In this document: in pieces, positions 1 through 29,506 of the stretch
How positions within the stretch are numbered: the first letter of the stretch is position 1
How the letters are laid out: every line of letters starts with the position of its first letter
Source: a virus
Taxonomy: Duplodnaviria; Heunggongvirae; Uroviricota; Caudoviricetes
Length of the DNA: 29,506 bases
Virus record (IMG/VR): IMGVR_UViG_3300027770_000046
Strand: one strand, 5' to 3'
Made by a program: the position numbers and the translations under genes
The notes under the pieces: generated by a model
Database searches by the model: none
Told to the model about the DNA's origin: nothing
Seen by the model: only the letters and a program-made list of their open reading frames with translations

Positions 1-6
1 AGATCA

Positions 7-3000
7 ATGCAGTTTTTAAATAAACTAAACAGTCTTCCTAACAAAGCTGAGTTCCAAGTAGTATATATTACTAAGAATAATGAGGCTAAGTTAATCCCTG
101 GATTAGTTGAACATTTAGCACAAGGTAAAACTTCTGTTAAACAAGAAACAACAATTGCTGCTGTAGTAGTTAAGAGAGCAAGCAATGGTGATATTAAGTT
201 AGTAGATGTTAATGGAGAAGAAGTTGCAACAGATCCATTGAACAGTGCCATCTATCAAGTGATGCCTCTTGAAGATTTAAAATGGAGTGAGGAGTTTGGT
301 TCAGAAAGTATGATTAGAGAAAATCAAAAATCTCAACTACCAGCACTTAAGAAAATATATGCTAAGAGAAGAGCAGCTATGCTTAACGCTGAAGACTTAA
401 CCTTATACAACTTTGAGCCTTCTATGGGAACTCTAGTTAAAGGTGATATAGGTGCGTCTGTAGTTGCTGCTGCATTAATTAAGAAATCAGATCTATCTAA
501 TAAGAACGTATTATTCATTCCTACAACAGGAGATGTATTAGACAAAGGTAGTACATATTTTACTAATCCTTTGGGTATGGTATTTTTAAACCATCCAGAT
601 GGATATGTTAGATTACAGAATAAACAAAACTCAGAAGAAGATGCTAAGACTATCTATGATGTATTAGTAAGACTTTCTACAAATGTGTTTAAAAAAGGTA
701 ATGCAAAAGAAAATGCAAATAGTCCTGATTCTCAATTCTTATTGAACTGGTTACGTAGCGTAACTCATTGGGGAAGTCCTAAAGAAGGAGCCACTCCTGG
801 TAAGAACAGTCTTTGGTTTGAAAAAGATAACACTAGAACTTCTGATAAGTTTAGACTTAAAGGTTTTAATTTAGATGTATCATTTAAACCTACTTCTCTT
901 AAGACAAACAGAACTCAGATTATTGATGCTTTAAAGAGCATGTATAATAACATAGATAACAGTAAGTTAAACTATAATGAGTCTTATACAGAGATATTAG
1001 GTATAACTCCAGCTGGTGATATTAAAACCAAAGATTGGGAAAACTACCAAACATACTTATTATCTAGTGAAGGTAGAACTGCTGAACAACTTCCATTGGT
1101 AACAATGGCAGCTCCTGTTGCTCCTGGTGAGTACAATAGAACTGGTGTCTATATGATTATGTCAGGATTTACTGATGCTAATGAAATGGATGCAGTTAAC
1201 CTTGCTAAGAAAACAGCTAAAGGACCTAAAGGAAAAACATCAACATTTGGGTTCAAAGTAGAATCTACAGGAGAAACTGAAAACTTACAATACGTATTAG
1301 ATGACGCTGGCAATGTAGAAATTGTTGATTCAACAGTGAATGATGAAATCGTTGACAGGTTAATGGATGACGATCTTACAGCTAAGAAGTTTGAGAGAAG
1401 ATATGAGGAAACAGTTGATAAAGATTCATCTAAAATCTCTTTAGCAGAACTTATCAAAGTTGTTGCTAAAGGAGTGATTGAAGAAAGAATAGCAGCTAGA
1501 CAAGTTGTAGAAACAGAAGAAATTGGTAAGAGTGGTAAAACTGCAGATGATATTGCTGCAGGATTAGATGCATTTATTCTAGGTAAGGAAGCTACAAAGC
1601 CCACTCCTAAGAAGACAGCTCCAGCTCCTATAGTTTCTGATAAGAAAGCTGATATAGAAAGAAGAAGACAAGAAGAGTTAGATAAATATAAATCAGGGGA
1701 TATTACAGTAGCTGGAGTTAAAGCTATCAATGCTAAATATAATGCAGAACTAGCTGCTTTAGAAGAACAACCTATGGCTCCTGTTGCTGCACCAGCTCCA
1801 ACTGTTGCTACTGATCTAAAGAAGTTCAGAAAGAACATTATGCAGAAGGGTGGTAAGACTAATTTGAGAATTAAATTAGATCAAGCTGTGGCTGACTTTA
1901 ATAGTGAGAACTGGAAAGAGATTGAAGACTTCATGAAAGAAAACTTTAAAACTCTTTCAGCATTTAGATTAAAGAACATATTACAAGCTATTGGTGGAAG
2001 ACAAGCTTGGGGAGCGTATCAAGATGGTAGTGTTTATATATATGAAAACGCTGAGGTTGGTACAGCTTACCATGAAATCTTCCATGCTGTGTGGGATATC
2101 TTCTTAACTACAGAAGAAAAGGCTAACATTGTATTAGAGTTTAGAAGTAGGAAAGGTGACTACGTAGATAGAATTGGAAAGACTATACAATATAAAACTG
2201 CTACAGTTGATGAAATCAATGAGAAGTTAGCTGAAGAATATAGAGAACATAGATTGTCTGGAGAGTTCCCAGCTAAACCTACAGAAGGCATGTCTTGGAT
2301 TCGTAAGTTCTTTACAGAGTTATCAAACTTTATCAATACGTTATTTACAGGAGAGAAAGCTCAGACTAACACAGCTAACTTGTTCAAGAGAATGGGAAGT
2401 GGATACTATGCAAATTCATACAATCCATACCAAGCTCAGTTACAATTAGCACAACCAGGAATAGTAGATCTTGACCAAGCTGCTCTGTCTGGAAGAGCTA
2501 TGTTTAGTCTTGTAAGTGCAGGATTGACTGTAAGTAATATCAATGATATTATGCAGCAAATGACTTACACTACATTGATACAAGCTAGAGCCAATACAAA
2601 TGAAGGCTTGTTTAGTGTTGAAGACTTAGATAGAAAAGAATTATATGATACATTAAAAGATGATATCGAACAAGTTGTATATGGAAGTGCATTAAACTGG
2701 GCTACAAAAACAATTGAAGAAGACCCAAGCAAACAAGCTGATGTCGCACCAATTCTTGCTAATTACAAAGCATTACGTGATACTATATTTGCCAACTGGA
2801 ATGATATTGTTAAGAAGCATGAAGAAGAGTATCTAAGCTCTTACTCTGTTAAATTAACAGATGAAGAAGCTAACTTTAGAAATGAATATAACATTACAGG
2901 TAAGGGAGATGAATATAATGACTCTAACCAAGTAGATGCATTTAGAAAATCAAGTGCTGCTATTAAGTTATTACTAGCTACAGTTCCTGTATTAGATCAA

Positions 3001-6000
3001 AATGGATACAATGCTGTATCTTCTATTGGTGGTGTAGTATTAGAACCAATGGGTAAGGTGTACACAACATTACTTAATACTCTACATAACTCTGTAGATA
3101 TTAATGACATGATGGAAAAGCTACGTATCTTAAGCTTAGAACAACCACAATATTCTGTGGTATATTCTAGACTTACAAATGGACTTCCTAATGCTATTAA
3201 GGATGACTACTTCAAAAACATAGATGACCTTTCTGGTTTACAATTATCTAGTGCTTTCTACAAAGCGTTTGATTTACAGAACCCTGAAGTTAAAACAACC
3301 TTTGTTCTTCAGAATGGGGATGTAAGTATTAGTGATACTACATTAGCAAATGCTACAGATCAGATTGCATCTGAGATGGAATCTTCTATTATCAAAGCTA
3401 TTAAGATTGATAAGAAGTTTTTAGCATTTAATGGTCGCTCCTTTGTGCACAAGAAAACCAAGTCAGGAATCAATGAGATTGATAAAGAAACAGTTGGAAC
3501 AATAGATAATAACATTAAGTTTTTAAAGAAATTAGGAGTTGATGTTAATAAAGAGAAGTTAGAAAAACAATCAGATTGGAATAAGCGTAAGTTTATTGAT
3601 GGTGTAAATGGTATCAAAAGAAGTATTTCAGACATCACTGCTATTAGAGAGATTACAAGTAAATCTCTTAATATCAATACAAGACTAAGAGAAGTGGGTG
3701 AGGTGATTGCTGCTATTCAAAACCCTGATTTCCAAACAACTTTTATTAATCTTAATGGAGACCTTGTACAATCATTCATTGGACAAAATCCATTGAGTAT
3801 GTTCCATAATGTATTAGTAAAGTCAAATAAGTTATCAGACTTAGAGAACACTAGATACAACTATTTACTTCCTGGGAATGACGTATTTAGTCAAGGCTCT
3901 GTTATCATGTCTAAGGTATATGATACAGAAGGTAATAAGAAGTCTAATGTTGATAAATACATGACTGTTGGATATACAGGTGGTATTTTTAATGAACTGA
4001 CTAATAAGAAGAAAGGATCTTCTAAAGTTGTGTATGCTGAGCGTTTGATAGAAGAGTTAAACTTAAACTTAAAAGGTGTTTACATGAACTTAGTTCCTGG
4101 AGATGCATCTTTAGGTTGGTTACTATCTATGGGCAATCACATTTCTGCAACAAGTATAGCTATAAACAATAATCCTATACATGCTATATTTAAAGAATAC
4201 ATTAAAGCTGAGATTAATCTTTCTAGAGAAGGTCGTACCATTCCTAAAATTGAGGGAAGAAAGAACACAGACTTACGTTTCTTCAAAGGTATATTAGGAG
4301 AAACATTACATAATCTTGTTGTAGCTGCTTCTGAAGAGAAAGAAGGCAAAGAGTTTAAATACACTACAGATGAAGTGTATAATCAATTTGAAGAAAGAAT
4401 CAACAAAGCTTCTGATAAGTTTTTAAGCGATGATGTCACTGATAGAATCAAAACTTACACTGCTAATGGATTGATTAAGAAGGACTTATTTGGAGATACA
4501 TATACAGTCAAAGGTATTCAGTTACCTATGAAAAAGAATATATCTCTTGAGGTGTTAAGGAATCAATTAAGTGCTATGAGTGCTAACTACATGATAAATA
4601 ACATTGAGTTGCACAAGCTGATTTATTCTGATCCTTATTTATACAAAGATGAATTAAAGCGTATTAAGAGTTTTAGTTCTCCACGTCAATCTACTATTAA
4701 CAGTTCTGTAGAGTGGAACGCTAAGGCAAATGAAATTGCAAATCAAGAGTACAAGAGCAAAAAGGATATTGGATATACAGATATGATCAAGGATCATTTA
4801 AACAGCATTGTTCTTGAAGACAACGTTAGTGTAAATGAGGCATTGAAATATCAACAATTCAAGTCTACAGATGGTGGAGGTGTAATTACTTTAAAGGCTT
4901 CTCGCAAGTTAGCAATGCGTGATGGTAACTGGAACCCTTCAAAAGAAAGACAATATCAGTATGATGTTGCTTATGAAAAAGATGTGAAGGGATTAAGAAT
5001 GTCTAAGTTTGAGAGAGCTGTATTAAAGAATGGTAACCCTGGAATCACTGCAGCATACACTCCAATCAAGCCAATTGTTACAGGTCGTAAACTAAATGAG
5101 AAGAAGTACAATGATGTAATGTTAGATAAGTTTGCCCTTTATCCATTGAGCTTCAGGATATTACATCAGATGAATCCTGAATCTAATGCTATCAAGTTAT
5201 ACAACAAGATGCAAGCTGGAGACATTGATTATGCTGTATATGACTCAGGTAGAAAAGTTGGAAGTACAAATAAAGTTAGTTTATATAATGAGGAAAATGA
5301 GTTTGATACAACTCCTGTTACTAAAAAGAACATAACAAAAGTACCTTTCTCAATCATAGGTATCCAAGCTGAAGTTCCTTCCAAAGAAACTGGTGACGTA
5401 ACTAGAGGTAGTCAGGTGACTAAGTTAGTTACATTAGACTTCTTAGACTGTGGTGTACCTTTAGACTTCATGACAGGCAAAGATTTTGGTCAAAGATTAG
5501 CTGCTTGGAATGCATTAGAGTCAGAAGATGCTAAGTTAGATGCTTCAGGAATATACACAGAACTTAAGAACTATGATAACTTATTAAATGAGTTAACTAA
5601 TATTGGATATGAAGAGTTATTAGAAAGTATAGGTTGGGATGGTAAGAGTGGTAACTTAGATCTAAAAAGATTAGGAGACTTTTTATACTCACAGGTTATT
5701 AAAGGTAACACTGATGAGAATATTCTTAAGAGTATTGAAAGTTTAAAGCTTGGTAATAAAGACGTTGAAGCTACTCCAGCATACAGCCAAATTAGAAATA
5801 CATTATATTCTATAGCTAGAGATATGTTTATTTCTCCTACTATGTCAGGAGGATTAAAGGTTCAGATTCCATCAGCAACATTAGAAGCAGGTGGTATTAA
5901 GAAAGCAATGGTAAATGGTAAGGAAGGATTAGTGTCTGATGTATTGAACTTTTATACAAACGCTAATGGTGAGGTGGTAGCTGAGATAATGGCAGCAAGA

Positions 6001-9000
6001 TGGTTTGAGTCAGATAAGACAGATGAAGAATTATTAGAATACTTTAATACTGAAGAAGGACAAAAGATTTTAAAAGGAATATCATTTCGTATCCCAACTC
6101 AAAAACAAAACTCAATTGATGTTATTAAAATAGCTAAATTCTTGCCTAAAGAGTTTGGAGACAGTGTTGTCATCCCAGCAGGAATGGTAGCTAAGGTAGG
6201 ATCTGACTTTGATATTGACAAGTTATCAATCTATTTAAAGAACGTAATAGTTGATAAAAAGACTGGTGATATTAAGCTAGTGCCTTTTAAAGGAATAGGC
6301 AAAGCTGCTAGAGATACCTTCAATAACTTAGAAGACTATAAGAAGTCTATTCAAAATGCTTATATTGAATCAATGGAAAACTTAGTAGGACATCCTGCTA
6401 ACTTTGACAGATTGGTTAAACCTAACTCTGCACAGCCATTAAAAGATTTAGCAGATAGAATTCTTAAACTAAAAGGAAAGACTAAAACAAACTATAGTTC
6501 TGTAGTTAATATGTTAAAACAAACAACTATGTCTGGTATCAGACATGCGTTTGTTTCTGGTAAATATGCTATTGGTATTGCTGCTACATCTCAAACAAAC
6601 CACTCACTTAATCAACGTGGTATGGTTGTGTTTGATACAAATACTGATACTAAACCTGGAGATAAAGTTTGGTTAAAGAACAAAAAGCTTTCATTTGAAA
6701 AGTTTAATAGTATAAAACCATATGGTCAAGCGTCATATGCAACTTTATCTAGAGTGTTTGATGCAAACAATGAGTATGAGATTTCTGATATTATTGGTAT
6801 GTTCATTGATGGATATGTGGACATCTCTAATGGTGCTTGGGTTATGGACTTGGGTGCTACCCCTGAGGTGGCAGGTACATGGTTAACGTTAGTTAAGTTT
6901 GGTGTGCCTATTGAAACAGTGGCATACTTCATGAACCAACCAATCATCCTAGATTATCTAGCGTCTTTACAAGCTAAAGGTTCTACTTATTTGTTCTCTT
7001 ACACAGATGTAAACAACATCAAAGAGAGTAAGAAGTATGGTGTAGATAAAAGAAGCAGTCTTGTAAAAGAGGCTGTATTAACTAATAAAGGTCTTGAGAA
7101 AACTGTAAACAGCATACCAGCTGATGATAAAGCTAGAGGTCAACAGCAATTCATTTTAGATGAGTTTTTGAAATACGCTAAGATGGCTGAGATGCTTTTA
7201 AGAGTGACTCAGTCTACTAACTTTGATACAACAAATATCAATGACCCATCATTAATCTACATGATGAATGAGAAGATTAAACAAAATGGTCCAGACAAAG
7301 GAAATACAAATAGTTTAAATTCTGGTACAAAAAACATTTTAGATAATTCTTACATTGGTAATTTATACAAGAAGTTATTAGAAATCACAAACATATATGG
7401 TAAAGTTTTAATTTCTGAAAAACAGGACAATAAAACTGCGTTAGAAAATAACATCTTAAGTAGATACTTAGGTTTACCAAAAGATAAGTTTGTTGAAGTT
7501 GCTAGGAAAGCATTGAATAGTGTATTTGATTACTCTACTCAAGTGAACAGTGACTTAAATAAATCTCTTGGTACATTATTGATTGGTGAGGATAGTGTGG
7601 CTAAACAAATGGGTGACTTTATTAATGAGATAAAAGAAGAAGGAGAAGACCATCCATTAGCTAACAACTTGATTATCAAATCATTACGTTATACTCCTTC
7701 AGTTAAAGAAGGAGGTGCAGATGAGTTAAAGTTTGTAGCTAAGGATAATAAGTCATATGATAAGAATCAAATCATCTACTCTTTCTCTGAATTAAAAGAT
7801 TATTTAAAGAACACTGATCAAGAAGATTTGTACAAAGGATTGATTGCATTCTCAATTGTACAATCAGGATTAATCAACTCTCCAATATCATTTACTCAGT
7901 TCATTCCTTATGAAGACTTTATTGAATACTACCAAGAGAATATTAACTCTCTTAATAGTACAACCATAAATACATTTGGAAAGGTAGGAGCTTTTGAAAG
8001 AAACAACTGGACTAATCCAGATCTTGTGGCATTCAAAAAGGCATACTATGAGGTTGATGAAGATGACCAAGCTAGATACAACGCTTCAAGAACATTGGCA
8101 ACAGGCTATGAATCTGTCCAAGCAGCTATTAATAATAAAGATATTCCTCAGCTTATTACAATCCCTAGATCTGACGTAGCATCTAGAAAAGACTATGTAG
8201 TGTTTACATGGGAAGAAGGCACTGAAGATGAGAAAAAACAGATGAAAGCTGATGGTGACTTGTCTTATATTAGAAAAGGATTGTTTAGAAAAGTGATTCA
8301 GCCCAGTACACAAACTCCACTTATGTCTAAAGGAAGAGGATATGTTTACAAGCAAATCAACGCATGGGGAGATGGTATGAGAGCTAATGAGTTCTATGAC
8401 CATGCAAGAAAGTCTGTTTTCAATAATGGCTTTGATCCTGTAGAGAACGAGGTGGATGATATGTTAATTGTAAATTTATATGGGCTTGCTCAACAATCAC
8501 TTAGAGAAGATATTAGTCTTGAGGAGGTAGAAGCAAACTGGGACAATTTCAATACATTAGATGAGAACGAACCAGAAGATTCTCCAATTGAAAACATTGA
8601 GGAAACATCTGAAGAAACTTCTGAAAGTGAGGAAGATATTGTATCTTTACAGGGAGTTAGTACTAAGGAAATGACGTATCAAACTGTCTATAAGATTGTA
8701 GATATAACTGATACTCCTGTGGACGCTTATGGAATAGCTCTTCAATATATTGCTAATGGTGGAAAGGTTAATGAAGAATCTTTATATAAGGAAGTTATTA
8801 CTAGAAGAGATAAAAGACTTACTCCTAAAAAACAAACAAAAGAAGAATCTAGAAATAGAGACTATGTTACTAAAGATGCAGAATCAATTGAAGATATTGC
8901 TCAATCAATTTGGGATGATTTAACTGAAGATGTCCAAAGTAGGGTGGAAGATAACTCAATTAGGAATGCATTAAATGATGTAGTGGGTTCATTTAATACA

Positions 9001-9414
9001 AGACTTGAAGCTGCTAGAGAGTTTGTAAGTAAATATTCAACTCAAGATGATGTTGATAGAGCTATGAAAGCTTCTATTAAAACTCCTATTGAGATTGCAA
9101 TAAGTGCTGCTAAAAAAGCAGAAGTAAAGAAGATTGTTATTAATGGTCAGGCTTATACAGAAAAAGGAAATAAGTTATATAAGAATGATGTAGAAGTTGC
9201 TAATAAAAGAGTTAATGAAATATATGCTGTTAGAAAAGAGATTCAAAATCAAACAATTAGAGTTACTACATATGGTAATAAAAATTATTTTGTTCTTTCA
9301 GATGATAGTATTGTAGCTAGTGATAAAGCAACACTAGGACAAAAAGTAAATGTTTCAGAAGATGTTAAAGAAATGATTTTAAGTAAAGCTGTTAAATATA
9401 AGAAAAATTGTTAA
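7..9414 (+). CDS. crAss-like virion-associated RNA polymerase polyprotein (N-terminal extension + zincin-like protease domain + two-barrel RNAP); probably 5'-truncated by the window
   Basis: 3135-aa ORF; frame is open to base 1 (AGA TCA ATG). HEIFH at 2071-2085 with downstream EKLAEE (2221-2238). beta-like motifs STDGGG (4864-4881), PIKP, DKFALYP, RGSQ. beta'-like RIPTQ (6088-6102) and GSDFDIDK (6199-6222). DFDID is the catalytic variant known from crAss-like virion RNAPs such as phi14:2 gp66. Confidence 0.92.
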   Translation: MQFLNKLNSLPNKAEFQVVYITKNNEAKLIPGLVEHLAQGKTSVKQETTIAAVVVKRASNGDIKLVDVNGEEVATDPLNSAIYQVMPLEDLKWSEEFGSESMIRENQKSQLPALKKIYAKRRAAMLNAEDLTLYNFEPSMGTLVKGDIGASVVAAALIKKSDLSNKNVLFIPTTGDVLDKGSTYFTNPLGMVFLNHPDGYVRLQNKQNSEEDAKTIYDVLVRLSTNVFKKGNAKENANSPDSQFLLNWLRSVTHWGSPKEGATPGKNSLWFEKDNTRTSDKFRLKGFNLDVSFKPTSLKTNRTQIIDALKSMYNNIDNSKLNYNESYTEILGITPAGDIKTKDWENYQTYLLSSEGRTAEQLPLVTMAAPVAPGEYNRTGVYMIMSGFTDANEMDAVNLAKKTAKGPKGKTSTFGFKVESTGETENLQYVLDDAGNVEIVDSTVNDEIVDRLMDDDLTAKKFERRYEETVDKDSSKISLAELIKVVAKGVIEERIAARQVVETEEIGKSGKTADDIAAGLDAFILGKEATKPTPKKTAPAPIVSDKKADIERRRQEELDKYKSGDITVAGVKAINAKYNAELAALEEQPMAPVAAPAPTVATDLKKFRKNIMQKGGKTNLRIKLDQAVADFNSENWKEIEDFMKENFKTLSAFRLKNILQAIGGRQAWGAYQDGSVYIYENAEVGTAYHEIFHAVWDIFLTTEEKANIVLEFRSRKGDYVDRIGKTIQYKTATVDEINEKLAEEYREHRLSGEFPAKPTEGMSWIRKFFTELSNFINTLFTGEKAQTNTANLFKRMGSGYYANSYNPYQAQLQLAQPGIVDLDQAALSGRAMFSLVSAGLTVSNINDIMQQMTYTTLIQARANTNEGLFSVEDLDRKELYDTLKDDIEQVVYGSALNWATKTIEEDPSKQADVAPILANYKALRDTIFANWNDIVKKHEEEYLSSYSVKLTDEEANFRNEYNITGKGDEYNDSNQVDAFRKSSAAIKLLLATVPVLDQNGYNAVSSIGGVVLEPMGKVYTTLLNTLHNSVDINDMMEKLRILSLEQPQYSVVYSRLTNGLPNAIKDDYFKNIDDLSGLQLSSAFYKAFDLQNPEVKTTFVLQNGDVSISDTTLANATDQIASEMESSIIKAIKIDKKFLAFNGRSFVHKKTKSGINEIDKETVGTIDNNIKFLKKLGVDVNKEKLEKQSDWNKRKFIDGVNGIKRSISDITAIREITSKSLNINTRLREVGEVIAAIQNPDFQTTFINLNGDLVQSFIGQNPLSMFHNVLVKSNKLSDLENTRYNYLLPGNDVFSQGSVIMSKVYDTEGNKKSNVDKYMTVGYTGGIFNELTNKKKGSSKVVYAERLIEELNLNLKGVYMNLVPGDASLGWLLSMGNHISATSIAINNNPIHAIFKEYIKAEINLSREGRTIPKIEGRKNTDLRFFKGILGETLHNLVVAASEEKEGKEFKYTTDEVYNQFEERINKASDKFLSDDVTDRIKTYTANGLIKKDLFGDTYTVKGIQLPMKKNISLEVLRNQLSAMSANYMINNIELHKLIYSDPYLYKDELKRIKSFSSPRQSTINSSVEWNAKANEIANQEYKSKKDIGYTDMIKDHLNSIVLEDNVSVNEALKYQQFKSTDGGGVITLKASRKLAMRDGNWNPSKERQYQYDVAYEKDVKGLRMSKFERAVLKNGNPGITAAYTPIKPIVTGRKLNEKKYNDVMLDKFALYPLSFRILHQMNPESNAIKLYNKMQAGDIDYAVYDSGRKVGSTNKVSLYNEENEFDTTPVTKKNITKVPFSIIGIQAEVPSKETGDVTRGSQVTKLVTLDFLDCGVPLDFMTGKDFGQRLAAWNALESEDAKLDASGIYTELKNYDNLLNELTNIGYEELLESIGWDGKSGNLDLKRLGDFLYSQVIKGNTDENILKSIESLKLGNKDVEATPAYSQIRNTLYSIARDMFISPTMSGGLKVQIPSATLEAGGIKKAMVNGKEGLVSDVLNFYTNANGEVVAEIMAARWFESDKTDEELLEYFNTEEGQKILKGISFRIPTQKQNSIDVIKIAKFLPKEFGDSVVIPAGMVAKVGSDFDIDKLSIYLKNVIVDKKTGDIKLVPFKGIGKAARDTFNNLEDYKKSIQNAYIESMENLVGHPANFDRLVKPNSAQPLKDLADRILKLKGKTKTNYSSVVNMLKQTTMSGIRHAFVSGKYAIGIAATSQTNHSLNQRGMVVFDTNTDTKPGDKVWLKNKKLSFEKFNSIKPYGQASYATLSRVFDANNEYEISDIIGMFIDGYVDISNGAWVMDLGATPEVAGTWLTLVKFGVPIETVAYFMNQPIILDYLASLQAKGSTYLFSYTDVNNIKESKKYGVDKRSSLVKEAVLTNKGLEKTVNSIPADDKARGQQQFILDEFLKYAKMAEMLLRVTQSTNFDTTNINDPSLIYMMNEKIKQNGPDKGNTNSLNSGTKNILDNSYIGNLYKKLLEITNIYGKVLISEKQDNKTALENNILSRYLGLPKDKFVEVARKALNSVFDYSTQVNSDLNKSLGTLLIGEDSVAKQMGDFINEIKEEGEDHPLANNLIIKSLRYTPSVKEGGADELKFVAKDNKSYDKNQIIYSFSELKDYLKNTDQEDLYKGLIAFSIVQSGLINSPISFTQFIPYEDFIEYYQENINSLNSTTINTFGKVGAFERNNWTNPDLVAFKKAYYEVDEDDQARYNASRTLATGYESVQAAINNKDIPQLITIPRSDVASRKDYVVFTWEEGTEDEKKQMKADGDLSYIRKGLFRKVIQPSTQTPLMSKGRGYVYKQINAWGDGMRANEFYDHARKSVFNNGFDPVENEVDDMLIVNLYGLAQQSLREDISLEEVEANWDNFNTLDENEPEDSPIENIEETSEETSESEEDIVSLQGVSTKEMTYQTVYKIVDITDTPVDAYGIALQYIANGGKVNEESLYKEVITRRDKRLTPKKQTKEESRNRDYVTKDAESIEDIAQSIWDDLTEDVQSRVEDNSIRNALNDVVGSFNTRLEAAREFVSKYSTQDDVDRAMKASIKTPIEIAISAAKKAEVKKIVINGQAYTEKGNKLYKNDVEVANKRVNEIYAVRKEIQNQTIRVTTYGNKNYFVLSDDSIVASDKATLGQKVNVSEDVKEMILSKAVKYKKNC
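2071..2238 (+). other. Zincin-type metal-binding motif (HExxH plus downstream Glu) within the polyprotein
   Basis: GTAYHEIFHAVW followed about 50 aa later by NEKLAEEY. Confidence 0.8.
6088..6222 (+). other. RNAP catalytic double-psi barrel motifs RIP ... DFDID
   Basis: SFRIPTQKQNS at 6082-6114 and GSDFDIDKL; DFDID codons at 6205-6219. Confidence 0.92.
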
Positions 9415-9415
9415 T

Positions 9416-9844
9416 ATGCCTTGTAAAATAGAAATTAGAAAAGCAATTGATAAGAGTATTGCTATTAAAACTGACAATGATTATCAGGGATTCTCTGAGA
9501 AATCAGCAAGGGCTGTAGCTGTATCTTTAAATAAACTATGGGGGAGTATTGCTAGTATTGCCCAAACTAGTGGACGAGGTGATTATAAAGTAACTATTTC
9601 TAGAATGGATGAAGCAGTTGATAGAGAATATGATAGACAATTGTCTGCAGAAAAACAATTTGAAAGAGATTTATCTTTCTTTAATGATGATCAAGCTTTG
9701 TACGAACAAGAACAAAAAGAAACTATTGATTTAACAGAGACACTTGTAAAAGAATATGGTGTTGAAAATATAAATAGTAACATGTTGGAAGGGTTAGGAT
9801 ACGCTCCTGAACAAATTGGTAAAATCTTAAAAGAAATCTGTTAA
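9416..9844 (+). CDS. Hypothetical protein in the ejection-protein cluster (Cys at residue 3 and at the C-terminus)
   Basis: 142-aa ORF one base from each neighbour (TAA-T-ATG on both sides); no family recognised. Confidence 0.8.
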   Translation: MPCKIEIRKAIDKSIAIKTDNDYQGFSEKSARAVAVSLNKLWGSIASIAQTSGRGDYKVTISRMDEAVDREYDRQLSAEKQFERDLSFFNDDQALYEQEQKETIDLTETLVKEYGVENINSNMLEGLGYAPEQIGKILKEIC

Positions 9845-9845
9845 T

Positions 9846-12800
9846 ATGGCAACTTGTCCAAATAAAAATTTAAGTTCTTGGAAAACATTGGTGACTGCTC
9901 AAGGAGAAGAAATGGCTTTCTACTTATGGGATAAGTATGAAGGTAACGTTCCTTCTGAATATTATGAACCAGTAACTCAAAGTACAAAGACATACAATCA
10001 AATAACTGACGCACAACAAATTATTCTTGATAAGCTTGCTCAGACAAAGAAGGAACTAAGTAAGATTGATAGAGAAGATACTAATGATAGAGGAGAAAAG
10101 ATAATTAAACAAGTCTATACAAGAACTACTGCTGAAGGAACTAAAGATGTTAAGACAAGAGTTACAGACGTAGTAAGAGAAAAAGCTAAACAGTCTGGAT
10201 TTGATGAAGAAAACTTAAGCTTAGAAGAGAAGACATTTAATGCTTTCAAGAGAGATGAGGGTATTAAAAGACACAGTGTAATGGAGGATATTCATAAAAG
10301 ATACTTCAATGAAGATGGTACTAAAAGAAATAATCCTTTAGAAGAACCAGCTTTTGATTCAGAGGTAGATCAAGAGATATATGAAAAGTTAAATACCTAC
10401 TTTACAGACTTGGTTATATCTTTACCAGAAGGAACCATATTCCTTGCTGAGCAAATGATTTATAATCCTAGTACAGATATGGCAGGTACTGTTGACTTAC
10501 TTGCTATTGAACCAAGTGGTAAAGTTAATGTCTATGACTGGAAGTTTGGTACTGTTGCTAAAGATGCTAAAGATATTGCTTGGTATAAACAAGAGGCATA
10601 CAATATTCAATTAGGTTTATATAAGTCTACATTAAAAGATGCTTATGGAGCTAAAGAGTTTCATAACCTAAAAGCTATTCCTATTCAGTTTAGAGTTAAT
10701 GTTATTAACAAGAGAAATGGTACAACAGACTATAAACTTAATGGTATAAATATTGGTTCAGTAGATCCAAGTCAACTTAAGAGTTTATTACTTACACCTG
10801 TTTCTGAAGAAACAGAATCTACAGGTGATGATAAGTTAGATAAAATAGTGAAAAACTTAAATACATTAGTAAAGCGTATTGCTGATAAAAATGTTACAGA
10901 AGACAAGAAAGATCTTAAGACAGAAAAGCTTGATAGTATTAGAAGAGCAGCTAGAATGATACAAGGTCAAGACAATCTATCTGGATTGATTGACACTATT
11001 AGTGTATTACAACGTGAGGGTGAGAAACTTGTAAATGACTATGAAGTTATTTATAAAAACAGACCTGCTACAAGTGAAGATTCTACAGATAAAGACTTAT
11101 CTGCATTTGCTATAGATATGGCTACATATTTAAACACTGCAGACATGTTTGATAGAATGGATATCAAGATAGGTGATTATATCTATACAAAAGAAATGGA
11201 GGAAGAAGCTGAGACAGAAGAAGAGATGGAAGCTGTTAATGAATTAAAAGAAACATTAGATGACTTACGTAAGGCCACTTCTTCTATCTATGCATCCAAA
11301 GAAAAGATTAAAGAAATATTTAAAGAGTTTGGTTCAAAGCACATTGGTGAAAGAAATGCTGTAGTAGGATTAACAGACTCAGAGCGTTTCTTTAAAGGAT
11401 TTGCTGTAAACTTTGAAGGATTTGCTGATATTGGTATGAGAGCATTGGACGTATTGTATCAATTAAATACAAAGGCTAGAGCGTCAGCTCAACGTACTGC
11501 TCTAGAAAAAGTTAAGAAGTTAATGGATATTAGAAAGAAAATAATTGCCAGAGGAGATGCTGAATCTGTAGTTAGTAAAATATTCAAGAAGACAAAAACT
11601 GGAGATAAGGTAAACAAGCTTATTGATAAATATGATCCTGAGTTTAGAAAAAAACTAAAAGATGCTGCAGTAAAAGATGATGTTGACTGGTTGTTTGAAA
11701 ACATTGATGTTGATAGAGTGAGAAAAGAAGGTAAAGAAATTTTGGACAAGAAGATTAAAAATCTTGAAGAATTCTATAAAGAGGATAATGATAAATTAAA
11801 TTATGCTATTGATAAGGCAACACGTGTTTGGGATATTGATAATCCAGACTTTAATGGTTGGAAGACCAACTATTTATTATACAAATATCCAAAAGATAAA
11901 TGGTTTTCTGAAGAGTATAAGGAAGTAACAAAAGATCCTGAGTTGTTTGAACTTTACAATTATATAATTGATATTAATGAAGTTGCTACAGACTCTGGAT
12001 TTATTGAGAAAAAGGTGATGAATAGTTTCTTACCATTTATTAGGAAAAGTGTTGCTGAAAAACTACAAGAAAATAATTTCTTAGCTCCTATACAAGACTT
12101 TTATGATAGTCTTAAAATGAATCCAGATGATGTAGGAATTGGTAAGTTTGATGAGATTACAGGAAAATTAATAAATGGTCTTCCTAAATACTACACATAT
12201 GACTTTAGTAAAACTGAAGGAGGGGCTAATGACTACTCTGAGGTGAGCTTTGATATATTTAGGAACTTAATTCTTTATACACAAGAGGTTGAAAAGTATA
12301 AATACTTAGAAGAGGTTGAAGGTCAGGTGGAGGCAATAAATATTATTGAAGAGTTTAAAGAAAATCACATTGCTACTAATAGATCTGGAGGTGTTATCTT
12401 TGATGAGAACAACAATCCAGTAGAAGCTGCAGGTAACCAAGAAAACATAAAACTATTATCTGACTTTACTAGAGCTGTATTTTACGAGCAAAAGTATGTG
12501 TTGTCTGATACAGATACTCCATTAGCATTAGGTAAAGCCATCAATGGGGTTAAGAAAATGCTTAATGTATTGTCTAACAAAACAATAGGTAGAGACATTG
12601 TTAGTATAAATGAAGATGTCAAAGCTACATCTTTGATGAAGTTAATGGATGCTGCTAATAGAGGATTCCAACTTAAGGTGTTAGCTCTTGATCCTGCTCC
12701 AGCTCTTATTAACTTTTTGGGTTCTCAATTCCAAATATCTGCTCAGGCTGGTACATACTTTACCCAAACAGATGTAATTAAAGGTATGAGAGACTTAACT

Positions 12801-14138
12801 AATCATACCTTTAGAAATAAAGAAGATAGAGAAGCATTTGCTCAATTGGTTAACTTATTTCAGCCATTAAGAGAAGGTCCTATTTATGAGGAGCTTAAAA
12901 AGTCTAGTCTTACTAAAATGGGTAATGTTCTTAATGGAGATAATATATCTGATTTCTTAATGATGGGCTTTAGACAACCAGAAATGTTTGTTGAAAAAAC
13001 TATATTTAAAGCATTGTTAGATAACACAATGGTAGAGAATGGAAAGCTAATAAACATTAATGACTATGTAAAAGCTAAGTATAAAGGAAGATATGATACT
13101 GCTGACAACTTTCAAGAGGCTAGTGGAAAAATAGAGGAAGAAGTTAATGAGCTAAAGAGAACACGTTCTATCTCAGCAACTAAAAAAATAGTTAATGGCA
13201 AATTAGAGATTCCTGGATTTGATACAAGTAACCTTTCTGAAGTTGAAAGACTCACTAAACTTAATAAGGATATTACAAATAGAGTGGTGGGTAGTATGTC
13301 CAAAGAGAACATGAATAAAATGAGTATGAACATTTGGACTAGAGGATTGATGGTGTTTAAAAACTGGATCTATCCTTTATATAGTACACGTTTTAATGGT
13401 ATTAAGAAGCTTGGAACAGATTCATTCTCTTTTAAAATAGAAGACGATGGTACAATTGAAGGGGAGAAATATGATATTGGTAGGGCTAACTTGTTCTTTA
13501 AGATGGTTTATGAAACTATTAAAGACAGGCAAAACAATATTAATAATCTGTTAAAAGTTAATGTAGAAGGTGTTAAAAAGATAAATGAACTATATGATAG
13601 ATACCAAGAAACTTATTATAAGAAGACAGGACAACGTATGAACATGAGCAAAGAAGACTTTGCTGACATGCTTAGAACTAATCTTAGAAATGAGTTAAAA
13701 GAAATCAATTATATTATTACATTAACAGCAGCAATGTTTGCTTTAGGAATTCTTGCTCCTGGAGATGATGCAGATAGAGCTACTAAGAATAGATTTAGAT
13801 ATTATGAGAAGTTGTTAGATAAAATTAGAGATGAACTTACCTTCTTCTATAACCCTAATGAGATTAGAAGTTTATTAAGTGGTGGTATCTTTCCTGCAAT
13901 TGGTGTAGTTACAGATGCTTTGAACTTAGTAAATCATATGTCTGAACAAATTACAGGTATGTCTATATCTAAAGAAGGAAAAACCCCAGAACAAATTAGA
14001 GAAGAAGCAATGCCTCTTAAAGACCTGTTACGTATTGTTCCTGGTGGAAAGAACATATTAACATTTGGTGCTATTCTTAGCGAAGATTGGGCTAAAGAAT
14101 TTGACATAACCATTCAAAAGAAGAATACAATCAGGTAG
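9846..14138 (+). CDS. Large putative ejection (internal virion) protein with N-terminal PD-(D/E)xK nuclease-like domain and C-terminal hydrophobic segment
   Basis: 1430 aa. E...AGTVDLL...VYDWK...QLGLY (10449-10622) fits the RecB-like PD-(D/E)xK pattern. YIITLTAAMFALGILAP at 13710-13760. Position after the virion RNAP matches crAss-like gene order as I recall it. Confidence 0.75.
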   Translation: MATCPNKNLSSWKTLVTAQGEEMAFYLWDKYEGNVPSEYYEPVTQSTKTYNQITDAQQIILDKLAQTKKELSKIDREDTNDRGEKIIKQVYTRTTAEGTKDVKTRVTDVVREKAKQSGFDEENLSLEEKTFNAFKRDEGIKRHSVMEDIHKRYFNEDGTKRNNPLEEPAFDSEVDQEIYEKLNTYFTDLVISLPEGTIFLAEQMIYNPSTDMAGTVDLLAIEPSGKVNVYDWKFGTVAKDAKDIAWYKQEAYNIQLGLYKSTLKDAYGAKEFHNLKAIPIQFRVNVINKRNGTTDYKLNGINIGSVDPSQLKSLLLTPVSEETESTGDDKLDKIVKNLNTLVKRIADKNVTEDKKDLKTEKLDSIRRAARMIQGQDNLSGLIDTISVLQREGEKLVNDYEVIYKNRPATSEDSTDKDLSAFAIDMATYLNTADMFDRMDIKIGDYIYTKEMEEEAETEEEMEAVNELKETLDDLRKATSSIYASKEKIKEIFKEFGSKHIGERNAVVGLTDSERFFKGFAVNFEGFADIGMRALDVLYQLNTKARASAQRTALEKVKKLMDIRKKIIARGDAESVVSKIFKKTKTGDKVNKLIDKYDPEFRKKLKDAAVKDDVDWLFENIDVDRVRKEGKEILDKKIKNLEEFYKEDNDKLNYAIDKATRVWDIDNPDFNGWKTNYLLYKYPKDKWFSEEYKEVTKDPELFELYNYIIDINEVATDSGFIEKKVMNSFLPFIRKSVAEKLQENNFLAPIQDFYDSLKMNPDDVGIGKFDEITGKLINGLPKYYTYDFSKTEGGANDYSEVSFDIFRNLILYTQEVEKYKYLEEVEGQVEAINIIEEFKENHIATNRSGGVIFDENNNPVEAAGNQENIKLLSDFTRAVFYEQKYVLSDTDTPLALGKAINGVKKMLNVLSNKTIGRDIVSINEDVKATSLMKLMDAANRGFQLKVLALDPAPALINFLGSQFQISAQAGTYFTQTDVIKGMRDLTNHTFRNKEDREAFAQLVNLFQPLREGPIYEELKKSSLTKMGNVLNGDNISDFLMMGFRQPEMFVEKTIFKALLDNTMVENGKLININDYVKAKYKGRYDTADNFQEASGKIEEEVNELKRTRSISATKKIVNGKLEIPGFDTSNLSEVERLTKLNKDITNRVVGSMSKENMNKMSMNIWTRGLMVFKNWIYPLYSTRFNGIKKLGTDSFSFKIEDDGTIEGEKYDIGRANLFFKMVYETIKDRQNNINNLLKVNVEGVKKINELYDRYQETYYKKTGQRMNMSKEDFADMLRTNLRNELKEINYIITLTAAMFALGILAPGDDADRATKNRFRYYEKLLDKIRDELTFFYNPNEIRSLLSGGIFPAIGVVTDALNLVNHMSEQITGMSISKEGKTPEQIREEAMPLKDLLRIVPGGKNILTFGAILSEDWAKEFDITIQKKNTIR

Positions 14139-14189
14139 ATAAACATTATAGTTATTGCTATATTATGTAGTAATAATTTTACTAACTCA

Positions 14190-14247
14190 TTGAAAATAAA
14201 TTAAATTCACTATTTTTGCTACAATTAGTGCACATTCTATAAGTTTG
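14190..14247 (+). promoter_or_regulatory. Two overlapping Bacteroidota sigma-A-type promoter matches upstream of the fibre cluster
   Basis: TTTG (14215-14218) - 21 nt - TAAGTTTG (14240-14247) matches TTTG-N19..21-TAnnTTTG. A second match is TTG (14190-14192) - 18 nt - TATTTTTG (14211-14218). Lies in the longest intergenic gap of the window. Confidence 0.65.
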
Positions 14248-14254
14248 ATGCACT
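14227..14254. promoter_or_regulatory. Short inverted repeat straddling the downstream -7 element (possible operator or weak hairpin)
   Basis: AGTGCA (14227-14232) ... TGCACT (14249-14254), followed by TCTTTG. Confidence 0.3.
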
Positions 14255-14294
14255 TCTTTGTATATCAATAGATTACACATAACACACTATTACT

Positions 14295-16019
14295 ATGAAC
14301 GTTACTTGCTCTGCAACCCCATGTCCAGTTATATTGGATGCGACCTGCGTATTCTACGAAGGCCCCTTCCTTGTATACACTGGTATTAATACCAACGACA
14401 ATTTACAAACAGCATTAGAGAAGATTGATGCAGCTTTTGCATCAGCTGGCTATGGTACATCTGGTACATCTGGTACTAGTGGCTCCTCTGGAAGAAATGG
14501 AACTAATGGAGTTTCAGGAACTAATGGAATCAATGGTACTAAAGGTACATCAGGTACTTCAGGATCTTCTGGTACATCTGGAAGAACTGGAACTGCTGGT
14601 ACTTCTGGAAGGAATGGTACAGCTGGTACGTCAGGTAGTTCTGGGTCTAGTGGTAGAAATGGTACAGCTGGTACATCAGGTACATCAGGAACTGCTGGTT
14701 CTAATGGTACTAGTGGTAGTAGTGGATCTAGTGGTAGTAATGGTACCTCAGGTTCTTCTGGAACATCTGCTTCCTCTGGCTCTTCTGGTACATCTGGTAG
14801 TGCTGGTACAGATGGTAGTGCAGGAACTTCTGGTTCATCTGCCTCTAGTGGTACGTCAGGTTCTACAGGAACTTCTGGCAGTGCTGGTACATCAGGCTCA
14901 AGTGGTTCTGGTGGTGTTTCAGGTTCAGCTGGTACATCTGGATCTTCAGGTTTTACAGGTGATAGATATGCAACGTTCTCAGTACAAACATTTACATTAG
15001 GTAATGCTGGTACTTTACAAGTGACTCTTGGTTTAGCTTACACTGTTGGTCAAGCAATTATTATTGCTTATGATATTAACAACTATCAAGAGTGTAATGT
15101 AATTTCTTATAACAGTGCTACAGGTGCACTTAATTTTGATGCTCCTACAATAACAATAGGTGGTGGAACATATAGTTCATGGCAAATTAACTTGAATGGT
15201 GCCACAGGTGGTGCAGGTTCAAGTGGTACATCTGGTTCAAGTGGAACTAGTGGTACTACAGGTACTTCTGGAACTACAGGTACTTCAGGTACAACTGGTA
15301 CAGATGGCTCATCTGGTACAACAGGAACTGATGGTTCTTCTGGAACGTCAGGCTCTTCAGGTACAAGTGGCAGTTCTGGAACTGATGGATCTAGTGGAAC
15401 ATCAGGCTCTTCTGGAACATCTGGTTCTTCTGGAACTAGTGGTACAGATGGATCAAATGGTACGAGTGGTACAACAGGAACAAGTGGCACAGATGGATCT
15501 TCTGGTACATCAGGCTCTAGTGGCACTAGTGGAACAGATGGTTCAAGTGGAACAACAGGCACATCAGGTACTGATGGAAGCTCTGGAACAACTGGAACAA
15601 GTGGAACTGATGGTTCTTCAGGTACAGCAGGTACAAGTGGTATAGATGGTACAAGTGGTACAGATGGCTCTAGTGGTACTTCAGGAACTACAGGTACAGA
15701 TGGTTCTAGTGGTACAGCAGCAACATCAGGTATTTCTACATTGATGGCTGGTACAAGTGGTAGTACAATTACTATTCCTCCTGCTGAAGCTACAACAACA
15801 ACAACAACAACGACTGCACCTACTTATTATTATTATTTAGGAAGTCCTTGTGTAGGTGGAGCTAATGTAACTATTAGATCTACTACAACTCTAACTAATG
15901 GTGATGTAATATATCATAGTAATGGAAATTGTTGTACTATTTTCACTACTACTCTAGGACCTACTTATGATGCAGATTTTATATCACTTGAAACATGTTT
16001 TGTAGCTCCTTGCCCTTAA
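14295..16019 (+). CDS. Fibre protein A: Cys-containing N-terminal (putative virion anchor) domain, two Ser/Thr Gly-X-Y blocks around an intact beta-domain, then orphan first strand, Thr8 linker and small Cys-rich domain
   Basis: 574 aa. N-terminus TCSATPCPVILDATCVFYEGP...LQTALEKID. Gly-X-Y at 14454-14960 and 15198-15731. beta-domain at 14967-15200. Confidence 0.85.
   Translation: MNVTCSATPCPVILDATCVFYEGPFLVYTGINTNDNLQTALEKIDAAFASAGYGTSGTSGTSGSSGRNGTNGVSGTNGINGTKGTSGTSGSSGTSGRTGTAGTSGRNGTAGTSGSSGSSGRNGTAGTSGTSGTAGSNGTSGSSGSSGSNGTSGSSGTSASSGSSGTSGSAGTDGSAGTSGSSASSGTSGSTGTSGSAGTSGSSGSGGVSGSAGTSGSSGFTGDRYATFSVQTFTLGNAGTLQVTLGLAYTVGQAIIIAYDINNYQECNVISYNSATGALNFDAPTITIGGGTYSSWQINLNGATGGAGSSGTSGSSGTSGTTGTSGTTGTSGTTGTDGSSGTTGTDGSSGTSGSSGTSGSSGTDGSSGTSGSSGTSGSSGTSGTDGSNGTSGTTGTSGTDGSSGTSGSSGTSGTDGSSGTTGTSGTDGSSGTTGTSGTDGSSGTAGTSGIDGTSGTDGSSGTSGTTGTDGSSGTAATSGISTLMAGTSGSTITIPPAEATTTTTTTTAPTYYYYLGSPCVGGANVTIRSTTTLTNGDVIYHSNGNCCTIFTTTLGPTYDADFISLETCFVAPCP
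14454..14960 (+). repeat. Gly-X-Y block (GTS/GSS/GTA/GRN), Pro-free
   Basis: Triplet register in the translation; two Ala-for-Gly triplets (ASS). Confidence 0.95.
15198..15731 (+). repeat. Gly-X-Y block (GTS/GSS/GTT/GTD), Pro-free
   Basis: Triplet register in the translation; recurring GTD-GSS units. Confidence 0.95.
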
Positions 16020-16084
16020 AACAAACCAATTTACAGAGGTTCTTGTACCTCATGTTAAAATTAAAATATATAAAATAAATATAA

Positions 16085-18001
16085 ATGCCTTACGCTAATA
16101 TTACCATAACCATTGAAACTGGTAGATCATTCTATCCTGGACAATATGTCCAAGTGATACATGATGAGAACAACTATATCTTTGGTCAAGTGGTTACATA
16201 TGATCCTGTAACAGGAATCTTTGTTTTCTATCCTACCAATTACTTAGGTGCTGGTACATTTAATACATGGACTGTCGTAGCATCTGCTGTCTCAGGTTCT
16301 AGTGGAACAGCTGGAACAAGTGGATCATCTGGATCAACTGGTACTGATGGAAGTTCTGGAACAGATGGTTCTTCTGGAACCTCTGGTTCAACAGGAACAA
16401 GTGGTACAACAGGAACTGATGGAAGTAGTGGTACTGATGGTTCATCTGGCACTTCTGGTACTACAGGAACAGATGGTAGTTCTGGAACAAGTGGCACTAC
16501 AGGTACAGATGGTAGCTCAGGAACTGATGGTTCTAGTGGCACATCTGGATCTTCAGGTACAAGTGGAACTGATGGCTCAAGTGGAACCTCTGGAACAACT
16601 GGAACAGATGGTTCATCAGGTACATCAGGCACTGATGGAAGTTCTGGTACATCTGGAACTACAGGTACTGATGGAAGCTCAGGCACTAGTGGCACTGATG
16701 GATCTAGTGGAACAAGTGGAACTGATGGAAGTAGTGGCACAAGTGGAAGCTCAGGAACTGCAGCTACATCTGGTAACTCTGGTGACTTATATAAGACTAC
16801 ATCTACTACTAGTTTAAATATAGGAACAGGTACAAAAAATCTAACTGTAGATATATTATTAGCATATACAGTAGGACAGGCTATAGTTATTGCTTATGAT
16901 AATAGTAATACTATGGGTGGTAATCTTCTTTCTTACAATGCTGCTACAGGTGCAATGTCTGTTAATGTCACAGCTACCTCAGGTAGTGGTACTTATACTG
17001 CATGGCAAGTGAATTTAGGTGGTGCTGCAGGAGGTGATGGTACTTCAGGTACAAATGGTTCATCTGGAACGTCTGGAACTAATGGTACGTCTGGTACATC
17101 TGCGTCAAGTGGAACATCTGGAACAGATGGCTCTAGTGGTACTACAGGTACGTCAGGAACAGATGGGTCAAGTGGTACGTCTGCATCAAGTGGTAGTTCA
17201 GGAACTTCAGCTTCAGCTGGTACAAGTGGTAACCAAGGTGCTGATGGATTCTTAGCAGAGTGGTTATATAGTATAAATCCTGATACATCTGTAAACCCAG
17301 GTAGTACATTCTTTAGATTAGATATTAACTCTTGGAGTGAAACTGTAACAAATATTGCCATCAGTGACACTGCATACAATCCAAATGTAAACTTCTCTAC
17401 ATATTTAAACTTTATTGGACCAAACTCAATCATTAAGTTACAAAGCTCAAGTAATGTTGCAACTTTTAAGTTTTTAAGAATTGTAAGTAATACACCTTTT
17501 GTATCAGGCTATGAAGATTACACAGTGACACAACTTGCTAGTGGTGGTCCAGATCCTAGTGCTAGCGAAGCATTCTATTTCAACTTCATTGGTGTGAGTG
17601 GTACATCTGGTACCTCAGCATCAAGTGGAACTTCTGCAACATCAGGCACTACAGGAACTGATGGTTCTTCTGGTACAAGTGCAACGTCTGGTTCTAGTGC
17701 AAGTTCTGGAACATCTGCAACTAGTGGATCTTCAGGAACTTCTGGAACTGATGGATCAAGTGGTACTTCAGCTTCATCTGGAAGTAGTGGAACAAGTGGT
17801 TCTTCTGGAACTAGTGGAAGCTCAGGAACCTCTGCATCTAGTGGAAGCTCAGGAACTGATGGTAGCTCAGGTACAGCAGCTTCAAGTGGTACTTCAGCAA
17901 GTGCTGGTACAAGTGCTTCTTCTGGAACAGCAGCAACCTCTGGTGCATCATCAACATATAATGGAACTTCAGGAACAACACAAACCTTACCTTTAACATA
18001 A
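16085..18001 (+). CDS. Fibre protein B: N-terminal beta-domain lacking its first strand, three Ser/Thr Gly-X-Y blocks, one intact beta-domain, one ~115-aa globular domain, C-terminal orphan first strand
   Basis: 638 aa. N-terminal domain 16085-16294, internal homologous domain 16790-17020, second domain about 17249-17590, ends GTAATSGASSTYNGTSGTTQTLPLT. Confidence 0.85.
   Translation: MPYANITITIETGRSFYPGQYVQVIHDENNYIFGQVVTYDPVTGIFVFYPTNYLGAGTFNTWTVVASAVSGSSGTAGTSGSSGSTGTDGSSGTDGSSGTSGSTGTSGTTGTDGSSGTDGSSGTSGTTGTDGSSGTSGTTGTDGSSGTDGSSGTSGSSGTSGTDGSSGTSGTTGTDGSSGTSGTDGSSGTSGTTGTDGSSGTSGTDGSSGTSGTDGSSGTSGSSGTAATSGNSGDLYKTTSTTSLNIGTGTKNLTVDILLAYTVGQAIVIAYDNSNTMGGNLLSYNAATGAMSVNVTATSGSGTYTAWQVNLGGAAGGDGTSGTNGSSGTSGTNGTSGTSASSGTSGTDGSSGTTGTSGTDGSSGTSASSGSSGTSASAGTSGNQGADGFLAEWLYSINPDTSVNPGSTFFRLDINSWSETVTNIAISDTAYNPNVNFSTYLNFIGPNSIIKLQSSSNVATFKFLRIVSNTPFVSGYEDYTVTQLASGGPDPSASEAFYFNFIGVSGTSGTSASSGTSATSGTTGTDGSSGTSATSGSSASSGTSATSGSSGTSGTDGSSGTSASSGSSGTSGSSGTSGSSGTSASSGSSGTDGSSGTAASSGTSASAGTSASSGTAATSGASSTYNGTSGTTQTLPLT
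16295..16783 (+). repeat. Gly-X-Y block with GTD-GSS-GTS(-GTT) higher-order units
   Basis: Translation of ORF 16085; synonymous positions vary between units. Confidence 0.95.
17021..17248 (+). repeat. Gly-X-Y block with some Ala-for-Gly triplets
   Basis: Translation of ORF 16085. Confidence 0.9.
17591..17950 (+). repeat. Gly/Ala-X-Y block (many ASS/ATS/ASA triplets in the Gly register)
   Basis: Translation of ORF 16085. Confidence 0.9.
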
Positions 18002-18004
18002 GTT

Positions 18005-18928
18005 ATGCCATACGCAGATTTAACATTCCAAGTTCAGCCAGGTTTAAGATTTGTTGCAAATGATTTTGTGAACGTATATGTACCCACTACAACGACTACA
18101 ACAACAGTAGCTCCAACTACTACAACAACAACCACTGCAACTCCTACAACTACAACGACTACAACTCCTCCTCCTACAACTACTACCACAACAACAGCTG
18201 CAGGTGGTATTGTTACAAGTGGATTAATAGTTAATTTAGATGCAAGTAATCCTTCTTCTTATTCAGGCTCAGGTAATACATGGACTGACTTAACAGGTAA
18301 TGGATATAATGCAACAAGACAAGGTTCTGTACCATTTACTTCAGCAGGTCAACAATCTTATTTTGGTTTTAGTGGCTCAAGTTCTAATTACTTCTTGGGT
18401 AATAGTAATTTATATGGATTAAACTCTAATCAAATTAGTGGAACTGTTGGTATAACTGTTTCAATGATATTTAGACCATCAAACATTAGTACTAGAAGTA
18501 CTTTATGGTCAACTTATGCAAGTGATAAAGGAAGTGTTTTTGAAATTGGTACATTAGGTGCATTATGGACAAACACACTTAGACAATATTTAAGTGATAA
18601 TGGTCCTATTCGTAGCTCTGATAATAGAGGTGGTGCAAATACAATATCAAATTCAACAACTTACTTAATGACAGTTACTTGGGACCAAACAACTTATACA
18701 AGTACTATGTATGTAAATGGTAGTGCAATTGCACAAAGTAATGTTGGTTTTAATAAAAATAATATGACTTCAGCTTGGGCTAATTCAGCTAACTACAATT
18801 TAGGAGGAGACCCAACTCAAACAGGTACTTATGGAAATTTATATACAGCTTATATATATAATAGAGGATTAACAGCAGGAGAAGTATTACAAAACTATAA
18901 CGCATTACAATCAAGATTTGGACTATAA
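18005..18928 (+). CDS. Protein C: 27-aa beta-domain fragment, (P-T7-x-x)4 linker, concanavalin A-like/LamG lectin-type domain
   Basis: 307 aa. SGLIVNLDASNPSSYSGSGNTWTDLTGNGYNAT ... YNRGLTAGEVLQNYN...RFG is the LamG-like pattern common in aquatic phage structural proteins. Confidence 0.8.
   Translation: MPYADLTFQVQPGLRFVANDFVNVYVPTTTTTTTVAPTTTTTTTATPTTTTTTTPPPTTTTTTTAAGGIVTSGLIVNLDASNPSSYSGSGNTWTDLTGNGYNATRQGSVPFTSAGQQSYFGFSGSSSNYFLGNSNLYGLNSNQISGTVGITVSMIFRPSNISTRSTLWSTYASDKGSVFEIGTLGALWTNTLRQYLSDNGPIRSSDNRGGANTISNSTTYLMTVTWDQTTYTSTMYVNGSAIAQSNVGFNKNNMTSAWANSANYNLGGDPTQTGTYGNLYTAYIYNRGLTAGEVLQNYNALQSRFGL
18083..18202 (+). repeat. Four 10-aa units P-TTTTTTT-x-x (mucin-like linker)
   Basis: Codon count gives exactly seven Thr in each unit (18086-18106, 18116-18136, 18146-18166, 18176-18196). 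Confidence 0.95.
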
Positions 18929-18939
18929 AATAATTAATA

Positions 18940-19947
18940 ATGCCTAACCCATCAATATATGGAAGAGTTGTAAGTTATGACACTGTCACTGGTAGTCTAG
19001 TGGTAACACCACTTGAATACACAGGTGATCCAGGATCATACAGTACATGGACAGTTGAATTGGCTGGTAAGAATGGAACCTCTGGTGCATCTGCTAGTTC
19101 TGGAACTAGTGGTACTAGTGGTTCTTCAGCAAGCTCAGGTACACATGGTACGTCTGCAACTTCAGGTTCTTCTGGAACTTCAGGCTCAGCTGGTACGTCA
19201 GCAAGCTCAGGATCTTCAGGAACATCTGCTTCATCTGGTTCTTCAGGAACAAGTGCTGTTCAAGGTGGTACAGGTCCTCAGGGTGCCACTGGACCTCAGG
19301 GTCCAACAGGATTAGGTGGTTCTTCTGGTACATCTGGATCATCTGGTGGTCCAGGTCCTCAAGGTCCAACAGGAGGACAAGGCCCTCAGGGTCCTCAAGG
19401 TTTTGCAGGTGCTACAGGTCCAACAGGAGCCCCAGGACCACAAGGTCCAGTGGGTACTTCAGCTAGTTACTCTCAAGCTCCAAGTAATGGTTTGAATCAA
19501 GGAGATTATCCAAATCTTGGTACTACATCAAATGGTACTACATATGCATCAAGATTTTATCTTCCAGGTAATGTTTATAAAGGACTAAATGGTTCTTATG
19601 GACCTTGTTGGTTTGGATTTAACTTTGGATGGGCAAGTAATGCTGGATTAGGTGGTGCATATTTCTTTAACTCTTCTTCAAGAGGATTAAAAAAAGATAT
19701 TGAACCATTTACTAAAGATGCAACAGAAATCATAAAAAGTACAGAAATAATTACTTGGGAATTTGAAAGTGGAGAACATACAGAAGTTGAACATATTGGA
19801 TTCATAGCAGAAGATACTCCAGAAGAATTAGCCACTCCAGATCATAACGTAATGGATATTACTAATACTTTAGGAGTTGTATTAAAAGCAATTCAAGAAA
19901 TTGATAATAGAGTGACAGCTCTACAAAACAAAAATAACAATGGCTAA
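18940..19947 (+). CDS. Tip fibre D: C-terminal half of the beta-domain, Ser/Thr and collagen-like Gly-X-Y, short tip, peptidase S74 intramolecular chaperone
   Basis: 335 aa. Gly-X-Y at 19066-19461. SSRGLKKDI...HIGFIAED...VLKAIQEI from 19675. Confidence 0.88.
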
Positions 19948-21004
19948 CGCAACATTTAACTGTTCACCTAATTTAAGCTATGTAGCAGGAGACTTTGTGC
20001 AACTAAGCTATGATGCAAATAACTATGTTATTGGGACAGTGGTGTCATATAATGATATAACAGGTGTTATGGTAATCACTCCAGTTAAATCTGTAGGTAG
20101 TGGATCATATTCAATATGGAACGTTCAATTAACAGGGAATGCTGGTTCATCTGGAACAAATGGAACATCAGGTACTTCAGCATCTAGTGGAACAAGTGCT
20201 ACGTCTGGTAATGCTGGAAGTTCTGGTACAGCTGGAACATCTGGATCTGCAGGTTTAAGTAGATCAAGTGGAACAGCTGGTACATCTGGTTCTAGTGCCA
20301 CTGCAGGTACATCAGGTTCAGCAGGCACAACTGGTGCTATTGGACCAGTAGGTCCTCAAGGTGCACAAGGACCAATAGGTGCAACAGGTTCATCTGGTAC
20401 ATCAGGGGTTTCAGGAGTTAATGGTCCAACAGGTCCCACAGGAGCACAAGGTCCAACAGGAGCTACAGGCCCTACAGGTACAGCAACTCCAGGTCCTACA
20501 GGACCCACAGGTCCTACTGGAGCTCAAGGTCCACAAACAATATATAATCAATCTTTAAATACCACAGATAGTGTAAGTTTTGCTAACTTAGAAATGGGTT
20601 ATTGTCATGCAGTAGGTAACTTTCTTGTTCCTGATGGTGGTAAAGTAAGTAATAGTGCAGGTCAAGGTGCAAGTTGGTATGGTAATCAAGGAAGTTGGTT
20701 TTCGTATGGTTCTATTGGTTCTGCTTATTTCTTTGGTACTTCCACAAAAGAAGTTAAAAAGAATATAGAACCATTTACTAAATCAGGACTTGATTTAATA
20801 AAACAAACTGATATTGTAACATATAAATATGAGGGTGAACTACATTATACTGACTTAACAAAAATAGGATTTATTGCAGAAGAAACTCCTATTGAGATGT
20901 CTTCTTCAGACCAAGATGAAATGGTTATCAATTCTACAATTTGTGTAGCTATGAAAGCAATTCAAGAACTAGATGAGAAAATTAAAAACTTACAAAATAA
21001 ATAG
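19940..21004 (+). CDS. Tip fibre E: beta-domain lacking first strand, Ser/Thr and collagen-like Gly-X-Y, short tip, peptidase S74 chaperone
   Basis: 354 aa. Gly-X-Y at 20135-20536. STKEVKKNI...IGFIAEE...AMKAIQEL from 20741. Confidence 0.88.
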
Positions 21005-21006
21005 AT

Positions 21007-21369
21007 ATGACAATAAATGATATCAAATACACTTGGGAACTGTCTCATTTTCACGTAGTGCCTTCTAAAAATAACCAAGATAATGTAGTTACAAAAATAG
21101 CATTTACATTACATGGTGAATATATAGATGAGAATGGTACTTCTTTTAAAGAGTTTTGGACTGGAGCAACTCTTATAGAGATGGATGAAACCTCTACATT
21201 TACACCACTTGATCAAGTGACTAAAGAAATGGCTGAGAAGTGGGTGGAAGCTTCTGAAAATAAGAAGCAAAGAAATGTTGATTGGATTAAAAACAAAGTG
21301 TTAACAAGAATGCAAGAAAAAGTTACACCTACTATTGTTGTAATGACACCTCCTTTTGCACAAAAGTAA
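21007..21369 (+). CDS. Small fibre-associated phage protein (possible assembly factor)
   Basis: 120 aa. YTWEL...DNVVTKIAF...FTPLDQVTKEMAEKWV...PPF resembles small proteins I recall next to tail fibre genes in aquatic phages; function unknown. Confidence 0.55.
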   Translation: MTINDIKYTWELSHFHVVPSKNNQDNVVTKIAFTLHGEYIDENGTSFKEFWTGATLIEMDETSTFTPLDQVTKEMAEKWVEASENKKQRNVDWIKNKVLTRMQEKVTPTIVVMTPPFAQK

Positions 21370-21379
21370 TTAATAAACA

Positions 21380-22177
21380 ATGCCTTATTCAAACGTTACA
21401 TTTAATGTAAGTACAAACTTATCATTTAAACCAAATGATTTTGTACAATTAAATGGTACTCTTATTACTACTACCACTACTACCACTACAGCTGCACCTT
21501 TGCCTGTTATTACTACTGGATTAGTATTATATGTTGATGCTAGTATCCCTAGTAGCTATCCAGGTACAGGAACAACTTGGTACGATCTAAGCCCAAGTGG
21601 ATACAATGGTACATTAAGTGGCAGTACAGCTTATAGTTCTTTAAATGGAGGATATATTTCCACACAATCTAGTACAGGATATATTAATTTTCAACCTTCT
21701 TCAGCAGGAAGTAGCAGTAGTGCTTACACTTGGGGTGGTTGGTTTAATCTTCCAACTGCAGGTGCAACTAATATTCCTATGACAAGAGGAGGAGGAACTG
21801 ATAGTTATCCTAATGGATGGAATCTTGCTACTGTATTTTTATCTAACGCATTTAATGCTTCTATAGTAACTTCTGTACCTAGCATAGGTCAAATAAATGG
21901 TTCATATTCTTCAACTCCAAGTAGTAATACTTGGTATAATCATATAGCAGTATGGACTCCAGGTGTTAGTATAAAAGTATACTTAAATGGTGTTTTGAGA
22001 GCTACTCTAAATACTTCAACTACAATTTTAAGAACTTCTTCTCAAGGTTGGAATACTTCAATTGATGGTACAAAATACAATACTAATTATGGTTCAATGA
22101 TTGTTTACAATAGAGTATTAAGTGATGCTGAAGTTCTTCAAAACTTTAATTCAACTAAGACAAGATTTGGATACTAA
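21380..22177 (+). CDS. Protein F: ~26-aa beta-domain fragment, Thr8 linker, LamG-like domain (paralog of C)
   Basis: 265 aa. TGLVLYVDASIPSSYPGTGTTWYDL ... YNRVLSDAEVLQNFN...RFG. Thr8 at 21467-21490. Confidence 0.8.
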   Translation: MPYSNVTFNVSTNLSFKPNDFVQLNGTLITTTTTTTTAAPLPVITTGLVLYVDASIPSSYPGTGTTWYDLSPSGYNGTLSGSTAYSSLNGGYISTQSSTGYINFQPSSAGSSSSAYTWGGWFNLPTAGATNIPMTRGGGTDSYPNGWNLATVFLSNAFNASIVTSVPSIGQINGSYSSTPSSNTWYNHIAVWTPGVSIKVYLNGVLRATLNTSTTILRTSSQGWNTSIDGTKYNTNYGSMIVYNRVLSDAEVLQNFNSTKTRFGY

Positions 22178-22194
22178 AATAAATATAAAAAGTA

Positions 22195-23193
22195 ATGGCA
22201 TCTAATGATTATATTATAGGTAGAGTGGTATCATATAACCCTAGTACAGGTGATATGGTCGTAACTCCTTTAGAATCAAATGGTTCAGGAACATTTAACT
22301 CTTGGACTGTTGAATTAACAGGAGCATATGGAACATCAGGAACCTCTGGAACCTCTGGAACAAGTGGCTCTGCAGGAACTAGTGGTGCTTCAGTGTTATC
22401 TGCTGCTTCAGGTTCTGCAGGTACGTCAGCATCAAGTGGTACATCAGGTGTAGCTGCTACAAGTGGAAGCTCTGGCTTATCTGCTTCGAGTGGTAACTCT
22501 GGTCTTTCTGGTGCCAATGGAGCAACAGGACCACAAGGTCCAATAGGACCAACTGGTGCACAAGGACCTCAAGGAGCTAGAGGTTCATCAGGATCTAGTG
22601 GTGTAAATGGTCCAACAGGTCCACAAGGCCCTACTGGAGCAACAGGAGCAAGAGGTCCACAAGGAGCTAGTCCTACAGGTCCCCAAGGACCTACAGGTCC
22701 ACAAGGTCCTGCAAATAGCAATAACCAAACATTGAACTATGGAAGTCCTGCAACATTTGTAAATATTAGTGCTGGTTATCAAATATATTGTGACCAAGGG
22801 TTTTTTAATAATGGTGGAGTTCGAGGTCATGTAGTAAATGCTAATAATTTATATTTCTATAATAATAGTTCTAGTCAATGGTATAGTAATGGAGCAATTG
22901 GAGCAGGAGGGGGTAACTTCTTCCCAGCCTCTACTAGAGAGATTAAGAAAAATATTGAGCCATTTACTAAGTCTGCATTAGATATAATCAATAGTACAGA
23001 CATTGTGTCATTTGAATTTGAGATAACTGATCTTGAGGGTGAGACACATATAGGTTTTATAGCTGAAGACACTGCAGAAGAGCTAGCTACTAGCACTCAT
23101 GATCAAATGGTAGTACCTTCTAGCTTATCAATTTTGATGAAGGCTATACAAGAATTAGATAAAAAGTTACAGGTATTAGAAAATAATGCTTAA
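22195..23193 (+). CDS. Tip fibre G: C-terminal half of the beta-domain, Ser/Thr and collagen-like Gly-X-Y, short tip, peptidase S74 chaperone (paralog of D)
   Basis: 332 aa. Gly-X-Y at 22321-22713. STREIKKNI...HIGFIAED...LMKAIQEL from 22930. Confidence 0.88.
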
Positions 23194-23218
23194 CTTTGTT
23201 CTATCTAAAATTTAAATA

Positions 23219-23818
23219 ATGAATACCTCTATTGTTTTTCCAAAGCACACATGTGATCCACAAAATTATTATTTCTTTAATCCAGGGTTTTCTGCAGAAG
23301 AATTAGATATAGTTTATAAAGGAGTTGCAACAATTCCATTTCAACAAGCAATTACAGGTGAGAATAATGAAGAAAACCTAAGCGTGAGATCATCTTCTAT
23401 CAAATGGATTCCACCAAATGAACAATGGAGATGGCTTTATGAAAAGCTAATGAATATGATTATAGAAGCCAATAATGCAATTTGGCATTTTGATTTACAT
23501 AATTTAACAGACCATATTCAATATACAGAATACTATGCTGAGAAAGGTGGGCATTATAACTGGCATCAAGATATAGGTCCAGGAGAAATGTCTAAAAGAA
23601 AGATAAGCATAACAGTACAATTATCTGATCCTGATGAATATGAAGGTGGTGACTTAGAGTATTTTAAAGGAGGTAATCCAGAAGAAGCTGATAAAGCACC
23701 AAGAGGAAAAGGAGTTGTATTTATATTCCCTTCTTACATGATGCACAGAGTTACTAAATTAACTAAAGGAACTAGACGCTCTTTCGTACTATGGGTAGGA
23801 GGAGAACATTATAAATAG
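23219..23818 (+). CDS. 2OG-Fe(II) oxygenase (prolyl-hydroxylase/PKHD-like fold)
   Basis: WHQD (23561-23572), RKISITVQLS, YEGGDL, FPSYMMHRV, GTRRSFVLW: complete HxD...H...R set. Confidence 0.9.
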   Translation: MNTSIVFPKHTCDPQNYYFFNPGFSAEELDIVYKGVATIPFQQAITGENNEENLSVRSSSIKWIPPNEQWRWLYEKLMNMIIEANNAIWHFDLHNLTDHIQYTEYYAEKGGHYNWHQDIGPGEMSKRKISITVQLSDPDEYEGGDLEYFKGGNPEEADKAPRGKGVVFIFPSYMMHRVTKLTKGTRRSFVLWVGGEHYK

Positions 23819-23823
23819 TATTT

Positions 23824-24312
23824 ATGAAATTTCCTATTTCTAAGTTTAACTTAGGTAGACAATTTACAAAAGAAGAAAGAGAAGTATTTGTTAATTGTGT
23901 AAAAAATACAGGTGAAATTGAAGCTAATGTAGGTAATGCTAAATCTAAAAGCATGTCTATATTAGAGATACCTGAACTAGTTAATATTAAATCTTTTTGT
24001 TTAAGTTCTTTAAACAAACATGCCAACAATAGTGATCTTTACATCACAGAGTCTTGGTTAAATTTTACAATGCCAGGTGAGTGGCAACATTCTCAAAATC
24101 ATCCTAACAGTTTAATAAGTGGTATATTTTATATCAATACTCGTAAAGTATTGAACAATATTGTATTTTCAGAACTTGAAAAAATAATTAGTTTAGAAAG
24201 ATATGACTTATTATTATTTCCATCTCAGTTATTACATCATGCTCCAAAGAATATAGGTAATGATTTAAAGATAAGTTTATCTTTTAATACAGCAAAACCA
24301 ACAACTATATAA
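23824..24312 (+). CDS. TIGR02466-like putative 2OG-Fe(II) oxygenase, degenerate-looking copy
   Basis: SWLNFTMPGEWQHSQNHPNSLISGIFYI ... LFPSQLLHH ... KISLSFN; clear paralog of 25845-26474. Confidence 0.75.
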   Translation: MKFPISKFNLGRQFTKEEREVFVNCVKNTGEIEANVGNAKSKSMSILEIPELVNIKSFCLSSLNKHANNSDLYITESWLNFTMPGEWQHSQNHPNSLISGIFYINTRKVLNNIVFSELEKIISLERYDLLLFPSQLLHHAPKNIGNDLKISLSFNTAKPTTI

Positions 24313-25124
24313 TGCAGCAGATATTTTATAATAGTAGTTTACCTAGATCAGGAAGTACATTGTTACAAAATGTATTCAATCAAAACCCTGATATGTATGC
24401 CACTCCTACAAGTGGTGTTGTACAATTCTTAGAGCTTATAAGAATGACTTTTTCTCAAGCAGAATTTAAAGCACAGGATACCAAAGTTATGGAGAAGGCT
24501 GCTTTGTCTTTTTGTAGAGAAGGTATGAAAGGGTTTGCTAGTTCAATATCAGACAAGCCTTACTTTATAGATAAAAGCTTTTATTGGGGAATGCACTTTA
24601 ATTATTTAAAATTAATCAATGATGAAGACCCTAAGATTATAATTATGATTAGAGATTTGAGAGATATATTTGCATCCTTTGAATCTAATCATAGAAAAAA
24701 CACTTTGGTTTATAATGAAAATGTTAATTGGGATAGTCTTGAATGTACTACAATGGAGAAAAGAATACTAGATTGGACTAGGAAAAAACCAGTGGGACCT
24801 GTTATAGATGCCTTAAGAGATATCATTAATTACAGGTTAGATTCTAAAATCTTGTTTATAAAATATGAGGAGTTCTGTGAAGACCCTAATAAAGAAATGA
24901 TTAAGATATATAACTACTTAGAGCTGCCATACTTCCAACATAACTTTAACAATGTAGAACAAACTACAAAAGAGAATGATGTATTCTATTTCACTAGACA
25001 CGATATTAGAAGTGTTGTAAAGAAAAAGGAATCAGAAGCTGAACATATTATAGGTAAGCCTGCTTGTGATTGGGTATATAAAAACTATGAGTGGTTCTTT
25101 AAGTTCTTTAAATATAATAAATAG
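24312..25124 (+). CDS. Sulfotransferase family protein
   Basis: SSLPRSGSTLL (5'-PSB loop), IIMIRDLRDIFAS (3'-PB motif), IKYEEFCEDP. Confidence 0.85.
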   Translation: MQQIFYNSSLPRSGSTLLQNVFNQNPDMYATPTSGVVQFLELIRMTFSQAEFKAQDTKVMEKAALSFCREGMKGFASSISDKPYFIDKSFYWGMHFNYLKLINDEDPKIIIMIRDLRDIFASFESNHRKNTLVYNENVNWDSLECTTMEKRILDWTRKKPVGPVIDALRDIINYRLDSKILFIKYEEFCEDPNKEMIKIYNYLELPYFQHNFNNVEQTTKENDVFYFTRHDIRSVVKKKESEAEHIIGKPACDWVYKNYEWFFKFFKYNK

Positions 25125-25125
25125 A

Positions 25126-25494
25126 TTATATTTTCCTAATTGGTCTGGCAAAAGATGGAACTTTCTTGTCTAATATATATTGATTACCAGTAAAGAAATA
25201 TTGATAATGAGCATTTTCTTTATCATATTCATCACGAGTCCAATAGCCATATAATGGCAACATTTTTAGATATTCTTTTTTCTTATACATTAAATAAAGT
25301 TGCTCTTTATTAGGTAACATCCAACCATCTCCCATTTTTTTACAAAATTCCATAGCAAAATCCCAACTCATAAGTCCAGTTTTATGTGATTCTACCAATT
25401 TAGAAGAAGAATTATAAAGATTATAATACCCTAATAATTCATTAGGAAATACTTCGTATTTTACTTCATTATCAATAATTATTAATTTTTCCAT
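25126..25494 (-). CDS. DUF1566/Lcl-C-like (C-type lectin fold) protein
   Basis: MSWDFAMEFCKKMGDGWMLPNKEQL...YWT...ARPIR matches the W-x2-A-x3-C...W-x-LP-x3-[EQ]L...YW pattern. Confidence 0.7.
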   Translation of the reverse strand: MEKLIIIDNEVKYEVFPNELLGYYNLYNSSSKLVESHKTGLMSWDFAMEFCKKMGDGWMLPNKEQLYLMYKKKEYLKMLPLYGYWTRDEYDKENAHYQYFFTGNQYILDKKVPSFARPIRKI

Positions 25495-25506
25495 AATATA
25501 ATAATA

Positions 25507-25845
25507 TTATTGTAATTTTCTTATTGGTCTAGCAAAAGATGGCATTCTTTTTTCAAATACATACTGAACACCAGTAAAGAAATATTGATAGTATGCAGAA
25601 TATGCATCATATTCATCACAGCTCCAATAACCATGTAGTGGTAAGATACCAAGGTATTCTTTTTTCCTGTACATTAAATCTAGTTCCTCTTTAGTAGGTA
25701 ACGTCCAACCCTCTCCTAATCTTTTACAAGATTCCATAGCATAATACCAAGTCATAAGTCCTTCAACTGTACCATTACCATATCCTAAATCATAAGGATA
25801 TACTTCATACTTTATATTGTTATCTACAATTATTAGTTTTTGCAT
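25507..25845 (-). CDS. DUF1566/Lcl-C-like protein, tandem paralog
   Basis: MTWYYAMESCKRLGEGWTLPTKEEL...YWS...ARPIR; 55 of the last 83 aligned residues match the neighbour by hand count. Confidence 0.7.
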   Translation of the reverse strand: MQKLIIVDNNIKYEVYPYDLGYGNGTVEGLMTWYYAMESCKRLGEGWTLPTKEELDLMYRKKEYLGILPLHGYWSCDEYDAYSAYYQYFFTGVQYVFEKRMPSFARPIRKLQ

Positions 25846-26474
25846 TAGAATATGTTATTGATTTCTAAGTAATTCACTCCATCATTCTGAATACCAAACT
25901 TACCTTCAAAGAAAGAGTTGAAAGCTAAACTAATTCTAGGAGTTTTACTTTTAGTTTCAGGAACTCCATGAAACATATTAGATGGGAATAACACCATAAA
26001 TCCAGTTCCTACTTGAAGATTAAATAAATGTGAATTATATCCATTAGTATCTTTAACATCAAATTGCCATGGTCTCACTTCTTTAGTATTTGTAAAAGAA
26101 ATATTATCACAATCTTTGTCTGCATTAATATATATTACACCACTAATAATACTGTTAGGATGATAATGTTGATGATGATTTTCTCCTGGTTCAGTTACAT
26201 TTGTCCATGATTGCGTAAGTTTTAATCTAATCTCATTTGGTCTTGCTGGTGAATAAATCTCATCAAAATATTGATCTAAAGCATTTTGTGCAAACTTTTT
26301 AAGATCTTTCATAGCAGGATCTTCTAGCACTCTATGATTATAAGAACCTTCATTACCAACACTAAATCCTAGCTCTTGACTATTTACACAGTCTAGTTCT
26401 TCTTTTGTAAAATCTCTTCCAAGTTCAAACGTCATTAATGGAGTGGCAAATATTCTAAGTGTATCTAATTTCAT
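25845..26474 (-). CDS. TIGR02466-like putative 2OG-Fe(II) oxygenase
   Basis: SWTNVTEPGENHHQHYHPNSIISGVIYI ... LFPSNMFHGV ... RISLAFN. Confidence 0.85.
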   Translation of the reverse strand: MKLDTLRIFATPLMTFELGRDFTKEELDCVNSQELGFSVGNEGSYNHRVLEDPAMKDLKKFAQNALDQYFDEIYSPARPNEIRLKLTQSWTNVTEPGENHHQHYHPNSIISGVIYINADKDCDNISFTNTKEVRPWQFDVKDTNGYNSHLFNLQVGTGFMVLFPSNMFHGVPETKSKTPRISLAFNSFFEGKFGIQNDGVNYLEINNIF

Positions 26475-27535
26475 AAGTTTTCTTTTATTGTGTTTAATAC
26501 TGTTTCCATACTGATAGATTTATGACATTCAAAATGTCTAGGAGTATCCTCATGCTCAGGACACCAATTCCAATCTCCTTTATTAAACTTAAACACAGGG
26601 TTATTCCAACAGCCATTACATACATCTTTATTAACTATTCGTATACAGTTAGATTGAAACTCATGGTCTGGTGTAGTGAAGTTAGAGATCATCACTGTCT
26701 TCTTACCTATACCCCAGTTTAACCAACTGATACCACTAGAAAGACCAACAAATATATCTGCATGATGCAGATAGTTCATAGCTACATTAAGAGACTTATC
26801 TTCTAGCTTCTCTGCTCCTAAGTCATCTGCCTCCTGTGATAGTTCTATCACCCTATACCCCATATCTTTTAAGGCCTGAATTAACTCTGGCCAGTAGTAC
26901 CAATGCTTACATTGTGCTGTAGATCTAGTAGATATACAGATGTATTTACTATCTATTGGTCTTTCAGATGGTGTGAAGGCTATCCTAGGTTGTATCTCTT
27001 CAAATTCTAAAGCTAATACATTACTAGCTGCTTGTTGTAATGGTATAGTTGCAGGATGTGTAGGCTCTTTATCTTTCTCCCAGAACCAGCCAAGCTCCAC
27101 TTGAGCCACTATATTATGTACTACCACTCCTCTTTCTACAAACTCTAGCTCAGGATATACAGATTCAAATAGTTCATTCTTGAAAGAAGATACTAACACA
27201 TGGCACTTATACTTCTCTTGAAAGGCTAGACAGTATGGCATCCAAGCTATACTATCTCCAAGGCTCTTAGACTCAAAGACAATAAATACCCTAGCACCTC
27301 TTAGCTCATCTAATAGATTAATCTGTAATAATGTACGTCCTTGGTATTTAATGAATATAGCTATGTTAGATAGATACTTTCTATTAAGCTTAGACCATCC
27401 ACCTTTCTTCATTTTAGTTTCATAGATAGTTGTATTACCATCTACAAAGCTTACATCATATTCTCTACCTTTTCCTTCATCATCTAATAGTTCAAAGTGC
27501 AAACCATTGATGTGTAATAATTTATATTTTATCAT
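26471..27535 (-). CDS. TibC/Aah-like (autotransporter O-heptosyltransferase family, GT-B fold) glycosyltransferase
   Basis: SLGDSIAW, TAQCKHW, FVGLSSGISWLNWGIGKKTVMISNFT, and the four-Cys set VCNGCWN...WCP...FEC that matches the iron site of TibC. Confidence 0.8.
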   Translation of the reverse strand: MIKYKLLHINGLHFELLDDEGKGREYDVSFVDGNTTIYETKMKKGGWSKLNRKYLSNIAIFIKYQGRTLLQINLLDELRGARVFIVFESKSLGDSIAWMPYCLAFQEKYKCHVLVSSFKNELFESVYPELEFVERGVVVHNIVAQVELGWFWEKDKEPTHPATIPLQQAASNVLALEFEEIQPRIAFTPSERPIDSKYICISTRSTAQCKHWYYWPELIQALKDMGYRVIELSQEADDLGAEKLEDKSLNVAMNYLHHADIFVGLSSGISWLNWGIGKKTVMISNFTTPDHEFQSNCIRIVNKDVCNGCWNNPVFKFNKGDWNWCPEHEDTPRHFECHKSISMETVLNTIKENL

Positions 27536-28113
27536 TTTTCTGTGTCAAAAAAGAAGGTTTGAAATAATCTGCCATCATTTAAATCTTTTCCAAAATAGTC
27601 TAAAGATACATGGAATAAATCACCTCTATATAAGATAAGTCTATTATAAACATTACCCACCTTATCTATCATATCCCATTTAGTATAATCATAATAATCT
27701 GTACTATATAAAGGTACTTTATCATTTTCTTCTTTTGTATGATGAGCAAATACATAACCATTTAATCCAGTAGCTTTATGTCTAAACAATCCTGTACCTG
27801 CAGATAGAGGAGCATCAGGAGTTAAATAGATAACACCTGCCCACATTGTTGTTCCATCAGTATGAATCCAAGATCTATCAACTGCTGTGGTATATTGAAA
27901 GCTTCCTGAGATAGTTCCCCAGTTGGTAACATTTCCTGCAAAAGGTTTTATTATATCTTGTATAATTTCTTTTGTGCTATCATTTAAGAAAGGTTGTGTT
28001 CTTTTGCCAGGGTAATGATGTGGTTCTTCAAAATATTCTTGTCCCATAGCAAACTGTCTTACTTCATCTACATTGCTGTAAAAATCAGCAACAGAAATCA
28101 TTTCTACTCTCAT
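27532..28113 (-). CDS. DUF6445-like 2OG-Fe(II) oxygenase-fold protein
   Basis: DFYSNVDEVRQFA...YPGKRT...WIHTD...AGVIYLTP...GTGLF...YNRLILY...FH...GRLFQTFF: HxD...H...R present. Confidence 0.75.
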   Translation of the reverse strand: MRVEMISVADFYSNVDEVRQFAMGQEYFEEPHHYPGKRTQPFLNDSTKEIIQDIIKPFAGNVTNWGTISGSFQYTTAVDRSWIHTDGTTMWAGVIYLTPDAPLSAGTGLFRHKATGLNGYVFAHHTKEENDKVPLYSTDYYDYTKWDMIDKVGNVYNRLILYRGDLFHVSLDYFGKDLNDGRLFQTFFFDTEK

Positions 28114-29123
28114 AGTGTATTGTATTTGTTTATATATAATTGTTGTGTTCTTTCAGATGTATAGCCTTCATTAATCTTTAATACATTAATGTAAAACTTC
28201 TCAAGAGTCTTAGCTACATGGAACCAATCTCTACTATCACGTGCAGCTAACACTTCATTCTTTCTATGGTCATAAGTTTTAATAACTTCTGACACACCTT
28301 TAATAACAGCATCTGTACTGATATTTGGTAAGACCCACATACCATCCATATGTCTAGACCCTCTATAAGTTCCCACAATAGGTATTCCACAAGCTGTTGC
28401 TTCCATTAATGTTAGGTTAGGATGTCCTGCTTCTAACATAGATGGATGTAAGAAGATAGTATGAGACTGATATAACTCTCTAGTCTCTTCATCTGTAGGG
28501 TTTGTTAACTTTAAAGTTAACTTTTTATATTGTAATAGCTCTGAATGGATATCAAAGAACTTTTGGTTATCAGGATGTCCAGCTATAGTGATAGGTAAGT
28601 CTAATTCTTCTGCTGCCTGAATACCATATCTAAATCCTTTTCTATCAAAACCTGAATCACCTGCTAATCCATTATTAGCTATCATTAATAAAGAGTGTTC
28701 TTTAGGAGTATAATCAGGAGTAAAGAATGCAGTATCAGCACCATGTGGTAGATAGAATAACTTATCAGTCTCACTAAAGTATTCAATCAAATACTCAGCA
28801 TGGGTGAAGGATATAATGCTATGCTTCATAGCCTCTAGGTTTTGCTTATACACCCAGCTATCTTTACCATACCATTCTGTATGATGATCATGTAGAGAGT
28901 ATACATAAGGTATACCTTTATCTCTACAATATAAAGCTTGATTAGCTAGGTGAGCATGTACAATTGTATCAGGCCATTTCTCTAGCTCATTCATATATTT
29001 AACTTCTACATTATGACCTAACTTACTTAGTCTATCTTTGTAGGCCCAGATAAGTCTTTCTACAGCACCCCATCCATTTGGTGGTATTGTAATTAGTCCT
29101 GTAGCTACGTGTACTATTCTCAT
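28110..29123 (-). CDS. GT4-like (GT-B) glycosyltransferase
   Basis: PPNGWGAVERLIW, RKGFRYGIQAA, FLHPSMLEAGHPNLTLMEATACGIPIV. Confidence 0.85.
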   Translation of the reverse strand: MRIVHVATGLITIPPNGWGAVERLIWAYKDRLSKLGHNVEVKYMNELEKWPDTIVHAHLANQALYCRDKGIPYVYSLHDHHTEWYGKDSWVYKQNLEAMKHSIISFTHAEYLIEYFSETDKLFYLPHGADTAFFTPDYTPKEHSLLMIANNGLAGDSGFDRKGFRYGIQAAEELDLPITIAGHPDNQKFFDIHSELLQYKKLTLKLTNPTDEETRELYQSHTIFLHPSMLEAGHPNLTLMEATACGIPIVGTYRGSRHMDGMWVLPNISTDAVIKGVSEVIKTYDHRKNEVLAARDSRDWFHVAKTLEKFYINVLKINEGYTSERTQQLYINKYNTL

Positions 29124-29506
29124 TTTCTAAATGTTTTTTGCATATTGTCTATTAAAGAAAAACCATCTGCTTGTGTGGTAAGTCTCTTCTTAACTATACC
29201 CATTTGTGGCCCTGCAAAGATATTATTAAAATACATATCAGAAGCATCCCACTTGTGTTTTCTCAAAGTATTTTTTAAATAATCTGCTACAGATATAGGG
29301 AACATAATAGATTGTAAACCTATGATGTGATCTGTAACATACATGTCATCATTGATATCTTTAATCATAGGGCTTTGAGGCCAGCCATATTCTAATGTAT
29401 CCTTGTCTCCAAAGGACATATAGTTGATACCATTTGGTCCCATTAAGTGTGCACATTGCTCAACTTTTCGTACGAAAAAGTGTATGTCTGTCTCAATAAT
29501 ACAGTC
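29120..29506 (-). CDS. C-terminal part of a GT-A (GT25-like) glycosyltransferase domain; 5'-truncated by the window
   Basis: The frame stays open past the listed ATG at 29443 to the window end, reading DCIIETDIHFFVRKVEQCAHL-MGPNG. CIIETD resembles the GT25 acidic motif and LTTQADGFSLID the GT25 C-terminal motif. Confidence 0.55.
   Translation of the reverse strand, partial: DCIIETDIHFFVRKVEQCAHLMGPNGINYMSFGDKDTLEYGWPQSPMIKDINDDMYVTDHIIGLQSIMFPISVADYLKNTLRKHKWDASDMYFNNIFAGPQMGIVKKRLTTQADGFSLIDNMQKTFRK

Follow-up and report, generated by a model that had tools for sequence, protein, structure and literature searches.

The window, a 29,506-nucleotide stretch of DNA from a virus of the Caudoviricetes (IMG/VR record IMGVR_UViG_3300027770_000046), carries three consecutive open reading frames (ORFs) on the forward strand at positions 7-9414, 9416-9844 and 9846-14138, encoding 3135, 142 and 1430 amino acids (aa), respectively. 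Recounting their cysteines (Cys) gave the same numbers and positions as the preliminary description of this DNA. The giant protein, ending in ...KYKKNC, has two Cys, one at residue 1815 (5449-5451, its sole interior Cys) and one at the last residue (codon 9409-9411); the 142-aa protein has two, at residue 3 (9422-9424) and at residue 142, which is also its last (9839-9841); and the only Cys of the 1430-aa protein is residue 4 (9855-9857). The 3135 aa given earlier for the giant protein is correct as a count and is a lower bound rather than the full length, the 5' end of the gene being cut: the frame runs open to base 1, residue 2 aligns at about residue 977 of a full-length relative, and the full-length relatives comprise 3655-5251 aa. 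The ATG at position 7 is internal to the protein, the gene is cut by the 5' end of the window and its visible part extends over 1-9414. The N-terminal A part of the protein falls beyond the window. One interior Cys is also found in many relatives of the giant protein, at about residue 2850-3400 of the full-length forms, each by its own numbering, and phi14:2 gp66 has no interior Cys.

A tblastn search with the giant protein retrieved 129 phage records, including phi14:2 g066, the catalytic RNA polymerase (RNAP) subunit (E 2e-14), and BLASTP matched it to phi14:2 gp66 (E 1e-18) and crAss001 gp50 (E 2e-9). It also matched cr108_1, and its residues 664-746 aligned to the C-terminal region of crAss001 gp47, the protein being annotated as A (gp67/gp47-like) fused to B, the virion RNA polymerase (vRNAP). 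When its C-terminal 499 aa were searched in IMG/VR, no relative was found. The 1430-aa protein was linked by a chain of BLASTP matches through L004_1636 (41% identity) to crAss001 gp49 and a 1714-aa protein of cr108_1, and from these to phi14:2 gp65, placing it in the gp65/gp49 family as the third cargo protein (C/D), with 704 homologs among the representative proteins. Direct tblastn searches of GenBank phages with the 142-aa and 1430-aa proteins gave no match, and the tie to known phages was thus made via the RNAP. In Pfam, the window's proteins matched only PD-(D/E)XK, as a nuclease-like region of the third protein, and a sub-threshold DUF4164. With a vRNAP homolog of the phi14:2 gp66 and crAss001 gp50 type flanked by A (gp67/gp47-like) and C (gp65/gp49-like) proteins, the three ORFs are assigned by homology to a Crassvirales-type virion RNA polymerase cargo block. 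Virion packing of the cargo proteins has been documented by proteomics for phi14:2 and crAss001 only; the window's proteins would likewise be capsid cargo that enters the host by injection.

The cargo blocks of phi14:2 (gp67-gp66-gp65; Drobysheva et al. preprint 10.1101/2020.03.07.982082) and crAss001 (gp47-gp50-gp49; Bayfield et al. 2023, PMC10172136) are homologous to the window's proteins and share one Cys layout, with a Cys at the C-terminal end of A, at both ends of B and at the N-terminal end of C. In phi14:2, the terminal Cys of gp67, gp66 and gp65 are the only ones in 5398 aa. The window differs from both phages in two ways: its A and B form one protein, which lacks Cys where the two parts meet, and its third protein comes in two pieces.

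The preliminary description had proposed paired conservation of the terminal Cys in orthologs as a test, and the outcome strongly favored it: in none of the data sets did a junction have a Cys on one side alone. Among 80 IMG/VR loci, both Cys were found at 65 of the 66 junctions between the RNAP and the next protein. These correspond to 34 non-redundant junctions, all 34 of which have both terminal Cys, and the sole IMG/VR junction with neither comes after a fully fused polyprotein. In separate metagenome loci both Cys were present at 15 of 15 junctions, and the rule was kept in 14 of 15 GenBank crAss-like genomes, including phi14:2, crAss001, DAC15 and Fpv1, a sample covering Steigviridae, Intestiviridae, Suoliviridae and Fipvunavirus. 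A Cys lies at residues 3-8 in 127 of the 134 full-length third-protein representatives (three after evident start correction), and 115 representatives have no further Cys. Interior Cys make up 0.004-0.022% of the cargo proteins versus 0.9% of the other ORFs of the same loci. The terminal-Cys pattern is far above chance. The C-terminal Cys may lie at some distance from the end, namely 8 residues in crAss001 gp50 and up to 13 residues in L066. In cr273_1 (Oafivirinae), which has many interior Cys, the nearest one is 49 residues ahead of the end, and the representatives P0120 and P0141 have no Cys, yet do not appear to be fused. For the giant protein, the C-terminal Cys is kept in L001, L002, L045, L078 and L081, with tails of the type ...YKK[NTE]C.

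No outer chain end has a Cys: one was found in just one of 68 giant-protein N-termini and one of 64 upstream-protein C-termini, and these two Cys both belong to L067, where they face each other. Every terminal Cys is partnered by one on the neighboring protein. Where proteins are fused, the Cys are lost: the A-B-C polyproteins L077 (5485 aa), L083 (5701 aa) and P0097 (5544 aa), which hold the window's domains in the same order in one covalent chain, have no Cys at all, the former junction of A-B fusions has none, and the A-D fusions that lack the RNAP core (P0078, P0103 and P0116) are likewise Cys-free. Scans with P0078 found nothing, and the scan with P0116 found more distant loci only. Conversely, new breaks bring new Cys pairs, as in the 142|1430 split of the window (compared with the fused L001) and in L003, and as in L064 and L128, whose protein is interrupted by an inserted gene and has a new pair at that point. 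In crAss001 and DAC15, the gene of the first protein (gp47 and DAC15_61, respectively) lies on the other strand, and unrelated genes are inserted between the partners in L009, L017, L066 and L073. The Cys pattern therefore tracks polypeptide breaks, not genes, and the part of the earlier proposal that placed the chain in gene order does not hold for these genomes.

This distribution bears on the idea that the terminal Cys work separately, by forming homodimer disulfides, by anchoring each protein to the portal, the capsid or DNA, or by undergoing redox chemistry or acylation once ejected. The terminal positions are accessible, and tail parts of crAss001 are fixed by disulfides (PMC10172136), both of which would be compatible with such roles. 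Separate action, however, leaves unexplained the Cys-less first N-terminus and last C-terminus, the constant equality of the numbers of C-terminal and N-terminal Cys in each genome, and the loss of both Cys upon fusion instead of their retention as interior residues. The N-terminal Cys are not preceded by a lipobox or a signal peptide. We consider separate action unlikely. A bacterial lipoprotein (L-[AS]-[GA]-C) was also considered and rejected, because the Cys is at residue 3-5, just past the Met, with no hydrophobic leader.

Both junctions of the window carry TGTTAATATG (9409-9418 and 9839-9848), which occurs three times in the window versus 0.27 expected. The repeat noted in the preliminary description is real but without significance, preferred codons being all that it reflects. 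Of 62 related junctions, 54 use TGT for the C-terminal Cys and 58 use it for the N-terminal one, the stop is TAA in 58, and the gap ranges from -4 to +36 nt, a 1-nt spacer being the commonest (17); the corresponding junctions of relatives read TGTTAAGATATG or TGCTAATG. Since the codons, stop and gaps vary across relatives, selection acts on the residue and not on the DNA word. A role of the 10-mer as a signal, either for recoding or as a coupling element, was rejected because junction DNA, spacing and frame vary among relatives.

The shared DNA word would have suited a further explanation, in which the Cys mark a site of polyprotein cleavage, intein-like splicing or recoding across the stop; the single polyproteins of relatives, an arrangement on record in the literature for some crAss-like phages, are thought to be cleaved, and the third protein of some relatives has a zincin protease domain. 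The equivalent positions in fused polyproteins, however, have no Cys, the Pfam search gave no intein or Hint family, the frame relation of the neighboring genes varies among relatives (+1, in frame or -1), and the junction DNA is not conserved. The processing-site explanation is already largely refuted, and we regard it as very improbable. A split intein with trans-splicing was rejected specifically: Pfam gave no Hint family, one Cys closes its protein and the other stands at residue 3-4, tails go down to a few residues, and fused forms are without both Cys.

The 142-aa protein had been suggested to be an adaptor link. It is not a dedicated adaptor: its residues 1-103 match the start of the third protein in relatives where the two are fused, namely L001 (79% identity), L078, L045 and L081. 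It represents the third protein's N-terminal domain, detached by a tail/head junction cassette that is portable. Both of its Cys are retained in P0001, a variant with 94% identity. The AF2 model of the 142-aa protein (mean pLDDT 84.9) is predicted to consist of a small alpha/beta domain, a long helix (residues 64-114) and two short C-terminal helices. For this protein no family was found in PHROGs, DUF4164 in Pfam was under the cut-off, a sequence search of the PDB gave nothing meaningful, and Foldseek found no match of the model in the PDB at E <= 0.001.

The junction cassette (9725-9947, forward strand) comprises a tail module, the stop, the 1-nt spacer, the start and a head module. The tail module corresponds to residues 104-142 of the 142-aa protein (...LGYxPxxIGxILKxIC) and the head module to residues 1-34 of the 1430-aa protein (MATCPNKNLxxWKxLV...YLWDKY), and together they stand in place of about 200 residues of the unsplit L001 protein. 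The same tail/head pair is found at the RNAP/third-protein junction in 11 further loci (alignments A2 and A3), namely L003, L004, L015, L018, L020, L023, L040, L056, L069, L072 and L080, and the head module without the tail occurs in L067 and cr114_1. On the RNAP-core tree, the head type switches 33 times and the tail type 37 times. Comparison of the CPN head with the IGxILKxIC tail gave seven independent pairs changing the same way, none the opposite way and one with no difference (p 0.016). This co-variation was not counted as evidence of co-evolution, because the modules are less than 100 bp apart and physical linkage alone can account for it.

Complex prediction of the terminal modules, which had been suggested earlier, was run with the tail (A2) and the head (A3, residues 1-60) and lends weak support to their contact, with a score of 0.39 versus 0.01 for the best of three controls. 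At least 97% of the contacts agreed among runs, and the partner pLDDT was at least 64. Of 80 solved complexes, 58 attained that mark, as did 2 of 110 mismatched pairs, counts that serve as a rough calibration only, as our own alignments were used; at scores of 0.60 or under, it was attained by just 7 of the 80 solved complexes and by both passing mismatches.

A precedent for a bond between such termini comes from cyanophage A4 (Anabaena phage A-4L), in whose pre-ejectosome cryo-EM revealed a disulfide between gp27 Cys1715 and gp26 Cys5 (PNAS 2025, PMC12002296). These are two consecutive large ejection proteins; the first inserts its C-terminal helix into the second, where the disulfide locks it, the bond being given as a structural detail and not as a rule (PMC12002296). 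Our sequence check showed that Cys1715 and Cys5 are the only Cys of the 1717-aa and 1114-aa proteins. As in the window, one Cys lies near the C-terminal end, three residues from it (...DNPCQF), and the other at residue 5 (MSKHC). The window has the full signature of a C-terminal-side Cys, an N-terminal Cys at residues 3-5 and near absence of Cys elsewhere, and its tail module is also predicted to be helical. The two systems differ in that a single link joins two proteins of a pentameric ring in A4, whereas the window would have two links and a 142-aa middle piece, for which the evidence is comparative only. When A4 gp26, gp27 and gp28 were compared by phmmer with all collected crAss-type proteins, no hit was found at E <= 0.01, and the precedent is best taken as an analogy in how the link may work, not as visible ancestry. 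Pairing of each C-terminal Cys with the N-terminal Cys of the next protein, as first suggested for the window, is well supported by conservation among orthologs and by this precedent.

The same termini might instead be joined in another way, by a shared metal ion (maybe with ligands of a second copy of the pair), by other thiol chemistry, or by non-covalent docking that the Cys fine-tune. The pairing evidence is silent on the type of bond, at least one type of cassette has conserved docking modules next to the Cys, and the complex prediction lends weak support to their contact. Each side, however, offers a single Cys, and no His, Cys or Asp is conserved nearby in the 34 non-redundant junctions, so the ligands are too few for a usual Zn or Fe site. 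Most tails are, the Cys aside, short and hypervariable, and the same signature in A4 is a disulfide. We therefore judge joining without a disulfide to be improbable.

The reading we prefer, based on comparison of sequences, is that the cargo polypeptides are probably joined end to end by disulfides between their terminal Cys, as a covalent stand-in for the single polyprotein. What the sequences show is the pairing rule, the purge of Cys, its loss upon fusion and the modular cassettes at junctions. The cargo proteins have been purged of Cys, as ejected phage proteins usually are, and the residue is spared where a polypeptide end adjoins the next protein. Inter-protein disulfides in the virion tail of crAss001 (PMC10172136) also speak for the proposal. 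Within the virion, the giant A-B protein would be bonded through its C-terminal Cys to Cys3 of the 142-aa protein, and Cys142 of the latter to Cys4 of the 1430-aa protein; cognate short tail and head modules would dock first, and the disulfide would then lock them. The outcome would be a linear chain of uniform N-to-C polarity, replacing the single polyprotein of some relatives. In those polyproteins the link is a peptide bond, and separation, if any, would require proteolysis, whereas the bond proposed here is post-translational and could be opened by reduction. We infer that the link is a disulfide formed in or after assembly; it would preserve stoichiometry and order while the cargo is threaded through the tail, and would open when reduced in the cytoplasm. 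A point against the proposal is that virions assemble in a reducing cytoplasm and that the gut is anoxic, which means that oxidation would be needed inside the capsid or after release.

A broader and more tentative proposal, which we hold to be possible though not the likelier case, is that Crassvirales and their relatives possess a general, portable 'redox peptide bond' made of cognate Cys-bearing tail/head cassettes. A polyprotein could then be cut anywhere and rejoined covalently in the virion, and the cargo would leave as one ordered thread, separating into active enzymes only in the reducing cytoplasm, with the 142-aa protein as a cassette-made link. Such cuts could arise by gene fission, inserted homing-endonuclease genes, gene inversion or module exchange.

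We found no published description of a terminal-Cys disulfide link in Crassvirales, and the crAss001 paper (PMC10172136) and the phi14:2 gp66 preprint (10.1101/2020.03.07.982082) mention neither the terminal Cys nor any link between cargo proteins. The crAss001 maps do not resolve the cargo, it must unfold in part to pass out through the tail, and the ordering, dosing and threading of gp47, gp49 and gp50 through the tail are explicitly left open (PMC10172136). How podovirus-like phages order, dose and thread megadalton cargo via a narrow tail is the question addressed here. If true, the proposed chain would provide a conserved tether readable from sequence, an explanation for the free interchange of polyprotein and split forms, and a natural redox switch to activate the virion RNA polymerase.

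Cys suppression in the window's cargo resembles that in N4 gp50, DEV gp71-73 and the T7 ejection proteins. In Schitoviridae, Cys accounts for 0.865% of the proteome versus 0.00075% of the vRNAP homologs, and passage through the periplasm has been given as the reason (Lokareddy et al. 2024, PMC11445570). We found no Cys at all in T7 gp15, in N4 gp50 (3500 aa) or in residues 1-1302 of T7 gp16. Ejection proteins of the N4 and T7 types, however, have no conserved terminal Cys, whereas the crAss-type proteins keep exactly the junction Cys despite the purge.

The Cys pair would also provide a rule for annotation, as it marks true protein ends and separates real gene splits from introns and frameshifts. 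Two candidate Cys-less splits were rejected on inspection: the interruption is a group I intron in cr108_1 (Rfam RF00028, 80 bits, E 1e-20) and a 1-nt frameshift in L082. In addition, the pair reveals wrong start codons, for example in the RNAP genes of p-crAssphage-like phages and crAss002.

Three open reading frames (ORFs) for predicted cargo proteins abut on the plus strand of the window, namely a giant ORF (1-9414), left open by the window's 5' end, whose product terminates in ...KYKKNC, a 142-aa ORF (9416-9844) running from MPCKIE... to ...ILKEIC, and a 1430-aa ORF (9846-14138) beginning with MATCPN.... The giant ORF matched phi14:2 g066, crAss001 gp50 and cr108_1 at ~22% identity among 129 phage records and is homologous to the crAss-like virion RNA polymerase (RNAP). 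Its upstream part matched the gp47/gp67-type protein, so the giant ORF is a fusion of that protein with the RNAP; the window cuts it off, and in alignment with a full-length relative its residue 2 falls at about residue 977. The 1430-aa protein, which contains a PD-(D/E)XK-like region, was placed in the gp65/gp49 family, the third cargo protein, via a chain of BLASTP matches. In phi14:2 and crAss001, the homologues of these three proteins are virion cargo, and partial unfolding is needed for their exit via the tail. Recounting the translations gave exactly the Cys positions claimed in the preliminary description: residues 1815 and 3135 (the last) in the giant ORF, 3 and 142 (the last) in the 142-aa ORF, and 4 in the 1430-aa ORF, while the remaining window proteins contain ~0.7% Cys.

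Conservation of the paired terminal Cys was tallied in 80 IMG/VR loci retrieved around the RNAP core, in which a junction was counted if both ORFs were found within 60 nt and was scored for a Cys among the final 10 residues of the upstream ORF and another at residues 2-6 of the downstream one. Both Cys were present at 65 of 66 junctions and none of the 66 was one-sided; the only junction lacking both lies between a fully fused polyprotein and a fibre gene (locus L077). A separate set of metagenome loci gave 15/15, and the proposed conservation in orthologs was thus borne out. The IMG/VR set comprises 34 non-redundant junctions, in which the upstream C-termini are hypervariable apart from the Cys. 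Counted over unique proteins, the C-terminal Cys closes the sequence in 29 and precedes one further residue in 17 and two in another 17; the N-terminal Cys is residue 3 in 32 and residue 4 in 25. The giant proteins contain 66 interior Cys in 301,898 residues and the third proteins 4 in 100,469, compared with 0.9% Cys in the other ORFs of the same loci. Among the best 150 of 704 third-protein matches in representative proteins, 134 look full-length; 124 of these have a Cys at residues 3-8, as do three more after correction of an obviously extended start, and 115 contain no other Cys.

The same rule, a Cys near the C-terminus of one cargo protein and another near the N-terminus of the next, was found in cultured and named phages. 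In phi14:2, gp67 (1797 aa) ends in its single Cys, the two Cys of gp66 (2180 aa) are residues 3 and 2179, and residue 3 is the only Cys of gp65 (1421 aa). In crAss001, the gp47 gene lies on the opposite strand and its product has a single Cys, residue 2339 of 2341; gp50 (2412 aa) has Cys at 5, 1334 and 2404, and the single Cys of gp49 is residue 5. The layout in DAC15 is the same. The sole Cys of the 4401-aa protein of Fpv1 is residue 4400, and the next protein begins with MAC.... The rule is also kept in the Suoliviridae cr118_1, cr1_1, cr114_1, cr125_1 and cr60_1 and in the Intestiviridae cr11_1 and cr3_1. In a p-crAssphage-like Carjivirus (CrAssphage sp. C0531BW4, L088, 10950-11020) and in crAss002 (L089, 11088-11190), the giant RNAP start is annotated upstream of an internal MSCGNIKL... 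and MSCTPSNP..., respectively, and one of the two annotated starts is a non-ATG codon where the frame opens. The Cys rule suggests that the internal Met before Ser-Cys is probably the true start in both. The lineage of cr273_1 (L096, Oafivirinae) is a partial exception in which the rule is relaxed: its two giant proteins have 14 and 9 Cys, many of them interior, and no Cys lies in the last 10 residues upstream, the closest being 49 residues before the C-terminus; the downstream protein nonetheless begins with MFCPNY. The giant genes of cr273_1 require recoding of stop codons, of which they contain 36 and 12 in frame when read with table 11.

Three comparisons agree with the proposal that a C-terminal Cys pairs with the N-terminal Cys of the next protein. 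First, the outer ends of the chain are free of Cys; the sole cases, 1/68 giant N-termini and 1/64 upstream-protein C-termini, are both in L067, where they face each other. Second, the fusions of all three cargo proteins in L077 (5485 aa), L083 (5701 aa) and P0097 (5544 aa) have zero Cys, and fusions of the gp67/gp47-like protein with the RNAP have none at the former junction. Third, newly broken proteins gain a new Cys pair, as in the 142/1430 split of the window and the 525/1711 split of L003. In L064 and L128, the third protein is broken into halves that end in ...APCE and begin with MAC... by the insertion of a 161-aa gene with a GIY-type motif; in L064 (15533-22280), the insert begins with MKTGIYKIEN (GIY-YIG-like) inside the third cargo gene, and, compared with the 91%-identical unsplit L062, the halves carry the new ends ...KKAPCE and MACYEYKG.... 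Pairing of the terminal Cys across protein junctions is very well supported by sequence comparison. A chain strictly in gene order, as had been suggested, is not required, since partners lie on opposite strands in crAss001 and DAC15 and are separated by 1-3 unrelated genes in L009, L017, L066 and L073.

Two splits without Cys were considered as exceptions and rejected, neither being a protein break. In cr108_1 (L005, NC_055878), the RNAP gene is interrupted at 16358-16676 by a group I intron (Rfam RF00028, 80 bits, E 1e-20) that falls exactly at the catalytic motif GSD|FDID (DFDID); the record annotates the RNAP as two proteins, the second with a TTG start. In L082 (11386-11473), the two RNAP frames overlap by ~18 nt, homology extends upstream of the second frame's ATG, and a 1-nt frameshift, which is either programmed or an assembly indel, connects the two pieces. 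Separately, in the representative proteins P0078, P0103 and P0116 (~3000 aa), which contain zero Cys, the RNAP core is missing and the gp67/gp47-like part runs straight into the third protein.

The 142-aa protein had been proposed to be an adaptor link. In L001 (79% identity), L078, L045 and L081, where the third protein is unsplit, its N-terminus corresponds to residues 1-103 of the 142-aa protein, and residues 104-142 of the latter plus the first 34 residues of the 1430-aa protein stand in for ~200 residues of the L001 protein. These two segments form a cassette (...LGYxPxxIGxILKxIC, stop, MATCPNKNLxxWKxLV...YLWDKY) that recurs at the RNAP/third-protein junction of 11 other loci. The supposed adaptor is therefore a domain that a portable junction cassette has detached from the third protein; both Cys are kept in a 94%-identical variant. 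In the AF2 model of the 142-aa protein (mean pLDDT 84.9), a small alpha/beta domain is accompanied by one long helix and, at the C-terminus, by two short ones, and no significant fold match for it was found. Each tail (upstream C-terminal) type goes with one head (downstream N-terminal) type across loci, and the types are dispersed over the RNAP-core tree; this co-occurrence may reflect linkage only, because the modules are adjacent in DNA. Complex prediction of tail plus head, using alignments of our own, scored 0.39 against 0.01 for the best of three controls, with runs agreeing in at least 97% of contacts and partner pLDDT of at least 64. This gives weak support; the score mark is reached by 58/80 solved complexes and 2/110 mismatched pairs, and at 0.60 or under by only 7 of the 80 and by both passing mismatches.

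The 10-mer TGTTAATATG, shared by both window junctions, occurs 3 times in the window against 0.27 expected. It simply combines the preferred Cys codon, the preferred stop and the commonest spacing. Across 62 related junctions, the Cys codon can be TGT or TGC and spacing varies between -4 and +36 nt, and the junction DNA of relatives is TGTTAAGATATG or TGCTAATG.

Cys suppression itself is not new, since it has been published for Schitoviridae ejected proteins, where it was ascribed to periplasm passage (PMC11445570), and we found zero Cys in N4 gp50, T7 gp15 and the first 1302 residues of T7 gp16. T7 gp14 (L101, 1229-1819) has a single Cys at residue 2 (MCWAAA...). Cryo-EM has resolved, in cyanophage A4, a disulfide between Cys1715 of gp27 and Cys5 of gp26 (PMC12002296); in the A-4L genome, these are the sole Cys of the 1717-aa (...DNPCQF) and 1114-aa (MSKHC...) proteins, the same terminal signature as in the window cargo proteins, with no detectable sequence homology between the A4 and crAss-type proteins. 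Inter-protein disulfides are also present in the tail of crAss001 virions. By analogy with A4, a disulfide is the bond we consider likeliest between the terminal Cys, with reasonable though not high confidence, and such a link may serve ordered threading and reductive release of the cargo. The crAss001 paper, the phi14:2 preprint and the N4 paper make no mention of terminal Cys or a cargo-protein link, and a full-text literature search found no paper on such a link in Crassvirales. The junction Cys rule would be an order-wide, modular use of a bond seen once in an unrelated phage, A4.

Downstream of the cargo block, where fibre ORFs follow in most of loci L008-L087, the window encodes a collagen-like tail-fibre protein (14295-16019, plus strand) that starts with MNVTCS... 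and has Cys at 5, 10 and 18. Because crAss001 fibre residues 1-26 dock in a disulfide-stabilised hub, this N-terminal segment may be a hub-docking peptide. A first fibre gene with this N-terminal three-Cys spacing follows the cargo block in many related loci, including L008, L010, L011, L013, L015, L018, L020, L026 and L028.

What the first reader, a model, noticed from the sequence alone, without database searches (positions are those of the whole stretch)
15741..22323. One beta-domain split across gene boundaries: candidate fibre assembly by strand complementation
Seen: a ~75-aa domain occurs intact inside A (14967-15200, YATFSVQTFTL...LAYTVGQAIIIAYDINNY...VISYNSATG...GTYSSWQINL) and B (16790-17020, YKTTSTTSLNI...LAYTVGQAIVIAYDNSN...LLSYNAATG...GTYTAWQVNL). 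Elsewhere it is in pieces. Piece 1, the first strand only, ends B (YNGTSGTTQTL-PLT*, 17957-18001) and ends the repeat part of A (MAGTSGSTITI-PP, 15744-15782); both follow the same GTAATSG that precedes the intact domain in B. Pieces 2+3 begin B (MPYANITITI...WTV) and E (MANATF...WNVQL). Piece 2 alone begins C (MPYADLTFQV...DFVNVY) and F (MPYSNVTFNV...DFVQL), each followed by poly-Thr and a LamG domain. Piece 3 alone begins D ([13 protein letters not shown]...WTVEL) and G ([14 protein letters not shown]...WTVEL). Both C/D and F/G are cut at the same turn (the YDxNNY loop). Established: donor-strand complementation joins subunits in chaperone-usher pili. Inference: these proteins snap together by completing a shared fold (A1+B, B1+C+D, and so on), giving a segmented fibre whose joints are also branch points for lectin domains. 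I know of no described phage system of this kind.
Basis: partly seen in the sequence, partly recalled or inferred. Interest (0 to 1): 0.92.

Follow-up and report, generated by a model that had tools for sequence, protein, structure and literature searches.

The report
Split fibre domain tethers swappable lectins
In this phage's tail-fibre genes, an inserted lectin cassette has cut a small beta-barrel domain cleanly in two, so a lectin protein carries one piece and the fibre carries the other; this is most likely a natural plug-and-socket for hanging exchangeable binding modules on the fibre, but binding is untested.

Summary
The core observation is real. A ~70-residue beta-barrel domain is intact in A, B (twice) and E. 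In gene pairs C/D and F/G it is divided in its beta2-beta3 loop. C and F carry strands 1-2, a poly-Thr linker and a ConA/LamG-like lectin. D and G carry strands 3-5, a collagen-like shaft and an S74 chaperone.

Related metagenomic phages settle the origin. The F/G orthologue is one intact gene in L001, L002, L013 and L236. The window differs from L002 by a clean 745-nt insertion (21463-22207: linker, lectin, stop, spacer, ATG). The same loop is split at one or both of two paralogous sites in at least eight related contigs, with about five cargo types. Outgroups are intact.

The hairpin is under purifying selection (pN/pS about 0.3) while the cargo is replaced by recombination. Best reading (0.55): fragment complementation in trans tethers exchangeable lectins to short fibres. 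Binding is not shown.

The segmented-fibre model is therefore unsupported. Recoding, splicing and assembly error are very unlikely. The scan had not noted this on other DNA.

The parts
14295..16019 (+). Gene A: long collagen-like fibre protein with one intact internal barrel domain (14949-15218), then a poly-Thr linker and a small Cys-rich C-terminal module
   Evidence: ORF; Pfam Collagen; domain profile E 3e-34
15744..15782 (+). It is followed by a poly-Thr linker, so it is not a free end.
   Evidence: -2.8 bits against the domain profile
16085..18001 (+). Gene B: collagen-like fibre with an intact N-terminal barrel lacking the first strand (16085-16306) and an intact internal barrel with it (16772-17041)
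   Evidence: AlphaFold2 model of the internal copy
17957..17998 (+). It is conserved in relatives but is not demonstrably a first strand.
18005..18079 (+). C half-domain 1: strands beta1-beta2 (25 codons)
   Evidence: intact counterpart in L233 and L151
18080..18928 (+). C cargo: poly-Thr linker (about 18080-18205) plus a ConA/LamG-like module. It is 91.5% identical in DNA to the 3' part of a 773-aa gene in L001.
18940..19947 (+). Gene D: half-domain 2 (beta3-beta5, 18940-19068), a collagen-like shaft and a Peptidase_S74 chaperone
19940..21004 (+). Gene E: short fibre with an intact N-terminal barrel (19940-20155), a collagen-like shaft and S74
21007..21369 (+). DUF7936 gene, a conserved synteny marker between fibre positions 2 and 3
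21380..21462 (+). F half-domain 1: strands beta1-beta2, orthologous to the first 28 codons of the intact gene in L002, L001 and L013
21463..22207 (+). Inserted cassette, absent from the intact orthologue: poly-Thr linker, LamG (Pfam PF13385), TAA, a 17-nt AT-rich spacer, then ATG and the first 4 codons of G
   Evidence: blastn breakpoints; Pfam; sequence
22195..23193 (+). Gene G: half-domain 2 (22195-22326), a collagen-like shaft and S74

Best explanation
The locus encodes the collagen-like tail fibres of a crAss-like phage (the phage type comes from earlier scan notes and was not checked here). A small beta-barrel, five strands plus an optional first strand, normally heads the short trimeric fibres (B, E). 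It is also strung along the long ones (A, B). In two paralogous short-fibre genes a cassette was inserted cleanly into the beta2-beta3 loop. The cassette consists of a poly-Thr linker, a ConA/LamG-like lectin, a stop codon, an AT-rich spacer and an ATG. The upstream product (C, F) is therefore a two-strand hairpin tag joined by a flexible linker to a lectin. The downstream product (D, G) is a fibre whose head lacks those two strands. Most likely the hairpin re-inserts into the incomplete barrel in trans (natural protein-fragment complementation). This would hang up to three lectin modules on poly-Thr tethers at the proximal end of each fibre trimer. The lectin cargo is exchanged among phages by recombination in the conserved linker and at the lectin ends. 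Shown here: the split, its clean insertion origin, its recurrence, selection on the tag, and cargo swapping. Inferred: that the two halves bind, the 3:3 stoichiometry, and that the lectins serve in host-surface binding.
For: Same fold, same loop. Clean insertion without loss or duplication of domain residues: the window and L002 are collinear at 82-83% identity on both sides of 21463-22207, and L002 8916 to 8921 is continuous. The intact gene is seen in L001, L002, L013 and L236. The C/D break also falls inside the loop of the intact L233 and L151 versions. Recurrence: of 209 significant profile hits in 304 sources (303 loci plus the window), counted with overlapping loci, 17 are half-2-only, and all belong to one clade. 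The split at position 1 is seen in the window, L304, L001, L002, L013 and L308. The split at position 3 is seen in the window, L304, L240 and L151. Close intact relatives exist in both sub-clades. Wherever the upstream flank is held, a half-1 cargo gene lies upstream of the half-2 fibre gene. L240 is cut off at the contig end and shows only the lectin's 3' end. Protein-level constraint on the tag: pN/pS is 0.29 between the two split F tags at pS 0.80 (Fisher p 9e-5) and 0.30 for the C tags (p 0.02). The high pS excludes conservation at the DNA level only. Constant tag with variable cargo: F-type tags are 93-100% identical on at least three LamG variants. About five cargo types occur overall. 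Cargo cores are replaced between 88-90% identical flanks. The arrangement occurs in many independent assemblies: 20 contigs for P0157 and 9 for the window's F.
Against: There is no direct evidence that the halves bind. The tag could be kept for another protein-level reason. Part of the divergence used for pN/pS may have accumulated before the splits. L308 carries a short decaying half-1-like ORF, so such pieces can persist briefly as debris. In L001 and L308 an extra 78-82-aa gene lies between the cargo gene and the fibre gene, so tight coupling of the two genes is not universal.
Confidence: 0.55

Rival explanations
1. The split is real, but the hairpin is only what was left upstream of the insertion. 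It supplies a start codon and leader for the lectin gene. C and F are free, or are attached some other way. D and G work with a truncated head.
For: Binding is untested. L308 holds a 33-codon remnant ORF beginning like B's first half. The N-terminal barrels already lack the first strand and still fold in the model, so the fold tolerates some truncation.
Against: pN/pS is about 0.3 at near-saturated synonymous sites. The core residues of beta1-beta2 are kept in all split tags. The tag is invariant on swapped cargos. Both halves are retained in every locus across lineages down to about 58% identity of a neighbouring marker gene.
Confidence: 0.22
2. The hairpin tag is a docking peptide for the virion site that intact N-terminal barrels bind, not for its neighbour's half-barrel.
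For: Conserved N-terminal anchors with swapped distal modules are usual in phage receptor-binding proteins (established knowledge). The data here cannot tell which partner the tag binds.
Against: A two-strand hairpin taken out of a barrel core is unlikely to present the barrel's outer surface. The cognate half-2 gene always lies next to it.
Confidence: 0.1
3. One reading: the C-terminal tails of A and B donate the missing first strand to the next protein's barrel, chaining A-B-(C+D) into a segmented fibre.
For: B's tail motif is conserved, and it directly precedes a gene starting with a barrel that lacks the first strand, in the window, L002, L151 and L236. Similar tails precede such genes in L243, L246 and L249; two of these rank 7/178 and 2/182 in the profile test. 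Internal copies do have a first strand.
Against: The window's B tail gains 0.2 bits (rank 106/200), and the L151 and L236 tails rank 38-53/200. A's piece scores -2.8 bits. In A, in L013's B and in L233 the motif is followed by poly-Thr. In an AlphaFold2 read-through test the tail stayed disordered, with pLDDT about 29. There are only two candidate donors for four acceptor barrels.
Confidence: 0.12
4. One polypeptide is made after all, by read-through, frameshift, bypass or splicing, or the breaks are assembly errors or pseudogenes.
For: B and C are in the same frame, separated by TAA GTT.
Against: C/D and F/G are in different frames, with several stops in the 11-19-nt AT-rich spacers. L001 and L308 have a whole gene in between. 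L151 and L236 end B with TAA TAA. No Rfam intron was found. All ORFs are open in many independent assemblies.
Confidence: 0.03

Closest known systems
Phage 'genes in pieces' made by ORF insertion (Aeromonas phage Aeh1 nrdA split by mobE; T4 topoisomerase genes 39/60). From my own knowledge; not found in the paper searches.
   Same: An intact gene in relatives is interrupted by an inserted ORF. The result is two polypeptides that must reassemble.
   Different: There the insert is a free-standing homing endonuclease gene and the host protein is a large enzyme. Here the insert is fused in frame to the upstream fragment, so reassembly would tether a new lectin module. The cut also lies inside a single 70-residue barrel.
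Donor-strand complementation in chaperone-usher pili and type V pili
   Same: An incomplete beta fold in one subunit would be completed by strands from another polypeptide.
   Different: The split is two strands plus three strands of a small barrel, not one strand of an Ig-like pilin. There is no polymerisation, and no chaperone or usher was found among the eight fibre-locus proteins scanned.
Branched or modular phage receptor-binding complexes with conserved N-terminal anchors (T7 gp17-type anchors, G7C gp63.1/gp66, CBA120 tailspikes). From my own knowledge.
   Same: A constant N-terminal attachment part carries a recombinationally swapped distal binding module, and side branches sit on a fibre.
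   Different: Those anchors are whole domains that bind other whole domains. Here the anchor is a fragment of the partner's own domain.
Engineered split-domain tags (SpyTag/SpyCatcher, split GFP 1-10/11)
   Same: A short beta-strand or hairpin tag completes a truncated beta domain and so joins two proteins.
   Different: Those are engineered, and SpyTag forms an isopeptide bond. Here the split is natural and no covalent chemistry is indicated.
Collagen-like phage tail fibres with a Peptidase_S74 intramolecular chaperone
   Same: D, E and G match Pfam Collagen and Peptidase_S74.
   Different: No split head domain has been described for this family, as far as my searches reached.

Membership tests
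Collagen-like tail fibre with S74 intramolecular chaperone | Gly-X-Y repeats matching Pfam PF01391 | tested here: met
   A, B, D, E and G, with E-values from 1e-11 to 2e-46
Collagen-like tail fibre with S74 intramolecular chaperone | C-terminal Peptidase_S74 (PF13884) domain | tested here: met
   D 32.7, E 30.6 and G 34.6 bits against a cut-off of 22. A and B lack it.
ConA-like / Laminin_G_3 lectin (PF13385) | Pfam match above the gathering score | tested here: met
   F scores 29.7 bits against 27.6. Related cargos P0153 and L304 score 65 and 61 bits.
ConA-like / Laminin_G_3 lectin (PF13385) | The same match for C | tested here: inconclusive
   No Pfam hit at E <= 0.01. C matches the same PHROGs as F. 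BLASTP to F gives 3e-14, but only over the tag, the linker and the first part of the module.
Chaperone-usher donor-strand complementation | Ig-like pilin fold lacking its last strand, completed by a neighbour's N-terminal extension | tested here: not met
   The model is a small closed barrel. The cut separates two strands from three.
Chaperone-usher donor-strand complementation | Dedicated periplasmic chaperone and outer-membrane usher genes | tested here: not met
   No such Pfam families in the eight fibre-locus proteins. The rest of the window was not scanned.
Gene split by ORF insertion ('genes in pieces') | An intact orthologue in close relatives and a precise insertion | tested here: met
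   L002 8833-9900 and others are intact. The insertion is 745 nt, between codons 28 and 30.
Gene split by ORF insertion ('genes in pieces') | The insert encodes a homing endonuclease or other mobile-element function | tested here: not met
   The insert encodes a linker and a lectin only. No intron RNA was found.
Gene split by ORF insertion ('genes in pieces') | The fragments reassemble into a functional protein | not testable with these tools
   This needs biochemistry or a virion structure.
Unnamed fibre beta-barrel domain (not in Pfam) | Profile match over beta1-beta5 | tested here: met
   There are 8950 representative proteins at E <= 1e-3, many with several copies. Fold searches give only generic small-barrel matches; the best is the JBD30 baseplate protein 8rk3, Z 8.1.

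The most novel reading that the evidence does not exclude
Phages of this clade use a natural split-barrel plug-and-socket. A 25-residue hairpin tag on any lectin cargo snaps into a headless fibre, so receptor-binding side-modules can be exchanged by recombination without touching the fibre. The same principle (a first strand donated by the preceding protein) might also join fibre segments end to end.
Probability: 0.5. Interest if true: 0.85.

Novelty: new variant of a known kind. Interest (0 to 1): 0.72.

Why it matters
If the halves do re-associate, this would be a natural counterpart of engineered split-tag systems. It would also be a new way for phages to build branched, exchangeable receptor-binding gear: the attachment interface is the hydrophobic core of a domain, so it should be tight and partner-specific. 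The locus further offers an unusually clear evolutionary series, in which the intact gene, the cleanly split gene and several swapped cargos occur among close relatives. This shows how domain insertion and gene fission can create a new subunit. The 25-residue tag and its socket are small enough to test directly and might be useful as a protein-coupling tool.

Tried and rejected
1. Complex prediction on D(1-50) plus C(1-32) with my own alignments gave a median score of 0.30 against a mark of 0.32, and no controls were run. This is no verdict and is not used as evidence either way.
2. An AlphaFold2 read-through of the L151 B tail, two stops and the intact next barrel left the tail disordered. 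The alignment was shallow and the test was in cis, so this is only weak evidence against the donated first strand.
3. A profile-gain test of the upstream tails as a first strand, against 178-200 random windows of the same proteins, was not significant for the window.
4. Megablast of 14000-23500 against 50,697 phage records found only a 160-nt collagen-repeat match.
5. No whole genome is held for this window.
6. Rfam found nothing in 14000-23500.
7. Foldseek and VIA-align against the PDB gave only generic small barrels: ATP synthase N-terminal domain-like matches and phage baseplate or tail domains. No family could be assigned.
8. Five paper searches found no description of a split fibre domain.
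9. A search with G residues 1-46 returned only 3 proteins, so that search gave no wider count of split versus intact heads.
10. A word search of the scan's earlier notes found no equivalent case.
Full report
LAYOUT. The + strand from 14295 to 23193 holds eight consecutive genes:
- A, 14295-16019
- B, 16085-18001
- C, 18005-18928
- D, 18940-19947
- E, 19940-21004
- a DUF7936 gene, 21007-21369
- F, 21380-22177
- G, 22195-23193

Pfam calls A, B, D, E and G collagen-repeat proteins. D, E and G end in the Peptidase_S74 intramolecular chaperone of trimeric tail fibres. F is a Laminin_G_3 (ConA-like lectin) protein. PHROGs call the collagen proteins tail fibres. Earlier scan notes place the window in a crAss-like phage; I did not test that.

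THE OBSERVATION. I built a profile from 23 intact copies and searched it against every frame of the window.
- Whole domains: A, B (twice) and E, with E-values from 3e-27 to 3e-34.
- Second half only, at residue 5-7: D (E 1e-11) and G (E 1e-18).
- First half only, at residue 1: F (E 4e-4).

C's first 24 residues are 47% identical to F's and 58% identical to intact orthologues. AlphaFold2 folds the internal copy of B confidently (pLDDT 82.7). The model has a short first strand, then beta1 (20-25), beta2 (37-41), beta3 (47-56), beta4 (61-70) and beta5 (78-82). Both breaks fall in the beta2-beta3 loop. The fold is a generic small barrel; the best match is a domain of the JBD30 baseplate protein (Z 8.1), which is too weak to name a family. 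The domain is not in Pfam but is abundant: 8950 representative proteins at E <= 1e-3, often with many copies per protein.

ORIGIN OF THE SPLIT. Related IMG/VR and other metagenomic contigs share the whole locus.
- In L001, L002, L013/L014 and L236, the gene at the F/G position is one intact fibre gene of 354-432 codons with a complete head.
- At the DNA level the window and L002 are collinear at 82-83% identity up to 21462 and again from 22208. L002 is continuous there, from 8916 to 8921.
- F/G therefore arose by a clean 745-nt insertion between codons 28 and 30 of an intact gene. The insert carries a poly-Thr linker, the lectin, TAA, a 17-nt AT-rich spacer and a new ATG. No domain residue is lost or duplicated.
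- The C/D break is equally clean when compared with the intact versions in L233 and L151.

DISTRIBUTION. In 304 sources (303 loci plus the window) the profile gave 209 significant hits; overlapping loci from the same contig are counted more than once. Of these, 192 are whole domains and 17 are half-2-only. All 17 belong to this one clade.
- Position 1 (C/D) is split in the window, L304-L307, L001, L002, L013/L014 and L308/L309. It is intact in L151, L236, L233 and L241.
- Position 3 (F/G) is split in the window, L304-L307, L240 and L151. It is intact in L001, L002, L013, L236, L308 and L241.
- Ordering the loci by identity of the adjacent oxygenase gene shows the states are patchy. L151 (split) and L236 (intact), and the window (split) and L002 (intact), are close pairs in two distant sub-clades.
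- The same loop was therefore hit or exchanged more than once.
- Wherever the upstream flank is held, a half-1 cargo gene lies upstream of the half-2 fibre gene. L240 is cut at the contig end and shows only the lectin's 3' end.
- In L001 and L308 a small 78-82-aa gene lies between the two.

CARGO. About five modules follow the tag and linker:
- two or three diverged LamG types
- a small Cys-containing module (L002, L013)
- a double Cys module (L151)

. The F-type lectin sits at position 1 in L001 and L308 and at position 3 in the window and L240. It is 80.6% identical in DNA, with homology starting inside the tag at the NDFV codons. C's linker and lectin are 91.5% identical to the 3' part of a 773-aa multi-module gene in L001. 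Between the window and L304 the flanks are 88-90% identical, but both lectin cores are replaced. A protein search found F-type tags 93-100% identical on at least three different lectins, in up to 20 contigs each. The tag is constant and the cargo is swapped by recombination.

SELECTION. Over 23 codons of the tag:
- Window F against L151 F (both split): pS 0.80, pN 0.23, ratio 0.29, Fisher p 9e-5.
- Window C against L001 C: ratio 0.30, p 0.02.

The high synonymous divergence shows that the constraint acts on the protein, not on a DNA recombination arm. One caveat applies: some of this divergence may predate the splits.

MECHANISM. A two-strand hairpin and a three-strand remainder of a barrel core are unlikely to be stable alone; this is inference. 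Taken together, the clean cut, the retention of both halves, the fixed gene order, the purifying selection and the constant-tag, variable-cargo pattern are best explained by re-association in trans. This would tether lectins by poly-Thr linkers to the proximal end of short trimeric fibres. I put this at 0.55. Binding itself is not shown. The one complex prediction allowed gave no verdict and is not counted.

THE DONATED FIRST STRAND.
- In favour: B's tail motif is conserved, and it directly precedes a barrel lacking that strand in the window, L002, L151 and L236. Comparable tails occur in L243, L246 and L249.
- Against: in a profile-gain test using random windows of the same proteins, the window's tail ranks 106/200. 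L151 and L236 rank 38-53/200. Only L243 and L249 stand out.
- Against: A's piece scores -2.8 bits.
- Against: in A, in L013's B and in L233 the motif is followed by poly-Thr, so it is not a free end.
- Against: an AlphaFold2 model of a natural in-frame read-through (L151 tail, two stops, barrel) left the tail disordered.

I rate this extension at about 0.12.

OTHER RIVALS.
- Read-through of B into C is unlikely. The two are in frame in the window (TAA GTT ATG), but L151 and L236 have TAA TAA.
- C/D and F/G are in different frames, with several stops in the spacers.
- No intron-like RNA was found.
- Assembly error is excluded by the many independent contigs.

COMPARISON AND NOVELTY. The nearest precedents are listed below; the first three come from my own knowledge.
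- Phage genes split by an inserted ORF whose products reassemble.
- Donor-strand complementation in pili.
- Modular anchors of phage receptor-binding proteins.
- Engineered split tags.

None of these combines a clean cut inside one small domain with an in-frame cargo on the upstream fragment. Five full-text searches found no description of such a system. I class it as a new variant of a known kind, pending a binding test.

Noticed in passing
L001:7551-7810; L308:6895-7131: A 78-82-aa ORF with a signal-peptide-like start and a hydrophobic segment lies between the lectin gene and the half-2 fibre gene. Its last codons (…RFGL, stop, spacer) match the 3' end of the window's C, which looks like a recombination scar.
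   Followed up: partly
L308:5870-5975: A short ORF of about 33 codons begins like B's first half (MSYANITITI…) and then diverges. It appears to be a decaying half-1 remnant upstream of the position-1 lectin gene.
   Followed up: no
window 15783-16019; L002:4150-4369; L013:3780-3997: A also ends in a poly-Thr linker plus a small Cys-containing module, and relatives carry a different module there. Cargo on poly-Thr linkers is therefore also swapped in cis at the end of the long fibre.
   Followed up: partly
P0008 residues 481-780: A 2417-aa family member shows half-2 and half-1 profile matches in alternating order, with about 58 residues between a half-1 and the next half-2. Either the beta2-beta3 loop tolerates insertions within a single chain, or the halves are permuted.
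   Followed up: no
window 23219-29506; L304:7912-12870: The fibre genes are followed by two 2OG-Fe(II) oxygenase-like genes, a sulfotransferase and, on the other strand, glycosyltransferase-like genes. This arrangement is conserved in relatives. They could modify the Ser/Thr-rich fibres and linkers.
   Followed up: no
window 17999-18007; L151:3680-3694; L236:922-936: B and the next gene are in the same frame in the window, L002, L013, L151 and L236, separated by one or two TAA codons and 1-5 sense codons. This may be a relic of an older fission of one long fibre gene.
   Followed up: partly
window 19940-19947: D and E overlap by 8 nt, and the same overlap recurs in relatives. E starts inside D's last codons.
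   Followed up: no
L001:4405-6726: A 773-aa protein is built of several modules joined by poly-Thr linkers. It has no half-1 tag and no Pfam match, and it ends in the same lectin as the window's C.
   Followed up: partly

What the first reader, a model, noticed from the sequence alone, without database searches (positions are those of the whole stretch)
26471..27535. Phage TibC/Aah-like O-glycosyltransferase beside Ser/Thr-saturated fibres: candidate fibre glycosylation system
Seen: LGD, KxW and four-Cys (CNGC...C...C) motifs in this ORF; hundreds of Ser/Thr in Gly-X-Y blocks, Gly-Pro-Thr collagen and poly-Thr arms within 3-12 kb. Established: TibC/Aah are iron-containing enzymes that add heptose to many Ser residues of repetitive autotransporter adhesins; Bacillus BclA and Riftia cuticle collagen use glycosylated Thr in Gly-X-Thr repeats; some mycobacteriophages glycosylate their virions. 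Inference: the enzyme hyperglycosylates the fibres, with GT4 and GT-A extending the chains, to stiffen a Pro-poor helix, shield it from proteases or mimic host glycans. The sugar donor need not be ADP-heptose.
Basis: partly seen in the sequence, partly recalled or inferred. Interest (0 to 1): 0.8.

Follow-up and report, generated by a model that had tools for sequence, protein, structure and literature searches.

The report
Phage TibC-like enzyme for Ser/Thr fibres
An uncultured freshwater crAss-like phage carries a true but stripped-down relative of TibC, the enzyme E. coli uses to sugar-coat an adhesin; comparison with relatives shows the gene comes and goes with the phage's Gly-Ser/Thr-Ser/Thr collagen-like fibres, so it most likely sugar-coats them, though no sugar has been observed.

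Summary
ORF 26471-27535(-) scores 251 bits on NCBIfam TIGR04414 (Aah/TibC; cut-off 200). Its model superposes on TibC (TM 0.81-0.85) and poorly on LPS heptosyltransferases (TM 0.37-0.53).

It keeps the catalytic Asp, the phosphate-binding Thr/Lys, the sugar-binding Trp and the four iron-finger Cys. It lacks the beta-hairpin thumb that builds TibC's dodecamer. The adenine-contacting Arg-286 is Ala.

On a family tree the thumbed enzymes form one clade. Their neighbours are large autotransporter-like proteins. The window's enzyme lies among thumbless relatives, whose neighbours in phages and in bacterial chromosomes carry (G-S/T-S/T)n tracts.

Among 39 related phage records, all 24 with the enzyme have such tracts and 13 have neither. 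The two exceptions are fragments. The two traits switch together in 6 of 6 independent supported pairs. A GT4 is the constant partner and is fused to the enzyme in some phages.

Fibre glycosylation is therefore well supported by comparison but not shown. The sugar is unknown, and the closest relatives carry no heptose-pathway genes. Earlier notes of this scan reached the same reading on other DNA. I found no paper describing it.

The parts
26471..27535 (-). Thumbless TibC/Aah-like GT9 protein O-glycosyltransferase (354 aa). It has an N-terminal beta-barrel, a GT-B catalytic domain and a Cys4 iron-finger. Key residues are D94, T206, K210, W271, C306, C309, C325 and C337.
   Evidence: TIGR04414 251 bits. 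TibC 4rap E 3.6e-43. AF2 pLDDT 94. Foldseek TM 0.81-0.85 to TibC. Residue mapping.
27532..28113 (-). DUF6445 protein (193 aa), joined to both neighbours by 4-bp overlaps. It is present in only part of the related modules.
   Evidence: PF20043 E 7.7e-13. phrog_1644. Distribution.
28110..29123 (-). GT4 glycosyltransferase (337 aa), the constant partner of the TibC-like gene and fused to it in some phages.
   Evidence: PF00534/PF13692. Adjacent in nearly all 45 loci. Fusions of about 700 aa and larger.
29120..29506 (-). C-terminal 128 codons of a multidomain protein of about 890 aa, cut by the window end. It has a GT4-type domain near its N-terminus, and its tail gives a weak GT25 hint.
   Evidence: Homologues of 870-901 aa in relatives. 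PF00534 at residues 164-277. GT25 E 0.0099, below cut-off.
25845..26474 (-). 2OG-Fe(II) oxygenase (209 aa) overlapping the TibC-like stop codon; a possible tailoring enzyme.
   Evidence: PF13759 E 1.5e-23, TIGR02466, phrog_81.
25126..25845 (-). Two small proteins (112 and 122 aa) with sub-threshold matches to the C-terminal domain of the Legionella collagen-like adhesin Lcl (DUF1566). They end the minus-strand operon.
   Evidence: PF07603 at 24.5-25.2 bits against a cut-off of 34.9. Absent from most relatives.
14295..18001 (+). Fibre proteins A (574 aa) and B (638 aa). They hold long, nearly Pro-free G-S/T-S/T collagen-like blocks and are the main candidate acceptors.
   Evidence: Pfam Collagen E 1.6e-46 and 6.1e-38. 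239 and 268 Ser+Thr, 75 and 76 G[ST][ST] triplets.
18940..21004 (+). Fibre proteins D (335 aa) and E (354 aa). Each has a Ser/Thr block, then Pro-containing collagen, a tip and an S74 intramolecular chaperone.
   Evidence: PF01391 and PF13884. Composition.
22195..23193 (+). Fibre protein G (332 aa), with the same layout as D and E.
   Evidence: PF01391 and PF13884.
18005..18928 (+). Poly-Thr arm plus lectin-like protein C (307 aa), a possible extra acceptor.
   Evidence: T7 runs. phrog_24074.
21380..22177 (+). Poly-Thr arm plus LamG lectin-like protein F (265 aa), a possible extra acceptor.
   Evidence: PF13385 E 8.1e-07. T8 run.
23219..25124 (+). Two 2OG-Fe(II) oxygenases (one of the prolyl-hydroxylase-type family PF13640) and a sulfotransferase at the end of the fibre operon; possible further tailoring enzymes.
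   Evidence: PF13640 E 7.2e-14, PF13759 E 1.2e-12, PF00685 E 1.6e-17.

Best explanation
The ORF encodes a cytoplasmic protein O-glycosyltransferase of the TibC/Aah superfamily. It has a GT9 GT-B core, an N-terminal beta-barrel and a Cys4 iron-finger. It belongs to a thumbless group that lies outside the classical autotransporter heptosyltransferase clade. I propose that during late infection it puts the first sugar on Ser/Thr side chains of the phage's own (Gly-Ser/Thr-Ser/Thr)n fibre proteins, with Asp94 as catalytic base and Thr206/Lys210 holding the donor's beta-phosphate. The adjacent GT4 and the upstream multidomain transferase of about 890 aa would then extend the glycan, and the neighbouring oxygenases and sulfotransferase may tailor it. 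Because the thumb is missing, the enzyme probably works as a monomer or a back-to-back dimer on an extended repeat chain, not as a dodecameric ring around a beta-helix. Shown here: family membership, residue conservation, thumb deletion, the conserved GT4 partnership, and co-inheritance with G-S/T-S/T proteins. Inferred: that the fibres are the acceptor, the order of action, the oligomeric state, and the sugar. ADP-heptose from the host is possible but not established.
For: Family and fold.

Catalytic and metal residues are conserved in 265-269 of 269 relatives.

The GT4 is adjacent in nearly all 45 viral loci and fused to the enzyme in several lineages, including cultured Microcystis phage Mel-JY01.

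In 39 whole records of the same phage lineage, TIGR04414 is present in 24 and the (G-[ST]-[ST])x4 pattern in 26. All 24 enzyme-positive records carry the pattern. 13 have neither, six of them at least 93% complete. The two pattern-only records are 43%-complete fragments that end just past the fibre.

On the tree of a neighbouring gene both traits change 9 times, and 6 of 6 supported independent pairs change the same way.

A further 13 of 16 enzyme-bearing viral records have the pattern, once 16 kb away from the enzyme; the three without are fragments.

In bacteria, thumbless relatives sit 74-172 bp from small lipoproteins whose only shared feature with the fibres is a G-S/T-S repeat tract. Thumbed relatives sit beside autotransporter-like giants and never beside such tracts. 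The counts are 35 GST / 0 AT for thumbless rows against 0 GST / 24 AT for thumbed rows.
Against: No glycan has been observed on any such fibre.

The enzyme and fibre genes are physically linked (1-16 kb). Cassette exchange could move both together without a functional tie.

The link between thumb and partner type rests on a single branch of the family tree, so it counts as one evolutionary event.

In TibC, thumb mutants and R286A are inactive on TibA (PMC4358343). A thumbless, Arg-less enzyme must therefore work differently, or conceivably not at all.

The donor is unknown, and no gmhA or rfaE-type gene was found in five close relatives.

RNA-library contigs were too short and too divergent to show expression.
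Confidence: 0.66

Rival explanations
1. Linkage without function. The glycosyltransferase operon and the fibre genes share one hypervariable host-range island and are swapped together. The enzymes would modify something else, such as host envelope glycans for superinfection exclusion, or phage DNA.
For: The genes lie within 1-16 kb of each other in every record examined. Near-identical backbones differ by the whole block, for example L055 against L061. The literature usually assigns phage glycosyltransferases to DNA or O-antigen modification. 2OG oxygenases sit nearby.
Against: The pairing survives changes of gene order, strand, spacing and fusion state. It also holds across unrelated phages (Mel-JY01). 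It recurs in bacterial chromosomes, where the partner is a small lipoprotein sharing only the G-S/T-S tract. The family is a protein O-glycosyltransferase family. The oxygenases here are not of the TET/JBP type.
Confidence: 0.14
2. The enzyme does glycosylate virion proteins, but its acceptors are the poly-Thr arms of the lectin-like proteins (or other Ser/Thr linkers) rather than the Gly-X-Y blocks.
For: Runs of seven or eight Thr occur in three window proteins and in several relatives. From general knowledge, poly-Thr and Ser linkers are classical O-glycosylation sites.
Against: Many enzyme-bearing relatives show no poly-Thr run in the flanks, yet all have G-S/T-S/T tracts (L004, L028, L029, L039 and L047). 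The bacterial partners have G-S-S tracts and no poly-Thr.
Confidence: 0.08
3. The phage enzyme targets a host protein, for instance a G-S/T-S repeat lipoprotein or adhesin, to remodel the infected cell surface.
For: Bacterial thumbless relatives are paired with exported G-S-S repeat lipoproteins.
Against: Presence of the enzyme tracks phage-encoded repeat fibres exactly, 24 of 24 against 0 of 13. The host is unknown, so nothing supports a host target.
Confidence: 0.05
4. The protein is a catalytically dead or purely structural relic, given the loss of the thumb and of Arg-286.
For: The equivalent TibC mutants lose activity on TibA.
Against: Asp, Lys, Trp and the four Cys are invariant or nearly so across 269 relatives. 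More than 1000 homologues keep the full length. The model has pLDDT 94. R286 is absent from most of the wider family.
Confidence: 0.03

Closest known systems
TibC-TibA and Aah-AIDA-I of E. coli: bacterial autotransporter heptosyltransferases (BAHT; TIGR04414; PDB 4RAP and 4RB4; PMC4358343)
   Same: Same superfamily and fold: N-terminal beta-barrel, GT9 GT-B core and Cys4 iron-finger. The catalytic Asp-110, Thr-226/Lys-230 and Trp-305 equivalents are kept. It is a cytoplasmic enzyme encoded next to a highly repetitive Ser/Thr-rich surface protein that would be modified at many sites.
   Different: Arg-286, the adenine N1 contact, is Ala. The enzyme lies outside the 100%-supported clade of thumbed enzymes. 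The partner is a collagen-like (G-S/T-S/T)n phage fibre, not a beta-helical autotransporter. A GT4 is an obligatory partner, so the glycan is probably an oligosaccharide. The donor is unknown.
LPS heptosyltransferases WaaC/WaaF/WaaQ (GT9)
   Same: Same CAZy-type fold family; Pfam PF01075 matches weakly at 25.9 bits.
   Different: NCBIfam HepI scores 17 bits against a cut-off of 185. Foldseek TM is 0.37-0.53. These enzymes have no beta-barrel and no iron-finger, and their acceptor is a lipid-linked core oligosaccharide.
Mycobacteriophage virion glycosylation (Freeman et al. 2023, Cell Host Microbe 31:1216; seen only as a reference, details from my own knowledge)
   Same: Phage-encoded glycosyltransferases decorate the phage's own structural proteins.
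   Different: It uses different enzyme families and different targets (capsid and tail-tube C-terminal extensions) in an Actinobacteria host, and it has been shown experimentally. The present system is inferred only.
Glycosylated collagen-like proteins: Bacillus anthracis BclA, Riftia cuticle collagen, mimivirus collagen modified by L230 (my own knowledge; not tested here)
   Same: Thr, Ser or hydroxylysine in Gly-X-Y repeats carry sugars that stabilise or shield a Pro-poor triple helix.
   Different: Unrelated transferases. None is of the TibC type, and none has been described for tailed phages.

Membership tests
BAHT / TIGR04414 (Aah-TibC O-heptosyltransferases) | Profile score above the curated equivalog cut-off | tested here: met
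   251.4 bits against a cut-off of 200, E 1.4e-74, covering residues 27-352.
BAHT / TIGR04414 | Fold: N-terminal beta-barrel plus GT-B catalytic domain | tested here: met
   AF2 model with pLDDT 94 and strands over residues 3-73. Foldseek aligns 374-381 columns to TibC with TM 0.81-0.85.
BAHT / TIGR04414 | Catalytic base Asp-110 and donor contacts Thr-226, Lys-230 and Trp-305 | tested here: met
   D94, T206, K210 and W271 align to them. D and W are invariant in 269 of 269 relatives and K is in 267.
BAHT / TIGR04414 | Arg-286, which contacts adenine N1 (ADP specificity) | tested here: not met
   It is Ala252 here. Among 269 relatives Arg occurs in only 30; V, T and A dominate.
BAHT / TIGR04414 | Four-Cys iron-finger (Cys-339/342/358/370) | tested here: met
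   C306, C309, C325 and C337 align, and each is kept in 265-266 of 269 relatives. Iron binding itself cannot be tested here.
BAHT / TIGR04414 | Beta-hairpin thumb with Phe-265/Val-266, required for the dodecamer and for activity on TibA | tested here: not met
   A 10-residue deletion falls exactly there. The segment is 8 residues here against 18 in Aah. The model has no hairpin between residues 232 and 248.
BAHT / TIGR04414 | Ring-shaped dodecamer | not testable with these tools
   Absence is inferred from the thumb deletion only.
BAHT / TIGR04414 | Adjacent autotransporter adhesin as substrate | tested here: not met
   There is no autotransporter-like neighbour in the window or in any of 53 thumbless or short-thumb rows. 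It was found in 24 of 44 thumbed rows; the other 20 gave no call.
BAHT / TIGR04414 | Membership of the clade that contains Aah | tested here: not met
   The thumbed enzymes, including Aah, are one side of a branch with 100% SH-aLRT support. This holds when the thumb columns are removed. The window's enzyme is on the other side.
BAHT / TIGR04414 | ADP-heptose as donor | not testable with these tools
   No gmhA or rfaE-domain-II-type gene in five close relatives, three of them complete. A second generic GT9 sits in the relatives' operon.
LPS heptosyltransferases (WaaC/WaaF, GT9) | Profile score and fold of the LPS enzymes | tested here: not met
   TIGR02193 scores 17 bits against a cut-off of 185. 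Foldseek gives TM 0.37-0.53 and E about 1e-7.
Thumbless TibC-like enzymes paired with (G-S/T-S/T)n proteins (group proposed here) | Short thumb segment together with a G-[ST]-[ST] repeat protein encoded nearby | tested here: met
   The segment is 8 residues and 21 pattern hits lie within 3.3-12 kb. 35 of 53 such rows have a repeat partner and none has an autotransporter-like one.

The most novel reading that the evidence does not exclude
A widespread and so far undescribed kind of virion glycosylation in aquatic tailed phages. A thumbless, non-dodecameric branch of the TibC superfamily recognises the bare (Gly-Ser/Thr-Ser/Thr)n chain. With a GT4 partner it coats Pro-free collagen-like fibres in oligosaccharide, possibly from a donor other than ADP-heptose. 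The sugars would replace hydroxyproline as the stabiliser of the triple helix. The same enzyme-repeat pair would also operate on bacterial lipoproteins.
Probability: 0.45. Interest if true: 0.8.

Novelty: new variant of a known kind. Interest (0 to 1): 0.66.

Why it matters
As far as I know, virion glycosylation by phage-encoded enzymes has been shown experimentally only for mycobacteriophages. If this reading is right, a large group of freshwater and other aquatic phages sugar-coat their receptor-binding fibres. The family holds more than 1000 homologues, and this phage's DNA recurs in lake, river and drinking-water metagenomes from at least 11 studies.

That would bear on host recognition, on resistance of the fibres to proteases, and on how a collagen helix without proline holds together.

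It also redefines the TibC family. The autotransporter-specific, dodecameric enzymes would be one specialised clade within a broader family whose other members pair with Gly-Ser/Thr repeat proteins.

There is a practical point for annotation too. The NCBIfam equivalog name 'autotransporter strand-loop-strand O-heptosyltransferase' is being applied to phage proteins that have no autotransporter and may not use heptose.

Tried and rejected
LPS heptosyltransferase reading: rejected on profile scores and fold.

Near relatives in INPHARED: none found at DNA level. Only four records hold a protein homologue. The 1430-aa protein gave no hit, and the giant protein gave no PDB hit.

PDB sequence searches of the 900-aa transferase and of the DUF6445 protein were uninformative.

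Heptose-pathway search (PF01467, TIGR00441) in five close relatives found nothing above threshold. Mel-JY01's 'cytidylyltransferase-like' protein did not resolve as an rfaE type.

Expression: two metatranscriptome runs hold only short contigs that are 90-95% alike, from relatives, and DNA carry-over cannot be excluded. I make no claim of transcription.

Literature: searches for phage TibC/heptosyltransferase, virion glycosylation and collagen-like fibre glycosylation found no description of this system. The Freeman 2023 paper is not held.

Not done: a reverse survey of all viral contigs carrying G-S/T-S/T repeats. The collection scan needs at least 14 specified bases, and a pattern that meets this would probably select only long perfect runs.

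No whole genome is held for the window.

Full report
**What is there.** The ORF at 26471-27535 (minus strand, 354 aa) is the fourth gene of a minus-strand operon whose genes overlap by four bases. The order is: the tail of a protein of about 890 aa cut by the window end (29120-29506), GT4 (28110-29123), DUF6445 (27532-28113), the ORF itself, a 2OG-Fe(II) oxygenase (25845-26474), and two small proteins with weak Lcl C-domain matches (25126-25845). This operon converges on a plus-strand fibre operon spanning 14295-25124. That operon encodes five collagen-like proteins, three of them with the S74 chaperone domain. It also encodes two poly-Thr/lectin-like proteins, a DUF7936 protein, two more 2OG oxygenases and a sulfotransferase. 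The seven fibre proteins hold 935 Ser+Thr and 196 G-[ST]-[ST] triplets.

**Origin.** The replicon is an uncultured phage. Relatives in IMG/VR are 100-120 kb, and several have terminal repeats. The DNA recurs in lake, river and drinking-water metagenomes. An independent run reproduces 14000-29357 without a difference.

**The enzyme.** It scores 251.4 bits on TIGR04414 (Aah/TibC; cut-off 200) against 17 bits on LPS heptosyltransferase I. It aligns to TibC (4RAP) at E 3.6e-43. An AlphaFold model (pLDDT 94, pTM 0.91) superposes on TibC with TM 0.81-0.85. It superposes on WaaC/WaaF with only TM 0.37-0.53.

I took the functional residues from the TibC structure paper (PMC4358343) and mapped them onto the ORF.
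- Kept: the catalytic base Asp-110 (D94), the beta-phosphate ligands Thr-226/Lys-230 (T206/K210), Trp-305 (W271), and the four iron-finger cysteines (C306, C309, C325, C337).
- Changed: Arg-286, which contacts adenine N1, is Ala252.
- Changed: Pro-300, which sets heptose stereoselectivity in TibC, is Ser.
- Missing: the ten residues that form the tip of the beta-hairpin thumb (Phe-265/Val-266).

Across 269 relatives Asp, Lys, Trp and the cysteines are invariant or nearly so. Arg-286 occurs in only 30. The thumb segment is short (8-10 residues) in 206. The protein is therefore a real member of the TibC superfamily, but it fails two of the features that define the characterised enzymes.

**Two kinds of TibC-like enzyme.** I scanned bacterial genomes and combined the hits with the viral loci and Aah.
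- Rows with an 18-residue thumb (44, including Aah, nearly all with Arg-286) form one side of a branch with 100% SH-aLRT support. This also holds with the thumb columns removed. Their neighbours are large Ser/Thr/Gly-rich autotransporter-like proteins in 24 cases and never G-[ST]-[ST] repeat proteins.
- Rows with a short or absent thumb (53, including the window) have G-[ST]-[ST] repeat neighbours in 35 cases and never an autotransporter-like one.

In Gammaproteobacterial contigs, one of them a 5.18-Mb Arenicellales chromosome, the partner lies 74-172 bp away. It is a 130-210-aa lipoprotein with a lipobox, a G-S-S tract and an acidic tail. Its only feature in common with the phage fibres is the repeat tract. 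This split is a single evolutionary event, so it defines two groups and is not a statistical correlation.

**Does the enzyme go with the fibres?** In the 45 viral loci found with the enzyme, GT4 is adjacent almost everywhere. It is fused to the enzyme in several lineages, including the 1227-aa protein of cultured Microcystis phage Mel-JY01. Collagen-like Ser/Thr-rich ORFs lie within 0.6-11 kb wherever the flank is long enough. This holds in different orders and orientations.

As a control I fetched 78 loci of the same phage lineage through a different gene, the 1430-aa protein. I then searched the 39 records that had enough flank, over their whole length.
- TIGR04414 is present in 24 records.
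- A (G-[ST]-[ST])x4 DNA pattern is present in 26, with zero hits for the reversed control pattern.
- All 24 enzyme-bearing records have the pattern.
- 13 records have neither, and six of these are at least 93% complete.
- The two pattern-only records are 43%-complete fragments that end just beyond the fibre.

On the tree of the 1430-aa protein each trait needs nine changes. In the six supported independent pairs that differ in the fibre pattern, the enzyme differs the same way every time (sign test p = 0.031, the minimum reachable with six pairs).

Sixteen further enzyme-bearing records gave 13 with the pattern. In one of them the pattern is 16 kb from the enzyme. The three without the pattern are fragments.

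**Limits.** The genes are neighbours, so exchange of a cassette can move both at once, and no glycan has been seen. The donor is unknown. The closest relatives, three of them complete, carry no gmhA or rfaE-type gene, and the adenine contact is lost. On the other hand, relatives have a second, generic GT9 at the head of the operon, beyond the window end. All characterised GT9 enzymes use ADP-heptose (my own knowledge). Metatranscriptome contigs were too short and too divergent to show expression.

**Comparison and novelty.** The system works like TibC-TibA or Aah-AIDA-I: a cytoplasmic enzyme modifies many Ser/Thr of a repetitive surface protein encoded beside it. It differs in substrate class, in the probable oligomeric state, in having an obligatory GT4 partner, and in its place on the family tree. 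Full-text searches found no paper describing a phage TibC-like enzyme or glycosylated Gly-Ser/Thr fibres. Phage glycosyltransferases are usually ascribed to DNA or O-antigen modification. Earlier notes of this scan reached the same reading on other genomes. I treated them as leads and tested the pairing independently in this phage's own lineage.

I rate the finding a new variant of a known kind. Confidence that the gene is a TibC-superfamily glycosyltransferase is about 0.97. Confidence that the fibres' repeat tracts are its acceptors is about 0.66.

Noticed in passing
window 23219-25124: Directly after the last fibre gene come a prolyl-hydroxylase-type 2OG oxygenase (PF13640), a second 2OG oxygenase (PF13759) and a sulfotransferase (PF00685). 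Fibres D, E and G contain Gly-Pro-X collagen stretches, so prolyl hydroxylation or sulfation of the fibres or their glycans is conceivable.
   Followed up: partly
L047:4747-8430 (Microcystis phage Mel-JY01, PP395634.1): The protein deposited as 'methyltransferase FkbM' is a 1227-aa fusion that contains a GT4 domain and a complete TibC-like domain (TibC_1st plus GT9). It lies 1.0-1.7 kb (by two ORF sets) from an 805-aa open frame with 447 residues of Gly-X-Y, more than half of them Ser/Thr; that frame is not an annotated gene in the record, whose annotated CDS there is on the other strand. As a cultured phage it would be a practical system for testing fibre glycosylation.
   Followed up: partly
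L136:11151-12565, L138:11184-11804, L139:11213-11839, L135:8563-8991, L205:7824-8989: In Gammaproteobacterial genomes, thumbless TibC-like genes sit beside small lipoproteins with a lipobox, a long G-S-S or G-T-S tract and a poly-Asp/Glu tail. This looks like an undescribed bacterial enzyme-substrate pair.
   Followed up: partly
L001:4818-8416 and L002:4736-8400 (beyond the window's right end): In the closest relatives the operon starts with a second, generic GT9 (312-320 aa; best NCBIfam hits are LPS heptosyltransferases, far below cut-off). It is followed by the 893-901-aa protein whose tail is the window's last ORF. Other relatives insert a methyltransferase and a GT2 there.
   Followed up: partly
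L127 and L130 (MAGs labelled 'uncultured Bacteroides sp.'): These contigs carry the same 900-aa transferase, TibC-like gene and G-S/T-S/T fibres as the phage. They look like phage contigs binned into Bacteroidota MAGs. That is a weak hint at the host phylum, consistent with the crAss-like affiliation.
   Followed up: no
window 7-9414: The 3135-aa protein matches no Pfam, PHROG or PDB sequence. It gives only a weak tblastn hit (22.5% identity, E 1e-13) to crAss-like phage cr108_1.
   Followed up: partly
window 25126-25845: Two small paralogous proteins give sub-threshold matches to the C-terminal domain of the Legionella collagen-like adhesin Lcl (DUF1566). They sit at the end of the glycosyltransferase operon and are absent from most relatives, where a second 2OG oxygenase takes their place.
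   Followed up: no
L055 versus L061: Two phages with almost identical 1430-aa proteins differ by the whole block: one has G-S/T-S/T fibres plus the TibC-like gene, the other a short Pro-rich collagen and no enzyme. This suggests recent cassette replacement at the fibre locus.
   Followed up: partly
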